Virus record (IMG/VR): IMGVR_UViG_3300026382_000013
Coordinates: 17,331-81,330 of that record
Origin: a virus
Lineage: Duplodnaviria > Heunggongvirae > Uroviricota > Caudoviricetes
DNA: 64,000 nt
Strand: one strand, 5' to 3'
Shown here piece by piece: positions 1-64,000 of the stretch. The position numbers and the translations under genes are program-made. Numbering within the stretch: the first letter of the stretch is position 1; each line of letters begins with the position of its first letter. The notes under the pieces were generated by a model. It saw only the letters and a program-made list of their open reading frames with translations. It had not been told where the DNA came from and searched no databases.

Positions 1-192
1 AATGAGCAATACCAAGATGAAAGACATGAATATGCTATGAGCACTGACTGGGACTATTGTTTAGATTACATAGGACTTACACCAGAGTCTACTCTATTAG
101 AACTTAACAAAGCTTACAATATATGTAAATCATATGGTTGGGAGCCAACTATTACTGAACTTATTAATTCAGCAGGTATAGGAATATGTTAA
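1..192 (+). CDS. hypothetical protein, 3' fragment (5' part lies outside the window)
   Basis: Open frame from the window edge to TAA at 190-192. Reads as ordinary protein sequence (...GWEPTITELINSAGIGIC*). Confidence 0.4.
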   Translation, partial: NEQYQDERHEYAMSTDWDYCLDYIGLTPESTLLELNKAYNICKSYGWEPTITELINSAGIGIC

Positions 193-270
193 TGTTATTA
201 CACATAATACCTTTTTCACTGATTTAGGTAAATAATTGGTATTTACAATATAAAAACAAGAGAGGAAACA

Positions 271-759
271 ATGACTGAAAAACAATTAATTAAAGAGTTT
301 GAACGTTGGGTAAAAGCAGGAAGACCTAAGATGTGGTATAAAAGAAGTAATGGTAGCTGGGGTTATGTAAGTGGAATACCATCATGGAACAATAAAGACA
401 TCTATATAGTTGATGATGACCATACAGAGCTTAGAAAGCTTCAGATTGACGAACCAGATGCTAAATTTCAGTACTATAATGAAATAGCAAAAGAATGGCA
501 GACTATACAAGATCTTAATTGGGATTTTAATCCAGATGTAAAATACAGATTAAAACCTACTGAATGGTATGAAGATCCAGATATGGTAGGTAAGCCTGTA
601 TGGGTTAGAGATTATAATAATGAAGAATGGGATATAGATATATTAGTGAACTATGCAGATGAAAAAAAATCTCCATTTCGTTGTAAAAGCTGTAGCTGGA
701 CATACGCAAAACCAGTTAAACCTGAAGATTTATATCAAGGAGACAAAGATGGCAAATAG
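271..759 (+). CDS. hypothetical protein (162 aa)
   Basis: ORF with SD-like agagagga 5-6 nt upstream of the ATG. Trp/Tyr-rich, no recognisable motif. Confidence 0.6.
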   Translation: MTEKQLIKEFERWVKAGRPKMWYKRSNGSWGYVSGIPSWNNKDIYIVDDDHTELRKLQIDEPDAKFQYYNEIAKEWQTIQDLNWDFNPDVKYRLKPTEWYEDPDMVGKPVWVRDYNNEEWDIDILVNYADEKKSPFRCKSCSWTYAKPVKPEDLYQGDKDGK

Positions 760-952
760 TATTAATAGGGATGAGATAAGAAAAACTATCTTAAATTATG
801 AAGATAGAAGCCCAAAAGATATTAGACAATATTCTTTTATTGATGTTATGGAAATTGTTGAGAATACATTAATAAATTTGGGTTACTATAAAGATGTTAA
901 TTATCGAAATCTAGATGATATGAAAAGAAGTAATGTTACATGGAAACATTAA
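749..952 (+). CDS. hypothetical protein (67 aa)
   Basis: Internal ATG at 749 preceded by aaggagacaaag. The longer 653 start would overlap the previous gene by ~100 nt. Confidence 0.45.
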   Translation: MANSINRDEIRKTILNYEDRSPKDIRQYSFIDVMEIVENTLINLGYYKDVNYRNLDDMKRSNVTWKH

Positions 953-1033
953 AGGAATGTAAGATGAATTCCACAGATTTAAAATTAAGTATAACAATTA
1001 CGATTTTATCAATAGCAGAATATATAAGCTTAT

Positions 1034-1219
1034 ATGCAGGCTAAGGAGACAAAAATGAACAGGTTTAACGAATATGAACAACAGATTTTAGTAGCACTTC
1101 TGTTTGGGTTAGCAATAGGCGGTGTAGCAGCATCTGCTATATGGGATAACAAATGTGCTCACTATGAACAAGCTATAGAAGAGCATAATATAAAATTAAA
1201 TATTTTAAAAAGAAAATAA
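1034..1219 (+). CDS. small membrane protein (61 aa, one TM)
   Basis: aaggagacaaaaATG. Hydrophobic stretch ILVALLFGLAIGGVAASAIW. Confidence 0.5.
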   Translation: MQAKETKMNRFNEYEQQILVALLFGLAIGGVAASAIWDNKCAHYEQAIEEHNIKLNILKRK

Positions 1220-1220
1220 A

Positions 1221-1541
1221 ATGCTAAAAAAACAATTTAAAAAATATTTAGAAGATGATAGATTATGGCTAGGTGATTATTCAGACCATGGTAAATATTA
1301 TGGGATAGATTATTATCCTGATGATATTGAACTAAAACCATTAAAAGATGAAGTAACTGAATTTTTTAAAAAGTCATTTCCAGATTTTTGTATAGTTAAA
1401 TTTTGTAATTTTGTTAAAAATAAAAATACGATAAGATTTATTGTTGATTATGATTGTAAATGTGAAGGTTTTTTTGAAGGTGTAACATATTATAGCATAC
1501 AAGATATCTATAATGAATTAAATAAAAAGGAGTTTAAATGA
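1221..1541 (+). CDS. hypothetical protein (106 aa)
   Basis: ORF tightly packed with its neighbours; stop overlaps the next start. Confidence 0.5.
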   Translation: MLKKQFKKYLEDDRLWLGDYSDHGKYYGIDYYPDDIELKPLKDEVTEFFKKSFPDFCIVKFCNFVKNKNTIRFIVDYDCKCEGFFEGVTYYSIQDIYNELNKKEFK

Positions 1542-2404
1542 ATGTAAAAATAGCAGGTATTACATATAAGAAACCAGAAGTTTGGTTACTACAAGAAACA
1601 GGTATAGGTACTTGTGAATTAGCCGCTAGAACTGCTTATGACAGTTTTACAAATAGTGAACATAAAGTTATTGCAGAGGATTTTAATAATAAGATTTTTA
1701 ATACTGAAAGTATTAATCAACTTAATAATATTGAATCTAGTAGTTTACTCGATGATCTCACTTGGACTTACTTTCACCATAGTGTGTTAGAACATGCAAA
1801 TCTAACATACCTAATTAAAGGTACTTCAAGAGGGGTACTACAAGAACATGCAAGACACCGTATCCAAGGTATTACTGTTAGAAGTACTCGCTATACTATG
1901 AATCCTGTTATAAATGCATTTATTGCTGAAATGTTGAATAACATTTCAAATACTAATCCATCTGATTGGTTTTATGAGAAATTATTAGAGTTAGATATAT
2001 TTGTTACTACTAATGAAGAGTACAACAGAATTCAAATTGATGATATTTGGAAGAAGTTAAAAAATCAGTATAGTACTTTAGGTAAAGAAACATTCTTAGA
2101 TATTGCTACAACTAAAGATAGTAGAATGTCAATTGGTAATAGACCTAGCAGAGAAACAATTTTTTCAATCCTCCAAGATGGTAAGAAAAAGAGAAATGTT
2201 GGTGATGCATTTAAGCACATAGTTAATGACAACTGGAAAGTTGATATGATTGTTACTATGAATTTACGAGCATACAAGAACTACCTTAAACTACGAAATA
2301 ATGGTGCTGCATGGGTTCAAATTCAATGGTTAGCTGAAGCTATGATGCATGCTACCCCTAGTAAATATCTTAAACTAATATCTAAAAAACATAAGGATAA
2401 CTGA
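1538..2404 (+). CDS. thyX: flavin-dependent thymidylate synthase ThyX
   Basis: ThyX signature RHRx7S present as RHRIQGITVRS, plus HHSVLEHANLTY (HxSVxEH). Confidence 0.8.
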   Translation: MNVKIAGITYKKPEVWLLQETGIGTCELAARTAYDSFTNSEHKVIAEDFNNKIFNTESINQLNNIESSSLLDDLTWTYFHHSVLEHANLTYLIKGTSRGVLQEHARHRIQGITVRSTRYTMNPVINAFIAEMLNNISNTNPSDWFYEKLLELDIFVTTNEEYNRIQIDDIWKKLKNQYSTLGKETFLDIATTKDSRMSIGNRPSRETIFSILQDGKKKRNVGDAFKHIVNDNWKVDMIVTMNLRAYKNYLKLRNNGAAWVQIQWLAEAMMHATPSKYLKLISKKHKDN

Positions 2405-2847
2405 TGAAACTTACAGAAAAACAAAAAGAACTTATTACACATCTTTTTGAGGGTGGTGAAATTGAGTACAGCCAAGCTATTGGGTATAAATTAGATTGTA
2501 TTGGATTAAAAAATGCTACTAATATAACACTTGATGTAACACCAACAACACTATTAAATACTTGTACAATCTATATACATCCGCTACAAAAACGTATTAA
2601 CGAATTAGAAGCAGAACTTGCTAAATTTAAAAATACATCAATTGTAGTTAAACATGATCCACATAAAGAGCATACTCATCTTACAACAGCAGAAGTTAGA
2701 GAGATAGAAGAAGTCTTAACTACAGCTAAAGTAATAGATAAAGAACTCATTATGTCTACATATAATATATCTGTAACAACAATGAATCGTATTATTAAAG
2801 GTACACACTCTAAATCCTCATTAGGTTTTAAGTTCCCTACTAAGTAG
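2404..2847 (+). CDS. hypothetical protein (147 aa)
   Basis: ORF with start overlapping the ThyX stop (ATGA). Confidence 0.5.
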   Translation: MKLTEKQKELITHLFEGGEIEYSQAIGYKLDCIGLKNATNITLDVTPTTLLNTCTIYIHPLQKRINELEAELAKFKNTSIVVKHDPHKEHTHLTTAEVREIEEVLTTAKVIDKELIMSTYNISVTTMNRIIKGTHSKSSLGFKFPTK

Positions 2848-3097
2848 GCTGATTACTATAGTATTAACGTAATTGTAAGACAGTAAAATACTAATCATAA
2901 CGTAACTTTATGGCTCTCCTACACACAAATAGACAATACGAAGCGTTTAGTAAACCCTAGATGGTTGAATATCGTATATGTATAAAACCATCGGAATTCG
3001 TTTAGGACGTTACGCAAAGCACTCGTATAAGAGGAGACTAGCTAATATCCGTAAATTATAATAGTTTTTGGTCTATTATACAACATATAACTCCTTA

Positions 3098-3129
3098 GCT
3101 CATCAGTATTTGCCGATATACTGATGAGC
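3098..3129 (+). terminator. perfect 12-bp stem hairpin (gctcatcagtat / atactgatgagc, 8-nt loop) followed by ATTTCT
   Basis: Inverted repeat read directly from the sequence, 11 nt upstream of tRNA-Met. Could be a terminator or an RNA processing element. Confidence 0.4.
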
Positions 3130-3140
3130 ATTTCTAACTT

Positions 3141-3217
3141 GGGCTGGTAACTCAGCGGTTAGAGTCCTCCGCTCATAACGGAGTGGTCGTTAGGTTCAAA
3201 TCCTACTCAGCCCACCA
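3141..3217 (+). tRNA. tRNA-Met (anticodon CAT; could also be an elongator or lysidine-Ile type), CCA encoded
   Basis: Cloverleaf folded by hand. Acceptor GGGCTGG/TCAGCCC; D-stem ACTC/GAGT; anticodon stem CTCCG/CGGAG with loop CTCATAA; T-loop TTCAAAT; 3' ACCA. Confidence 0.8.
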
Positions 3218-3241
3218 TATAATTTATTTTAAAGGAACTAA

Positions 3242-3640
3242 ATGATACTAGCAAAAGATTTTGCATACCTATATAATGTGTCAATGTCTAACATATATGT
3301 AGCTAAACATACTAATCATGAATTTGTATATAAACAAGGCTCTAAACTGTACGTAGACACTAAACCATTACTAGCTAGACGTAAGCATAGAGATACTGTA
3401 ATTAAAGCCTCACAAGACAATTATGGACTTATTACTTCACATATTAAAGAATACGAATTAGCTAGATTACTTAATAAAGCTTACCCAGATACGTCTTTAA
3501 CTGCATGGAATACATACATGAGAACTTTTGTATTTAGAGTAAAAGAACGAGATTCTACATTAACATACAAAGTACCTAAACAACTATGGAAATTCTATAG
3601 ATTTACAACACATTACATCAAAGAACAAGGATACACTTAA
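3242..3640 (+). CDS. hypothetical protein (132 aa, basic)
   Basis: aaaggaactaaATG. ORF immediately after the tRNA. Confidence 0.5.
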   Translation: MILAKDFAYLYNVSMSNIYVAKHTNHEFVYKQGSKLYVDTKPLLARRKHRDTVIKASQDNYGLITSHIKEYELARLLNKAYPDTSLTAWNTYMRTFVFRVKERDSTLTYKVPKQLWKFYRFTTHYIKEQGYT

Positions 3641-3834
3641 TGGAAGAACTTTTACATAAATGCAGTATATTACCACTACATAAATTACCAGAATTAAAAT
3701 TATCTATTATGTCTTCTAATGGGGACATAAAAATCAAAGAGCAGTTACTTAATGTAATAGATGCAAGATTAACTGTATCTGGGGCATTAAAAGATGCTAT
3801 AGTAGAAACAGCTGAATTTGAATTGGAGAATTAA
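3640..3834 (+). CDS. hypothetical protein (64 aa)
   Basis: ORF with overlapped ATGA start. Confidence 0.45.
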   Translation: MEELLHKCSILPLHKLPELKLSIMSSNGDIKIKEQLLNVIDARLTVSGALKDAIVETAEFELEN

Positions 3835-4161
3835 ATGCAATGGATTCAAGATAATAAGGAATACCTAAAGTAAGGCTTAGAGGTTCTTAAAGAAACTAGA
3901 TATCCTTCTAAAGCCTTTTACATAGTTATACCATCACCACAAACAGCTAATGATTTAAATGCGTTTTTAGACGTTTACCTTTTTAAACCTGCTATAGGAG
4001 GTGAGCCTACAAAAAATTATAGCTTTTTACATAACTTTAATTATACAGACGTTACGGAAGAAGATTATCAATACTGCCCAACTTCTATTGTAAACAAAGC
4101 TAAAAAACTTAAAAAAGAAGCCACAGCAAATAGTACTCTACCTATACTAGCATCAAATGAT
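3835..4161 (+). other. coding-like open frame continuous with 4162-4656, starting at an SD+ATG at 3835 but broken by an in-frame TAA at 3871-3873
   Basis: ggagaattaaATG at 3835. 12 codons, TAA, then 96 stop-free codons in the same frame running into the 4162 ATG. No ATG/GTG/TTG in that stretch. Confidence 0.5.
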
Positions 4162-4656
4162 ATGGCATTAAAAGCAGTAGAAGCTTATTGTAAAGCTAAT
4201 AAGATACCTTCTGAAGATGCATTTAGGATGCTTACTAAATTTACAGAAATATACTCTAATATGGAGTACGGGGCTAAATATGCTGATATGTTTAACAGCA
4301 TAATTAAAAAGCCTTCGGATAAACTTTTAAAATTATTAGTAAAAATTTCTACTGGTATACGAAAAAAATCTACAAGTGATATGTATAATGCATGGGGAAC
4401 TTGTAAGGTATCCCCATATGAAACTATTGTAAATTACAATAATAATAGACTTTCAGTATCTTTAATAAATTTACCTAAAAAACGTAAATTACATATTGGA
4501 CACTTAAAAGGATTAGTGTGGGTGTACTTAGCTAAAGATGATAAGTATAAACCATACTGTTTACACTACTTAAAAAGTAATGACACAACTAAAATACAAA
4601 CTGAACTATTAGAGCTTCAACAAAATATTACACAATTACTAAAGGAATTAAAATGA
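4162..4656 (+). CDS. hypothetical protein (164 aa as called; possibly the C-terminal part of a 273-aa product)
   Basis: ORF track entry; see the 3835-4161 entry. Confidence 0.6.
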   Translation: MALKAVEAYCKANKIPSEDAFRMLTKFTEIYSNMEYGAKYADMFNSIIKKPSDKLLKLLVKISTGIRKKSTSDMYNAWGTCKVSPYETIVNYNNNRLSVSLINLPKKRKLHIGHLKGLVWVYLAKDDKYKPYCLHYLKSNDTTKIQTELLELQQNITQLLKELK

Positions 4657-5831
4657 CAGAAAAAGAAATCTACGTTATAAAAAATAACATTTCACAGCAA
4701 CTTAAATCTAAAGAAGTAGCTCCACTTATTATCGCAGGTAAACCAGGTACAGCTAAATCATCTACTATTAAATTACTTGCTAAAGAGTTAGATATGCATT
4801 TATTAGATGTATCATGTCCAACACTAACTATCGAGTATTTATCTGGGCTACCTGAAGAGTACCGTACACCAGAATTTGATAAATTTAATGTAATGAATGT
4901 AGATACTTTCTCTACTAAATGGTCTGTACCTGAACTTATAGCTAATGCTAATACATTATCAGAAACAAAACCTACTATCCTACTATTAGACGACTTTCAT
5001 ATGGTGCAACCTCACTTACAAGCATACTTCTTTAAATTACTTTTAGAACGTATGATTGGTAATTATAAATTAGCTGACAATGTTGTTATCATAGGTACTA
5101 TGAATGATTCTGAAGAAGCTGGTATGAATCAAATTAATTCAGCAGTACGTAACAGACTTGCTATTTTACCTATTGAATTTAATTTTGAGCATTGGTTTGA
5201 AGGCTATGGTAAATTCCTTCATTATCTAGTAGCATCATTTCTTAAAACTAAAGAATCTTATATTTCTGAAGATGAGTCTACAGGTATTGAAGGTTACGCT
5301 ACAGCTAGAGCTTGGAGTGCTATTGCAGCAGAACTTAAAGGAATTCCATATGAGTTATTACCAACATACGCTCCTATGATTGTTAAAACTCAAGTAGGCA
5401 AAGAAGCAGCAGAAGCATTTACTAAACATTTACTATATATCAATGCTGTAGATTTTAAAGCAATAGTAGAATCTAAAACTATCATTAACATTTCTAAGTT
5501 AGATCCACTAGAAGCAGTTATACATAGTTACATCCCAAATTTTATTAACACTGTAAGTGATGGTATCTTCTTTTTAAATCTATTAGATGCGAACCATAAA
5601 GAGGAAGCATTTATTGGATTTACTATAGCAGAAATATACAATAAATATATTTCAGAAACTAGTGAGGAGTTGACAGATGGATTAAATTTTATAATTAATA
5701 CTATAGTACAGAAACCTTTTTCTAAAGATAACTATGATACTATTACGCCTAAGGAAGTTAAAGCGATTAAAGAGCTTAAACTCAAACATCAAGATGTAAT
5801 TATGAGTATTGCATCAACATACTTAATATAA
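4653..5831 (+). CDS. AAA+ ATPase, MoxR/CobS-like
   Basis: Walker A GKPGTAKS, Walker B LLLDDFH, sensor-like VVIIGTMND. Paired with the vWA gene downstream. Confidence 0.7.
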   Translation: MTEKEIYVIKNNISQQLKSKEVAPLIIAGKPGTAKSSTIKLLAKELDMHLLDVSCPTLTIEYLSGLPEEYRTPEFDKFNVMNVDTFSTKWSVPELIANANTLSETKPTILLLDDFHMVQPHLQAYFFKLLLERMIGNYKLADNVVIIGTMNDSEEAGMNQINSAVRNRLAILPIEFNFEHWFEGYGKFLHYLVASFLKTKESYISEDESTGIEGYATARAWSAIAAELKGIPYELLPTYAPMIVKTQVGKEAAEAFTKHLLYINAVDFKAIVESKTIINISKLDPLEAVIHSYIPNFINTVSDGIFFLNLLDANHKEEAFIGFTIAEIYNKYISETSEELTDGLNFIINTIVQKPFSKDNYDTITPKEVKAIKELKLKHQDVIMSIASTYLI

Positions 5832-5841
5832 AGGACATATT

Positions 5842-7227
5842 ATGAATAAAAAAGAATTCCTATACGACACTAAACGTCTAGTATACAAAGAAGCTATTAA
5901 AGGCTTAAACCAATCGTTAGGACAATCTAAAACAGCACAAGCATCATTAGGTATGTTAGTTAATGTACCATTAGAGATTGAACTACGTAAAGTAGAGACA
6001 CTACCTAAAATTACTAAAAAGTTTAAATCTCTTGCTAGAAATGCACATATGTATTTAAAGCATGATGAAGGGACTATTGTTTTATCATTCTTCTACACAA
6101 CGGATAGAGAACTACCAAAACTTTATAAGTCTATTGAAAAAAATACACACTACTTTACATACTTATACTTTAGAGAGTTACTTATGTTATCTCGTGGGTA
6201 TAACACGTACGCTTTTTACAAAAAAGCTAAAGCAGTAATTCAGGCTAATTCGTCAATCCCTGTAGAACAATGTCAAGCTGTTATGAATATTGCTTGTTAC
6301 ATCTCTATAACTAACTTCATCTCAGATGTTTATAGTTTAGTTGGGAAATCTAGTGAATTTGAAAAAATCTCTAAATATGAAGCTTATGATTCTTCGTATA
6401 AAAACAAAGATGTCTTTAAAATTTTAAAAGCTATCTTACCTGGTATTACAACTGACTCTTTTGAGGAATTTCACACATGTGAATCAGAATTTGGTGCTAC
6501 AGCTTTTTCAGATAATAAATTAGTTAATGATGAATACGATGCTATCATTACTGATCTAGGAGAATCTGTAGAAACTACTTTCAAATCAACATCTAAAGGT
6601 TCAGCTACAGCTAGTATTTTTGGTACTGAATTTGAAGCTAACACAAAACTTAAAACTGGATGGTTCAAGAAACTAAAGAAAACTTTACAACGTATTGTTT
6701 ACTATCGTACTAATGACTTTGAGTCAACTTGGGGAAGCCTAAATTCAACATACAGACATAAGTTTAAATCTCCTAAAGCACAATACAAATCTACTGAATT
6801 AGAACTTGTATTATCTATTGACCATTCAGGATCTATGGAAATGGAAGAATTAGCACGTATTGCTGGTGTAATTAAAAAACATGGTAAATCTATTGCTAAC
6901 TTAACTATTTTAATCCATGATACTGAAATTACTAAGATATTTACACTTAAACCTTCTGAAATAGATCTTGAAGGTGATGCATTTAAAAAAGCCTTACTAA
7001 CAAGATACAATGCTGGAGGTACATCTCACTATCATGTGTTTAAATGGTTAGTTGAGAATACTACTGATATGTCTAAGCTTTTATATTTATCATACTCAGA
7101 TAATTGTTCAGACATCCCAGAATCTTATGCTAAATTTCCAACATTACGTGATGCCAATATGGTATTCGTTTCAACTATAGACAATCCAGTAAATATCACT
7201 GGAACTACAGACATTACTTTAGAGTAA
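5842..7227 (+). CDS. von Willebrand factor A domain protein (CobT-like partner of the AAA+ ATPase)
   Basis: MIDAS motif DHSGSM (DxSxS) at aa ~317. Gene order AAA+ then vWA. Confidence 0.65.
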   Translation: MNKKEFLYDTKRLVYKEAIKGLNQSLGQSKTAQASLGMLVNVPLEIELRKVETLPKITKKFKSLARNAHMYLKHDEGTIVLSFFYTTDRELPKLYKSIEKNTHYFTYLYFRELLMLSRGYNTYAFYKKAKAVIQANSSIPVEQCQAVMNIACYISITNFISDVYSLVGKSSEFEKISKYEAYDSSYKNKDVFKILKAILPGITTDSFEEFHTCESEFGATAFSDNKLVNDEYDAIITDLGESVETTFKSTSKGSATASIFGTEFEANTKLKTGWFKKLKKTLQRIVYYRTNDFESTWGSLNSTYRHKFKSPKAQYKSTELELVLSIDHSGSMEMEELARIAGVIKKHGKSIANLTILIHDTEITKIFTLKPSEIDLEGDAFKKALLTRYNAGGTSHYHVFKWLVENTTDMSKLLYLSYSDNCSDIPESYAKFPTLRDANMVFVSTIDNPVNITGTTDITLE

Positions 7228-7273
7228 TGCATACCTCACTTTATGTGGGGTAACCCTATTTATAAGGCCTTAC

Positions 7274-7990
7274 ATGGATGAATTTCAATATAAACTAGAA
7301 CTAATAAAAGTAGAATCTCAAAAACTTACAATAAAAAGTATAGAAGATACTATACGAAATACATGTAGATCAGGATCTTACACTTTACCACAAAAATTAG
7401 ACATTAAGTCAGAACTTTATAAATTAAGTATACTCTTGAGATACTATAAACTATTCAATAAAAGATCTGCTAAATCCTTACCTCAACACATAGAAGATCA
7501 TATTATAGGAAGAACAGCATTAGTATTTAATAACACATTTTCTCATAGTATCTATGAACCACTACAAATAACTAAAAAAGAATTTGATGAATTTTTTAAA
7601 TACGCTAATATAATTCAAGTACAGTTAGAAGCAGTGGTAGTTGCTAATTATTCTAGACTAGTTGGAAAAGCTACTAAATTTCTTGATATCATAAATTATA
7701 GTTCTCTCAGCATTAAAACAAAATTTTACTACACTACACCTATAACTATAAAAGGAGAGATACGTAAAATTTCCTCTACATACGCTCTAAATAGTACCTG
7801 TGACCCCATCTCAAATATATCAGCTAAAGCAGTAGAACTTTCTATATATGCTTCTAAACTAAAGCCTACAGAATGTTATTATATAAAGCATCTACTACAG
7901 AATGATATAGGTATTACTAAAATTGATACTTATCAAAATGAGCTAGCTGCTGGTATTAGATATCTAAAAAGGCTACGAAATGCTAACTAA
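7274..7990 (+). CDS. hypothetical protein (238 aa)
   Basis: ORF preceded by a small hairpin (acctcac ttt at gtggggt) at 7238-7256. Confidence 0.5.
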   Translation: MDEFQYKLELIKVESQKLTIKSIEDTIRNTCRSGSYTLPQKLDIKSELYKLSILLRYYKLFNKRSAKSLPQHIEDHIIGRTALVFNNTFSHSIYEPLQITKKEFDEFFKYANIIQVQLEAVVVANYSRLVGKATKFLDIINYSSLSIKTKFYYTTPITIKGEIRKISSTYALNSTCDPISNISAKAVELSIYASKLKPTECYYIKHLLQNDIGITKIDTYQNELAAGIRYLKRLRNAN

Positions 7991-9413
7991 GTCTTATGCA
8001 ATATACGATATAGAGTCACATCTTATTAATGAGTGGGGAGCATACCACACTCAATATATATTCTGTATAGCTGTTAAACGTGTCATAGCTGGTGTAGAAG
8101 AGCCAACAAAAATTTATACACCTAATGCTATTCTAGATGCTGATGGAGACTTTAAACAAGCCTTAGAAGCTATTAATTCATGTGACTATAGAGTTGGCCA
8201 TAACATTACAAGATATGATGATATAGCGATGGAAGAATTAGGTGCTGTATTCACAAATAAACCATTTGATACTTTATTGTACACTCAAGTTATGTACACT
8301 AAAGACCAATTAATGTCTATGGATTATGGTATTGAAAACTTCCCTAAAGACTTATATGGTAACTTCTCACTTAAAGCCTTTGGGTACCGTCTAGGACAAG
8401 AACAAAAACTAGAATTTGAGCAATTTGATAAACTTACAACTGATATGCTGGTATACTGTAAACGTGATGTAGATGTCACGTATAATTTGTTTAAACATAT
8501 TATTAATTCTGATAGGTTACCAAATGCCTATTTAATGCAATTAGAGCACGATACATCTACAATAATATCAATGTTAGAACGTGATGGTTTTTATATGGAT
8601 AAGGATAAAGCTCGTAAACTATCTTTAAAAATGACATTAGAAATGCAAGCTATTCAAAATATGTTAGCTAAAGTATTTAAACCAATGTACTTACCAGAAG
8701 GTAAGCCACAAAAGACTAATAATACTATTAAACGTAAGCTATACATACCAAACACTGCTTATAAAGATTTATGGTACTTAAATTCATATTTCCACTTTAA
8801 GCCATATGGTAAGCCTCTGCGTAAATACAAATCTGGTAAAATAAGACATTTTGGTAAAAGAGCTTTTAAATGGTTTACCACACCTCATACAACAGTTATA
8901 ACAACTAAAGATGGTGAGTTTCAAAACATTAAGCTTACTAAATTTAAAGCTACTGATAAACAAATTATATGGTGGTTTAAAAACCTTTATAACTATACAT
9001 TTACAACCTATACTACAAAAGGTAATATACGTGTAGACAGAGATGTATTAAAAACATTTGATGAGTACTTAAAAACTAATAGAAACTCAATTACTAGATT
9101 TGCTAATTATACTAATGAAGAATTCTCAACAGAACTTGAAGCTATATCTAAACTTATGCGATTCCTTAAACTTAAAAAAGATTTATCACAATTATCTGGT
9201 ACTGATAAATCTCTATTATCAGTTCAAAGATTAGATGGTACTATCACTACCCGTATTAATCAAAATGGTACTGTTACAGGTCGAGTTACATCATCTTCTG
9301 TAAATATGAACCAAATACCTTCATCACAAGAATTTAGAGAATTATTTACAGCACCTATTATGTATACAATACCTGATAAATTATATTATGAGTTAATGGA
9401 AACACTATGTTAG
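7980..9413 (+). CDS. family-A DNA polymerase, N-terminal fragment (3'-5' exonuclease domain through the O-helix region)
   Basis: Exo I YDIES, Exo II VGHNITRYDD, Exo III YCKRD, and TGRVTSSSVNMNQIP (TGRLSSxxPNLQNIP). The frame ends just before motif A. Confidence 0.8.
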   Translation: MLTKSYAIYDIESHLINEWGAYHTQYIFCIAVKRVIAGVEEPTKIYTPNAILDADGDFKQALEAINSCDYRVGHNITRYDDIAMEELGAVFTNKPFDTLLYTQVMYTKDQLMSMDYGIENFPKDLYGNFSLKAFGYRLGQEQKLEFEQFDKLTTDMLVYCKRDVDVTYNLFKHIINSDRLPNAYLMQLEHDTSTIISMLERDGFYMDKDKARKLSLKMTLEMQAIQNMLAKVFKPMYLPEGKPQKTNNTIKRKLYIPNTAYKDLWYLNSYFHFKPYGKPLRKYKSGKIRHFGKRAFKWFTTPHTTVITTKDGEFQNIKLTKFKATDKQIIWWFKNLYNYTFTTYTTKGNIRVDRDVLKTFDEYLKTNRNSITRFANYTNEEFSTELEAISKLMRFLKLKKDLSQLSGTDKSLLSVQRLDGTITTRINQNGTVTGRVTSSSVNMNQIPSSQEFRELFTAPIMYTIPDKLYYELMETLC

Positions 9414-9667
9414 TAGATTTTAAAACTAAAGAAGACCTAATACAAGAATTTGGTATGCATGGATCAATGTACATAAAAACAAAGATAAAAACATTAGAAG
9501 ACATGCAAAGAATATTAGGTAAACGCATAAATGTAGTAGTACATAAAGATAAATACCATAAAGATGTATACATAGTACATGATTGGTACGAATATTCTTT
9601 AGATACTTTAGAAGAGCATTCAAAGCAAGAGGTATTTAATTATGCTTTTAAACATAAACTACTATAA
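9407..9667 (+). CDS. small paralog family member (86 aa, ends ...NYAFKHKLL)
   Basis: ORF inside the polymerase-interrupting element. C-terminus and 30-bp downstream sequence conserved with the 9676 ORF. Confidence 0.4.
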   Translation: MLVDFKTKEDLIQEFGMHGSMYIKTKIKTLEDMQRILGKRINVVVHKDKYHKDVYIVHDWYEYSLDTLEEHSKQEVFNYAFKHKLL

Positions 9668-9675
9668 GGATTGCT

Positions 9676-9945
9676 ATGTATTTACGATTTAAACCGCTAG
9701 AACAAATTAAAAGTGAAGCCTATGCAATAACAGTAAATGGGGATATACAATACATAAAAAATGGTGTGTGTGTACCAAAAAATATGCAATGTATATTCAC
9801 TACTAAGCCTATTAAAGTACATTATAACAGTTCTATTTCATATTTACTTGTAACACCTATCAATTATACTATTCGCAAAGATTTAGTATTAGAAGAAGAT
9901 CAACATTTATACACACAATACATGTTTAAACATAAATTACTATAA
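9676..9945 (+). CDS. small paralog family member (89 aa, ends ...QYMFKHKLL)
   Basis: ataaggattgctATG. N-terminal MxxxFKxxE and C-terminal FKHKLL shared with the 9407 ORF. Confidence 0.45.
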   Translation: MYLRFKPLEQIKSEAYAITVNGDIQYIKNGVCVPKNMQCIFTTKPIKVHYNSSISYLLVTPINYTIRKDLVLEEDQHLYTQYMFKHKLL

Positions 9946-10055
9946 AGGAATCTAATGAAAACCATAACTAAAGATCTATATGAGATATTTTTAGCTAAGC
10001 CTAATATACCTGAAGATCTAAAAAAGGAGTTGACCGATAAAGCCCATGAATCACA

Positions 10056-10880
10056 ATGGGTATTTATTGGGTCCTAACTGATTTCTCAGGACAAGAGAAT
10101 GTTAATTTAGCACACTATTTAAAACCTATAGATAACGGAAACCTTGAAAATGTAATTGAAAATGGCTCTAAAGACAATAGTACAGACCTCCATTCACTAA
10201 ATGCAATAGCATGCGGAGTAAGTAGAAGTGACTCAAAAGCCATATTTTTCGGGCTTTTATACGGTTCATCAGCAACTTTAACTGGTTTCACTATATTAGG
10301 TGACAAACTATATACAGATTACACACAAGACGAATTCGATAAGATGTTTAAAAAACTATCTAAACGAACTATAGAACTTGAAGGTACTAAATACTATCCT
10401 ATCAAAAAAGGGCAATTAGTACTATTCAATGATAAATTAATCATTCAAGCTATATTTGGATTACATGTTCAAACTAAATTACGCAAAAATACTAAAGGTC
10501 TTGAGAAACTTGAGGAACAGTTTAAACAAGAAGCTAAGACTAACGGTTATGTTGAGCTTCCTTTAGGCCGTAAGATATATATAGACTCAGACCACAAAGC
10601 CCTTAATTATTTTAACCAAGGTTTAGGTGGACTTGCTTTTAAAGTCTACTTACGTATATTTTATAATACATTATATAATAAAGGTATTTACATTAATGAG
10701 CATTATAGACTACAAGCTTGTATTTATGATGAGATTGATATAATCGCAGACCCAAATCATGTTGATACTATTGTGCAAGTTATGAATGACACTTACGAAT
10801 TAACATCTAAAGAGCTAGCACTTAATGTCAGATACACGGGAGAAACACTTAAGGGCGTAGATTGGGATTCTTGCCATTAA
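10056..10880 (+). CDS. family-A DNA polymerase, C-terminal fragment (palm motifs A, B, C)
   Basis: Motif A LTDFSGQENVNLAHY, motif B RSDSKAIFFGLLYGSSA (RxxxKxxxFGxxYG), motif C CIYDEIDII. Confidence 0.8.
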   Translation: MGIYWVLTDFSGQENVNLAHYLKPIDNGNLENVIENGSKDNSTDLHSLNAIACGVSRSDSKAIFFGLLYGSSATLTGFTILGDKLYTDYTQDEFDKMFKKLSKRTIELEGTKYYPIKKGQLVLFNDKLIIQAIFGLHVQTKLRKNTKGLEKLEEQFKQEAKTNGYVELPLGRKIYIDSDHKALNYFNQGLGGLAFKVYLRIFYNTLYNKGIYINEHYRLQACIYDEIDIIADPNHVDTIVQVMNDTYELTSKELALNVRYTGETLKGVDWDSCH

Positions 10881-10890
10881 AAGGATTATT

Positions 10891-11187
10891 ATGAAACCAC
10901 AAAGATACTTAAAAATACGCACATGGAAAGATATGGCTAAGGAGTATGGTACTAACATACATGGAGATATAACTGTTCAAGGAGTATTTCTTAAGGATAT
11001 GAAACCATTAGCAAATACAAAAATCCCAATACCAGACATTACCACATTCCTACAATACTGGGATATGTACAAAGTAGTAACTATAGCTGAAATGGATAAT
11101 GATAAATACTATATCACACTACCCATGCTTACTAAAAAATCTCAAGGTATCGTAATGACTACCCTCATGAAGTATAAAATATTATGA
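10891..11187 (+). CDS. hypothetical protein (98 aa)
   Basis: taaaaggattattATG. Confidence 0.5.
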   Translation: MKPQRYLKIRTWKDMAKEYGTNIHGDITVQGVFLKDMKPLANTKIPIPDITTFLQYWDMYKVVTIAEMDNDKYYITLPMLTKKSQGIVMTTLMKYKIL

Positions 11188-11465
11188 TAGTATTAAAACC
11201 TAAACATCTAACAATAATCTTTTTAAGTACTAATACCGAAATCCCAAAAGATGTACTGTATGGTTGGAATGAAGCTATGGCATTAAATTTATTAGCTAGA
11301 ACATTTGAGATTTATAAGATAATAATACTTAAAGAATATTTAGAATTGTATATTAAAGACATGCCTTGGACTATATCTATAAACATGCTAACAGATGAGT
11401 CTAAAACTAAAGTAACTAAATATTTATTTGAAGAAAAAGTATTACATTTAATAAAACATAAATAA
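11184..11465 (+). CDS. small paralog family member (93 aa, ends ...LHLIKHK)
   Basis: C-terminal K/H-rich tail and downstream aaacataaataaggaag motif resemble the 9407 and 9676 ORFs. Confidence 0.4.
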   Translation: MIVLKPKHLTIIFLSTNTEIPKDVLYGWNEAMALNLLARTFEIYKIIILKEYLELYIKDMPWTISINMLTDESKTKVTKYLFEEKVLHLIKHK

Positions 11466-11473
11466 GGAAGTTT

Positions 11474-13663
11474 ATGACAAAAGAACACATACAACTTAAA
11501 CAAGAACTTGATGACTATTCTTGTTTTAACTCACAACAACATCCAGCATTTGAGTATGCTATTAAATGTATAGCACAAAATGCAAATTATAAAATGAAAC
11601 TTATGATGGCAGCATCCGAACTAGTATTATTTACATCACAACTACGTAAACCTATTCAAATGTCAGATGGTACATTAGTCCCAGTAAACATTATTTCATT
11701 TATCCTAGCAGGTTCTGGAGCAGCTAAAGACTCTTCATTAGCTCAAGTACGCATAGCATTGCAAGAAGGTTACAATGTAATTGAATACAATCGTGAGCAA
11801 TCTGCTAAACAAAAAGCTAAGCACCATGCAACTGTAAATGACGGTACACCTAATAAATGGAAAGATTACTATATACCACCACCAGAACTCTTTGGAGGTA
11901 TTGGGAGTGTTGAAGGTCAAATGGATCATTGGGATACACTTCAACGTAATACATATGGAGCTGGGTACATCCAAGAATCTGAATTAGGTTCTGCTTTAAT
12001 TAACAATAAAAATATGCCTGAAAACATAGAAGCTTTATCTAAAATCTATGATGTAGGTAATATTGTGCCTAAGATTGTAAAGGCTAAAGAATTTCAAACA
12101 AACTCTATTAAAGGACTTCCAGTATCTGCTATAATGTTTGGTACAGACCAACAAGTTCTTTACAATGCTACTGCTAAACAACGTTTTAAAGACGAATTTA
12201 TAGCTAAACTTGCTAGACGTTCATTTATAGATTATAACTATGAAGATGTACCATTACCAACTTTTGATGAGGATAAAGAAGCCCGATTGGAAGCTAAACG
12301 TAAAGTACAGCAAGATGCTAAAGAAGCTAGAGACTTATTATCAGGTGAATTTGCTGATATTGCTAAACAAACTACACAAGAGCCATTAACATTATCACCA
12401 GAAGCAGAAGATATTTATTTTACATACCAAGATTATAATTTATTTGCAGCAGCTGAAATACCACATACTCATCCTATCACAGCTTTACATATTAAACATA
12501 GACACTGGAAAGCTCAGAAACTAGCTGGAGCATTAGCTATCATTGCTAAATCAGACATCATTACTGAATCTCATATGATGTATGCTGTACGTTTTGCAGA
12601 ACTTTTTACACAAGATATGTTTGATTTTGAAACTGAATTAGATAAAGAACCTTATGAATTATTTGCTGATTATATCCGTTCTAATACATCAGATACAGAT
12701 CCTAAACAATACATGAATATACATCAATTACGTAAACTTGGGTACATTAAATCAGCTAACTCTAAAGCACAATTAGAAGAGCTTATAACTAATGCGTCCT
12801 CTTATGACATGAATGGTATATACACTAAATGCGACAAAGGTATTTGTTATGAACGTATTGTCAAGACACCTGTATCTGGAATTTCTTATGTAGCTGTATC
12901 AGGTTCTAAAGAACAACGTGGAAAACAATGTGCATCTGGTTTTGTGTATGAAGAAGCTGATTTCGCAAAACTCTCCACAATTCTTAAAGGTGACTATGCT
13001 TATTCACCATTTGAATTTAAGGATGGTATACGCTCCAAAGCTAACATAATTGGTTCTGCTAAATGGATTGCATTAGATGTTGACTATGGTAAGCTTACAA
13101 TGCATGAGATGCATGAAGTCTTGCTTGAAGTTAACCACCATATTGCTCCAACATCAGATGCATCTAATGATTTCAAATACAGAATTTTACTAGAACTTGA
13201 CCAATTTGTAGATTTAGAGGACCAAGTATGGAAATACTTCGCTAAATCTATCGCTGAGGACTTTTTTATCAAACTTGATAACTTACCTAAGTCACAGATA
13301 TTCTTTGCATATTCAGCAGCTGAAGTACTGTCAGTAACGGATAAACAACCTATTGAAACTCGTGAACATATTATATTTGCTTTATCTCAAGTTGATCAAA
13401 AGAAACCCCAAAAAGAATTAACTGAAAAACAACGTAAAACACTTTTAACAGACTCGATGGAAACATTTGATTATGCTTATAATTTACCTTTTGATGGGTC
13501 TGGTGTACGTACTTTAATATCTGTAGCATTCAAAGCCAATGAACTAGGAGCTACTAAAGATGAAATACGTACAATTTTAGATGACATCAATTCATTTTGG
13601 ACTGATCCTCTACCAGCAGCTCGTATGGAGGCACAAGTATACACAATACTAGAAAGGCTTTAA
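11474..13663 (+). CDS. putative DNA primase (C-terminal archaeo-eukaryotic primase / prim-pol-like domain)
   Basis: WIALDVDYG (hhhDhD), HHIAPTS (sxH) and KYRILLELD fit the AEP motifs. The N-terminal ~450 aa are unassigned. Confidence 0.45.
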   Translation: MTKEHIQLKQELDDYSCFNSQQHPAFEYAIKCIAQNANYKMKLMMAASELVLFTSQLRKPIQMSDGTLVPVNIISFILAGSGAAKDSSLAQVRIALQEGYNVIEYNREQSAKQKAKHHATVNDGTPNKWKDYYIPPPELFGGIGSVEGQMDHWDTLQRNTYGAGYIQESELGSALINNKNMPENIEALSKIYDVGNIVPKIVKAKEFQTNSIKGLPVSAIMFGTDQQVLYNATAKQRFKDEFIAKLARRSFIDYNYEDVPLPTFDEDKEARLEAKRKVQQDAKEARDLLSGEFADIAKQTTQEPLTLSPEAEDIYFTYQDYNLFAAAEIPHTHPITALHIKHRHWKAQKLAGALAIIAKSDIITESHMMYAVRFAELFTQDMFDFETELDKEPYELFADYIRSNTSDTDPKQYMNIHQLRKLGYIKSANSKAQLEELITNASSYDMNGIYTKCDKGICYERIVKTPVSGISYVAVSGSKEQRGKQCASGFVYEEADFAKLSTILKGDYAYSPFEFKDGIRSKANIIGSAKWIALDVDYGKLTMHEMHEVLLEVNHHIAPTSDASNDFKYRILLELDQFVDLEDQVWKYFAKSIAEDFFIKLDNLPKSQIFFAYSAAEVLSVTDKQPIETREHIIFALSQVDQKKPQKELTEKQRKTLLTDSMETFDYAYNLPFDGSGVRTLISVAFKANELGATKDEIRTILDDINSFWTDPLPAARMEAQVYTILERL

Positions 13664-13664
13664 A

Positions 13665-13958
13665 ATGCAACTACCTAGAGATATCCTACAACGTTTAGTA
13701 TTTCTATATCCAGAACTTAATGCTAGTATGTACATGCATGAAATTATGTACCATTTTACGAAAGAGACTGGTATAGATATTATAATACAAGATAAAAATG
13801 TACGGACAGATGTATTGAATATACTCTCTAACTATGAATACGGAATGTATGCATTATGTGTAGAAAAAGAAGTAGATACTAATAGACCTCATAATATAAC
13901 TAGTATACACGATTACTACTACAATGTTAGTAAAGATAGGTTTGTAATATGCAAGTAA
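13665..13958 (+). CDS. hypothetical protein (97 aa)
   Basis: ORF with overlapped start (TAAAATG). Confidence 0.45.
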   Translation: MQLPRDILQRLVFLYPELNASMYMHEIMYHFTKETGIDIIIQDKNVRTDVLNILSNYEYGMYALCVEKEVDTNRPHNITSIHDYYYNVSKDRFVICK

Positions 13959-14302
13959 CATACCATAAAGACCTTACAACATTTATACGTAAATTATATT
14001 TCTTAGGTAAACATAATATACTAAATAATAGCTATTTAGAAAATGATGTATATCACCATAAATATATAGATATACATTTACCAGAGAACTCTAATGGCTA
14101 TAAGTTTTTACTAAGTACCTTACGATTTGGAGATAATACTAGTCCATTCATAGGTACTGATAATGAACACTATAAATTCTTAACAGCAAAACCTACAAAA
14201 GATTTAAGTATATTTTTAACAACTACTAAAGTATTAGATACTAATTACACAACACCTCTCTCATCACACCTAGAAAGGATACTTAATGAAACCACCACAT
14301 AA
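13949..14302 (+). CDS. hypothetical protein (117 aa)
   Basis: ORF. Confidence 0.45.
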   Translation: MQVTYHKDLTTFIRKLYFLGKHNILNNSYLENDVYHHKYIDIHLPENSNGYKFLLSTLRFGDNTSPFIGTDNEHYKFLTAKPTKDLSIFLTTTKVLDTNYTTPLSSHLERILNETTT

Positions 14303-14817
14303 AATTTTAACTCTGTTTAAAAAACTTAAATTCTTAGGGGGGTACAGACTATGCTTCTATAGATGGAGGACAATGTTATTGTGATTATAAACTAGACATC
14401 CAAGGGATTAGTAATATTTATGTTATGATAAATAAAGCACTTGCTGAAGATACTTGTAATAAGTTAACAGAATGGGAAGATTTTGAAAATTTATGATTAT
14501 ATGCTGAAGTTCATCAAGTAATCTATATACTTTAGGCTAACCTGCAATGCTACTACATACTACTTCCTGCGGAAGCTTAACGTATGTAGTACATGTTTGG
14601 TTACCTACGTATATATCCCACTTACTCACTTACTCAGCATGGGAGAGAGGTGTATATATTATTTATTATATTATAGTCCTATATTAATATATGTGTATAG
14701 GCATCATCTTTTATAAAACCTTTACAAAGTACTACGAGCAGGGGTCTACAAAGGTTTTAGTATGTAACCTATAGAGGTGACATTTGTATACATTATGTAA
14801 CTTACAGAGGTTACATA
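14303..14817. promoter_or_regulatory. 515-bp non-coding, repeat-rich region: candidate replication origin or regulatory hub
   Basis: Nested palindrome: arms 14551-14560/14582-14591 enclosing cttcctgcggaag. 24-bp direct repeat at 14654-14677 and 14844-14867. 10-bp inverted arms at 14714-14723/14750-14759. ATGTAACCT/AGGTTACAT at 14762-14770/14808-14816, plus tatgtaacctatagaggt vs tatgtaacttacagaggt. Confidence 0.45.
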
Positions 14818-15057
14818 ATGATATATCTAATAAATAGCTACACATATATTATTTATTATACTATAGTAGTGTATGTGACTTTTTACATTAAATCTTCTGT
14901 AAGCTCGTTAATAACGTACTTTCAGAAGGTTTTTATAAGGAGTAAATATTATCTAGCATATAGTGTGACAGATAACATTTACTCTATTTATGGTATACTA
15001 TGGATAAGATTTACTCCAGAGGTTTGGAGTAAGTTATTTAACTATCAAAGGACTGAT

Positions 15058-15480
15058 ATGAGTAATTATATCACTACAACACTTAAACAAAAATCAAAAC
15101 GGAGGGCTACTAATGTGTATTTAACACTTAAAGATAAAAAAGCACTTATGGAAGAATGTGGTATACCAGCTATGGTTTTATTTGAGTTTTATCTATCTAA
15201 ATCTTCATTACCTAATTATGAATATTCTGATGGGGCAACAGCAAAAGCTTTAGGGTGGACAATACATACAGTAAAAAACCATAGACTTAAACTTCAACGA
15301 GCTGGTTATTTTCTTAAAACAAAAGCTATATACACAGATGGTAGATCTTTAACACATGTATTGCTAGGCAAGGATGTGGTAACCTCTGCAAAAGAGCAAG
15401 TAGCCTTAGCACAAAAAGAACCTAATGAAACTATTACAACAGATACTGTAATAATAAATTTATTTGATAAAGAAACTTAA
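15058..15480 (+). CDS. winged-helix/HTH DNA-binding protein (initiator- or regulator-like), paralog 1
   Basis: aaaggactgatATG at 15058. The 80-aa N-terminal extension in the ORF track is low-complexity read-through of the repeat region. HTH-like ATAKALGWTIHTVKNHRLKLQRAGYF. Confidence 0.55.
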   Translation: MSNYITTTLKQKSKRRATNVYLTLKDKKALMEECGIPAMVLFEFYLSKSSLPNYEYSDGATAKALGWTIHTVKNHRLKLQRAGYFLKTKAIYTDGRSLTHVLLGKDVVTSAKEQVALAQKEPNETITTDTVIINLFDKET

Positions 15481-15760
15481 ACAAAAATCAGCTAGGAGAG
15501 CTACAATGTCATATCTACGAATGGAAGATAAAAGAAACATTATAAAAGAATGTAATGATTCAGCTGTAATACTATTTGAATACTACTTATCTAAAGCTGA
15601 TATAGATTCTTTTGAGTACACGGATGAAAAAGATGTAAGATTAAAATTACAAAAAACAGGTTACTACTTACAACGCTCAGGGGGCCTTAGAGATGGTTCA
15701 ATAGTAATATACTTAGGAAAAGATTCTTATACTAACAGAGAAATTGAGGCAAAGGTATGA
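15464..15760 (+). CDS. winged-helix/HTH protein, paralog 2 (tandem duplicate)
   Basis: Shares LKQKSxRRAT..L...DK....EC.....LFE(F/Y)YLSK....(F/Y)EY(S/T)D with paralog 1. The conserved N-terminal motif lies upstream of the SD+ATG at 15506, reachable only from TTG at 15464. Confidence 0.5.
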   Translation: MIKKLKQKSARRATMSYLRMEDKRNIIKECNDSAVILFEYYLSKADIDSFEYTDEKDVRLKLQKTGYYLQRSGGLRDGSIVIYLGKDSYTNREIEAKV

Positions 15761-16101
15761 ATGCAATAGATACTTGGAATAAACTTTTATTTGTATCTAA
15801 TTACAAAGAAAAATTAATTAATGCTAGCTATATTGAAAATAATTTACTACTGATACACTCTAGTATAGATATACATATACATACACAAAATGATGATAGT
15901 AATCTATTAAAAGAGTTACTACATACTGGTATATTTGTATATTTAGTTGATTCATACACTGGTATAGATGATGAATTGCACTATACAAGTTATTTTACTA
16001 ACAAAACTTTAAATACTCATATTTACATTATTATAAATAAAGCATTAGACTATCAATCTTCAACACCAATAAAGGATCTACTAGATGAAAGAATTACTTA
16101 A
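15757..16101 (+). CDS. hypothetical protein (114 aa)
   Basis: ORF. Confidence 0.45.
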   Translation: MNAIDTWNKLLFVSNYKEKLINASYIENNLLLIHSSIDIHIHTQNDDSNLLKELLHTGIFVYLVDSYTGIDDELHYTSYFTNKTLNTHIYIIINKALDYQSSTPIKDLLDERIT

Positions 16102-16450
16102 TTACTTAAAATTTATGGTACCAGATGATATATTAAATCATGTTTACTTTCCAGATACGTTACTAAATAGAGATAACCCAAAAAAACACTTACAAGAAGG
16201 TCAGTACATAGATATATATTACAAACATGATACAGGCACAAGAGATGTACGTAAACTACTAAGTGTTTTTAAATGCTGTAAGGAAAAGGTACCCACACAT
16301 ACGGTAATGCATTTAACAGCTAGTAGGTTACTAAGATTAGAATCTTTAAGCATTAATATTAATTTATTTATATATAAAGATACTTACACATGTGATGAGG
16401 ATTACTCACTACCATTCAATGAGGTTTACAATGAATACTGTAAATCTTAA
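16085..16450 (+). CDS. hypothetical protein (121 aa)
   Basis: ORF. Confidence 0.45.
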   Translation: MKELLNYLKFMVPDDILNHVYFPDTLLNRDNPKKHLQEGQYIDIYYKHDTGTRDVRKLLSVFKCCKEKVPTHTVMHLTASRLLRLESLSININLFIYKDTYTCDEDYSLPFNEVYNEYCKS

Positions 16451-17717
16451 TGAAAAACAAAAACTAGCTTACGATAGAGTTTTAGTATCTAAAGCACCAA
16501 TAACATATTTAACAGGTGGTGCAGGTACTGGTAAATCTACTACAGCAACAGCTATCATAAAAGACTCATTTAATGTAACTGTAACAGCTACTACACATAA
16601 AGCTAAAACAGTTCTAGCTGAGATGCTTGGTAAAGAATGTCATACTATACAAAAATACTTAGGTTACACTATTATTCAAAATAACTATAAACAACATTTA
16701 CATAAAGCTAAATCTAATGATAAAATAGAACCATGTAACTTATTAGTTGTAGATGAAGTATCTATGCTACCTAATAAAATTCTCAAAGAAATTGTAGAAC
16801 TTGTTAAAGAAGGTAAACTATTTAAACAAGTCTTATTCATTGGAGATTCTGTACAACTACCAGCAGTTACTGATAAGCCTAACCTAAAACTAATCGAATT
16901 TTTCAATGTAAATCTTACAGAACAAATGAGACAAGATAACTGCCCTACACTCATTAATTACTTTGAGACACTACGTAATGCTATACAATTAGATAATATG
17001 CCTTCATCGCTCTTAACTAAAGCACCAGCTATTACTATATGTGATGACCATAAGGAATTCTGTAGGCACTACTTAAAATGTAATGGCAATAAACGTATAC
17101 TTACCTATAGAAATAATGTTGTAGACAAGTACAATAAATATATTAATGACTCAGAGTCTACGTTTAATATAGGAGATAAAGTAGTAATTGATAAACCTAT
17201 AGCATCTATTGGAGCACACAATAAAGACACACTTACAGTACATGATATTGAAGAGCACCAGCACTACTACAAAATTCTACTAATGAACTCTAATGGTAGA
17301 GGTGCTTACATAAATCATTATAAACTTGTATCTGAACTCAATAGACAACTTGAGGAGTTTAAATCTAAACATCAAGAAACTCAATACTGGGATTTATTTG
17401 ACACATCCTTTAGACTTAAACATGTATTTACATCTACTGTGCATGCAGCTCAAGGAGATACTATTGATTATGTATTTGTTGATGCATTTGACATTATATC
17501 TGCACATCAGCAAGCTAAGACAAGGTATAATCAACCTATCTCAGCTAACATGATGTTACGCCTACTTTATGTTGCTATATCTCGTATGAAGGTACATTGC
17601 TACATCTACACAGGAGTTAAACCACGTGACTATAGTGAACTTACTAAAGACCCTAATCGTAAGCTACGCACAGTTAAACCTAAGAATACACCAATAAAAG
17701 AGAGGTTCACATTATGA
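16431..17717 (+). CDS. SF1 helicase, Dda/RecD/Pif1-like
   Basis: Walker A GGAGTGKST, Walker B VVDEVSML, GDSVQLPAV, TVHAAQGDTIDYVFV. Start chosen at ATG 16431 (gaggtttacaATG). Confidence 0.75.
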   Translation: MNTVNLNEKQKLAYDRVLVSKAPITYLTGGAGTGKSTTATAIIKDSFNVTVTATTHKAKTVLAEMLGKECHTIQKYLGYTIIQNNYKQHLHKAKSNDKIEPCNLLVVDEVSMLPNKILKEIVELVKEGKLFKQVLFIGDSVQLPAVTDKPNLKLIEFFNVNLTEQMRQDNCPTLINYFETLRNAIQLDNMPSSLLTKAPAITICDDHKEFCRHYLKCNGNKRILTYRNNVVDKYNKYINDSESTFNIGDKVVIDKPIASIGAHNKDTLTVHDIEEHQHYYKILLMNSNGRGAYINHYKLVSELNRQLEEFKSKHQETQYWDLFDTSFRLKHVFTSTVHAAQGDTIDYVFVDAFDIISAHQQAKTRYNQPISANMMLRLLYVAISRMKVHCYIYTGVKPRDYSELTKDPNRKLRTVKPKNTPIKERFTL

Positions 17718-17899
17718 CAAGAAAATTAAATGCAATAGCTAACCGTAAATCTATTAAAGTTATTCAACAGCAACAACCTAAATTAGATCGTATTGATAAA
17801 TTTAACAAAGCTTTAGATTTAACAGAGCGTTTACGCAAAACACTAGATAGTGATATTGATAGAGCTACAAAAATAGCGGATAATACCTATGGCAAGTGA
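17714..17899 (+). CDS. hypothetical protein (61 aa, basic)
   Basis: ORF. Confidence 0.4.
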   Translation: MTRKLNAIANRKSIKVIQQQQPKLDRIDKFNKALDLTERLRKTLDSDIDRATKIADNTYGK

Positions 17900-18374
17900 C
17901 TACAATTATAATAGATTATGTGCAGACTTTATAGCACAAAAAGAAGAAAACTCATCAACAGCACAAAATAGGATGTCCTACAAAGGTACAGAATTATACT
18001 CATATACTAGTTTACTTGCTACATTACATAAACAAGATAAGATAGTAGTATACTACAGTGATATAGCACATTATAGTAATACATCACATGGACATTTTAG
18101 AGCACTAATAGAAGAGGTAAAAAATTATGGGTACATATTACTAAAAAGTAGAGACACCACAACAGACTCTATGTATGATGACTTCTATAAAATACTTAAA
18201 ACGTACAAAAGATCACGTATAGAACGTACTAGGACAGTACGTAAACAACTACTTTTAAAAGAGCACAATTCTATAGTAAGGTTCTTTGAATTTGTTAAGA
18301 TAGACAAACGTACTAAAGTGTATAAACATTTAACCAAAATACAGCAAATACTATTTAAGGAAAAAATATTATGA
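17889..18374 (+). CDS. hypothetical protein (161 aa)
   Basis: ORF. Confidence 0.45.
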   Translation: MASDYNYNRLCADFIAQKEENSSTAQNRMSYKGTELYSYTSLLATLHKQDKIVVYYSDIAHYSNTSHGHFRALIEEVKNYGYILLKSRDTTTDSMYDDFYKILKTYKRSRIERTRTVRKQLLLKEHNSIVRFFEFVKIDKRTKVYKHLTKIQQILFKEKIL

Positions 18375-18541
18375 TAGTGAATTTTACAGAAGAAGAGTTA
18401 GCATCTATAGCAGCTAAATCCGTTACATTTACCAATGCTAATATAGTAGCTTTTAGATTAGTAAATTCAACACCAGATATTGCAAAAGCTTTATATGAGG
18501 AGCTCAAGTACATGTTAAGAGGGGACACAGATGGGGTATAG
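18371..18541 (+). CDS. hypothetical small protein (56 aa), not in the ORF track
   Basis: ATG at 18371 overlapping the previous stop (ATGA). Runs to TAG at 18539-18541 in a gap with no other plus-strand call. Confidence 0.3.
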   Translation: MIVNFTEEELASIAAKSVTFTNANIVAFRLVNSTPDIAKALYEELKYMLRGDTDGV

Positions 18542-18848
18542 ATCAGACATATACGTGAAAGCAAAAGCCTCTTGCTTATTTGAATTAACAGAAGCCCTAG
18601 AAAAAGCAGATTTAAAAGATTATGTGGAACTTACTGTAGAAGATGATATTATATCCATGAAAATATCAGATATCAAATGGTATACAGGCTATAAAGATGT
18701 AGATATTATGAATAAAATATTTTATAAATTAGCTGATGAGGGTAGTTTAGGTCTTATACGATTAGGCGAAGGTAGAGGCGATGTAGAGGAAATTGGCAAC
18801 CCTTGGGATTTTGATATGTATACATTAACAACAATAGAAGGCTTTTAA
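18531..18848 (+). CDS. hypothetical protein (105 aa)
   Basis: ORF. Confidence 0.4.
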   Translation: MGYRSDIYVKAKASCLFELTEALEKADLKDYVELTVEDDIISMKISDIKWYTGYKDVDIMNKIFYKLADEGSLGLIRLGEGRGDVEEIGNPWDFDMYTLTTIEGF

Positions 18849-19271
18849 ATGGTACCATGGGTATATAAAGATAAACAAATATTATCACATGATGACCTAC
18901 ATGAAGATTGTACAGACATAGTATATTATATAGAATTTGAGTCTGGTCAACGATATATAGGTAAAAAAACTGTTAGATCTATAAGACGATTAAAACCTAC
19001 TAAAGCTCAATTAGCGATACGAAAAAACTATGTACGTAAAGAACTTAAAAACCATAATTTTATGGACTACAAAGGCTCTTCTACTTACAATATAAAAGAA
19101 ACGCCTATAAAACGTGAGATACTTTATCAATGTAAGGATAAGCGTTCAGCAACATACCTAGAAACTAAACTATTATTCTGTAAAGATGTATTATTTGATG
19201 TATCTTACAATAATGCTAATATTCAAGGTAAATTCTATAGTTCGGTACTAGATAATGTTATCAATTCCTAA
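18849..19271 (+). CDS. GIY-YIG domain protein (possible free-standing homing endonuclease)
   Basis: VYYIEFESGQRYIGKKTV resembles GIY(x10-11)YIG. Downstream R/K-rich segment and YLETKLL. Confidence 0.4.
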   Translation: MVPWVYKDKQILSHDDLHEDCTDIVYYIEFESGQRYIGKKTVRSIRRLKPTKAQLAIRKNYVRKELKNHNFMDYKGSSTYNIKETPIKREILYQCKDKRSATYLETKLLFCKDVLFDVSYNNANIQGKFYSSVLDNVINS

Positions 19272-19617
19272 GGTTAAAATTAATATAAATAAAGAAGCAG
19301 TTAAGCTGTTACATAAACTTGTATTTATACATCCAGAGCTTGAGCATTGTATATTCACTAATGGCAATTATATAGACATATCTCCACCAACACTACGCTC
19401 AACAATAAATATTATAAAACTATTGCGAAATACTGGCCACACTTATGAAGATGAAAAACATAATACATTTAGGACAAAACATAGTATGCATTATTATATA
19501 GCAATTAGTATCTTTAAAGATACTCATATAAATATACTAACATCTTTAGGTGAGCCAGATATAAATGCTGATACACAAATTACATTAAAGGAAATAAATG
19601 AAAACATTACCGACTAA
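19255..19617 (+). CDS. hypothetical protein (120 aa)
   Basis: ORF. Confidence 0.45.
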   Translation: MLSIPKVKININKEAVKLLHKLVFIHPELEHCIFTNGNYIDISPPTLRSTINIIKLLRNTGHTYEDEKHNTFRTKHSMHYYIAISIFKDTHINILTSLGEPDINADTQITLKEINENITD

Positions 19618-20488
19618 ACTCGATTACGACAATGGAGAAACTCACGGTATCCCAGATGATGCTATACGTATCAATGCTTCTGGTATATCTAGATTCTTTT
19701 CACACACTACTCAATGGTACAGAGAGAAAATGCTAGGGGAGTCAGGCTTTAATGGTAACTCAGCATCTGTAAATGGAACATTAGTGCATTACATTGCAGA
19801 ACAGTTTGCACGTAACAACACTATCACTCAAGACGACAAAGATGAGATTGCTAAATACATACTTAAACATACTAACTCTGAGTACAAAGATTATAATCCA
19901 GATATAGATATTAACTATATCGAAGATAATTATAAAATCATGGCTGAAACACTTGTAAATGATTATTTACTAGAAAACCCACCATCAAGAGTTGAAGACT
20001 TTGTAGCTATGGAAATCTTACCTAATATTTATGTAGGTGGTTCAATAGATAACTTAACAGGTGGCTCAATTACAGCATGTGAGAATGGTAAAATATCAGT
20101 TGAAACTAACCCACAAGCAGCAATGATATGTGACTACAAAACAACATCAATGAGACCTGGTAGTCTTAAAGGTAAATCAATTTCATGGCCACATAAACTA
20201 CAATTACTAACGTATGCTTGGATACTAACAAAACAAGGTCAGCCAGTAGATCGTATACGTATTATATACATCACTTCTAATGATGTTAATCGTATATCTG
20301 AAAAGACTGGTAAACCACTACAAGCATACCCATCTACTATTGTAACATTGACAGAACAAATTACAGAATCAGATTTAGAGATGGTAGGTGACATTATTCA
20401 CTTAATAGCAGAGTCTGTACAACTATGGAAAACTAAACCAGAACTACATCATATCTTAGCTCAAGATATGAGACTTAAAGCTAAATAG
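19598..20488 (+). CDS. PD-(D/E)XK family exonuclease (RecB/lambda-exo-like recombination nuclease)
   Basis: CDYKTT (D-x-K) and QLLTYAWIL (QxxxY) motifs. Sits upstream of the Sak4-like ATPase and SSB. Confidence 0.55.
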   Translation: MKTLPTKLDYDNGETHGIPDDAIRINASGISRFFSHTTQWYREKMLGESGFNGNSASVNGTLVHYIAEQFARNNTITQDDKDEIAKYILKHTNSEYKDYNPDIDINYIEDNYKIMAETLVNDYLLENPPSRVEDFVAMEILPNIYVGGSIDNLTGGSITACENGKISVETNPQAAMICDYKTTSMRPGSLKGKSISWPHKLQLLTYAWILTKQGQPVDRIRIIYITSNDVNRISEKTGKPLQAYPSTIVTLTEQITESDLEMVGDIIHLIAESVQLWKTKPELHHILAQDMRLKAK

Positions 20489-20526
20489 TAGTACACTACT
20501 TACCCAAATCTTAAGAAGGAGGAAAA

Positions 20527-20673
20527 ATGGATGAAAAAATTACAGACACTATAAACTACACAGTACTATTCGTAGCAACTATATCAGGTATCTTTGGATC
20601 GCCAGGAGTAGCAGCAGCTGGAATAGCTATATATTTAATATCAAAGGAATTTCATGCCAACATGGACAAATAG
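20527..20673 (+). CDS. small membrane protein (48 aa), not in the ORF track
   Basis: Strong SD aggagg 8 nt upstream of ATG 20527. TM segment VLFVATISGIFGSPGVAAAGIAIYLI. Confidence 0.4.
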   Translation: MDEKITDTINYTVLFVATISGIFGSPGVAAAGIAIYLISKEFHANMDK

Positions 20674-20881
20674 ATACAAACACTTAGAAACTTTAGTTGG
20701 TGCAGGTTACTACGCACTCAGAGCAAATACTAGCAAAGCTGGCAGACTATATACAAAACTTGTAAAAGCTGATAGATCACCAAGTAACCATATAGATAGA
20801 AGTATGATTACAACACCATCAATTGGTCATAATGCTAGACGTCAACATATTTTGGATAGAAGAGGAGCAGCTAATGCCTAA
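20654..20881 (+). CDS. hypothetical basic protein (75 aa)
   Basis: ORF overlapping the end of 20527-20673. Uncertain. Confidence 0.3.
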   Translation: MPTWTNRYKHLETLVGAGYYALRANTSKAGRLYTKLVKADRSPSNHIDRSMITTPSIGHNARRQHILDRRGAANA

Positions 20882-21587
20882 TGGAATTAAATTACTTTTA
20901 ACAGGGCTTAGTAATAGTGGTAAAACTAATGCACTTAAAACACTAGACCCAAAGACATCTTTAGTAATTAACATTGATGGTAAATCATTCCCACTAGCTA
21001 TACCACATGCTAACTATCAATCTTTTCCAGATATAGAATCATTAATTAGTGGATGGGAAGCTGATGGAGAACATGTAGCTGGTATTGTAGATGTAATGAA
21101 ATCTTTCAAAGATGCTACTGGAGCTTACCCTAAAACTGTAGTTATTGACACAGTATCTAGAGTATTTCAAATTATTGCAGACAACTGTAATACAAAATAC
21201 AAAAACTTTGATATCCATTCCAACATTGCTAAACAAATAGCTATGTTTAATAATTTCTTACAAGAACAACTTGTAATGAATGGTATGAATGTTATATCAA
21301 CAACACATGTTACATTTGATGAGACTTTAAACGCTTATGTAGATGCATCTTCTGGTGCTTATAAGAAAGCTGGTGGAGCTATTTCAGTTCATGACCATGT
21401 ATCTTTCTTTCAAGTTAAAGGTAAAAAATACGTAGTCTCTCATAGAGTACCAGGTTTACCTTGTAGAACATTGCTAACACCAGAGCAAATACCAGACACA
21501 CAACCTGCTGATGAGTATTCATTAGCTAATCATATTAAACTTTTAGAAGACTCTACTACAGAGATTACTAAATTTACATTAAACTAA
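20874..21587 (+). CDS. Sak4-like RecA-fold ssDNA-annealing ATPase
   Basis: agaggagcagctaATG at 20874. Walker A GLSNSGKT, Walker B VVIDTV. ~237 aa, placed between exonuclease and SSB. Confidence 0.5.
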   Translation: MPNGIKLLLTGLSNSGKTNALKTLDPKTSLVINIDGKSFPLAIPHANYQSFPDIESLISGWEADGEHVAGIVDVMKSFKDATGAYPKTVVIDTVSRVFQIIADNCNTKYKNFDIHSNIAKQIAMFNNFLQEQLVMNGMNVISTTHVTFDETLNAYVDASSGAYKKAGGAISVHDHVSFFQVKGKKYVVSHRVPGLPCRTLLTPEQIPDTQPADEYSLANHIKLLEDSTTEITKFTLN

Positions 21588-21605
21588 CCACAAAGGAAAC
21601 AACCA

Positions 21606-22322
21606 ATGAGTAAACCAACATTTAATTTTAAAGTAAACACACAAGCAGACGCACTTAAGGAATCAGGAGCAGGAGGTCAATTTATCTCAAATAGTGGTAT
21701 CTACCCAGTAACTATTAACTTCTTATCTATAAACCAATCTAGTAAAGGTTCATATAGTTATGCACTTAACATTGATTACAACGGCAATTCACAAACTATC
21801 TATGGCCCCACTATTCAAAACAATGATGGCTCAGAAAATGTAATTGGGTCACGCTCACTAAACAAAGTATGTGTAATTGCTGGCCTTGACAGTGGAGCTG
21901 CACTAAACTTAGAGGAAGAAGAACATACGGTGGGTAAAGACAATGAAGTTAAAACTTTTGTAGTTGCAACAGATTTATCTGGCCTTGAGTGTAAACTACA
22001 ACTAAAACGTGTATATGATAAGTACAAAGGCGAAATTAAGCCTAAACTTAATATTGAATCTTTCTTCCGTATGCCAGACGGAGCATCAGCTGATGAAATT
22101 GTAGCAGAAGCTAACGGTAAAGACGTTACATTTGGAGCACAACTAGCTAAGATTGAAGAGAGCGAAGCTACAACTCAACCACGTTATGGTAAAGATGAAG
22201 ATAAGAACCAAGTTACTGAAGAAGAAGTAGCTGCATTTTTAGAAGCTAAAAAATCTGGTAACTCCACTACAACTTCTGCACCAACTGAAACTAAGCAAGT
22301 AAAGAAAAACCTCTTTGCGTAA
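21606..22322 (+). CDS. single-stranded DNA-binding protein (phage type with acidic C-terminal tail)
   Basis: Position after Sak4. Acidic tail DEDKNQVTEEEVAAFLEAKK...LFA. No strict motif, so partly positional. Confidence 0.45.
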   Translation: MSKPTFNFKVNTQADALKESGAGGQFISNSGIYPVTINFLSINQSSKGSYSYALNIDYNGNSQTIYGPTIQNNDGSENVIGSRSLNKVCVIAGLDSGAALNLEEEEHTVGKDNEVKTFVVATDLSGLECKLQLKRVYDKYKGEIKPKLNIESFFRMPDGASADEIVAEANGKDVTFGAQLAKIEESEATTQPRYGKDEDKNQVTEEEVAAFLEAKKSGNSTTTSAPTETKQVKKNLFA

Positions 22323-22353
22323 GCTAATACTAAATACTCAGTTAGGTATTTAA

Positions 22354-23805
22354 ATGTACGACTGGAGTGAGGAACAACTAACAATATTCAGTACAGCTAC
22401 TGCCACTTCAGCTAATGGATTTAAGCATCCACTAATTAAAATTGAAGCAGTAGCTGGAGCGGCTAAATCTAGCTCACTAGTAGAACTTGCTAATCGTTAC
22501 CCACAAGGTACTTCAATATCTTATCTTGTATTTGGTAACGCTAATGCAGCAGAAGCTAGGAGTAGTTTTAAACATATGGCTAAAGTATCTACATTACATG
22601 CCTTAGCTTACCATTATATATTTAATAAGTACTCTTTTAACGTACGTAGAGACGTTAAACCTTATATTGCATACAATTCTATACCTAAAACACTTAAGGT
22701 ACCATATAGACTAGTAGCTGATGCCGTAACACTTGTAAATGGCTTTTGTGAATCTAACATACTATCTATGACAGAATTTGCTTCAGATGCTAAACCAGCA
22801 CTAATAAAATATGCTACATCTATCATGAATGCTATGGTACAAGGTGATATGCCTATAACACATGGAGCATACCTTAAACTATTCCATTCATTAGTGATGA
22901 CAGGAGAAATCTTAATAGACCCAGTAGATGTTTTAATGATAGACGAATTTGGGGATATAACACAGCAGACTATAGACATCTTTTTAGCCTACCCTGCTAA
23001 ACAAAAAATAGCTGTAGGGGATACTGCTCAATCCATATTTGACTTTATGGGATGTGTAAATGGTTTTAAACTTCTAGCTAATAGAGGCATTACATTACAC
23101 TTATCTAAGTCATTTAGAGTATCTGAATACTTAGCACCATCTATAGAATACTTCTGTAAACGTACTATAGATAAATCATTTATATTTAATGGTATGGCTT
23201 ATACAGAAATACCAAATGTAATGATGAGCACAGCTTATATAACACGTAACAATAGTGCACTGATAGATAAAATGATTGAGTTAAACAAAGCTGGTACAGC
23301 ATATAGACTTATAACTAAAGCTAAAACTGACCAACTGTTTAAATTACCATTATTTCTACTAAGCCCTAAAGCAGGTAGAGTGTATAAAGATAAAGAATTA
23401 GCGTCATTACAATATCATGTAGACCAATATTTTAAGTATAAGGCAGATAACTCACCTAGTTTACGTTCGTATATTTTAAGTATGAACAAAGACCATCCTA
23501 CATTACAACAAGCAGCTAGAACACTAATGAAATTTTCAGCTAGTGACATAATAGAAGCTAAAAACACAGCAGACCTACATAAGAAATCAAGTGCTAAATA
23601 CATTTTAGGGACAGCATTTGTTTTTAAAGGGTTGACAGTGGATGAGGTACATATATCCCAAGAGCTAAATAACTCTGTATCTGATGCTATGCAAGCTTTA
23701 GCAGCTAATGAACCGCTAACTGAAGATCAACGCACTGACTGTAAACTATATTATGTAGCGTGCACAAGAGCAAGATACAAAATTACTAATGGAGTACACT
23801 TATGA
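22354..23805 (+). CDS. UvrD/PcrA-like SF1 helicase-related protein
   Basis: VGDTAQSIFDFMG matches the UvrD GDxxQSIYxFRGA motif. VLMIDEFGD Walker B-like. Confidence 0.55.
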   Translation: MYDWSEEQLTIFSTATATSANGFKHPLIKIEAVAGAAKSSSLVELANRYPQGTSISYLVFGNANAAEARSSFKHMAKVSTLHALAYHYIFNKYSFNVRRDVKPYIAYNSIPKTLKVPYRLVADAVTLVNGFCESNILSMTEFASDAKPALIKYATSIMNAMVQGDMPITHGAYLKLFHSLVMTGEILIDPVDVLMIDEFGDITQQTIDIFLAYPAKQKIAVGDTAQSIFDFMGCVNGFKLLANRGITLHLSKSFRVSEYLAPSIEYFCKRTIDKSFIFNGMAYTEIPNVMMSTAYITRNNSALIDKMIELNKAGTAYRLITKAKTDQLFKLPLFLLSPKAGRVYKDKELASLQYHVDQYFKYKADNSPSLRSYILSMNKDHPTLQQAARTLMKFSASDIIEAKNTADLHKKSSAKYILGTAFVFKGLTVDEVHISQELNNSVSDAMQALAANEPLTEDQRTDCKLYYVACTRARYKITNGVHL

Positions 23806-24245
23806 CAGATGAGCAAATACAGTCTATACTAGATTATAATGACGAATATGATAAATTATTCTTTTTATTCCAAGCCACTGATCCAGATGATAAATTACAA
23901 GAATTTTACGAAGAAGCTATCCTACCTTATGAAGATGAGTACACACTAGCTTTGATGGAAAATTTAGGTGAAACATTTGATTTATGCTCTACATGGGTGC
24001 ACGATAAATACTTAGTGTTCTCTGAAGAGTCTGTTAGAGCGGCTTGTGAAGAAAGTTTAGACTATATGGTAAGAGAGCGTACAGAAGAGATACCACAAGA
24101 TTTACGCTACTACTTTGATTCAGATGCTTACTTAGAAGATTTAATAGACTCAATGAGTGCTGGAGAGATACTATCTAGATATGATGGTAACGAGGAGTAT
24201 GAAATTATAAATGGTACAACTTATTATATATACAGACAATATTAA
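23802..24245 (+). CDS. hypothetical acidic protein (147 aa)
   Basis: ORF; D/E/Y-rich. Confidence 0.45.
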   Translation: MTDEQIQSILDYNDEYDKLFFLFQATDPDDKLQEFYEEAILPYEDEYTLALMENLGETFDLCSTWVHDKYLVFSEESVRAACEESLDYMVRERTEEIPQDLRYYFDSDAYLEDLIDSMSAGEILSRYDGNEEYEIINGTTYYIYRQY

Positions 24246-24291
24246 GTATCTTAAAGATACAATTACAACCCAAAACACAAAAGGATAAACA

Positions 24292-24573
24292 ATGACAAAA
24301 CAAGAATTAGTTGAAGAGTTAGCTCTTCTAGAAGATTTCGAATCAAAAGCAGCTGCTAGTAGAGCATTAGAATTAGTTATTAACACAATCAAAGAACAAG
24401 TCTCTAAAGGTAATGAAGTTAATGTAAGCGGTCTAGGTAAATTCTTTCCACAACTTCAAAAAGGTAAATCTGGTGTAGTCCCTGGAACTGATAAAACATA
24501 CACTACTCAAGATAAGATGGTACCTAAATTTAAAGCGGCAACTAGCTTTAAAGATGTAGTAGCAGGTAAGTAA
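24292..24573 (+). CDS. HU/IHF family DNA-binding protein
   Basis: MTKQELVEELA...SKAAASRALE...VSGLGKF...PKFKAATSFKDVV follows the HU fold pattern. Confidence 0.7.
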   Translation: MTKQELVEELALLEDFESKAAASRALELVINTIKEQVSKGNEVNVSGLGKFFPQLQKGKSGVVPGTDKTYTTQDKMVPKFKAATSFKDVVAGK

Positions 24574-26829
24574 GTGATTACCTTAGCTGCTAACAAAAAG
24601 CACGACATCATTAAACGTGATGGACGTGTGGAGCAGTTTAATGAAGATAAGTTATTTAAAGTATTCTTATGGGCAGCAGAAGGTTCTGAGATATTTGCAA
24701 AGAAGTTGCTAGAAGCTATATCTATTAAAATAAACAATCGTATGAGAATTGAAGTCTTATACGATGAAGCTATAGATACAGCATCTAATCTTATATCTGA
24801 TCTTTACCCACAATGGGAAACTATTGCTAGAAACCTATATATACTTAAATTACATAAGGACATCGGCTGTAAACGTGCAGAATACCCTGATTATAATGAA
24901 ATTGTATTTGGTAATGAATCAGCAGGTAAATACTCTACAGCATTCTTAGACGAACTTAGTGACCTTAGAATAAATAGACAAATACTAGCAGACGCTATTG
25001 TCCCTGAACGTGATAACTTATTCACTTTTGGAGGTTTAAATTTATTTGTACAAAAATACTGTTTTACAGACAAAGGGCAATTACTAGAACTACCACAACA
25101 TGTTTATATGAGAGTTGCGATTCAGCTCATGTATGCACAAGGTATTGAGGCTATTATTGCAAAATATAACCAAATTTCAACGCATTCTGTAACAGAAGCA
25201 ACACCAAAAATGGTAAATAGTTTATCTAACTCACCCTCGTTATTTTCATGTTGTATGTGTAAACCAACAGACTCGCTAGAAGGTATTGAAGAATCTTTGC
25301 AAATGTTAGCTAAAGAATCTAAATACGGTGGTGGAGACGCTTGGGATGTATCATGTATACGTGCTAAAGGTTCTATAATTAAAGGTAACAATGGCAAATC
25401 TTCTGGTGTCATACCGTACTTGCAAGATGCTCAAGCAACAATAGGTGCATACAACCAAGGTGGTACAAGAAGCTCAGCATTAATAGTGTCATATAACTGG
25501 TTCCACTATGAGTCACCAGAAATTGGTAAAGCTAAATTAGAATCTGGTAAAGATGAAGATAGAGCTAGAAAAATTAAGTATGCTATTAAATGGAATAAAC
25601 ATCTATCTAATGCTATACGTAATGATGAGTATATATACTTAATTGATCCACATAAAACACAAGACTTAACGTATGCTTATGGTACTGAATGGGAAAAGCT
25701 GTATACTAAGTATTCCACAGATTCAACAATCCATAAACGTAAATACAAAGCTAGAGATTTAGCTTTTGAAAATGCTACTATCAAAGTTGAAACGGGCAAT
25801 AATTACACGTTCTTTACTGATAATTGTAACTTACAAAACATAGGTACTGGTACTATAACAAGCTCTAACCTATGTATGGAAATGCAGACATCATTCAACC
25901 CAATTGAGGTAACTTCTACTAAATTACTAGATACATCAATGCAAACCATAACTTATGGTGATATGTCATTATGTAATTTAGCATCTATAAATATTATGAA
26001 GTGGGTATATTTAGATACACAAGAAAAACGTGAATTTATGTATACACTAGTATCATCTATGGACAATGCTATTGATAACTCATTCTATGCTAACCCATTA
26101 GGGCAACAACATTCTGCTAACCATAGAGATTTAGGTATTGGTATATCTAATTACGCTAATTATTTAGCTACGTACAAAACAACATGGAGTTCACAGCTTG
26201 CTAGAGAACTTACACATAAGCTTATGGAAGAGATTTCCTATTTTGCTATTGAAGCTTCTATTCAACTTGCTAAAGAACGTTCAAGGTGTGCTGTGTTTGC
26301 TGATACTAAATGGGCACAAGGATTATTCCCACATGAATTATCAATATTACCTAAAGACCGTAAAGACTTATATTTACCATTAAACCTTGATTGGGAACCT
26401 TTACGCAGAGATTTACTTAAATATGGTATACGCAATTCAAGATTATTAGCTATTGCACCAACTGCAACATCTGGTAAATGTATAAATGCTACTGAGGGTG
26501 TAGACGTACCACGTAAGTTTAAAACTATTGCTGAAGGTACATACTCATTACCATTTGTAGTACCAAACTTGCAACATAACCGTGAGTACTACAGTACAAC
26601 ATTTACAACAGATAATAAAGATGTTATAGAACTTGCAGCTATACGTCAAAGATTTCTATGTATGTCTCAATCAGTGTCTTTAGGGTATGCTAACCCAAAT
26701 TCAGCACATGAGATTGTACATGATATTATGTATGCTGAAGAACTTGGACTAAAGACACTCTACTACACGTACACACCTACAGCTGGTGATGATATCGAAG
26801 ACGAAGAGTGTGAAGCATGTGGAACATAG
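24574..26829 (+). CDS. nrdA: ribonucleoside-diphosphate reductase alpha subunit (class I, with ATP-cone)
   Basis: GTG start directly after the HU stop. ATP-cone KRDGRVEQFNEDKL, active site SSNLCMEMQ, C-terminal CEACGT. Confidence 0.85.
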   Translation: MITLAANKKHDIIKRDGRVEQFNEDKLFKVFLWAAEGSEIFAKKLLEAISIKINNRMRIEVLYDEAIDTASNLISDLYPQWETIARNLYILKLHKDIGCKRAEYPDYNEIVFGNESAGKYSTAFLDELSDLRINRQILADAIVPERDNLFTFGGLNLFVQKYCFTDKGQLLELPQHVYMRVAIQLMYAQGIEAIIAKYNQISTHSVTEATPKMVNSLSNSPSLFSCCMCKPTDSLEGIEESLQMLAKESKYGGGDAWDVSCIRAKGSIIKGNNGKSSGVIPYLQDAQATIGAYNQGGTRSSALIVSYNWFHYESPEIGKAKLESGKDEDRARKIKYAIKWNKHLSNAIRNDEYIYLIDPHKTQDLTYAYGTEWEKLYTKYSTDSTIHKRKYKARDLAFENATIKVETGNNYTFFTDNCNLQNIGTGTITSSNLCMEMQTSFNPIEVTSTKLLDTSMQTITYGDMSLCNLASINIMKWVYLDTQEKREFMYTLVSSMDNAIDNSFYANPLGQQHSANHRDLGIGISNYANYLATYKTTWSSQLARELTHKLMEEISYFAIEASIQLAKERSRCAVFADTKWAQGLFPHELSILPKDRKDLYLPLNLDWEPLRRDLLKYGIRNSRLLAIAPTATSGKCINATEGVDVPRKFKTIAEGTYSLPFVVPNLQHNREYYSTTFTTDNKDVIELAAIRQRFLCMSQSVSLGYANPNSAHEIVHDIMYAEELGLKTLYYTYTPTAGDDIEDEECEACGT

Positions 26830-26838
26830 GAGGTAAAC

Positions 26839-27906
26839 ATGATAGACTTAACTAAAACTGTACCAACATCATCATTGTTCTTTGGAGAGCATAGTGGTAT
26901 TGGTAGGTTAGATTTAAAATACAGTAGCAAGATTAAAGCTCTTGCTGAATTAGATGAAGCTAATGCATGGTATCTAAACATTATATCTTGTTCTCAAGAC
27001 AGGTGGTCAGAATTTCCACCTCATGCACTATCTAAATTTCAAAAGAACCTTGCATACCAAACTGTAATGGATTCTTTAGTACCTGATATATTTGCATACC
27101 TAGCTGAAATAGCTAATGACCCATGGATGTCATACTTATACTCACGTATATCCACTATGGAGAAAACACATGCGTTATCTTACTCATCTGGTGCAGATCA
27201 AGCATTTGGAGCTAAAGCTACTGAATTCTTAAATATAATGTATACAGATCCTAAAATAGCTGATAGAGTATCTGATGAACTAAAATCAGCTAAAGAGTTT
27301 ATACAAGCTGTAAGAGATGGGTGGGAAGATTCAATAGATAACCGTAAACTATTACTTATAATTTTGTCACGTACACTACTATTAGAAGGTATTAAATTCC
27401 CATTTTCGTTTTATACATCTTGGTCCTTAAATAAAGGCTATAACAATTGTGCTCAAGGCTTTAGTCAACTACTTATAAAGATAGCTATTGATGAAATGGA
27501 AGTACACACAACATTAGGTGAACTTGCTATTAAGGAACTTAAAAAAGACCCGTCATTTAATGTGCTGATAGAGTCTAATTGGTTCTCCTCAATGTTTGCT
27601 GAAATGAAACAAGCTACAGTTGATAAAGAACTTAAATGGTTAGAATACTTATTAGAGGACGGAGATACACCTGGCTTTAATTATGCTATAGGTGAGCACT
27701 TTATAAAATACTGGGCAGACTTTAGAGCTAGGATGATAAAAGAACCTACCCACTATAATGTGAAAAAGAATGATATCGAGAAATGGTTTGACGCATATAG
27801 AAATCCTAAAGGCAAAACACAAGCACTACAAGAAATAGATAATGTAGCTTATCAACTAGGGCAATTAGTTAACGATTTAAATAAATTTGATAAGGTTGTG
27901 GGATGA
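26839..27906 (+). CDS. nrdB: ribonucleoside-diphosphate reductase beta subunit
   Basis: taggaggtaaacATG. Two E..H iron-ligand pairs (MEKTHAL, EMEVHTT). Immediately follows nrdA. Confidence 0.75.
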   Translation: MIDLTKTVPTSSLFFGEHSGIGRLDLKYSSKIKALAELDEANAWYLNIISCSQDRWSEFPPHALSKFQKNLAYQTVMDSLVPDIFAYLAEIANDPWMSYLYSRISTMEKTHALSYSSGADQAFGAKATEFLNIMYTDPKIADRVSDELKSAKEFIQAVRDGWEDSIDNRKLLLIILSRTLLLEGIKFPFSFYTSWSLNKGYNNCAQGFSQLLIKIAIDEMEVHTTLGELAIKELKKDPSFNVLIESNWFSSMFAEMKQATVDKELKWLEYLLEDGDTPGFNYAIGEHFIKYWADFRARMIKEPTHYNVKKNDIEKWFDAYRNPKGKTQALQEIDNVAYQLGQLVNDLNKFDKVVG

Positions 27907-28067
27907 ATTTATTTACAGCTACAGCGCTACTTAAAAACTTAGAGACTCTAAAAGTTAAAGACCCTGTGTTATTTCAACGTATTCAAGAGTTATTGACTAA
28001 AGGACCAACAGATGCTACAATTGCAGAAGCCAAACAATTACTTGAGGAGGTGACTAATGGAAAATGA
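27903..28067 (+). CDS. hypothetical small protein (54 aa)
   Basis: ORF in the gap between nrdB and the next gene; overlapped start. Confidence 0.3.
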   Translation: MNLFTATALLKNLETLKVKDPVLFQRIQELLTKGPTDATIAEAKQLLEEVTNGK

Positions 28068-28368
28068 TGGTAAAAACCAAACTACTACACAAGATATACT
28101 TAAAGAGCGAGGTTCTCGCTATGGTACATTTGCTAACCATGCTAAGTGCTCTTCAGCTCTTAGAGAGGCATTCTTTACACATCAGATGGCGTATGGACAA
28201 GCACCACTTACAGCAACACAGACAGAAGCTATCATACTTATTTTACATAAATTAGCTCGTATTGCTAATGGAGATCCAAATTACGATGATAATTGGATAG
28301 ATTTATGTGGCTATTCTCAATTAGTGGTGGATGACCTCAATGGTACAGATTCTAATAACACTAATTGA
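28057..28368 (+). CDS. hypothetical protein (103 aa), possibly MazG-like all-alpha NTP pyrophosphatase
   Basis: gaggaggtgactaATG. ERGSRYG...HA and DNWIDLCGY resemble MazG-like motifs. Weak. Confidence 0.4.
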   Translation: MENDGKNQTTTQDILKERGSRYGTFANHAKCSSALREAFFTHQMAYGQAPLTATQTEAIILILHKLARIANGDPNYDDNWIDLCGYSQLVVDDLNGTDSNNTN

Positions 28369-28618
28369 GGACGTACAACTAGCTAACAAAATCTCATATA
28401 CTGAGGCTGTTAATTTAGTTATAGACTCTGGCTTACTATCAGGGCATGAGTATAGTGTTATAGAAATAGCAGCAATACTAAAAATACCTAAAAGCCACGT
28501 GTCTAAAATAGAAATAGCAGCTATTAAAAAACTAACTCACCCATCTATTGGTATTGAACTTCGTAGGTACTTAAATTTACCTAATGCTGAAGATATCAAA
28601 TATACTGGGCACGAATAA
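28331..28618 (+). CDS. sigma-70 region 4-like HTH protein (candidate transcription regulator)
   Basis: EYSVIEIAAILKIPKSHVSKIEIAAIKKL resembles sigma region 4.2. Confidence 0.45.
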   Translation: MTSMVQILITLIEDVQLANKISYTEAVNLVIDSGLLSGHEYSVIEIAAILKIPKSHVSKIEIAAIKKLTHPSIGIELRRYLNLPNAEDIKYTGHE

Positions 28619-28627
28619 GGACAACAT

Positions 28628-29212
28628 TTGGAATACCTATTAAACAAAAAACCTGAGACGATATGGGAAGAATACGTACCTATTGTTAAATCTGGAAACA
28701 CATATACAGTCTACTTAACAGACCAAATAGATGTCCCAGCTAACTACAATCAACTAATGCATGTGCTAACTAATGCTACAACACTAGATACAATTAAATT
28801 TATAATTAATAATGGTGGTGGAGTTATTGACACTGGATTTATGTTAATCAATGCTATCAATAACACAGATGCACATACTGTAGCCCACATAACTGGTACA
28901 GTAGCATCAGTTGCAACTATTATAGCTTTATCTTGTGACACACTTATATGTGATAACCATATATCTTTTATGATACATAACTACTCAGCAGCAGTTGGAC
29001 ACCAAAAAGGGCATGAACTAAAAGCTTATCAAAACTTTACAGACAGAGAGCTTAACAAAACTTTTCGCATAGTCTACGCAAACTTCTTAACAGAAAAAGA
29101 AATGACTGACGTTATAGAAGGTAAAGATATCTGGCTAAATAAAGAAGAAGTGCTGGAAAGATGGGAAAGAACTAAGGAAACAGTTCATGAGGAGGATTGC
29201 ATTGAACATTAA
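28628..29212 (+). CDS. ClpP-like (S14 family) serine protease
   Basis: INNGGGVI, GTVASVATIIA (Ser) and FMIHNYSA (His) align with ClpP INSPGGxV / GQAASMG / MIHQP. TTG start. Confidence 0.65.
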   Translation: MEYLLNKKPETIWEEYVPIVKSGNTYTVYLTDQIDVPANYNQLMHVLTNATTLDTIKFIINNGGGVIDTGFMLINAINNTDAHTVAHITGTVASVATIIALSCDTLICDNHISFMIHNYSAAVGHQKGHELKAYQNFTDRELNKTFRIVYANFLTEKEMTDVIEGKDIWLNKEEVLERWERTKETVHEEDCIEH

Positions 29213-30572
29213 TGTATTAGATACTAATGTAATTTTGCTTCAGGCTTCTAACATACTAACACTTGGTAAGTATGCTACCATTGTTATACCTGAAACTGTT
29301 GTAGATGAGCTAGACGCAAAAAAGTCTGGACATAGTGAGATTGCATACCAAGCTAGACAATTTGGACGTATACTAGCTAAAGCTGAGTCTCATGGTACAA
29401 CTACTACAGACGTAGCAACACTAACCAAATTCATCATAGACGATGTTGAAATACTAATTGTGAGTGCATTACAGTACCCCTCTTTTAAAGACACTGAGCA
29501 AGCTATACGTAATGATCGTAAGATTATTCATATAGCTGATATACTTAGTACTACATATAACACAACTTTTATATCAAACGATGTTATGTGTAGGATAAGA
29601 GCTGAGTCTTTAGGTTTACATACAGAAGATGTTAAAGATGTACAAGATACTACATTTGAATTTACTAAAGAACTTTATGTAACAGACATAGTATTTAGTG
29701 ATTTACATAACAAACAAATTACTTCTGTTGATAAAGACTATAAATTTCAACACCGTAACTATAAGTTTATAAATACAGTTACCAACCAAATGAAACTTGC
29801 TACTATCACAACTAATGGTATTATTGATATCATAGGTAAAACTACAGAGAAAGAGCTACGTAAACAAGATGTAGCACCAATCAATAGTGACCAACTATTA
29901 TTAGCTCAGGCTATCCAAGATCCTTTAACAGATGTGATAGTTTGTGAAGCACTATCTGGATCAGGGAAGACAACTTGTGCTATATCTAATGCTATGAAGC
30001 TTGTAAAGACTAACACACCTTACACTTCTATCATATACATTAGAGCTTCTATAGATGATGTAGATGATGCCGAAGCTGTAGGATTTTTATCAGGTAATGA
30101 TGAGAAATTTGCTGTATACTCACACCCTCTACACGATACATTAGACTTCATTGCACGTAATCGTAATAAGAATTCTAAGTTACATGGTAAAGAGTATGAA
30201 GAGCGTATACAAGAAACTATTGATGACATTACGGATAAGTACAATATACAGTTTATGACAACATTAGGTATGCGTGGACGAACATTTAGAGATTCTGTGA
30301 TTATTATAGATGAACTACAAAATCAATCTAAAGCCTCATTGCAAAAAACACTTACAAGATTCAAAGACTGTAAAGTGATACTAATTGGTTCTAATAGACA
30401 GATAGATAATAAGTATCTAACCAAATATACCAATGGATTGTCAGTTGTATTAGACGACTGTACTAAACCAAACGACTACATTAATGCACATGTTGTACCT
30501 TTACATAAAGTAGAGAGATCTCGTATTGCTGAATGGAGTGAAAAACTTTTTGACAAGGACTCAAACAAATGA
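29187..30572 (+). CDS. phoH: PhoH-like ATPase with N-terminal PIN domain
   Basis: PIN-like N-terminus (VLDTNVIL). Walker A SGSGKTT, Walker B IIIDELQN. Alternative TTG start at 29202 after gaggagg. Confidence 0.8.
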   Translation: MRRIALNINVLDTNVILLQASNILTLGKYATIVIPETVVDELDAKKSGHSEIAYQARQFGRILAKAESHGTTTTDVATLTKFIIDDVEILIVSALQYPSFKDTEQAIRNDRKIIHIADILSTTYNTTFISNDVMCRIRAESLGLHTEDVKDVQDTTFEFTKELYVTDIVFSDLHNKQITSVDKDYKFQHRNYKFINTVTNQMKLATITTNGIIDIIGKTTEKELRKQDVAPINSDQLLLAQAIQDPLTDVIVCEALSGSGKTTCAISNAMKLVKTNTPYTSIIYIRASIDDVDDAEAVGFLSGNDEKFAVYSHPLHDTLDFIARNRNKNSKLHGKEYEERIQETIDDITDKYNIQFMTTLGMRGRTFRDSVIIIDELQNQSKASLQKTLTRFKDCKVILIGSNRQIDNKYLTKYTNGLSVVLDDCTKPNDYINAHVVPLHKVERSRIAEWSEKLFDKDSNK

Positions 30573-30772
30573 AAATTAAAAACTTAGTAGACATTGCTGA
30601 CGCATTAACTATAGACGATATCAGAATTAAAGTAACTAAAAAGAAATCTAACATTTTAGTTAAATACAAAGGCTACAAGGCTATCAAATTTAAACGCTTA
30701 CACCCTTTATCTTACGAATACAATGAAGATGATTTATGGGACTTACTAGAGTCAATTCAAGAGGAATTCTAG
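30569..30772 (+). CDS. hypothetical protein (67 aa)
   Basis: ORF, overlapped start. Confidence 0.4.
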   Translation: MKIKNLVDIADALTIDDIRIKVTKKKSNILVKYKGYKAIKFKRLHPLSYEYNEDDLWDLLESIQEEF

Positions 30773-30774
30773 CA

Positions 30775-31236
30775 ATGAACATAAATCCTATAAAAGCTAT
30801 ACACAAATTCAACAAAGATGCTGGATTTATAGATTCTGGTTATAACGCATCAAAAGAAGCTGCGTATCCTATCGAGGAGGCTCTTGAAGGTCTAGATAGA
30901 CTCGGTAACCTAAGTATGCAACTTACAGGCTCTACAGATGATATGGGTAGCCCTAAAGACCTCTCACGTATTATCGTAGACTTAGCTACATCTGATAATT
31001 GTACTATAGCAGACGTAGATGCACTAGATAAACATGTAGACTCAATCGTATTTAACTTTGGGTCCATATTCAAACTTGGACTTACACCACAACAAGCTAT
31101 GCGAGCAATCTCTATTGTTATGGAAGCTAATATGACAAAACTTACAGTAGGTACTGATTCTCAAGGTAAACAAATGAAACCTAAAGATTTTGTATCACCA
31201 GAAGCTAAGTTACAAAAGCTTTTAGATGAGCGTTGA
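30775..31236 (+). CDS. hypothetical protein (153 aa), possibly MazG-like
   Basis: Internal ATG 30775 used, since the longer start overlaps the previous gene. EEALEGLDRLG... weakly MazG-like. Confidence 0.35.
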   Translation: MNINPIKAIHKFNKDAGFIDSGYNASKEAAYPIEEALEGLDRLGNLSMQLTGSTDDMGSPKDLSRIIVDLATSDNCTIADVDALDKHVDSIVFNFGSIFKLGLTPQQAMRAISIVMEANMTKLTVGTDSQGKQMKPKDFVSPEAKLQKLLDER

Positions 31237-31284
31237 AATTTTAATACTAATAGGTGTCTGGGGTAATTTTATACTCCAGACCTT

Positions 31285-31614
31285 ATGGTTTATTCGTACA
31301 AAGGACAAACATTAATGGAACTAACATTACACTATTACTGGGTGTACAAAGCAGTATTTTTATTATCTATTCTATTTACAATTTATAAGATATATAAATC
31401 AGAATTTACTAGTAAATCTTGGGGAGTAACTTTAATAGTACTAACAATACTAGCCAACATATCTCCAGTAAAACTTAAACCAATTACAGACTCTGTAAAT
31501 ACTTTACAAAACATATCTATAGAAAACTCTAAAAAACTCCCAGAATTTAAACAAGACAATAGGTTTAAATCTGCAACACATATAGAAGGCATTAAACCTT
31601 CAGACTTACAATAA
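31285..31614 (+). CDS. membrane protein (109 aa, 2 TM)
   Basis: Hydrophobic segments YYWVYKAVFLLSILFTIY and GVTLIVLTILANISPV. Confidence 0.45.
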   Translation: MVYSYKGQTLMELTLHYYWVYKAVFLLSILFTIYKIYKSEFTSKSWGVTLIVLTILANISPVKLKPITDSVNTLQNISIENSKKLPEFKQDNRFKSATHIEGIKPSDLQ

Positions 31615-31625
31615 AGGACAATAAT

Positions 31626-32501
31626 ATGAAAAAAACATTATTAGCTACATTGTTTGTAGCACTCTCATTATTAACATTCACTGGATGTAATGAACAAGTA
31701 CCCGCTGGCACAAAAGGTAAAATTTTAGGTAAGACTGGATGGCAACCTGAAGTCTTCCCACCATCTAAAGTATGGGTAGCGACTACTTTTACAACAACAC
31801 CTGAGAAGTTATTTCTTATAGAAACAACTACTAGAAAGTTTGTACAACCTATTAAAGTACTCCTCAAAGATAAACTTACATTGAATGCTGAAATTGTTTT
31901 CAGAGGTAGAGTAACATCAAATGATAGAGTCATAAATAGCTTATTTAATGATATGCCTATGAATGATAACATTGTTACAACTGAAGAAGTGTACAATACA
32001 TATGGTAAAATGGTAGTTCTTAATACAGCTAGAGAAGTGATTTCTAAATACAATGTGGATGAAGTAAATACTAACTATGCACGAATCACAGTTGAGCTGT
32101 ATAATGCTATCAAGCCTAAATTAAAAGGACTACCTATAGACATCTCAGATGTTACATTAGGTAATATCCAATACCCTAAAATTGTTACATCAGCTATTGA
32201 AGCTGCTAAACAAAGACGCATGGAAATTGAGAAAGAGCAAGCACAAGTGCAGATAGAGCTAACAAAAGCTAAAGGTCGTGAGCAAGTAGCAAAAGCTAAC
32301 TATAGAGTTAGAATGCTAGAAGCTAAACAAATACGTGACTACAACAAGATGATAAATTCTGGCCTGACAGATGATTTAATTGAACTCAAGAAAATCGAGG
32401 TACAAATGAAGTTGGCTGAAAATCTAGGTAACAACGAAAATGTTGTTTACATGCCTATGGAAATGATGTCATCTACAGAATTTTTAAAATCTATTAAGTA
32501 G
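31626..32501 (+). CDS. SPFH/band-7 (prohibitin/HflKC-like) domain lipoprotein
   Basis: Signal peptide with lipobox LTFTGC. C-terminal coiled-coil EIEKEQAQVQIELTKAKGREQVAKANYRV...VVYMP typical of the SPFH C-terminus. Confidence 0.6.
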   Translation: MKKTLLATLFVALSLLTFTGCNEQVPAGTKGKILGKTGWQPEVFPPSKVWVATTFTTTPEKLFLIETTTRKFVQPIKVLLKDKLTLNAEIVFRGRVTSNDRVINSLFNDMPMNDNIVTTEEVYNTYGKMVVLNTAREVISKYNVDEVNTNYARITVELYNAIKPKLKGLPIDISDVTLGNIQYPKIVTSAIEAAKQRRMEIEKEQAQVQIELTKAKGREQVAKANYRVRMLEAKQIRDYNKMINSGLTDDLIELKKIEVQMKLAENLGNNENVVYMPMEMMSSTEFLKSIK

Positions 32502-32616
32502 GTATTAAGTAGTATCCCACTACAATTCCAGGATGTTACTAGTTTTTAATTCCATTTTTACTAGTGACATTCCTTCTTAACTAAGTCACTGCTTGCACAC
32601 TTAGCTTATCTTATAT

Positions 32617-32691
32617 TGAGTAGTACCATAGTGGTATTGGGCCAAGCTGTTAACTTGGAAGTCACTGGTTCGAATCCAGTCTACTCAGCCA
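32617..32691 (+). tRNA. tRNA-Asn (GTT), CCA encoded
   Basis: Acceptor TGAGTAG/CTACTCA; anticodon stem CCAAG/CTTGG with loop CTGTTAA; T-arm ACTGG-TTCGAAT-CCAGT; discriminator G; CCA. Confidence 0.8.
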
Positions 32692-32692
32692 T

Positions 32693-32780
32693 GGAAAGTT
32701 GACCGAGTGGTCTATGATATCTGTTTGCTAAACAGACGTAGTTAACTCTACCGTAAGTTCGAATCTTACACTTTCCACCA
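32693..32780 (+). tRNA. tRNA-Ser (GCT), type II with long variable arm, CCA encoded
   Basis: Acceptor GGAAAGT/ACTTTCC; anticodon stem TCTGT/ACAGA with loop TTGCTAA; variable arm GTAG-TTAACT-CTAC; T-arm GTAAG-TTCGAAT-CTTAC. D-stem has one mismatch. Confidence 0.7.
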
Positions 32781-32958
32781 CACTTCAAATACTATCTATT
32801 AAATTCATTATATTATGCACTTACTAGATGTTATTTATACATTGCACTTATTACTTTATACTTATTATATATACCTACATTATGCAAAACATGTGTTAAA
32901 TTACTACTACATGGTACTTAAGCAAGATTTTAAGTGTCTCAAGTTATAATACACTTAT

Positions 32959-32982
32959 GTATCGGATTTCGATACACTTTTT
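32959..32982 (+). terminator. short hairpin GTATCG-gattt-CGATAC followed by a T-run
   Basis: Inverted repeat plus cacttttt, downstream of the tRNA pair. Confidence 0.35.
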
Positions 32983-32994
32983 AAAGGAAATCAC

Positions 32995-33486
32995 ATGATG
33001 GAAATTAGTAGGAATATTGTATTGACAGCTGAAATTTTGGATAGTAACGACACACTCCAAACTTTACATGCTGAGGAAAAGATTGTTGAGAAATATTATA
33101 GCATAAAAAACTTAAACATGAGGATAAACTATATGGACTTAATTGACTACCAATCTAAAATATGTAATAGTAGTAAAGATATACTACTATTTGGGGACCT
33201 GTTCAGACATCTAGACACTAATAACTACTTACACATAAATGTCTCTAAATGGGCTAAAGAGCATGAGTACTCTCGCAGTAAAGTAAATATTGTACTAAAA
33301 AAAGCGATAGATTGTGGTTTTATAGTCAAAATTTCTTCTGGCATATATTTTGTAAACCCTTTTGTTATACGTGGCCTAGGCTTCAAAAACAACGAACTAT
33401 TCGAGGCATGCCAACATAAATGGAACACTATAAATACACATAGTTTTGACCAAGATAAATTAGAGGGCATCCTGTCTAAAATGTAA
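32995..33486 (+). CDS. hypothetical protein (163 aa), last gene of the plus-strand arm
   Basis: taaaggaaatcacATGATG. Confidence 0.5.
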   Translation: MMEISRNIVLTAEILDSNDTLQTLHAEEKIVEKYYSIKNLNMRINYMDLIDYQSKICNSSKDILLFGDLFRHLDTNNYLHINVSKWAKEHEYSRSKVNIVLKKAIDCGFIVKISSGIYFVNPFVIRGLGFKNNELFEACQHKWNTINTHSFDQDKLEGILSKM

Positions 33487-33493
33487 TTTAATA

Positions 33494-33532
33494 CATTCCT
33501 CCCAGACTATACTTATATTCATGGGAGGAATG
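33494..33532. terminator. bidirectional terminator hairpin at the point where the two arms converge
   Basis: Perfect 11-bp stem cattcctccca / tgggaggaatg with a 17-nt loop, flanked by A/T runs on both sides. Lies between the stops of 32995-33486 (+) and 33539-37867 (-). Confidence 0.6.
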
Positions 33533-33538
33533 TTACAT

Positions 33539-36500
33539 CTATTTAAAGATGTTTAATATAGGTATCGTAGTACCACCATCTAATAACCTCATAGCACTAT
33601 CTATTGGGCTAAGTCTGCCACCTAATGTTTGGAATATATTACTATGGAATATACCAGCATCTGGGCTTAATCCTAACTTCTGTGCACTTATATCCATTAA
33701 TACCCTAAATCCATTCTTTCTTAATCTACTGATCTCTACTCTTTGGATGTTACTCCAATACTTATAGAATGCTTCAGGACCAATAGCATCAAGATATTGT
33801 ATAGTCTTACTATTTATTACTTTACTATAGTTGATAAAGTTATCAGTAACTTCTCTTCGCATCTCTTCACTTTCCCTACCATGCTCAATACCATACCAAT
33901 ATAATGCAGCTCTAAAATGGAAGTCACTTTCTTGTGTTACAGCTACCATAAATCTACCTAATTCCGACTTGTTAGTAAGGAATACCGTTTGTATTGCTTG
34001 ATGTAATAAGCTATTTTTACCAGCTACTTTATCTAATTGATCTGTTACAGCTTGTGTAATCGGATTGTTATCTTCTATATCTGCTATATCTTCTACAATA
34101 GCTTGGAACATACCCGCATCCATTAAAGGTTTCAAGGGGTTATGTGCCATTCTATCCTCTATCTCAGCAAGCTTCTTAACATACTTATCTCTTTCCTTAC
34201 CTTCACTACTATGCATCATTCTTATAGCTTGTAGTCTTTCCTTATCATCTATTTTCCATTGTCTTAAACTTTTTCTACTTAACCATAATTTACTCATAGC
34301 CTCCATTGGGCCCATACCTGAGTATACTAAAAATTTAGCATTACTTACTATATTTCCATATATTGTTGATGGCATTTTAACTACGACATTACTTTTAAGT
34401 AGTTGTGCAAAACTCTTTACATAGTGTTCAGCTACCCTAATCTTTCTTTCAGTCTCTTTACTTACTTTAATCCTAGTTTTACCTATACGTTTGATATCCA
34501 TTATACTTGGCTCATTATATGCAAACAATTGATTTATCAAATCTTTTCTTACATACAATACTCTATCTTCTGCATCTGGACCATGCATCTCTCTATTCTT
34601 TTGTCTTATGTAGTCTCTAGCATCTTTAGGTAGTAATGCCCAATACTCTTCAGCTTCAGTTTTTAACCCATACTTGCCTTCATCTTTTAGATCTTCATAA
34701 CCACTTTCATACAGTTTTCTTCTATCCTCTTCATTTAGGTTAAGCTCTTTAGGTTGTATTTTTATATACAGATGTTGTGTATCTTTAAATTGCTCACCAG
34801 ATGTATCTAAATCTTTTGAGTCATCCATAACTATATCTACAAGCTTTCTATTCTGTTCATTAGTAAGTTTCATTGTACCTACTTGACCAAAACTTCTACC
34901 TAACTTCTCAACACCATTAACACTTAATTCTAGGTACTTAATAGCGTCATCTTTACCTATTGGGTATCTAAAGTCTATTATGAAACCTCTATCATTGTAT
35001 ACAGGCTGCATAAGCTCTATGTCACCATCTTGTTCACTATAGCCACTGTTATCTTCATATCTTTCTATAGCTTCATTACGTACTTTAATAAACTTCTTAA
35101 CCATTTGCTTGTCATCAAGTTCAGGAGCTGACATTCTTACTTTGTCACTTAATAGTAACCCTGGTACTGTTCTTCTTTGTAAACTTGCAGCGCCATCTAC
35201 ACGTTTCCCTATACCTGCATTGACATTAACATATACACCATACTCAACATTATCAGTATCATTGTATGCTTCAATTAGATTACGTACTAGTTTGTATCCT
35301 TGTGCTTCCATTTCTTTACGCTTATACACAGGAGCATACTTCATGTCTCTATTGATATGTGTTTTATCCCTTGCCTGGCCTTTAACAAAGTCATGGTATT
35401 CACCAGATTCCTGCATTTCTTCCGCAGTTGCTTCTAACATACCTTTGGCAGTGTCTAAATAAAACTTTACACCATCCGAGTCAATATCTATAAGTTCAGC
35501 TAACTCATTTCTACCTCTAGACATTCTTAAAGCTTCTAATGTGATTAGCTTGTCGATAGCCTCTACGTACACTTCTTCACTACCATCTCTATCTACATCC
35601 CATACATGACCATACATTAATGCTATATTTCTTGCATTAGTTCTTAGACCCTTACCTACAACAAGGTACCTTGCAGCTTCTAGTATATCTCTCATGTACA
35701 TATGTTTTTGGAATGTTGGTAGGTCTTTAAACTCTGTGGCTACTATCTTATTCACTTCTTCATCTATAGCTTTATCACTACTAAGTAACTCTTTAGTTCG
35801 TTTCATCCCAAGACTTCTAGCAACTACTTGTAAGTCTGTACTAAGTGCTGCACTCTCTAAAGCTTCTCTATACTTCTTGTTAGCTAAGGCATTTATATCT
35901 ATCTTTGTAAAAGCTTCTGTTATATCTTGTACTGTACCTTTAAAATTGTGATCTCTAAGCCTATCTACCATACTTCTAAACTGCATTGTCATATCTGTTA
36001 TCTGTACAAGTGTTCTTCTACCTGCCATAAAGTCTGACATAACTGCATGTACAAATGAACCTTCACCTACTCCTAAGTCCATCAGAAGCTTACTTTGAGC
36101 TATAGCTAGACCTTCATCACCTGTTGTATGTTTAAGTGCTTTATTGAGCTTCTTTAGAGTTCTAATTGTTCCCATAGCTTTAATAGCTGACTTGAAGTAA
36201 TTATCTGTACTTTTAGGCTCATACTTATGTAAGTCATCCAGTATCTTTTGGATAATCTTTTCAGTCTCCATACCTCTTTTAGCTTTAATTGCTTCATACA
36301 TCATATTTTGAATAGCTTTAGATTTGTATAGTGCTCTATCTATCATATCTGTACTTACTGATAACTTCTTTAACCACTCATTCTCACTAAGAAGTTTTTT
36401 AATTTCTTCCTCTGTTGCTTTGCTACCTGCTTTTGGTCCTTTTTTACCATCATCCCCATTCATCTTATCTATAGCCCAATTCACTGGTACACTTACTTTA

Positions 36501-37867
36501 GCATCTAGTGTATCTAGTACTTCATCAATCTTACCTACTATCTTCTCATTGATTGGCATGCCTTGTCTTTGAGTAGCTTTACCAGCATATCTATCTTGTA
36601 CTTGTGTTAAAGCATAAACTAACTTTGTACTCTCTTCTAGTAGTGTATCACCTTTTATCTTTTTAGCTTTACCTAGCATAGCTTGAAATGTATTCCAGAA
36701 CCATCTAGTCACTACATCGAGTATAGTCTCATTAGCCTTTTTCTCTTTCATTATCTTTTCAGGAGCTTTCTTGTCTAGTGCTTGCATTAAGGCTTTATTT
36801 GTCATTAGATGGGCCATAAACTCTTGTAGTCTAATACCAGCTAGCTTTTGGTTATATGTATTACTAGCTGTCCCAAAGATATACTCATATCTTTCTTTAG
36901 CCTTATCAATCTCAGCTTCTGTGTACACACCTTCATACTCAGGTAGGAAATCTTCAAATGTAATTACTTTCTGTGCATACTTATATAAGTCTCTAATTTG
37001 TAGTTTTAAGTCAGCACCTGCTGTTGGTATCTTACTATTGAATACCCAATCTAATGCTGCATGCACTGTTTCATGTACTAAAGCTTCTTCATTAGTCATT
37101 GTGAATAAATTCCTAGCTTCTTCTCCTAAGCTACCCCTGATTATACGTATCTTAGCACCTTCAGCAGTTGGGTCAAACATTGCTATTGGTTCTACTATCT
37201 CTTGTACTTTATCTGTTGTTACTTGAATACCAAGTTTTGCTATCTCTTTAGACATCTCCTGAAGCTTCATAGACACTTCTTTAAGTTGTGCACTATGTTC
37301 TGCATCCCAGTCTCCACCTAAAGCTTCTTGGTCAGCTTTCTGCATCTCAGCTTGTATATTCTCTAGTGTACCATCTATCGTATTTGCACTATTAAACATT
37401 TCATTTATTTCTTCATATGTCATGCCATCATTATTATACAACACAGCATCTATGTTGAACTTTCTCAACATCTTAGTCATAGCTTCCTTCGAGTATGTAA
37501 TCTTACTATCTACCCCATCAGGTGTTAATCCATTTCTAGTTACAATAGCATAACCATTTTTACCTTTATCAGTAACATGACTTACTTTATACTTATTTGG
37601 ACCTAACTGCACTACACCTGTAATCTTTACTCTATAGTTCTTATGTCTCGTTCTAGCTTTATGTGTACTAGCATTTCTACTGTAGTACACAGACTGTATT
37701 TGGTACATATCACCAGCCAACTCTTTCTGTACACTTCTAGCTCTATTTCTAGCATCCATTGTAGCCATCTCAATAGCAATATTTGGATCTAGTTGTGGGT
37801 TATCCGCTATAGCTTGTTTTTTAAGCTCATCATTAAGCTCTAGGGTATCTATGTTACATTGTGCCAT
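33539..37867 (-). CDS. giant virion-associated protein (1442 aa), probable internal/ejection protein, with an HExxH motif
   Basis: Last gene of the late operon. LVHETVHAALDW (zincin-like HExxH). The size class matches podovirus internal core proteins. Function inferred. Confidence 0.5.
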   Translation of the reverse strand: MAQCNIDTLELNDELKKQAIADNPQLDPNIAIEMATMDARNRARSVQKELAGDMYQIQSVYYSRNASTHKARTRHKNYRVKITGVVQLGPNKYKVSHVTDKGKNGYAIVTRNGLTPDGVDSKITYSKEAMTKMLRKFNIDAVLYNNDGMTYEEINEMFNSANTIDGTLENIQAEMQKADQEALGGDWDAEHSAQLKEVSMKLQEMSKEIAKLGIQVTTDKVQEIVEPIAMFDPTAEGAKIRIIRGSLGEEARNLFTMTNEEALVHETVHAALDWVFNSKIPTAGADLKLQIRDLYKYAQKVITFEDFLPEYEGVYTEAEIDKAKERYEYIFGTASNTYNQKLAGIRLQEFMAHLMTNKALMQALDKKAPEKIMKEKKANETILDVVTRWFWNTFQAMLGKAKKIKGDTLLEESTKLVYALTQVQDRYAGKATQRQGMPINEKIVGKIDEVLDTLDAKVSVPVNWAIDKMNGDDGKKGPKAGSKATEEEIKKLLSENEWLKKLSVSTDMIDRALYKSKAIQNMMYEAIKAKRGMETEKIIQKILDDLHKYEPKSTDNYFKSAIKAMGTIRTLKKLNKALKHTTGDEGLAIAQSKLLMDLGVGEGSFVHAVMSDFMAGRRTLVQITDMTMQFRSMVDRLRDHNFKGTVQDITEAFTKIDINALANKKYREALESAALSTDLQVVARSLGMKRTKELLSSDKAIDEEVNKIVATEFKDLPTFQKHMYMRDILEAARYLVVGKGLRTNARNIALMYGHVWDVDRDGSEEVYVEAIDKLITLEALRMSRGRNELAELIDIDSDGVKFYLDTAKGMLEATAEEMQESGEYHDFVKGQARDKTHINRDMKYAPVYKRKEMEAQGYKLVRNLIEAYNDTDNVEYGVYVNVNAGIGKRVDGAASLQRRTVPGLLLSDKVRMSAPELDDKQMVKKFIKVRNEAIERYEDNSGYSEQDGDIELMQPVYNDRGFIIDFRYPIGKDDAIKYLELSVNGVEKLGRSFGQVGTMKLTNEQNRKLVDIVMDDSKDLDTSGEQFKDTQHLYIKIQPKELNLNEEDRRKLYESGYEDLKDEGKYGLKTEAEEYWALLPKDARDYIRQKNREMHGPDAEDRVLYVRKDLINQLFAYNEPSIMDIKRIGKTRIKVSKETERKIRVAEHYVKSFAQLLKSNVVVKMPSTIYGNIVSNAKFLVYSGMGPMEAMSKLWLSRKSLRQWKIDDKERLQAIRMMHSSEGKERDKYVKKLAEIEDRMAHNPLKPLMDAGMFQAIVEDIADIEDNNPITQAVTDQLDKVAGKNSLLHQAIQTVFLTNKSELGRFMVAVTQESDFHFRAALYWYGIEHGRESEEMRREVTDNFINYSKVINSKTIQYLDAIGPEAFYKYWSNIQRVEISRLRKNGFRVLMDISAQKLGLSPDAGIFHSNIFQTLGGRLSPIDSAMRLLDGGTTIPILNIFK

Positions 37868-38949
37868 TAGTTACATTCCTCAATCATTTTGTTTATTATA
37901 TCTTCTATACTGTTATTCGTAGCTTTATTTAGTGTACCTTCATCTACTATACTATCTACAGATGCTATAGCATATCCACCTGTGCTAGTACCAAAGCCTT
38001 TACTCTTAAGGTATCTAGTGATGCTCTCAAATAGTTTTTGAATACTGCTCTGCTCGCTCTGTGGAAATTGCTTAATGAACTCTTTCCGTATGTTAGGTTC
38101 TGCACTAAGTATAGCAACTAGTTCAGCGACTTGAGCAAACTTTGTAGGTCTTTTAGCTGCATACATTAATCTCTGTTTAAGTAAATTCTGTTCCAGTGTG
38201 TGGTCTGGGTCAAACTCTTTAACCATATCTATTGTATCTAGCAAATACTTAACTCTGGTATCACTCATATGGTTGCTAAGCCATTCAGCTGTTAGGTAAT
38301 GTCTTATTTCATGTGCAGTGTACACTTCATACATCGCCTCATCTACATGCTCATTAGGCTTGACAACAGTTATTACGCCCTCATTGTACCAGAACTCTTC
38401 ACCTTCTACTACAACACCTGGATACTCTTTTTTAAACTTAACATTAGCTGCTTTTATCTCAGCTAACTCTTTGGCATCTACATATACCTCATTAAGTTCT
38501 GAACCTGCATCAGTAGCTCCTAGAGCAGGGTTAGACTCTTTACTCACATCAATAGTAGCTTCTGTGGTATTGTACACATCAGCCAACTCTTCATAGAAGT
38601 TCTCACCTTCGTACACAGCAAGTGAATCCCCATTACTAAACTCATAACTCCATCTTTTATCTCCACGGGAGCCTTCTTGGTCATCCCAGAATGGTCCTTT
38701 CTCTTTCACTATATCGTCTAGTGTAACCTTCTCACCATCTAATACAAATGTATCACCTATGTTAGGTACTTTCCCTACATTACTAGTTTTATTGCTGTTA
38801 GGTAACTTACTTTTGTCTATTACATCTAGCATACTACCTATACTTTTAAAATTCTTATCTACTGTTAAGTACTCACCACTAAATTTACCCAACTTCTTAA
38901 GTTCATTATTTACAGCTTCTACTGCTGCTTCTACTGTACATGACTTCAT
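37867..38949 (-). CDS. virion-module protein (360 aa) with HExxH motif
   Basis: YTAHEIRHYL. Start overlaps the stop of the 2393-aa gene. Confidence 0.45.
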   Translation of the reverse strand: MKSCTVEAAVEAVNNELKKLGKFSGEYLTVDKNFKSIGSMLDVIDKSKLPNSNKTSNVGKVPNIGDTFVLDGEKVTLDDIVKEKGPFWDDQEGSRGDKRWSYEFSNGDSLAVYEGENFYEELADVYNTTEATIDVSKESNPALGATDAGSELNEVYVDAKELAEIKAANVKFKKEYPGVVVEGEEFWYNEGVITVVKPNEHVDEAMYEVYTAHEIRHYLTAEWLSNHMSDTRVKYLLDTIDMVKEFDPDHTLEQNLLKQRLMYAAKRPTKFAQVAELVAILSAEPNIRKEFIKQFPQSEQSSIQKLFESITRYLKSKGFGTSTGGYAIASVDSIVDEGTLNKATNNSIEDIINKMIEECN

Positions 38950-38951
38950 AC

Positions 38952-41900
38952 CTAACAGTCCTTAAATTTATTTAATATACTGACTATATTCTCAGCTACT
39001 TTTTTATCTTTTTTAGCTATTTTTTCTATAGCCTTAGAGACCTTATCAACTGGCCCTATATTTGGTATTATACTGTTATTATTCTTTGTATACGCTATTT
39101 TACTAATAACTTTTTTTACACTAGCCTCTAGCTTAGTCTCAGGTTCTCTAGCTGTGTATTCCATTACTCCAGTCTCTACACCTGCACCTTCTAAGGCAGC
39201 ATGCTCAATGTATAGATTCTTACCATCCATTAATGCAACTCTCCCAGCTTCACTATTCTTTTGTAACTCTTCCATGCTTCTATACTGTTTCTGTACTGTA
39301 GTAGGGTTAAAGTTATTATCTTTAAATAACTCCCCACCTATTATTTTATTTAGGTATGTTAGCCCACCATCTACATCATTTCCACTAACAATAGCTTCAA
39401 TAGCATTAGACTCTCTTTCCATGAATGCTTTGACATTACCTACATTCTTCCTACCTTTAAGGTTTTGTTTTAACTTTTCTAAAGCATATACTCTATTTAA
39501 TTCCTCAATACCTTTTGCACCAATAACATTTAGTGTTTTATTGAGGCTGTCTAACATTTCAGTAGGTAAGCTGTATGTCTGCATCAACTCAATAACAGCT
39601 TCATTATACGCTTGTGTGCCTGGCAGTGCATTCTCTATATCTAGCACATTTGCATCATGTATTCCTATAGAGTTGAATTTACTTAGTACTTTAGCTTGCA
39701 GCATCGCATCTTGAAAGTGGACTGTTATTGGTGCACCTCCTGTGTAACTTCCAATTAGTTTGTACACATCAGCATACGCACTCATCTTCTTACCATTACT
39801 CAGGGGTACACTACCTTGGTTATCCATATTCGTATCTACATTAACTTCGTACTCACCTTTTTCCCTAGATGCTATGACACCTAGGTCAGTATCTTTATCA
39901 GCGAATGCTACCTTGAATGTTGGTAGCACACCTTGTAATTCAGCTAGTACTGTATTTACCTCTTCAGTTGTTAATGTAGTAGCTGTCTTACCTGTTGCTT
40001 GTGTCTTCTCTTCAAGCTTTTTATCCATAGCTTTTATAACCCTTGGCTCTGCTGCTTTGAACATCATAGCGAATGTGCTATTAACTGTTTTAGTAGCTTT
40101 AATCAAATCTCCATACTGCTTCTCAAATGTTTCTGTTAGTGGTCCTTCTACAGCGATTGTTATACTATTTGCTAAGGCTTTCTCCTCGTTCAGTGTAAGC
40201 TTGAAATTTAGTAAATCTTTATTCTTATATGCTTTTCTAAGTCTATTGATAGCATCTGAGTTAGGATTTGTGATATTTAGTAACTCTGTAAGAGCCTTTA
40301 GTAGCTTTACCCTGTCTTTGTGGTCTGTAGCATTGTGAGCATCTTCTAACATCTTATACATATTGTCTACACCAAGCCATCCTTTGTTAGCTGCAATAGT
40401 CGCAAGAGCGGCACCGTAATTGAAAGTCATAAATGGATCTTTCATAAACCCTCTAGATATTGTCTCTTGTAAGCTCTCACCTAGTAGTTTAAATATAGTT
40501 CTTGTACGTTCTCTATCACCTTCTGGTAAACTTTCTATCTCTTCATATGTAACTTTAGCTGGTGCTTCATAGGCATCTTGTACATCACCTTCTTTCCACT
40601 TACCATATGTCTTAGTCTCTTCACCCTCTTTCACTTCAAACAATCCAGCTCTGGCTAGCTCTTCATGTACCTTACCTATATCTATACCGCTACCATCTGG
40701 TGCTATGAACACTGGCATTTGCAGTAGCTTGAGGAAGTAACCAGATGTAATAGCATCTGTCTCAAGTGTCATACCTGTTCTAAACATTTCTCCGTTGTTT
40801 TCAGCTTCTTTATATGCTCTATACTCCACTAACCCCAGTAATGCTAACTCTGGTTCATTTTTAGCATCAGTGGTCATTAGATATGCATATGCATCTTTTA
40901 GGTTATCATATGTATCTAGTTTATCTAATATACCTTTTAACTCTTCCATAGAACCTTTTATAGTCTTTTTATCTACTGCTACATCGAATGCTTGCCCAAT
41001 ACCCAACATGAACATAGTTTTTTTCTCGTTTGTGTCTACATCCACCATTTTATCCATTACAGCATGTCTATGAAGCTTTTTATCTTGCCAGTTAAATCTG
41101 TTAGACTTAATACCAAACCTATTATTAGACATGATGTACCACTGTGACCACATCTTAGACTCTTTAACCATTTCTACAGTTTCTTTGAAATACTTAATTG
41201 TATCTGCTATAGCTCTATTTTTACCATTAACAGCAGGTCTTCTTACAACATGTACATTCTTATCTACGTCAGTAATCTCTCCCATATACACGCTCATAGC
41301 CTTTTCACCTATCTCATCGAAGCCTTTTACAAATCTCTGGTTGAACTGTCTGGAGTCTTTAGTTTGTTTTTCAACGGCATCTTTACTTACTTTTGGTACT
41401 GTACCTTTGATATCCCCACTAGGGCCTTCTATACTTATTTCTTCTCTATCTACTTTAGGCTCTACTAGATGTATATCAGTGTCTCTTCTAGCTACTCCTA
41501 GAACATCTGTAAGTTCTTTTATACCTGCCTCTAATGGATTTATCTTTTTAGTTTTTAACCCTTCTTCAGTAAGCTTATATACTGTTATACTCTCATTACT
41601 AGAATCTTCCCCAAATACAGCAGATTTCTTTTTAACCTCTGGTTTAAGTAAGTTAGCCTTACTAGCTAGTCTCATGGCTAATAGTCCTAACTCTACTTTT
41701 AGTTTAGGAGCTAGTTCCTCGTTGTTAGCTTCAGCAGTAGCATCTTTATTCTTAATTCCAAGGTATTTGTACACATACTTCCCAATGCTATTAGCTTCAG
41801 CAGTTAGTAGTCCATCAACATCTTTAATTCTTTCTCGTATCTCATTTGTAACTGGAGCTTTTTTATCCATACCTAACATAGCTCTTACTTCAGCATCTGA

Positions 41901-44900
41901 CTTAATACCTGATACTTGTGTGGTGCTTAACCAATCTACCAACCCAAGTACAACAGCTTTATTGACTTGCTCATCTAACTCAAACTTATCAATAGTCTCG
42001 TATCCATTAGCATCTTGCTTAATGACTGGTGACATAAGTAATCTACTTATACTTTGAAAGCCTTTCACACTACTAACTGGTAGCACATGTAGTTGCTCTG
42101 TTTTATCTGCAAGGCCTAAGCTCTTAGCGGCTATACTGAGTCTATCCATAATACTTAACACTGTATCTAATGGACCTTCACTTTCAATCTCACCAATAAC
42201 TTCATCCATACTAGTTAGGTCGATACCTTTACCGTTAGACTCAAAGTGATCTGCTATGCTTGCTTCAGCTAGCTCTTCATTTGTGACTCTACCTTTAAGT
42301 TGCTGTCTATTCTTTATTTTAGCTTGTGTACTACTAAGCCTATCAATAAGTTGTGCCCCAACAGCTTCAGACTTCTTAACAGCTTTAAGCTCTTCTTTAG
42401 TAGACTTAATAAACTCTTTCTTAGTTTCTATTTCAGCTTCTAATTTCTTAGCTAGTTTAGCTTCTCTTCCTAAAGCATCTATTTTATCTTTCTTACGTTC
42501 TACTTGAGCTACACTTTTCTTTTGCTGTAACTGTACTTCATATTTCTCAGCCTCTTCGTCTATTTTTGCTAATTTCTTTGTATAGTAGTCATTTATCTTT
42601 TGTAGCCGTTTAGCTAGATTTCCTTTGATTAGAAACTCTCTCTTAGCTTGTCTATACTCAGCATCCAGATACTCAGACTTATTTATCTTTCTTGTTTGTT
42701 TCCCATGGCTTATATACTTAGTACTTAACTCTTCTAGTATGTCCTCATTAGCTGCTATATCTTTCTCAAGTTGTTTGATAGCCGCTTCTAGCTCTTTTAC
42801 TTCATCAGACTCTCTGCTTTGTTTATCAGCTTTCTCATTGCTGCTATCTTCTCGTTCTGTAATTTTAGTTTCTCTTCTAACAGTCTCTTTTTCTTTTGTA
42901 GTGCCTGTAGGTTGTTCTTCATTTTGTTCATCCTTATACGTTTTATTTTCTTGTGTTTCAGTTTCCCCATGTAATGCTTCTATCTGTTTAGCAAGTTCAG
43001 GGTCTTGCTCATATCCTCTATCCAACTCTGCTACATCATCTTCACTATACTTATCACTCTCATTAGGAGATGTCTTTCGCTTCATTAACTGCTCTCGTTT
43101 TAGTGCCTGCTCTTCTTCACTACCACCTATTGGTGTGTTATCTTTACTTGTATCTTGTAGCTCCTGAGCTCTACTACTCAACTTTTTCTTACCGCTTTTT
43201 GGTATTACTTTTTTACCATTAACATATGTAATACCAGCTTCTTTATTAGCTTTCCACACATCCCAAGCTTTCTGCATTAACTCAGCTTGTTTGGTATTCT
43301 TACCTGTGTCTCTACCACCATGTAAAAACTCTTCTAATCTTTTTGCAGTAGCCTTAGGCAGATGCTTATATATCTCACTAATACTAGGTACGTCTGGTTC
43401 TTGTATACTATCGTCAGTGTTGTAATCAGGTACACCCTCATCCATAGGTTGTGCTTTACTTTTAGTACCTTCTTTAAGCTCCTTAGCTAGCTCCTCAACT
43501 CTACCATCTGCAACAGCATTTGTAAAAGCTTGCTGTTCACTAGGTGTAAGATTTCTATCTTCCCTAGACATAAGTTCTTTAAGTGTTTCGTCACTTACCT
43601 TACCTTCAGCTAAGTCACTAACCCTAACCATAAGATTCATCTCTTGTTGCATAGGTTTAACCATTGTGTCTGCTGTGCTGTGGTTGTATGTGTAAACTTC
43701 CTTACCATGCGTAAACTCTACTACTGGTTCTTGAGTAACACCGTCCCATGATTTTATGTTCTCCGCATATTGTCTTCCAGCAGTCTCAAAAGCATCTAAT
43801 TTATCTTTCTGACTAGCCGTAAAGTGTTTTAGTGCATTTGTAAGATGCTTACGCAGTGCAGACCCTTTTGGTTCATGTATAAGTGCATCAGCGTATTCTA
43901 GCAACCCTGTTCTTTGCTTTCCTCCTATACTACCACCATAGTACTTTAATCTCAGGGAATCTTTATCTGTTATAGTAGCACCTTCAGGTATGTCTACTTT
44001 ATCGTGCTCTAACTCCCCAACAGACTCTACTATGTCTCTTTCAAGTTTCAGTCTTTCTAACTCTAATGCATCTTTTGTACTTTCTATATCTTTATCAATT
44101 TCAGCAATAGGTCTGTTATGTAGTACTGAAGCTTCTCCATTAAGTGCTCTAGACATTAAGTCAATTCTAACTATACTGTCTAGTATTTTTTCGCTTTCCT
44201 TGCTACCAGCAGTTTCATCTCCCATAGATTCAAGTTCTTTGCTCAGTACTTCTTTATACTTCCCTAGACCATTCAACATACCTTGTCGTTGGGTATCATC
44301 TACTTCTTTTCCTTCAGCGACATTCTTCATTATATCCTGAACAGTTGGGTCTTGTGTGTACACTTGAACATTATTAAGCACTGCCTCGGCATCTTTACTG
44401 AATGTATGTGCTTTAGTGCTTGCATTAGGTCCAGTAAGTATGTCATATTTACCTTTAAGAAACTTACCAGCTGGTTTAATAGCAGCTTCAGTGGTACTCA
44501 ATACTGCCATACCTGGCCCAGCAATTGCCCCCATAACAGCATTTACATATATTTCTTTTAACATATCTTTGTCTGTTATATCAAACTCACCTTGTCTACC
44601 AGCTAATTCTACCAAACCTTGCTGTATTGGTCCCTCTTGTATACCCTCAGTAGCCATTAACGTTGCAGTTTTAGCAGCTGGCTTAACTAACAACTTGCCT
44701 ATAACTGTAGCTGGTAACTCTCCCATAGCTTTAGTTAGTAACTTATCAGTTGCTTCTCCTAGTGACTTAAATGCTGCATCTCTAACAGCCCCTCCAGATG
44801 CCTTGCCTAATGCAAACTCACCTGCTGCTGTATCTACCGCTGTTGCTACAGTACTAAGTGTGCCTATAAGTGCCAATTCACTACCGTTAGGCTTTCTACC

Positions 44901-46133
44901 ATGTACTTTAATGAACTCTTTAGTAGCCTCATCCATAGTCTCCACATCAAACCCTGCGAAGACTGGAACTTTAGTTATACCTTTAGCTGTTAGTGCCTTA
45001 GTCAGCCCATAACTTTGAGCAGCCATTTCCATAGCGCCAAGGGGGTTGTTGTATGCTGCTGTAAACAGAGTACTGAAGTAGTTACCTTTGTCGAAGCCTT
45101 CGCCAACTTCTTTTTGGAACTTCTCTACATCTTCCCCATCAGGAGCTACATGTTCTTTATCGAATTTAGCTATAAGCTTGGAAGCTTCATCCATCGTATT
45201 TATAACTGACTTCACTGACTTACTATATACTGAACCATCTTCTAGGTAGTCACCACCTAATACTTCGTACAACTTTTTAGGGGCTGCTGTCACTGCTTCA
45301 GATGTTTTAAACAACGCTCCACTAACACCAGCTCTCACAACTTTTTCTACAGCACCCATAGGGCCTACATTAATTGACTCCATAGCTTCTGGGTTAGCAT
45401 TCATAAGTGCTTGTTCTAAGTCTTCTTGAGGTGGTGTGTAGTAAGCATTTTGTTGTGGATCATTAACAGCTAATTCTGTGATGTTAGTACCGTCTGCACT
45501 GCCTAATTCTGCTAAGCCCCTACCTTTAACACCAGTACCATATGATCTGCTAGTTATCGGGAGGTTGAGTGGTATATACTTTATAGTTTTACCATCTTCT
45601 CCTACATACTCTCCAGTGAGGTTTGCACTCTCTACTCCACGTAATAGTGGTTCTTGCCATTCTGTGTTACCATTAGCTAGATCTGAGAATAATTGTCTTT
45701 GTTGTCTATCAGCTACATCAATATAGTCTTGGTCTGTCAATGTGTCTACGGGCTTATTTAGCAAGTTAGCAACGTAACCAGGTTGTACTGCACGTTTGTA
45801 TCTACTTCTGTTTATTTCTTCAGTTGGGGAAGCTACTGCTCTTTCTGTATATGTACCATCAGCATTTTGCACTGGTCTTCTATGGTCACTTTCAACAGCA
45901 TCATACTCATACCCTGCTGCTGGCGTACTTACACGTACTTTACCTAGTCTTTTAGTTATAACTGTGTCTGCATCTAGAATACCTAGTAACACATCGTCCA
46001 TTAACGAGTCATCTAGGGGAGCTACATTAGTAGATGTACCGTGTCTGTTGATCTTTTGTTCCATAGCTGTTGCAGCATTTGCTGGCTTATTGCTAGGGTT
46101 GTACACCTCATAATTATCTATAGTCTCATCCAT
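38952..46133 (-). CDS. giant virion-associated protein (2393 aa) with a central ~350-aa K/E-rich coiled-coil
   Basis: Single uninterrupted ORF. Central segment ...KEKETVRRETKITEREDSSNEKADKQ...KLAKIDEEAEKYEVQLQQKK... Plus-strand antisense ORFs inside it are Ser/Leu-rich artefacts. Confidence 0.5.
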   Translation of the reverse strand: MDETIDNYEVYNPSNKPANAATAMEQKINRHGTSTNVAPLDDSLMDDVLLGILDADTVITKRLGKVRVSTPAAGYEYDAVESDHRRPVQNADGTYTERAVASPTEEINRSRYKRAVQPGYVANLLNKPVDTLTDQDYIDVADRQQRQLFSDLANGNTEWQEPLLRGVESANLTGEYVGEDGKTIKYIPLNLPITSRSYGTGVKGRGLAELGSADGTNITELAVNDPQQNAYYTPPQEDLEQALMNANPEAMESINVGPMGAVEKVVRAGVSGALFKTSEAVTAAPKKLYEVLGGDYLEDGSVYSKSVKSVINTMDEASKLIAKFDKEHVAPDGEDVEKFQKEVGEGFDKGNYFSTLFTAAYNNPLGAMEMAAQSYGLTKALTAKGITKVPVFAGFDVETMDEATKEFIKVHGRKPNGSELALIGTLSTVATAVDTAAGEFALGKASGGAVRDAAFKSLGEATDKLLTKAMGELPATVIGKLLVKPAAKTATLMATEGIQEGPIQQGLVELAGRQGEFDITDKDMLKEIYVNAVMGAIAGPGMAVLSTTEAAIKPAGKFLKGKYDILTGPNASTKAHTFSKDAEAVLNNVQVYTQDPTVQDIMKNVAEGKEVDDTQRQGMLNGLGKYKEVLSKELESMGDETAGSKESEKILDSIVRIDLMSRALNGEASVLHNRPIAEIDKDIESTKDALELERLKLERDIVESVGELEHDKVDIPEGATITDKDSLRLKYYGGSIGGKQRTGLLEYADALIHEPKGSALRKHLTNALKHFTASQKDKLDAFETAGRQYAENIKSWDGVTQEPVVEFTHGKEVYTYNHSTADTMVKPMQQEMNLMVRVSDLAEGKVSDETLKELMSREDRNLTPSEQQAFTNAVADGRVEELAKELKEGTKSKAQPMDEGVPDYNTDDSIQEPDVPSISEIYKHLPKATAKRLEEFLHGGRDTGKNTKQAELMQKAWDVWKANKEAGITYVNGKKVIPKSGKKKLSSRAQELQDTSKDNTPIGGSEEEQALKREQLMKRKTSPNESDKYSEDDVAELDRGYEQDPELAKQIEALHGETETQENKTYKDEQNEEQPTGTTKEKETVRRETKITEREDSSNEKADKQSRESDEVKELEAAIKQLEKDIAANEDILEELSTKYISHGKQTRKINKSEYLDAEYRQAKREFLIKGNLAKRLQKINDYYTKKLAKIDEEAEKYEVQLQQKKSVAQVERKKDKIDALGREAKLAKKLEAEIETKKEFIKSTKEELKAVKKSEAVGAQLIDRLSSTQAKIKNRQQLKGRVTNEELAEASIADHFESNGKGIDLTSMDEVIGEIESEGPLDTVLSIMDRLSIAAKSLGLADKTEQLHVLPVSSVKGFQSISRLLMSPVIKQDANGYETIDKFELDEQVNKAVVLGLVDWLSTTQVSGIKSDAEVRAMLGMDKKAPVTNEIRERIKDVDGLLTAEANSIGKYVYKYLGIKNKDATAEANNEELAPKLKVELGLLAMRLASKANLLKPEVKKKSAVFGEDSSNESITVYKLTEEGLKTKKINPLEAGIKELTDVLGVARRDTDIHLVEPKVDREEISIEGPSGDIKGTVPKVSKDAVEKQTKDSRQFNQRFVKGFDEIGEKAMSVYMGEITDVDKNVHVVRRPAVNGKNRAIADTIKYFKETVEMVKESKMWSQWYIMSNNRFGIKSNRFNWQDKKLHRHAVMDKMVDVDTNEKKTMFMLGIGQAFDVAVDKKTIKGSMEELKGILDKLDTYDNLKDAYAYLMTTDAKNEPELALLGLVEYRAYKEAENNGEMFRTGMTLETDAITSGYFLKLLQMPVFIAPDGSGIDIGKVHEELARAGLFEVKEGEETKTYGKWKEGDVQDAYEAPAKVTYEEIESLPEGDRERTRTIFKLLGESLQETISRGFMKDPFMTFNYGAALATIAANKGWLGVDNMYKMLEDAHNATDHKDRVKLLKALTELLNITNPNSDAINRLRKAYKNKDLLNFKLTLNEEKALANSITIAVEGPLTETFEKQYGDLIKATKTVNSTFAMMFKAAEPRVIKAMDKKLEEKTQATGKTATTLTTEEVNTVLAELQGVLPTFKVAFADKDTDLGVIASREKGEYEVNVDTNMDNQGSVPLSNGKKMSAYADVYKLIGSYTGGAPITVHFQDAMLQAKVLSKFNSIGIHDANVLDIENALPGTQAYNEAVIELMQTYSLPTEMLDSLNKTLNVIGAKGIEELNRVYALEKLKQNLKGRKNVGNVKAFMERESNAIEAIVSGNDVDGGLTYLNKIIGGELFKDNNFNPTTVQKQYRSMEELQKNSEAGRVALMDGKNLYIEHAALEGAGVETGVMEYTAREPETKLEASVKKVISKIAYTKNNNSIIPNIGPVDKVSKAIEKIAKKDKKVAENIVSILNKFKDC

Positions 46134-46188
46134 GTTAATCCTTTACGCAGTATAATATTAGAATTATACTGTATACAGACTTAATAGA

Positions 46189-47844
46189 CTATAATTTAAA
46201 TCCTGCTATCTGTAATCTTTGCTTAGCTTTGTCTGACAATGAGTCGTACATCTCTACCAAATCTTTACGGTTATACCCAGCTTTCATTACACTATCTAGT
46301 ATAGCTCTACTCACTGTAGGTTTCTTACCATTTGTAAAGTCTAGTCTAGGTAACTTTGAACTCAGTATACTATCAAGTTTATCTACATTCTCAATAAATC
46401 TATTCTGCCTAACAGTTTCTGCTTTAGCCTCTTGTTGTACATCAACACTAGATTCACTAGGTGGGACTACAACCTTAGGACGTGGAATTGCATGTCTTTT
46501 AACTTCTACTTTAGATTCAGACTTAGCAGCTGCTTTTGGGGCTGTGTTAAACTCGTCTAAGTACTTTCTTGATATCTTATCTGTTTTGTACTTAGCTAAT
46601 GGGTCTACGTACTTCTTATTAGCTGTTATGTTATTAAGTACTTTACGAAGTCTAGTTACTTCTTTCTGGTCATAAGCACTTAGTACTTTCCTACTCACTT
46701 TGCTAGACCTAACAGTACCACTACTACCTTTACTAGTATTAAGCTCAGCTTCTTTAAGGAGTGCTTGTGCAGCAGGTGTAGCTAGAACTTTTGCAGCAGA
46801 AGCTTTATCCGTTATTTTAAGTACAGGTGAACTAAATACAGCACTCTGATCAATAGATCCAGCTATTAAGTCAGTAGCAGTCTTTACGTCCATATATTTA
46901 GGTGGCATACCTTTACGTGTCTCTAGGTTGTAGTTCATTAGCAGTTTAACACTGTTTCTCACATCATTAGGTTCATCTGTGAATGAAAGTATCCCATGTT
47001 CAGACCCTATGCGTTCTGTAAGTTTGTCTACTACACCTAAACCATCAACACTTAATACTTGTGGAGCATTTAAGACTTTACCCTTAGTATACTTGCTATC
47101 TTTCTTTTTACTAGTAACCTTACTACCAGTACTTTCAGCATCTGTCATAGTAGTTGCAAAATTCTCTATACTTCTAATCTGGTCTTGTATATTTTTAATC
47201 TTAACGTCATCAGCTTTTGTAAGTGTATTCTTGTAAGGGGCACTAGCTAGTATTCCAGCCTTTTCTGCCTCTTCTGGTGTAGCTCCACCTCTAATAGCAT
47301 TCATAACTACTTTATTTTTATACGCATCTACATCAGCAACACTTTTTACAGCTATGTCCCCACTCTCTGTTAGCATTGGTGCTACATCTTTATTGAGTCT
47401 ATCAACAGTAGTGTCAAACTTACCTTGTAGTATTTTCATTCTATCATTCGTACCATACAACTTACTCTCAGGATTTACGGAGTCTATCAGTACTTGCTTA
47501 TCAACACCAGTAGTTTTTGATATATTTGCTACTTCGCTATCATATGCATCAGAGATACGTTTGTACGCATCAGAGATCCCAGCACCTTTATCAGTTTGTA
47601 GTATGGCATCTTTAGTATTAGCCTCTATTTGTTGCTTACGCTTAGTAGCATCAACTGTATCTTGGTACATTCTCTCTGCTCTGTCTTGAGCTTGACGACG
47701 TATACCAAGCAACTCGTCTCTCTGTCTGAGTTTCTCATCACTATTAAGGATGTTATACGCACCTTCAACAGATTTTCTAGCCCCTTTAGTAGGGTCTATT
47801 ACATGACTTTGATTAAACCTTAGTGCATAACCTGCTGCTGCCAT
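46189..47844 (-). CDS. virion-module protein (551 aa)
   Basis: ORF between the Gly-rich protein and the giant gene. A hairpin cagtataa/ttatactg sits in the 46134-46188 gap. Confidence 0.45.
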   Translation of the reverse strand: MAAAGYALRFNQSHVIDPTKGARKSVEGAYNILNSDEKLRQRDELLGIRRQAQDRAERMYQDTVDATKRKQQIEANTKDAILQTDKGAGISDAYKRISDAYDSEVANISKTTGVDKQVLIDSVNPESKLYGTNDRMKILQGKFDTTVDRLNKDVAPMLTESGDIAVKSVADVDAYKNKVVMNAIRGGATPEEAEKAGILASAPYKNTLTKADDVKIKNIQDQIRSIENFATTMTDAESTGSKVTSKKKDSKYTKGKVLNAPQVLSVDGLGVVDKLTERIGSEHGILSFTDEPNDVRNSVKLLMNYNLETRKGMPPKYMDVKTATDLIAGSIDQSAVFSSPVLKITDKASAAKVLATPAAQALLKEAELNTSKGSSGTVRSSKVSRKVLSAYDQKEVTRLRKVLNNITANKKYVDPLAKYKTDKISRKYLDEFNTAPKAAAKSESKVEVKRHAIPRPKVVVPPSESSVDVQQEAKAETVRQNRFIENVDKLDSILSSKLPRLDFTNGKKPTVSRAILDSVMKAGYNRKDLVEMYDSLSDKAKQRLQIAGFKL

Positions 47845-47854
47845 ACTATACCCC

Positions 47855-48238
47855 TTACGCCATTACTTTTTGTAAATGTGCTCTATCCGCTTGTAAGTTA
47901 GCTTCATGCACAGCATTAGTGTTATATTGTTGATCCATTAGTGCTCTCTGGGCATCTGCTGTCTTTTTATTTTCAAAGTACCCTAGTAGCCCTAAACCTA
48001 ATTCAGCACCAGCCATAGCTCCACCATACGTACTTAGACCACCAGACCCTGTAGTCCCTTGAGTAGCACTAGTAACACTGCCATCTTGGAATAAACTATT
48101 ACCATTTGCATCCACCATACTAGTACTAGTTAATGCTTTACCATCTTGCCCAATACCAGTATATGTCCAAGTTGATCCGCCTGTAGTTGTAGCTTTATCA
48201 TTCCCAAAAAGATTACTTAACCCATCTAATACACCCAT
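47855..48238 (-). CDS. Gly/Thr-rich small structural protein (127 aa)
   Basis: GGSTWTYTGIGQDG...GTTGSGGLSTYGGAMAGAELGLGLLG. Confidence 0.4.
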   Translation of the reverse strand: MGVLDGLSNLFGNDKATTTGGSTWTYTGIGQDGKALTSTSMVDANGNSLFQDGSVTSATQGTTGSGGLSTYGGAMAGAELGLGLLGYFENKKTADAQRALMDQQYNTNAVHEANLQADRAHLQKVMA

Positions 48239-48305
48239 ATTATATCCTTTACTTACACTATTTTATAGCTCATTATACTACACTTAATATTAAGGGTAGA
48301 TTATT

Positions 48306-51122
48306 TTAATTTAACTTATAAGACCCTAAACCAACAGTAGCCTTCACAGAAGCGTAAGAACTGACGAAACCACCTACATAGTGTGAAGCACTACTACCAC
48401 TAAATACTTTAGATGCAATATGTGTGCCAGCGTTTGCAGTGACAGAAGCATACCATGGATTATTTGAACTAGACCAAGCCTTAAACGTTATACTAATGCC
48501 TTCTACGGTTGTAGTGTACGTAAAATCCCTAGTATACGTGTCATCCTTATTAACATATTTTGTTGCCCCACCAACTTCTAGTAAGTTCCCTATACTAGGG
48601 TAAGAACTAACAACTACTCTAACCTTAGTTCCGTTTATGTACCAGTACACATCAACACTATTACCAGTACCTAAGTTATCACTTATATTCATTAATTTAA
48701 AGGAACTAAGGACTGTAACTGTAGGTTTAGCAGATATTACTCTGTTAGTGCTACTTTGGGCATAAGAGTTATACGGGTGTATATTATCCCTTAACGAGAA
48801 TGAGTGGGAGTCAGCGCCTTTATAGCTTTGTGTACCACCAGTTGCTGCTACATTTAGTATACCAGGAAGTCTAACATACCCATCGCTATCTACTACTAAA
48901 GCGCCAGTCTCATTATCATGGGCAAAGTTAGCTTTGTAGGAAGATGGTACACTACTAGTAGTGTAGTGTTGCCAGTTCGTTAATGAACCAGAAGAAGTAT
49001 AGTCTATCCAGCTGGACTTAATTACAGCACCTACAATATTTACACCCTCTATTAATCCCCCACTAATAGTACCACCATTTATTATAGGAGATGTAAAGCT
49101 GCTACCAGCTACTATTGTATCAGCAGTTATTGTGTTAGCATCTATAAGGCCACCATTTATACTTGTACTAGTGCTATCTAGGCCTAAACCATAGAAATTT
49201 ACTTTACCTGTAAACTCCACACCATTAGCATCAGCAACAAACACATCATGCCCTACACTACCATCTGTAAACCTAAACTTATTTGCATCCACCCAGAACT
49301 CACTACCAGCTTCCCCATTATCAGTAGCTGCTGCATTCATTTGTAGTCCAAAACCACTAGAATACGTTACACCATTTATACTAAGTTCAGAGTTGTATGC
49401 CCACTTACTTTCAACACCAGTGCTGCTAGCTTGTACATAGTTTACAACACTACCAGTACCTTCACCTACACCATCTAACTGTGCAGTTACAGTATCCACA
49501 ACTTGACTTAACCCATACTGAGCCTCATCTGCCAGTTGCTCCCACACACTACCACTCCATCTATACCCGACTACAGTAGTTGTTCCATCTATTTGTGTTG
49601 TAGGTACATACCATACATCACCTATATTCCTGTTAGCTTGTATGCTATCCCAGCTCAGTGATAATGTATCTCTCTCCTCTAGTGTTCCGTAGTGTATAGC
49701 TGATTTACCATCTGCCATGGCTGCTGCTTCACTTGCTAGCATATAAGCATTATTCGCTGCTGAGTCAGTAACTAGTGCCCATGTATACCCATCTGGGTCT
49801 GTACCAAGAGGAGTTGTAGTATCAACTACTGTTTTCATATACTTATAAGACTTCTCATATACCCACTGGCCAGTACTAGCATCTCTTGTATGGTATATGT
49901 AGATGTCTCCTATGTGGTTAGCTCTATTAGTTTCAAAGTAACAGTCACAGTCACCTCTAGTATTATGCGTTAGTTCCCATGTACCATTAGAACTAGTACA
50001 TATAGCACTATCTACATCATACGTAGTTGTAGTGTCAGTGTCGGTATCTGTAACATCTAATGCCCATGTGCTAGTTGTATCATCGTACACAGTATTTAAA
50101 GTATACACAATTCCACTAATACTATCAGTATACGTGTCAGTATCTAAGTTGTATGTTAAATCAACAGATACACCATCTACAGTAAACATCTGGTATGTTG
50201 CTAATTGTCTTTTAGCTTCTGCCACATCTAGCTTGTACCATAACGTATGTAAGTCTAATGTACTTGTACTTGTTGCTGTTGTTACATATACACCATCATC
50301 TTTGTACACATCTAGTATCTCAACTGTATCTACTAGTGGTACCCCATCATCGTCTACATCGTAAGTTAGTATATCTACCTCGCCCATGTAAGCTTCTATA
50401 GTCCCATCCATTTGGCTTTGTAACATACTTATATCTTGTAGTAGTCCAGTACCATCTACTACACCATCAGTTATACCCACTACATTATTTATAGTGTGTA
50501 CATTATATGCTGTAGCAGCTAAACCTGTATATGGGTTAGTTACTGTAGCCCCTAACGTAGTCATTTCAGAAGCAATAGCCCCAATACTGTCAGCATACGT
50601 ACTAGTAGCGTCCAAAGCCCATGAATTAGCACTTGAGTTCTGTCCATTGAACATACTTGCCATATACGTAGATATACTACTCTGTGTGTAATCTTTGCTA
50701 GCTAGTGTCTGTTGTGTGTTTAGTATAGCTGCTATGTTGCCATCAACAGTACTTTTTACATATGTATCTAAAGTATTTATAGTCTCTCTGTTAGTTACAA
50801 TCCTAGATATATTCTGGTTGACACCGTCTTCAAGACTACTGATAGCATTATTTAAGTCATTTATAAGCTGGTCTAACGCCTGTACACTATACCCATCACC
50901 TATTGCATTATTTATTGCTGTCTGTAACCAATCTGGCACAGTAGTTGGCCCGCTATTACTTCCATACATACCCCCAGATGTGATGACAAAGTTATTTTCT
51001 TCTATTACTACATCTATGTCGCTACTAACTTCATTAGATGTTACTGTACTATCTACTACCTCTACTACATCACTACTAGTCACTGTGGTAGTGTCTTGCA
51101 CAACTTCTAGTTCAGTACTCAT
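48306..51122 (-). CDS. tail fibre / tailspike protein (938 aa)
   Basis: Ser/Thr/Val-rich repetitive N-terminus. C-terminal Gly-rich beta-repeat-like NGGLIDANTITADTIVAGSSF...IINGGTISGGLIEG. Position in the tail module. Confidence 0.55.
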   Translation of the reverse strand: MSTELEVVQDTTTVTSSDVVEVVDSTVTSNEVSSDIDVVIEENNFVITSGGMYGSNSGPTTVPDWLQTAINNAIGDGYSVQALDQLINDLNNAISSLEDGVNQNISRIVTNRETINTLDTYVKSTVDGNIAAILNTQQTLASKDYTQSSISTYMASMFNGQNSSANSWALDATSTYADSIGAIASEMTTLGATVTNPYTGLAATAYNVHTINNVVGITDGVVDGTGLLQDISMLQSQMDGTIEAYMGEVDILTYDVDDDGVPLVDTVEILDVYKDDGVYVTTATSTSTLDLHTLWYKLDVAEAKRQLATYQMFTVDGVSVDLTYNLDTDTYTDSISGIVYTLNTVYDDTTSTWALDVTDTDTDTTTTYDVDSAICTSSNGTWELTHNTRGDCDCYFETNRANHIGDIYIYHTRDASTGQWVYEKSYKYMKTVVDTTTPLGTDPDGYTWALVTDSAANNAYMLASEAAAMADGKSAIHYGTLEERDTLSLSWDSIQANRNIGDVWYVPTTQIDGTTTVVGYRWSGSVWEQLADEAQYGLSQVVDTVTAQLDGVGEGTGSVVNYVQASSTGVESKWAYNSELSINGVTYSSGFGLQMNAAATDNGEAGSEFWVDANKFRFTDGSVGHDVFVADANGVEFTGKVNFYGLGLDSTSTSINGGLIDANTITADTIVAGSSFTSPIINGGTISGGLIEGVNIVGAVIKSSWIDYTSSGSLTNWQHYTTSSVPSSYKANFAHDNETGALVVDSDGYVRLPGILNVAATGGTQSYKGADSHSFSLRDNIHPYNSYAQSSTNRVISAKPTVTVLSSFKLMNISDNLGTGNSVDVYWYINGTKVRVVVSSYPSIGNLLEVGGATKYVNKDDTYTRDFTYTTTVEGISITFKAWSSSNNPWYASVTANAGTHIASKVFSGSSASHYVGGFVSSYASVKATVGLGSYKLN

Positions 51123-51124
51123 AA

Positions 51125-51493
51125 CTACACACCAGTTACAGCTACACTGATATTATCTATAATAACCACAATATCTTTTGTTCCATCACTAAACTTTATT
51201 GTAACTAAAGCTTGATAGTTAGGCTTACTATATAGTCTATCTTCCACAGCTCCCCTACTAATCTCTAAGCCAGCACTATCTACACCTAGTATTGTTCCAT
51301 GCACGATACCACTTAGAGGATTGCTACCCACAGTGATATTTGATGTTATTACTTTAGTCTTAGTCTCTTTATGGATGATATCTATAGTACCATTGTCAAA
51401 AGCTGTTAAGTCTTTAGGTAGGAAGCTGTTAGCCTCCTTTACTATAATGTTAAACGAGTAGTCTATTCCTCTAGGTATTGTCATATTAGCCAT
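51125..51493 (-). CDS. structural-module protein (122 aa)
   Basis: ORF with overlapped stop/start with the fibre gene. Confidence 0.45.
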   Translation of the reverse strand: MANMTIPRGIDYSFNIIVKEANSFLPKDLTAFDNGTIDIIHKETKTKVITSNITVGSNPLSGIVHGTILGVDSAGLEISRGAVEDRLYSKPNYQALVTIKFSDGTKDIVVIIDNISVAVTGV

Positions 51494-51504
51494 CTAGTAC
51501 CTCC

Positions 51505-52362
51505 TTACGCAGTTTCTGTGTTAAGATACGTAACTGCTGCACGCCATAAGTCTGCGTCTGTTGCGGACACTGCACCACCATTTCCACTACTGATCAGCAT
51601 ACTAATCATGTTAGCAGAACTATTAGCAGCATGCTGGAACTTATTATCATCGAATGCTTTAACTTGTCTAACTGCTACGTCGTATTGAGCTTGTGTAAGC
51701 CCTGGATTGGCTGGTTGTAAGTCAGACATGCTGGATATACTTCCATCAACATTAGCAGTGTATCCTACTACACCATTTTCCCTAAATGACTTAGCCATAG
51801 TAGCATACCCACTAATTTTTGATTGTTCCTCTTGATAGTGTTTTAAGCCTTTATTAGTCTCTATACTACCTTGAGGTAGCAATGTAGTTTCAAGAACTGT
51901 TGGTAAATTCACGCCATCATCTCTAACTAGATCAGCTTGTACTTTCCAGCCGCTAAAACGTTTTAAATTCACTTCTTCAGCTATCAAATCTATATTCTCA
52001 CCAGATGTTACATTGTCTGCTGCTATCTTATTACGTTGCTCTTTAACAAGTAATGTGTCCTCTTTAGCCTTAGTTAGTTGATATGGTGCATCTCTTCTAT
52101 CCTTAGCTATTTCATACGACAATGCCATAGCTTGACCAGATATACTAGATACAATGTTACTTAGTAAGCTTGATAATACATTAGCTCTCTCTGGACTTGT
52201 AATCCTACCGTCAGCCAGTAGCTTATCTATAGTCTCTTTAGCTCTAATATAAACACTGTCTGGGCCTACAGAAGCTACCATAAGTTCTTCATATGTAGGT
52301 ATTACATCTAAGTCAGCTACTGCCTCCTTAGTAAATATTTGTGATGATGTTGTATATGCCAT
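51505..52362 (-). CDS. structural-module protein (285 aa)
   Basis: ORF. Confidence 0.45.
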   Translation of the reverse strand: MAYTTSSQIFTKEAVADLDVIPTYEELMVASVGPDSVYIRAKETIDKLLADGRITSPERANVLSSLLSNIVSSISGQAMALSYEIAKDRRDAPYQLTKAKEDTLLVKEQRNKIAADNVTSGENIDLIAEEVNLKRFSGWKVQADLVRDDGVNLPTVLETTLLPQGSIETNKGLKHYQEEQSKISGYATMAKSFRENGVVGYTANVDGSISSMSDLQPANPGLTQAQYDVAVRQVKAFDDNKFQHAANSSANMISMLISSGNGGAVSATDADLWRAAVTYLNTETA

Positions 52363-52421
52363 TTGCTAATTCCTTTAATTTTATTCAGTTATGTATTATA
52401 CTCTAATTTACTTTAAAGACA

Positions 52422-54314
52422 CTACCAAGCATCATAGTACTTACTTGTGCATGCTCTAATTGTGCCTTCTGTCATGTTATAAGGCATTGCTCCCATTTGA
52501 CCATTCATATCTATAAAGCTGTATGTATCAAAAGACATCTGCATTAATCTTAAGTTGTCTACTCTAATTACAGCAGCGCTACTATCTTCATTCTCAACAG
52601 GAGGGAAACCACCATTTGTGTCACTAGGGGTAATACTTTTAACATACTGTTTAAATGCGGCATTTAGCCACCCCATAACTTTATTAAGGGATTGTAGCAT
52701 AGTCTCACTTGACCAATTGAAGGCATCTACAAGTGTTTCCCATATACTATCAACTAACTCTAAGAACTTTTCTTTAGCTACCTCATAAGCTTTAACAGCT
52801 ACTTCTTTAAGAGACATACTAGCTAGTGTACTAGCACCTTCCTTAATAGTAGTTGTAGCCATTGATATGTAACTTCCAAGGCTCATGCCCAACTGTAATA
52901 TACCAGCTATTGTTGCTATCCCTTGTAGTATAACTAAGCTATCACCTATAACCGCAGCCATAGTTATATCACCTTTCTTAGCAAGATAACTAGCTAGTAC
53001 ACCTAGTGCTAATGATTCTAGGCTTATTATTAACGTGAATACGAATAGGAAGTTAGCTGCCATCACAGTAGTCACTGGTGCACCACTTGTTATAGCTGCT
53101 GACACTCCAGAAGCACTACCTGCGGAGATAACAGCAATAGCTATCGCAACTATAATTATAATAATACCTATTAACCTTTCCCACGTGGAAGCCTCTGGCA
53201 TTATTGTTTGGGTATCTAAGTTCTTTCCCATAAATTCTATAAATTCATAAGGGTTCAATGCGTATAACCCAGTAGCTATTGTAGTGTCGGTAGCTTTTCT
53301 GCCTTTTAGTACAAAGGACTCACTTATTGTTTTATCTACTGCACTGTCCTTACCTAAGTCTAGAGAGGTATCAGTTTGTGTTAATGATAAAACTAATCCA
53401 TCATTGGTTACTAAATACTCCCCTAGGCAGTTATGCATTTGTTTTGTAAAACTATTATTTGTAAACACAATATTGTTATCATTCAGTTTACTTAATAGGT
53501 AGTCTCTGAAAGTACTGTCCTCAACATCATTTGCTGTATATGTAAATTCGATAACTACATCAGCAGTATAGGTCTCTGTACGGGTAATGAGGTCTGTAGC
53601 TGCTACAGTAGTTACTTTAGATATTACTTTAGCTGATGTTGAAAACTCAGCATTACCTGCATCACATAGTGCAGCAAATGCAACTTTATCATGTCCAGTG
53701 TCGTACACCAGTGACTCAACATCTGTATTATGTACTACACTAAGGCTACTAAAACCATTATTAACTTTAGCAAGCGCATCTGTTGCTATAGAATTTAACT
53801 CAGCTTGTACTACAGTGGTATCAGCCTCATACTCTGGACCCTTGAACTTACCTAGCAACAACTTACTTGTACCACTTAGAGGTACAATATATTGCTTCTT
53901 ATACCTAATTAATAACTTCTTTTTGGTACCTACTTGTTTCCTGTTAAGTAGGTAAGTATCTAGTTCTGTACTTAGTAGGCTTCTCCTATTAAGCTCAACA
54001 CCTTTCCAATATACATAAGCATACTCAACATTAACTATATCTGGGCTATCTTGTAACAACCCTTCTAGTGAGAGTCCAAGTACATCATATACCTTACCAT
54101 GACACTCACTTATTAGCTCTCGCTGAATAAACCCACCTAAGTTTTTAGCCCAAAAGTAAAAGTCAGCCATGACTATGTCATTGGTAGTTATGGTTTGATC
54201 CCAGTTGTGCCCAACATGTTTAGTTGGCCAACATTCTAGTATGGTATTTTGTGTTCTTTGTGCAGATATGTAAGCATTACGTAGTGGAGTTTCTTGGTCA
54301 TATATTAAGTACAT
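52422..54314 (-). CDS. structural-module protein (630 aa) with a long internal hydrophobic segment
   Basis: ORF. A ~110-aa Ala/Ile/Gly/Ser-rich stretch (IIIIVAIAIAVISAGSASGVSAAITSG...LQLGMSLGSYISMATTTI). Confidence 0.45.
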   Translation of the reverse strand: MYLIYDQETPLRNAYISAQRTQNTILECWPTKHVGHNWDQTITTNDIVMADFYFWAKNLGGFIQRELISECHGKVYDVLGLSLEGLLQDSPDIVNVEYAYVYWKGVELNRRSLLSTELDTYLLNRKQVGTKKKLLIRYKKQYIVPLSGTSKLLLGKFKGPEYEADTTVVQAELNSIATDALAKVNNGFSSLSVVHNTDVESLVYDTGHDKVAFAALCDAGNAEFSTSAKVISKVTTVAATDLITRTETYTADVVIEFTYTANDVEDSTFRDYLLSKLNDNNIVFTNNSFTKQMHNCLGEYLVTNDGLVLSLTQTDTSLDLGKDSAVDKTISESFVLKGRKATDTTIATGLYALNPYEFIEFMGKNLDTQTIMPEASTWERLIGIIIIIVAIAIAVISAGSASGVSAAITSGAPVTTVMAANFLFVFTLIISLESLALGVLASYLAKKGDITMAAVIGDSLVILQGIATIAGILQLGMSLGSYISMATTTIKEGASTLASMSLKEVAVKAYEVAKEKFLELVDSIWETLVDAFNWSSETMLQSLNKVMGWLNAAFKQYVKSITPSDTNGGFPPVENEDSSAAVIRVDNLRLMQMSFDTYSFIDMNGQMGAMPYNMTEGTIRACTSKYYDAW

Positions 54315-54366
54315 ACTAAACTCCTATTTAAATATAATAAGCCTCACCTAAGTGAAGCCTATATAC

Positions 54367-54852
54367 CTATTTTTTGTACTCTACTACGTACTTCTTAACA
54401 TGCTTAGGTGTTGAGATTCCATCAACATCGACATGCATAACTGCTTTAGCTTCATCAGCTAACTCAGCTAGTATCTTAGGTATTTCAACAAATGTGTCTA
54501 ATGGTATTTTCATACCAACATCACCATTACCTAGGTACACTTCAGTAGCACTAGATGCTTCACGTTTATCTACCATTGTAATACTAACCACAACAGACTG
54601 TAAGTTCTCTTTCTCTTGAGCTGCAATAATACGTTTAGCTTTAATAAGTGCAGTTTCTTTGTTAGTAGGTGTGATAACATCAGTCACTTCATCTGCTGCT
54701 TCCTCTTTAGGTTTTGCAATGTCTGCTGATTTACTCTCAGCTTCGTACTTAGCATCAATCTTTTCTTGTAGCTTGACAGCACCTATGTTCTTGTTGAAGT
54801 CAATACCTAATTCAGTAGCTTCTAGTTTTAAATCTTCTAGTGATTTACCCAT
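54367..54852 (-). CDS. structural-module protein (161 aa); N-terminus resembles a Rho-N/SAP-like helix
   Basis: MGKSLEDLKLEATELGIDF. Immediately downstream of the capsid gene. Confidence 0.4.
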   Translation of the reverse strand: MGKSLEDLKLEATELGIDFNKNIGAVKLQEKIDAKYEAESKSADIAKPKEEAADEVTDVITPTNKETALIKAKRIIAAQEKENLQSVVVSITMVDKREASSATEVYLGNGDVGMKIPLDTFVEIPKILAELADEAKAVMHVDVDGISTPKHVKKYVVEYKK

Positions 54853-55003
54853 TTCTAATTCCTTTGTGGTTGTTTAGTTTATGTGGTAGTATACAGTGGG
54901 TTTGCTTATATGAGGTTTAAGTAGATCTGTAGGTTATCACCTTTACCTGCTGGAAGTTTAGTATTACCGTGATATATGGTTGTGTAGTTTAGGAGTTTCA
55001 TAT

Positions 55004-55026
55004 ACTCCCCTTACTTAAAGGAGAGT
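55004..55026 (-). terminator. hairpin downstream of the capsid gene (partial terminator / attenuator)
   Basis: actcccctt-actta-aaggagagt (9-bp stem, one mismatch) in the 211-bp gap after the capsid stop. Confidence 0.4.
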
Positions 55027-55063
55027 ACAGAGTAAATAACCTTAAAGGCTATTATGCAACTAC

Positions 55064-56251
55064 CTATTTTGTTGCAAGGCAGTTGATGCGTAAAAGTTTT
55101 TCTGGCTGTAAAGCTAGACCAGCATAGAAGAAGTTTCCAGAGAAGAAACCTTTAGTTCCGTGTGGGTTAGCACTATCAATAGCTTCAGGAGCTTTTGCAT
55201 AGAATTTAACTTTACCACGACCTTTAAGACCAACAGTAGCGAATGCGCCTTTAGTTGGGAAAAGCATTGGGAATACATCAAAGTTAGTTCCGTCATTACT
55301 TAACTCACCAGCGTAGTCAGTAGGGATTTCTGCACCAGCTCCAACTTCCATCATAGCACCTTCAGACTCGATGAAACGTACATCATGCATTGAACCAACT
55401 TCACCTTCTGCAAGGTTACCAGCAGCAGCATATTGGTATGCAGGGATATATGCAAACTCAGTAGCATATACAGAACCACGTGTAAGTGTTTCTAAGTCAT
55501 ACTTAATTTCTGGTCCAATGATTGAGTAGAACGCTTTATTAACTGGTTTAGTACCAATTTTAGTAGACCCTGTAAGAATCTCAGTTTGACGTTGAGCACG
55601 GTTACGTACTAGTGCTTTAACACCTTTACGAACTAAGTCAAAAGATACTTTATAAAGTTCTTCATTTGTACCATCAGCTAAGATAGTTGCACCCATTTGT
55701 GCTTTAGTGATGTTACCACCAGCATTGATTACGATACCAGCACTTGATAGCATATCTTTTTGTACTAAATCTTCGTATGTTTGGTTAATTAAATAACCAA
55801 GTTCTTCACGATATTTTACTTGTGTGTTGTCTTCTGAGAACAGTGTAGCCTCATCAGTGTAATCTACCATAAAACCATAACGGTTAAGCGATGTCTCAAC
55901 TGTAACTTTCTTAGGTGTAACAGAGTTGATTGCTCCAGCACCTTCTGGAAGTCCAGCACCAGTTCCATCTACAGCTGCAAGTTTAGCAGATACAGTAGCT
56001 AGATCACGTTTTCCTAGGTAACCATTTGCTGCAAAGTTTACATCACCTTGGTCTAGGTCATAAATGTGTTGCCATTTAGAAATTTTGAAAGTCTTACCCA
56101 TACGTGTAGGCATAGATTTTCTATCTACGAATTGTCCATAAATTGATACTGCATTTGCAGCTTTAATACCAGCTCGGTCATAAAAATGTGTTACTGTGTT
56201 AGCACCAGATGATGCAGTTGTAGTACCATTACCATAAATTGTTGTTGCCAT
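55064..56251 (-). CDS. major capsid protein (395 aa)
   Basis: Position directly after the scaffold-like gene. Size typical of an HK97-fold capsid. Followed by a long gap with a terminator hairpin. Assignment positional. Confidence 0.55.
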   Translation of the reverse strand: MATTIYGNGTTTASSGANTVTHFYDRAGIKAANAVSIYGQFVDRKSMPTRMGKTFKISKWQHIYDLDQGDVNFAANGYLGKRDLATVSAKLAAVDGTGAGLPEGAGAINSVTPKKVTVETSLNRYGFMVDYTDEATLFSEDNTQVKYREELGYLINQTYEDLVQKDMLSSAGIVINAGGNITKAQMGATILADGTNEELYKVSFDLVRKGVKALVRNRAQRQTEILTGSTKIGTKPVNKAFYSIIGPEIKYDLETLTRGSVYATEFAYIPAYQYAAAGNLAEGEVGSMHDVRFIESEGAMMEVGAGAEIPTDYAGELSNDGTNFDVFPMLFPTKGAFATVGLKGRGKVKFYAKAPEAIDSANPHGTKGFFSGNFFYAGLALQPEKLLRINCLATK

Positions 56252-56289
56252 TGTTTGTCCTTTTAGTAGGTGTTTCCTACTTAACTAAT

Positions 56290-56313
56290 CAAGATAGCTT
56301 AATAGCTATCTTG
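56290..56313 (-). terminator. perfect 10-bp palindrome caagatagct-taat-agctatcttg overlapping the scaffold stop codon
   Basis: Read from the sequence. Lies between the scaffold and capsid genes. Confidence 0.4.
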
Positions 56314-57465
56314 AATCTTATTATACCACTCTTCGAATGCCTCTTCTGAGTCATCTAAGTAGTCTACAGCTTTCCGTTGAGGAGCAGCTTTAGATACAGG
56401 TGTTGCAGCTTTACGTTTAGGAGCCTTAGCTCTTTCTACTTCTACACTAGTCTGAGCTTGTCTTACTTGTTGTAGTTTAGCTTCAGCATCTTGAGCAGCT
56501 CTTTGTGCTGCTTCCTGCATCTTAACCTGTTCTAGATTTGAGTAATACATTGTAGCTGCTTCTTTGTAGTATTCAATGTCAGACTTTCTACCACCATCGT
56601 AAAGTTTTAACTTACCAACAGTTGGCATCAATGTGTCGTACATACCACTTTTCACATCCTCATGTAGTGCTTTAATCATAGTAGGTGTAGCTGACAACTC
56701 ATTCCATGAAGCGTCATCCCATTCATTGCTAAGAACCTTATTAGTACGTTCGTACTCTGGGTCACTACTAATGTCTGTAATCACTTCTTGCAGGTCTAGT
56801 TGTATTTCATCCCGACCATAATCCTCTGGTACGTAGTTTGTAGCTTCATCAGTTTCTAATTCGAGAGCATCAATGCCTGTTCGCTTCAGTACTTCTGTCA
56901 CTGCTTCCTTGTTACCCTTCAACACATCTATCATTAAGTTTAAGTCATCTGGTGTAATCTTATTTTGCTCTAAAGCATCTATCTGCTTTCTCCAAGGTTT
57001 GATAGCTTGTGTTTTACGTGTGTAATCCATAGCTTGACCAAATACTTGAGGGAACCTTTCTAGAACCTCTTCAGGAGTAAATTCAAATTCTCTACCATTA
57101 GCTTTAACTTTAAGTGTTTGTGTTGGTTGTGGCTTAACCTCAGGTGTTGCTTCCTCTTCAGTAACTTGCTCATCTTCAGTTTTAGTTTCATCAGCTGTTT
57201 CATTGTCAACTTCTACTTCATCTGAGGGCTCTTCAGTCTCAACTTCATCTTCAATCTCATCACTAGCATTATCATCGGAATCCTGGCCAACAGGTTGTTC
57301 CAAATCCTCTACTTCTTCTGTGTGTTCTATTTCTTCTTCAGGGGTTTGCTCTTCTTCTTGTAAGTCATCTGTTTCCCCTTCTATAGCATTTACTTGAGCT
57401 TCTAACTCTTCGTCACTCATGTCCCATAATTGATCTTCAGTTAGGTTATTGATTTCATCAGCCAT
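56299..57465 (-). CDS. scaffolding protein (388 aa)
   Basis: Extremely acidic N-terminal ~110 aa (EEQTPEEEIEHTEEVEDLE...). Helical coiled-coil C-terminus. Located between portal and capsid. Confidence 0.55.
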   Translation of the reverse strand: MADEINNLTEDQLWDMSDEELEAQVNAIEGETDDLQEEEQTPEEEIEHTEEVEDLEQPVGQDSDDNASDEIEDEVETEEPSDEVEVDNETADETKTEDEQVTEEEATPEVKPQPTQTLKVKANGREFEFTPEEVLERFPQVFGQAMDYTRKTQAIKPWRKQIDALEQNKITPDDLNLMIDVLKGNKEAVTEVLKRTGIDALELETDEATNYVPEDYGRDEIQLDLQEVITDISSDPEYERTNKVLSNEWDDASWNELSATPTMIKALHEDVKSGMYDTLMPTVGKLKLYDGGRKSDIEYYKEAATMYYSNLEQVKMQEAAQRAAQDAEAKLQQVRQAQTSVEVERAKAPKRKAATPVSKAAPQRKAVDYLDDSEEAFEEWYNKIQDSY

Positions 57466-57496
57466 ACTGTTCCTTTAAATAAGAGTAAGCCTAAGC

Positions 57497-57787
57497 CTAC
57501 TCTTCTTCCTCGTCAGCAAGTAGTGGTGCACCAAGATTCTCTACCATATGTAGGTAACCTTCAAAACAGCTAATTGCTGCAAGCTCTTCAAACAGTGTAC
57601 TTCTGATACTTCTACCATACTCTGTACTAAGTAAGCTTGTAGTGTCTACAGCTTTCTCTTTCATATAACCATCTAAGATTAAGCATTGGAAACGTCTATC
57701 TTCTTTTAATGACTTAAGGGCTTCATACTTGTTAATGAGATCTTGTCTCTCTGCTAATTCTAATTCTACTTCTTGGTTGTTCGACAT
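57497..57787 (-). CDS. head-module small protein (96 aa, acidic C-terminus)
   Basis: ORF ending ...LLADEEEE. Confidence 0.4.
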   Translation of the reverse strand: MSNNQEVELELAERQDLINKYEALKSLKEDRRFQCLILDGYMKEKAVDTTSLLSTEYGRSIRSTLFEELAAISCFEGYLHMVENLGAPLLADEEEE

Positions 57788-57868
57788 GCGAATCCTTTGT
57801 TTTATGTTTAGTCAAGCTCACTAGTAGCTTTATAGTCGCATTTTAACAGTGGAAGCCTTAAGACCTCC

Positions 57869-58129
57869 TTAGCCTTGCAATCCTAGCCCTTGTTCCGCAC
57901 TTTGCATCATAGGCTGTTCTTGTTGCTCTTGTTGTGGTGCCATTTGTTCCAACATCTGCATAGCTTGCTGTACTATTTCAGCTGGGACACCTTGCTGTAC
58001 TAACTCTTGAGGGCTTACACCTTGTTTAAGTAACTGAATAACTTGCATCATTAGTTGTCTCATTTGCTCTTGTTGAGCACCTTGTTGTCCTTGTCCAGCC
58101 ATTTGACCTGCTAATCCTTGTTCTTCCAT
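57869..58129 (-). CDS. Gln/Met-rich low-complexity small protein (86 aa)
   Basis: MEEQGLAGQMAGQGQQGAQQEQMRQLMMQ...QQEQQEQPMMQ. Sits between portal and scaffold. Confidence 0.4.
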   Translation of the reverse strand: MEEQGLAGQMAGQGQQGAQQEQMRQLMMQVIQLLKQGVSPQELVQQGVPAEIVQQAMQMLEQMAPQQEQQEQPMMQSAEQGLGLQG

Positions 58130-58354
58130 CTAGTATCCTTTATACATTGATTGAGCCATACTGTGTGCTTTTGCAAGTTCACTAGCTAGCCCATCTATTA
58201 CTGGTTCTACACTCTTTACACCATGGTCTAAACCTTGTGTAAATGCACTCTTCATCTCAAACTTCTTGTTAGCCTCATCGTAGGCAGCAGCCTTTTGTTT
58301 CATAGTTTGAAGCATACTTGCCTGTTCTGTTACTGTTCCATTGTCATAAATCAT
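58130..58354 (-). CDS. head-module small protein (74 aa)
   Basis: ORF with overlapped stop/start with the portal gene. Confidence 0.4.
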   Translation of the reverse strand: MIYDNGTVTEQASMLQTMKQKAAAYDEANKKFEMKSAFTQGLDHGVKSVEPVIDGLASELAKAHSMAQSMYKGY

Positions 58355-60315
58355 TTCATTACTCCTACTTCACCTTTTGGGTCTAATCTCTTTTGTATCA
58401 TCATTTGCTGTACATTGAGCTTATTTCTAAGTTCCTCTAGTTCTAGCCTCTCTTGGTGACCTAAACCTAAATTCTCTTTCATGTAGTTTAAGTCAGCAAC
58501 ATCAGCACCTGCTTCTAAGTTTCTTGCTCTAGCTTTCTCTACAAGTGTTTTGGCTTCTTTGAGCTGTCTATCAATCTCATTCTCTTTACCTTGCATATGT
58601 TCATTGAAAGCTCTAGCCTCTAATAATGCATTCTCTAGCTTAGCCTTCTGCATATCTATATCTTGCATTGGGTTAGCTTGTGGTTTAAAGTCCATAAGTT
58701 TCTTTTCTAAGTCTGGCATTCTACTCAACTTAGCAATATCTGCAAGTATAAGTTGTGTAAACTCAAATGGTACTGTGTTACCTAGTGTTTGCAGTAGGAA
58801 ACTTAGTTGTTGTGATTTAGCACTATTGTCTTCAGCAGTACTTATACTAATATCAATGTCAATCTTACCATTAAGGTCATCTCTTCTGATCGGTACAAAC
58901 TTTTCATTTGTTATACGTACAACCTCCTCCTCTTCAAGGAATTCTGAATTGTAACTCATCCACTTTCTCATTAGTGGCTTAATAAGGTTCTCTGCTATGT
59001 TCCTAACTATATCAAGTTTTCTAACCGCAGCAGCATCTAATGTGCCTCTAGCAGCAGTTGCACTACTACCAAGACTACTACCATTTAACCCACCACTGAA
59101 GCTCTTAACACCAGTCTGTGCTTCTATCTCATTATTCATGAGACTTAACATATTAAACGCACTGCCAGGTATTTGGTTATAACTACCTTGCCAGAAGTCA
59201 TTAGGGCTAGTGTTGAACTCAAAGTTATCACCAGCTAGAAATCTCTTCCTATTCTGACTGTTCAATGCTCCACGTCTAATACCAACTTGACCATTGTTAC
59301 TCTGAGCCATATTATCTATAAGCCCACGAGTGATAGCTGTTTTAATCTTTTGATTATCTCCAATGTTTTCTGCTAATGCTTCACCGAATAACTGAAATGG
59401 TACGGCATTAAAAGGTACTACTATAAATGGAGGTTTTTTATCTGGGTATGGATTATCTTCCAATCTAATTATTGTATCTCCTACCCATGCACATACAACT
59501 TGTTCTACAACACCGTCATTATCTACATCATAGTTACCCCAGTACTCATACACCATAATCTTCTTACGAGCTTTATCTTCAAACTTAAATGATGTATCAT
59601 CTTCGTTGGCATAATCACTGTCATTATCTGGGTCATTACTATCCAGTTCTACTTTATCTAAGTTCTTGAATCGTCCATCACTTTTTAATGTACTTATATC
59701 TGTTTCATACCTATAAATAACAAACTGACACTTATCCATATCATCCATACATGTAGGGTCTATGTACACATCTTCATTTCTACACACTGTTGCTGTAGGC
59801 TGGTTCTTCAATACTCTTAACTTCTTAACCATATCCATAGCTATGTAGTCTCTACCATACTCATCAGTTGCAATTACTTCAGTCTCTTCTTCGTACTCTT
59901 CTTCTTTGTAATCCCATCCAGTCTGTATAACTACTGTACCTTCAGTCGCTAGTACTCTTGTAGCTTTGTTTATGAAATTATATCTTGGGAATTTTCTACA
60001 GAATTGTGTATTAAGTAGTAGCTCATTCTGCCTAGCAGCTTCAGCATCTTCATATGTGACTGGATTACATGAGATCACATCTTGGGAACTTAAGAACGGA
60101 TCTGTAATACTTGGTATCATCCACTCTAACTGCTTCTTGATATCTTTACTTACTATCTGTGATCTACCTTCAACTTCATTACCATACGCTTTACCATAAG
60201 TTTCACTAATCCATGTGTCCCTTTGATCAGTCCACTCTACACGTGTAAGGTCGGCTGCTGCTAAGTCTGCTTTAAAAGCTTTAAGTAGTGCTTTCTGATT
60301 TATTTTACTTTTCAT
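58351..60315 (-). CDS. portal protein (654 aa)
   Basis: Large ORF at the head of a portal/small proteins/scaffold/capsid gene order. ATG at 60315 preceded by gtgaga. The track's 60327 start is GTG. Confidence 0.5.
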   Translation of the reverse strand: MKSKINQKALLKAFKADLAAADLTRVEWTDQRDTWISETYGKAYGNEVEGRSQIVSKDIKKQLEWMIPSITDPFLSSQDVISCNPVTYEDAEAARQNELLLNTQFCRKFPRYNFINKATRVLATEGTVVIQTGWDYKEEEYEEETEVIATDEYGRDYIAMDMVKKLRVLKNQPTATVCRNEDVYIDPTCMDDMDKCQFVIYRYETDISTLKSDGRFKNLDKVELDSNDPDNDSDYANEDDTSFKFEDKARKKIMVYEYWGNYDVDNDGVVEQVVCAWVGDTIIRLEDNPYPDKKPPFIVVPFNAVPFQLFGEALAENIGDNQKIKTAITRGLIDNMAQSNNGQVGIRRGALNSQNRKRFLAGDNFEFNTSPNDFWQGSYNQIPGSAFNMLSLMNNEIEAQTGVKSFSGGLNGSSLGSSATAARGTLDAAAVRKLDIVRNIAENLIKPLMRKWMSYNSEFLEEEEVVRITNEKFVPIRRDDLNGKIDIDISISTAEDNSAKSQQLSFLLQTLGNTVPFEFTQLILADIAKLSRMPDLEKKLMDFKPQANPMQDIDMQKAKLENALLEARAFNEHMQGKENEIDRQLKEAKTLVEKARARNLEAGADVADLNYMKENLGLGHQERLELEELRNKLNVQQMMIQKRLDPKGEVGVMK

Positions 60316-60351
60316 TAGTCTCACCACACCCTATTTGTTTAATTGTGCTCA

Positions 60352-61557
60352 TTATAGCATCTCTTCTCTTACGGAAGCTTTAACTAAGTCTATGGGAACT
60401 ATGTTTCTTGCTATCTCTCCATACTTCTTACTGTATGTAATAGCGACAGTTTGCTTATGTCCTCTGTACCCTGCTCCACTTGCCCAAGCATCATTATGTG
60501 TTGCATTCCTAAAACTCTCACATCTTGCTATTGGGTTATCTACTACGCTATCTTTATGCACATGACCAGTCAGCCAATATCTATGTGTTGTGCTACTTAT
60601 GTCCTCTTTCCTATCCCACACCATAACTTCAGGCAGTCTTTGCATCTTAGTCGCATGGCCATGGTGGAAACCTAGTAAAGTCTCTCCATGCTTGTAATAC
60701 TTATGCAACCCTTGTTCACAATTTACAGTAAGCCTTGGTTCATTTCTATAGTATGCACTTAACATAGCTATTAAATAGTTTGGTACTAAGTCACTGTGGT
60801 TCCCAGCTACTATTATGTATGTAACCCTAGCATGCTTCTTAAGTGCTAAATCTATCATCTCTAGTTTCATATCTACAAGTGCTTTAAATACCTTTGCATG
60901 CCTACCATCAACATCTAGCACATGTCCACTCTTAGTCCTAGCATCATCATTAGCAGCATGTAATGTATCACCTAAATCCAACACTATAGCTTCTTCAGCA
61001 CTTGGTGTAGTCTCAGTAAGTATGTACATACTGTTAATAACATTACACTTAACACTATCTACGTCTACATTCTCTCCTGTCTCTGGTGCCCATGAGAACT
61101 GTCCTAGGTGTATATCTGTACTAACGTAGGCCACTAGTAAGTCTTTCACCAACTTCTTAGGTTTCTTTATTGGTTTAGCCTTACCGTCAACTTCTTTGGC
61201 TAGTTCACTTGTAACTTGTTGAATAGCCTCTAATGTACTTTCATCTGTACTCTTAGTTTTAACCCACTGCATGACTTCAACTTTCTCACCAGTCTCCTCA
61301 TCAGTTTTGTATAATGTACTTGTACCACCTAGCACCTGTTTATTTGGTACATACTTATCCACACCTTCAGCTAATGCTAACTTCCTACCTCTGGCTAAGA
61401 TAGCTTGCAGACTTCTTTTGTTAAGCCCGAGTACTTTAGCTGATTTAGCTACAGTACCAGCATCTCTAAGAGTCTCAAAACACTCTCTTTGTCTTTTACT
61501 TATTGTACTAGATGCTAATATAGCATCGACATCGTATGAGTGCTTATTGTTATCCAT
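60352..61557 (-). CDS. N-terminal HTH domain fused to a calcineurin-like metallophosphoesterase
   Basis: N-terminus KRQRECFETLRDAGTVAKSAKVLGLNKRSLQAILARGRK (sigma-r4/terminase-small-like HTH). Phosphoesterase motifs STDIHLG (DxH), LGDTLH (GDxxH), VAGNHSD (GNH[DE]), GFHHGH, LTGHVH (GHxH). Confidence 0.7.
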   Translation of the reverse strand: MDNNKHSYDVDAILASSTISKRQRECFETLRDAGTVAKSAKVLGLNKRSLQAILARGRKLALAEGVDKYVPNKQVLGGTSTLYKTDEETGEKVEVMQWVKTKSTDESTLEAIQQVTSELAKEVDGKAKPIKKPKKLVKDLLVAYVSTDIHLGQFSWAPETGENVDVDSVKCNVINSMYILTETTPSAEEAIVLDLGDTLHAANDDARTKSGHVLDVDGRHAKVFKALVDMKLEMIDLALKKHARVTYIIVAGNHSDLVPNYLIAMLSAYYRNEPRLTVNCEQGLHKYYKHGETLLGFHHGHATKMQRLPEVMVWDRKEDISSTTHRYWLTGHVHKDSVVDNPIARCESFRNATHNDAWASGAGYRGHKQTVAITYSKKYGEIARNIVPIDLVKASVREEML

Positions 61558-61560
61558 ATA

Positions 61561-61974
61561 CTATGCCTCAAATGTTGTTATGTAGCTGTATTCTGTGTTA
61601 GCTCCATCTGCATGTAACCAGTGTACACCCTCTTCTAGTCTAGTTATCCATACAAACTCATCTTGATGGTCTAGTATATACTCTCTCACTTCTCTAGCTG
61701 TGTAGTGGCTAAACACTGCGTCAAGAGCATTAGCATAGCTATGTTGACTTCCATAACTATACCATTGACTTTCAGGTGTCCTAATACCACTCCATTCTCT
61801 ATCCCCATTCCAGTGGTAGTTATTAATAGTCATAGTACCTTTACTGAACACTTCTTTAAGGTGGTCCATATCATGTATCATACCTCTATCTACGTATCTC
61901 CATGCACTCTCTCCGTACTTCTCGTACATCTTCTTTGGTACTATCTCATGTATCTCAAAATATTCACTTTTCAT
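61561..61974 (-). CDS. endolysin, peptidase M15 (zinc D-Ala-D-Ala carboxypeptidase / L-Ala-D-Glu peptidase fold)
   Basis: SQHSYANALD (SxHxxGxAxD) and VHWLHAD motifs. Adjacent to spanins and holin. Confidence 0.65.
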   Translation of the reverse strand: MKSEYFEIHEIVPKKMYEKYGESAWRYVDRGMIHDMDHLKEVFSKGTMTINNYHWNGDREWSGIRTPESQWYSYGSQHSYANALDAVFSHYTAREVREYILDHQDEFVWITRLEEGVHWLHADGANTEYSYITTFEA

Positions 61975-62207
61975 TACTTACACCTTTCTTCATTATGTCT
62001 CATATCTATAATACACTTTCTCATTGCATTAACAACTTCAGTATCTGTAGGTAAGTCAAACTCACACTCAGCATTCTCTACAATACACTTTACTGGTACT
62101 TTAACCTCATAGGGGTCTGGTACATATTTAACCTCAGGTTCACACATACAGCCGCTAAAGGTTATGGCGAATATCATCAATGACAGACTTAATATCTTTA
62201 CATTCAT
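61974..62207 (-). CDS. o-spanin (outer-membrane lipoprotein, Rz1-like)
   Basis: Signal plus lipobox ITFSGC. 77 aa. Its 5' end overlaps the 3' end of the i-spanin in another frame. Confidence 0.6.
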   Translation of the reverse strand: MNVKILSLSLMIFAITFSGCMCEPEVKYVPDPYEVKVPVKCIVENAECEFDLPTDTEVVNAMRKCIIDMRHNEERCK

Positions 62208-62517
62208 TACTATATACCTCTTTATACTTATATCTAATCTCAGCTGGTTTAGCTTTAAACGCAGCTAACCTCTTATCAGCAGCATCTACATCTAGCTTCA
62301 TCTCGCTAATTCTAGCATTTTGTTTACTAACAGCTGCTTTAAATCTTTCAGTTACAAGTTGCTCTGCCATGTAGTTACGTTCACATTTAGCTTTAGACTT
62401 CTCTAACTTGTCAATTCTACTTTTCAGTCCATCAACATAAATCCATAAACCTATTACTGCTAAGACTATAGCCCCATAAGCTATCATATTTTTATACATA
62501 CTTAGTTGCGCGATCAT
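62155..62517 (-). CDS. i-spanin (Rz-like; N-terminal TM plus coiled-coil)
   Basis: TM segment MIAYGAIVLAVIGLWIYV, then KSRIDKLEKSKAKCE... coiled-coil. Overlapped with the o-spanin. Confidence 0.6.
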   Translation of the reverse strand: MIAQLSMYKNMIAYGAIVLAVIGLWIYVDGLKSRIDKLEKSKAKCERNYMAEQLVTERFKAAVSKQNARISEMKLDVDAADKRLAAFKAKPAEIRYKYKEVYSNECKDIKSVIDDIRHNL

Positions 62518-62720
62518 TTACTTATCCTCCCTTTGAAGCCTTCTGCAAGCTCTATAACAACAGTGTTAAGCGTATCACTACGAACCATGATAAATGCCAT
62601 AGCGTAAAGGAGCAGATACCCAACTGTACTGACTATACCTTCAGAGCTACCACTATAGATAACATAGATGTATGTCAGCATAAAGGTAATGAATGCCGAG
62701 GAACTCTTCCAATTTTTCAT
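62514..62720 (-). CDS. holin (class II, two TM)
   Basis: 68 aa. TM segments AFITFMLTYIYVIY and IVSTVGYLLLYAMAFIMV. Charged C-terminus. First gene of the lysis cassette. Confidence 0.6.
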   Translation of the reverse strand: MKNWKSSSAFITFMLTYIYVIYSGSSEGIVSTVGYLLLYAMAFIMVRSDTLNTVVIELAEGFKGRISK

Positions 62721-62869
62721 TCAGCATCCCCTATATATATTGCACTAGTAGCAATCTCACCGATATCTTTTATACCTTGTGCGTACTCTATTCTAGTTAT
62801 GTCATAGGCTAGGTACATAAAGTAACCTAACACTATGTACCTAGCGAGTAGCTTTAGCTTTGTAGCCAT
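62717..62869 (-). CDS. small single-TM protein (50 aa) not in the ORF track; candidate holin partner / antiholin
   Basis: SD ggagag then ATG at 62869. Stop TGA overlaps the holin ATG (ATGA). Protein MATKLKLLARYIVLGYFMYLAYDITRIEYAQGIKDIGEIATSAIYIGDAE. Confidence 0.3.
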   Translation of the reverse strand: MATKLKLLARYIVLGYFMYLAYDITRIEYAQGIKDIGEIATSAIYIGDAE

Positions 62870-63425
62870 AGATGCTCTCCATAAGTAAGTCTGTATCTTT
62901 TATATCTCTATCAAGTAAAGTCCGTATAGATGTATTAGTTTTATCTAATACATTAAACGATTGCACCACGTAAGTCCCAAATGTGACAGTGTATAGGATT
63001 ATAAACCCACCTGCCCATTTAAGTAAGCTTGGTGATAGCATATCTGATACCTGCTTATCAACTGCCTCAACGTACTCTCTGTTACTGTTCATATTTTCTA
63101 CTAACCTACCTACCTCTTTTGTAAGGCTTTCTAGGTCTTTAGTCAGTAATCTCACACTACTACATCCTATAGAGCTTTTCTGTACATCATCAATCTCATC
63201 CATACGACTATGCACACGTTTAAAACTCTCAGCTACATCTCTATCCATGTTTTCTAACTTATTACTAAATACAACTTGTTTAGTCAAGAACTTAGTGATC
63301 TCTTCAAGTCTTTTATTAGTCTCTGTTTGTGAGCTTACTAAGTGCTCAACACTACTCACAAGGTTTGTAATGACTGTGTCGTGCTTAGTCACCAAATCCC
63401 TCATTACATCATCAGTCATACGCAT
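62841..63425 (-). CDS. hypothetical coiled-coil protein with C-terminal TM (194 aa)
   Basis: Helical N-terminus and FIILYTVTFGTYVV near the C-terminus. Confidence 0.45.
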   Translation of the reverse strand: MRMTDDVMRDLVTKHDTVITNLVSSVEHLVSSQTETNKRLEEITKFLTKQVVFSNKLENMDRDVAESFKRVHSRMDEIDDVQKSSIGCSSVRLLTKDLESLTKEVGRLVENMNSNREYVEAVDKQVSDMLSPSLLKWAGGFIILYTVTFGTYVVQSFNVLDKTNTSIRTLLDRDIKDTDLLMESIYGYKAKATR

Positions 63426-63444
63426 CCTTACTCTCTTTACTTTG

Positions 63445-63795
63445 TTATTTAGTATTATATCTAAATTTATGATATTCTTTTACTGCTAATACCATAGATT
63501 TAGTTACAACTGTTTTTTCTACACTATACAATATCTCTTCAAAATACTTATCTGCTTTTTCGTACATCTCTAAATCACACAAATAGTCATGTATAACAAC
63601 TGCGTGCATGTATTTAGGTGTAAAGGGTGGTACAATTACCCATAGGCTTCTGGGAATATCAGACCCATTAGTTAGGTACCCGTTAGGTACTCTAACATCC
63701 TTATATACATAGTCTTCTACAACTATGTATTTATTATCTACTGTAGGTTTGAGTGTGGGGTATGTTATGTTCATTATCTTAGCCTCTCTAAGCAA
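63445..63795 (-). CDS. DUF1353-like phage protein (116 aa)
   Basis: TNGSDIPRSLW...AVVIHDYLC matches the DUF1353 TDGASIPR...HDYLY pattern. Confidence 0.5.
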   Translation of the reverse strand: MLREAKIMNITYPTLKPTVDNKYIVVEDYVYKDVRVPNGYLTNGSDIPRSLWVIVPPFTPKYMHAVVIHDYLCDLEMYEKADKYFEEILYSVEKTVVTKSMVLAVKEYHKFRYNTK

Positions 63796-63848
63796 GCATC
63801 ACATATCATACCATTATCACAAGGCTTTCCACACTCTCTACACATAAC

Positions 63849-64000
63849 TTACACTACCTCTGGTTCTACAACTTTTGGAACATATTTCATCTCAAACTTA
63901 CGAAACACACCACACTCATTACCATTTAAGTTTGTGTAATCAATCTCATCTGCTGTAAAGTTAAGTTCATCTTCAATACCATTATCTCTCATATCTACTA
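63849..64000 (-). CDS. hypothetical protein, C-terminal fragment (start beyond the window)
   Basis: Open minus-strand frame from the window edge to TAA (plus 63849-63851): ...NGNECGVFRKFEMKYVPKVVEPEVV*. Confidence 0.4.
   Translation of the reverse strand, partial: VDMRDNGIEDELNFTADEIDYTNLNGNECGVFRKFEMKYVPKVVEPEVV

Follow-up and report, generated by a model that had tools for sequence, protein, structure and literature searches.

Metallophosphoesterases (MPEs) with rather different functions have been described in bacteria and their phages. The Pseudomonas putida MPE (216 aa; PDB 6nvo), an Lhr-associated Mn2+-dependent ssDNA endonuclease, is a stand-alone nuclease that works without Rad50 and is linked to a helicase. 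The Ser/Thr phosphatase of lambda, NinI, is phage-encoded and lies near the late regulator and the lysis region of that phage. In phage T5, the pre-early protein A1 (556 aa), a predicted metallophosphatase restricted to Demerecviridae, is necessary and sufficient for degradation of the host chromosome and is also reported to bind RNA polymerase, and its separate DNA-binding partner A2, which the phage needs as well, is dispensable for DNA degradation (bioRxiv 10.64898/2026.04.02.716235). With regard to phage protein families, homologues of the protein described here were found in 2035 phage records, where members of PHROG 704 carry names such as 'DNA repair exonuclease', 'putative phosphoesterase' and 'HTH and metallophosphatase domains containing protein'. 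Examples include a core gene of Drexlerviridae (T1-like phages), ORF32 of Pantoea phage Nifs112 and gp08 of Salmonella phage Shemara. In Drexlerviridae, the family gene is a persistent core gene that stands directly upstream of the holin-endolysin-spanin genes in 508 of 522 genomes, and in those without the SH3 gene polynucleotide kinase is among its commonest neighbours (PMC13164509). A literature search for an assayed PHROG 704 member found none, returning genome-annotation mentions only.

The window, that is, the whole 64-kb stretch of DNA that was analysed, belongs to an N4-like phage, of whose genome about 17 kb lie outside it. The features discussed below, all on the minus strand, are the following.

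60352..61557, minus strand: HTH-metallophosphoesterase (HTH-MPE) gene, PHROG 704 member; 401-aa ORF with an ATG start codon, phrog_704 profile match, AlphaFold2 (AF2) model
61351..61497, minus strand: N-terminal three-helix HTH, aa 21-69; AF2 helices, with HTH Pfam families matching homologues
61192..61338, minus strand: family-specific beta-hairpin (aa 74-103) and helix (105-122) joining the HTH to the catalytic core; AF2 strands and helix
60394..61149, minus strand: metallophosphoesterase catalytic core, aa 137-388; motifs I-V
61566..61569, minus strand: GAGG ribosome-binding site, read in the sequence 8 nt upstream of the ATG of the HTH-MPE gene
61561..61974, minus strand: endolysin, 137 aa, directly upstream in the same operon; phrog_894 endolysin, 1.7e-10
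61974..62517, minus strand: overlapping genes of a spanin pair: o-spanin-like lipoprotein (61974-62207) and Rz-like i-spanin (62155-62517)
58351..60327, minus strand: portal, directly downstream; phrog_1216, 7e-192, and PF23899 SU10_portal

The HTH-MPE gene is real and not a chance ORF, because further metagenomic contigs encode an identical protein and homologues at E<=1e-3 fall into 4461 clusters (50% identity), most of which measure 380-400 aa and align from about residue 20 onward. Sequence comparison places the protein as a divergent member of PHROG 704, a widespread, already annotated and uncharacterised phage family: the phrog_704 profile ("DNA repair exonuclease") matches residues 34-390 over its positions 20-387 of 390 (E 2e-81), and identity to proteins of isolated phages is about 30-35% at most. 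The likeness to the family includes a length of about 380-400 aa, the order of HTH, beta-hairpin and MPE domain, the invariant residues and the frequent siting beside lysis genes. The window copy differs from other members in being carried by an N4-like podovirus, in a late operon, where it is inserted between the endolysin gene and that of the portal. No gene stands at the matching spot in E. coli phage N4, whose Rz-like spanin abuts the portal directly, and in the N4-like roseophage RLP1 a distant copy sits in the early region. A 56% identical protein (P0040) is encoded on another contig in a different gene order.

The surroundings of the gene agree with the earlier note, which had described an HTH-MPE fusion located between the lysis cassette and the portal. 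The i-spanin is assigned by phrog_1152 (Rz-like spanin, 4.8e-4), and the o-spanin by a lipobox-like ...FSGC in a 77-aa ORF and by the overlapping arrangement. On the other side, the portal is 39% identical to N4 gp59; on the identical contigs, gene callers start it at the ATG at 60315, giving 654 aa. The start codon of the HTH-MPE gene lies 3 nt past the endolysin stop codon, with its ribosome-binding site overlapping the 3' end of the endolysin gene. On the minus strand, the intervals between endolysin, HTH-MPE gene and portal hold no terminator-like sites and only weak promoter-like matches (9/12). Within the late operon of this N4-like phage, the gene is thus co-transcribed with both the lysis genes and the portal gene and is translationally adjacent to them. 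Among the listed contigs that encode identical proteins, four carry a DUF1353 gene, each beginning 0.1-1 kb upstream of it.

As the note had also observed, there is no terminase-like ATPase in the late arm: neither tblastn with N4 gp68 over the 64-kb window nor the comparison of late-arm ORFs with terminase PHROGs found one. The question of where the terminase lies was answered via a relative, L014, together with synteny to N4. In N4, the lysis cassette adjoins the portal, and gp69/gp68 fill the packaging slot about 10 kb further upstream. In L014, a TerL homologue is found 8.2 kb upstream of the phage's own MPE gene, with tail and lysis genes between them, and a 47%-identical endolysin homologue stands directly upstream of that MPE gene. 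Since the lysis genes of N4 normally adjoin the portal, the position of the gene ceases to be an argument for a packaging role.

With regard to domain architecture, the AF2 model of the 401-aa protein (pLDDT 93.5, pTM 0.81) predicts HTH helices at residues 21-33, 36-43 and 47-69 (pLDDT 96-98), followed by hairpin strands at 74-85 and 92-103, the helix, and a beta-sandwich MPE fold. All five motifs of the calcineurin-like superfamily (PF00149 clan; DxH, GDxx[DH], GNH[DE], H and GHxH) are present with all metal ligands, namely I, D148/H150; II, D197/H200; III, N253/H254; IV, H299; and V, H332/H334. In the protein they read D148-I-H150, G196-D-T-L-H200, G252-N-H-S-D256 (motif III thus being GNHS), H298-H-G-H301 and G331-H-V-H334. 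The ligands map to site 1 (D148, H150, D197, H334) and site 2 (D197, N253, H299, H332), with H254 and H200 at the positions of the Mre11 transition-state histidines. In an alignment of 82 sequences, D148, H150, G196, D197, G252, N253, H254, R275, H299 and H334 are invariant, and the conservation of H200 and H332 is at least 96%. The full motif set noticed earlier is confirmed, and the MPE active site is complete.

The three parts of the protein are conserved to different degrees in the same alignment. The hairpin, with conserved S80, W98 and K100, equals the catalytic core in conservation (top-residue frequency 0.53, against 0.54 for the core), and there are six conserved basic residues (K100, R219, R275, R326, R365 and R384). 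The HTH is the least conserved part of the family: its columns are filled in 87-97% of the 82 members, and its sequence is poorly conserved (entropy of about 3 bits). The query itself gave no Pfam match at E<=1 and nothing usable in NCBIfam and PADLOC scans; among the 82 homologues, Metallophos is matched by 29 (best 7.7e-6), Metallophos_2 by 23, HTH_1 by 14, HTH_23 by 13, Sigma70_r4_2 by six and GerE by five. The earlier note had read the N-terminus as an HTH of the sigma-r4 or small-terminase type. The HTH itself is supported by the AF2 helices and by the HTH families matched in homologues, and the small-terminase type finds no counterpart among the 25 Pfam families listed for the 82 members. 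A small-terminase identity was accordingly rejected, TerL not adjoining the MPE gene in L014 either.

The note had proposed to place the protein among the MPE subfamilies. In the modelled structure, the catalytic core is far nearer to nuclease-type MPEs (PolD DP1, Mre11 and SbcD) than to protein phosphatases, which were the poorest structural matches. At the level of sequence, a phmmer search of the query against PDB sequences returned nothing, and none of the matches obtained with the family profile, to Mre11, GerE and LrpA, was significant; the best were all to Thermotoga maritima Mre11 (E 0.06-0.16), aligned on 'DxHlG...GDlLH'. The protein is not an orthologue of Mre11/SbcD (T4 gp47 type), because it lacks the capping domain that is C-terminal to the nuclease domain in those proteins and a Rad50 partner, no Rad50/SbcC-like ATPase being found when window ORFs 150 aa or more in length were compared with PHROGs. 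DP1, the small subunit of archaeal PolD and a 3'-5' proofreading exonuclease, is 14% identical to the window protein. It differs in that the window protein has no OB fold, its core being preceded in the AF2 model by the HTH, a two-stranded hairpin and a helix, and no DP2-like partner, the polymerase of the phage being of family A.

Like the window protein, T5 A1 is a phage protein with the MPE fold, and the two share DSB-repair nucleases and polymerase proofreading subunits as structural neighbours. The window protein combines in one chain the two kinds of domain that T5 divides between A1 and A2, and its gene is late, not pre-early. Homology is not demonstrable beyond the superfamily motifs: for A1, BLASTP gave E 0.52 and hhalign with the family profile E 0.067 with a probability of 0.8% over motifs II-III only; for A2, hhalign gave E 0.28; and the top 50 structural matches in BFVD do not include A1. 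A1 and A2 were therefore kept as a functional analogy only. The match of the family profile to the P. putida MPE, over motif III, is weak and not significant (E 0.5), and that enzyme differs in having neither HTH nor hairpin and in its link to a helicase, as no helicase gene adjoins the window gene. NinI and the PPP-family phosphatases share the superfamily with the window protein, which lacks the PPP Ser/Thr phosphatase marks (GDxVDRG, GNHE and close structural similarity); with the structural ranking given above, this led to the rejection of a protein-phosphatase identity.

On balance, the gene seems somewhat more apt to encode a DNA-binding phosphodiesterase with a binuclear metal centre than anything else, most likely a late-expressed DNA nuclease of phage DNA metabolism. 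The HTH would dock the enzyme on duplex DNA, and a Mn2+/Mg2+ centre would cleave phosphodiester bonds with no need of a Rad50-type ATPase. Its task might then be either the breakdown of host or unpackaged DNA for nucleotide salvage, as has been proposed for the T5 A1 MPE-fold protein, or the trimming of recombination and replication intermediates. The recognition helix is variable, which points to targets that differ from phage to phage or are bound with loose specificity. Nuclease activity of the family as a whole is predicted solely from the fold.

The gene neighbourhoods of other lineages, which consist of DNA-processing or nucleotide-salvage genes, count in favour of such a nuclease. In Drexlerviridae, a helicase and a VRR-NUC gene lie upstream, often with a polynucleotide kinase or dNMP kinase adjoining, and in Klebsiella phage VLCpiM12a a polynucleotide kinase adjoins the family gene. 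The order in Pantoea phage Nifs112 is 5'-3' exonuclease, HNH, endonuclease VII, HTH-MPE, phosphatase, dNMP kinase and ligase, and in Campylobacter phage F361 it is Holliday-junction resolvase, ligase and MPE. Further neighbours are topoisomerase and primase in Vibrio VAP7, SSB in Vibrio K392, and FEN, dUTPase and helicase in marine phages. In a small sample of 16 lineages that are not independent of one another, seven have the family gene adjacent to lysis genes, in unrelated phages and beside non-homologous cassettes, and the other nine have it in replication/recombination modules or uninformative surroundings. Two observations sit less easily with the nuclease reading: late expression is unusual for an enzyme that degrades host DNA, and was counted against it, and the lysis-gene adjacency in about half of the sampled lineages receives no account from it.

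A more specific version is unlikely, if conceivable: the family would be a single-chain functional counterpart of T5 A1 and its DNA-binding partner, a Mre11-like nuclease guided by its HTH and independent of Rad50, which would destroy the DNA of the host or DNA left unpackaged. If it were true, the recurrent siting at lysis cassettes, in at least seven lineages, would reflect an unrecognised late lytic step that ties lysis to the clearance of DNA or the salvage of nucleotides.

Another, rather unlikely, possibility is that the protein is a transcription factor, whose sigma-r4/LuxR-like HTH would govern late or lysis genes and whose MPE domain would sense or hydrolyse a nucleotide signal. Several homologue records are annotated 'transcriptional regulator' or 'sigma-70 region 4 domain-containing protein', the reported binding of T5 A1 to RNA polymerase fits, and the Drexlerviridae arrangement is suggestive. 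A position upstream of lysis genes is that of late regulators such as lambda Q. However, Dhillonvirus, RcGingersnap and the window all have the gene downstream of the lysis genes, inside the very operon that would need activation. Moreover, homologues from Campylobacter phages, about 318 aa long, have no HTH at all, and tblastn matches to Flavobacterium and Roseovarius phage proteins span the catalytic core only; the invariance of the catalytic residues beside the poorly conserved HTH likewise argues against a regulator.

The kinases and ligases among the neighbours bring to mind an end-healing enzyme, a 2',3'-cyclic phosphodiesterase or 3'-phosphatase that would act with polynucleotide kinase and ligase to mend the breaks that host defence nucleases make in tRNA or DNA. 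MPE-fold domains do carry out end-healing in bacterial Pnkp and in the lambda phosphatase. In favour of this are the polynucleotide kinase that commonly adjoins the gene in Drexlerviridae without the SH3 gene and in the Klebsiella phage, and the ligase that adjoins it in the Campylobacter phage and lies nearby in the Pantoea phage. The proposal is nevertheless judged improbable.

It is less plausible still that the protein is an anti-defence enzyme, a second idea of the earlier note, degrading cyclic-nucleotide immune signals or dephosphorylating proteins of the host or of its defences. A nucleic-acid polymer is the substrate indicated by the HTH and the conserved basic residues, protein phosphatases are the poorest structural matches, and in Drexlerviridae the gene is a persistent core gene and not a variable accessory one; the lack of a PADLOC match adds only weakly, as PADLOC holds defence and not counter-defence proteins. 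The siting in seven lineages could also indicate a function in lysis itself, either as a nuclease that removes leftover unpackaged DNA when the cell lyses or as an LpxH-like enzyme that assists lysis by hydrolysing nucleotide-linked precursors of the envelope, and this seems about equally doubtful. The remaining nine lineages speak against it, lysis cassettes often mark module boundaries that gather unrelated genes, the sample has the limits given above, and a lipid or a sugar nucleotide as substrate fits poorly with the HTH.

Finally, a packaging or ejection enzyme, in which a small-terminase-type HTH would aim the phosphoesterase at genome ends and replace or aid the terminase, as the earlier note had suggested from the gene's place directly upstream of the portal in a window without terminase, is very improbable: although the HTH is of a generic type found also in small terminases, the L014 and N4 layouts speak against it, the gene is not terminase-adjacent in any of the 15 other lineages, and PHROG 704 spans phages using different packaging strategies. 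The protein is neither a packaging enzyme nor a substitute for the terminase.

The result is thus mostly corrective, in that the HTH-MPE gene of the window provides no evidence of an unusual packaging system. Sequenced phages with a PHROG 704 gene number more than 2000, among them coliphages of the T1-like, Jersey-like and Dhillon-like groups, which find use in phage therapy and serve as laboratory models; in metagenomes the family forms about 4,500 protein clusters. If the function of an HTH-targeted, Rad50-independent nuclease were shown, together with its target, several phage families would have a role assigned to one of their core genes, and the result would provide a second case, beside T5 A1, of an MPE-fold enzyme in the takeover of host DNA.

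The minus-strand open reading frame (ORF) at 60352-61557 starts with ATG and encodes a protein of 401 aa, a helix-turn-helix (HTH) metallophosphoesterase (MPE). The preceding gene ends with a TAG stop 3 nt from the ATG, and its 3' end contains the ribosome-binding site of the ORF, GAGG, 8 nt upstream of the ATG. The five phosphoesterase motifs listed in an earlier note on this DNA are all found in the ORF (D148-x-H150, G196-D-x-x-H200, G252-N-H-S-D256, H298-H-G-H301 and G331-H-x-H334), and the metal-ligand set is complete. In an alignment of 82 homologues (30-67% identity), D148, H150, G196, D197, G252, N253, H254, R275, H299 and H334 are invariant (82/82), while H200 and H332 are conserved in at least 96%. 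This invariance indicates that the catalytic centre, as judged from the alignment, is under selection and not a dead domain. The AlphaFold2 model based on the same alignment (mean pLDDT 93.5, pTM 0.81) contains the following elements:

aa 21-33, 36-43 and 47-69: three-helix HTH, with an extended third helix
aa 74-103: long beta-hairpin
aa 105-122: helix between hairpin and core
aa 137-388: phosphoesterase core

The HTH helices (21-69), the core and the Pfam matches of the homologues agree with the domain call of the earlier note, namely an N-terminal HTH followed by an MPE domain. The query itself has no Pfam match at E<=1. Among the 82 homologues, Metallophos is present in 29 and Metallophos_2 in 23, together with the HTH families HTH_1 (14), HTH_23 (13), Sigma70_r4_2 (6) and GerE (5), and none of the 25 families listed for these members is a small-terminase family. 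The HTH helices occur in 87-97% of members, yet no other part of the protein varies as much in sequence: their entropy is about 3 bits, against 1.9 for the core. Along its full length, HTH-MPE matches the phage family PHROG 704 (label 'DNA repair exonuclease'; E 2e-81), and the protein is very probably an active HTH-MPE of this family.

With regard to the kind of phosphoesterase, Foldseek on its own did not separate the MPE subfamilies. Structural comparison gave the following values:

PolD DP1 proofreading exonuclease: 15.6
Thermotoga maritima Mre11: 14.8
Staphylococcus aureus SbcD: 14.3
run of further Mre11/SbcD entries: 12.5-13.4
MJ0936 phosphodiesterase: 14.3
LpxH: 13.4
GpdQ: 12.6
Rv0805: 11.8
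Ser/Thr phosphatase PP5: 8.6

Small phosphodiesterases are thus close behind the nucleases, and protein phosphatases are far lower. When the family profile was compared with PDB sequences, the best matches were all T. maritima Mre11, at non-significant E-values (0.06-0.16), aligned on 'DxHlG ... GDlLH'. The histidine of motif II is a feature of Mre11, and HTH-MPE likewise has H200 at that place, 96% conserved. The modelled fold falls in the nuclease branch of the MPE superfamily. Among the subfamilies raised in the earlier note, the nuclease type is nearest, whereas orthology to Mre11/SbcD does not hold: the chain stops 13 residues past the core and hence has no Mre11 capping domain, and a PHROG scan of the window ORFs of at least 150 aa showed no Rad50/SbcC-like ATPase. 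PolD DP1 was also rejected, since HTH-MPE has no OB fold and the phage polymerase belongs to family A.

In the protein, a conserved hairpin connects a DNA-binding-type HTH with an intact binuclear-metal centre. The HTH would tether the enzyme to duplex DNA, and its variability relative to the core fits a diverging or loose sequence specificity. By the standard MPE scheme, D148, H150, D197 and H334 would form site 1 and D197, N253, H299 and H332 site 2, while H254 and H200 would lie close to the scissile phosphate; this Mn2+/Mg2+ centre may cut phosphodiester bonds without an ATPase partner. Six conserved basic residues in the alignment would fit a polyanionic substrate. The favoured role is DNA breakdown or processing, and we lean, by a little, towards a DNA nuclease of phage DNA metabolism; any particular biological role is doubtful. 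Of the proteins studied so far, T5 A1 is the closest precedent: this predicted metallophosphatase also has double-strand-break repair nucleases and polymerase proofreading subunits as its structural neighbours. Host chromosome degradation requires A1, and A1 alone suffices for it; T5 in addition needs a separate DNA-binding protein, A2 (bioRxiv 10.64898/2026.04.02.716235). Homology was not demonstrable by hhalign of the HTH-MPE family against A1 (E 0.067) or A2 (E 0.28), so that the comparison is an analogy only.

The gene neighbourhoods of HTH-MPE, sampled in 16 phage lineages that fall into three groups, include several rich in DNA-processing or salvage genes:

Pantoea phage Nifs112 (Autographiviridae): 5'-3' exonuclease, HNH, endonuclease VII, HTH-MPE, phosphatase, dNMP kinase, ligase
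Campylobacter phage F361: Holliday-junction resolvase, ligase and an HTH-less MPE, in that order
Vibrio phage VAP7 (Ackermannviridae): topoisomerase II and primase nearby
marine phages of ~46 kb: FEN, dUTPase and helicase nearby
Proteus phage 2207-N35: dCMP deaminase and dUTPase nearby
Vibrio K392: SSB nearby, lysis genes within ~1 kb
Drexlerviridae: helicase and VRR-NUC upstream, polynucleotide kinase or dNMP kinase often adjoining, lysis genes within ~1 kb

In the marine phages (L021 4781-7371; L023 4628-7353), HTH-MPE (450-456 aa) is paired in a two-gene unit with the gene upstream of it, which is 364-392 aa long, has no Pfam domain and may encode a partner protein; the unit is divergent from the FEN, dUTPase and helicase genes. 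Lysis genes lie at most about 1 kb from HTH-MPE in 7 of the 16 lineages, three of which are also in the DNA-processing/salvage group, and three further contexts are uninformative. The seven are the window phage with its metagenomic relative L014, Drexlerviridae, Dhillonvirus SSL-2009a, Guernseyvirinae Shemara, Casjensviridae RcGingersnap, Vibrio K392 and Aeromonas AsC4_1 (loci compared: window 60352-62869, L004, L005, L006, L017, L018 and L019). In Drexlerviridae, HTH-MPE is found by lysis genes in 508 of 522 cases (PMC13164509). The adjoining endolysins differ in annotation between lineages. A lysis-coupled role is suggested only by this recurrent adjacency, which may stem from module boundaries and shared ancestry among siphoviruses. 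Healing of nucleic-acid ends together with polynucleotide kinase and ligase is consistent with some of the neighbourhoods, although MPEs known to heal ends are all from the lambda-phosphatase branch, which is distant. Regulation of late or lysis genes, with the HTH acting as a transcription factor, agrees with the position in Drexlerviridae; however, the gene lies downstream in the window phage and two other lineages, and the Campylobacter phage members have no HTH. An anti-defence phosphodiesterase is improbable, and nothing supports it.

The window phage is N4-like, as its gene content shows:

3141-3217, 32617-32691 and 32693-32780, plus strand: tRNAs Met-CAT, Asn-GTT and Ser-GCT
7980-9413 and 10056-10880, plus strand: family-A DNA polymerase, two ORFs
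33539-37867, minus strand: N4 virion RNA polymerase-profile ORF, 1442 aa (phrog_2206 profile positions 2238-3405)
37867-38949, minus strand: ORF without family match, 360 aa
38952-46133, minus strand: N4 virion RNA polymerase-profile ORF, 2393 aa (phrog_2206 profile positions 1024-2015)
55064-56251: major capsid protein
58351-60327: portal, 39% identical to N4 gp59
61561-61974: endolysin, directly upstream of HTH-MPE
61974-62207: lipoprotein ORF overlapping the i-spanin
62155-62517: Rz-like i-spanin, upstream of HTH-MPE

Genes for replication and nucleotide metabolism, of N4 type, fill the plus-strand arm: a split family-A polymerase, primase, helicases, SSB, a Sak4-like annealing protein, ribonucleotide reductase and PhoH are among them. 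The polymerase ORFs are parted by small paralogous ORFs (9407-9667, 86 aa; 9676-9945, 89 aa), both ending in ...FKHKLL, and may represent an interruption by a mobile element or a truly split polymerase. The virion RNA polymerase, a single gp50 of ~3500 aa in N4, is split here (33539-46133, minus strand). The tRNAs Asn-GTT and Ser-GCT close the early arm; right after them comes the strand switch, which shows as a break in GC skew and AT skew near 34000. At 28628-30572 (plus strand, early arm), a ClpP-like protease gene adjoins the PhoH-family gene, a pair also adjacent in another phage, L008 (17297-19261; 41% and 49% identity), which has a different layout, a PhoH homologue with Pfam PIN_4 and PhoH domains, and a 56%-identical HTH-MPE.

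As the earlier note had it, HTH-MPE sits between the lysis cassette and the portal; small membrane-protein ORFs also lie upstream. Along the minus strand from endolysin to portal there is no terminator-like site and promoter-like matches are weak, which makes the gene part of the late operon, expressed with lysis and head genes. The note took this position for a packaging slot. Yet the N4 late strand reads gp69, gp68 (large terminase), gp67-gp64 (tail/appendage), gp63, holin, endolysin, Rz-like spanin, portal, so that a lysis cassette next to the portal is the normal layout, with packaging genes ~10 kb further upstream; compared with N4, HTH-MPE is an insertion between the two. The window indeed holds no gp68 homologue, but its edge lies 2.4 kb upstream of HTH-MPE, and contigs with identical proteins could not be followed beyond it. 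L014, with a 63%-identical HTH-MPE in the same endolysin-MPE-portal order, has a clear gp68 homologue (E 8e-60) 8.2 kb upstream of it. The absence of a terminase is thus an edge effect, not a sign of odd packaging, and a role in packaging or ejection is very unlikely. Among the contigs listed, the four with the DUF1353 gene of this phage, from different metagenome assemblies (L011, L012, L002 and L013), all start 0.1-1 kb upstream of that gene; these shared starts, near ~63800-64000 of the window, suggest a hypervariable or repeated region beyond the edge (tail-fibre genes or genome end).

Between the window (60352-61974) and L014 (9539-17260), the gene arrangement is kept despite only 30% identity of both portal and major capsid protein, while the endolysin shares 47%. 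That endolysin and HTH-MPE are much better conserved suggests that phages have exchanged a lysis-MPE block or that this block is under unusually strong constraint.

At a broader level, 2035 phage records contain homologues by tblastn; none reaches 60% identity, the best being about 35%, and hosts include Escherichia, Klebsiella, Salmonella, Vibrio, Campylobacter, Flavobacterium, Rhodobacter and Ruegeria. Depositors label them 'DNA repair exonuclease', 'putative phosphoesterase', 'oxidoreductase', 'transcriptional regulator', 'sigma-70 region 4 domain-containing protein' or 'HTH and metallophosphatase domains containing protein'. With HMMER, an exhaustive search over 1.84 billion representatives matched 4461 clusters at E<=1e-3, of which 874 pass E<=1e-30, mostly of 380-400 aa and aligned from about residue 20, so that most include the HTH. 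The early-region orf27 of the N4-like Roseovarius sp. 217 phage 1 is a distant full-length structural homologue. No experimentally characterised PHROG 704 member was found in the literature searched. HTH-MPE is hence a new, divergent member of a known, extremely common and biochemically uncharacterised phage family, and what is peculiar locally is that it stands as an insertion between the endolysin and portal genes of an N4-like late operon. The larger interest lies in the role of this very abundant family and in its frequent company of lysis genes.
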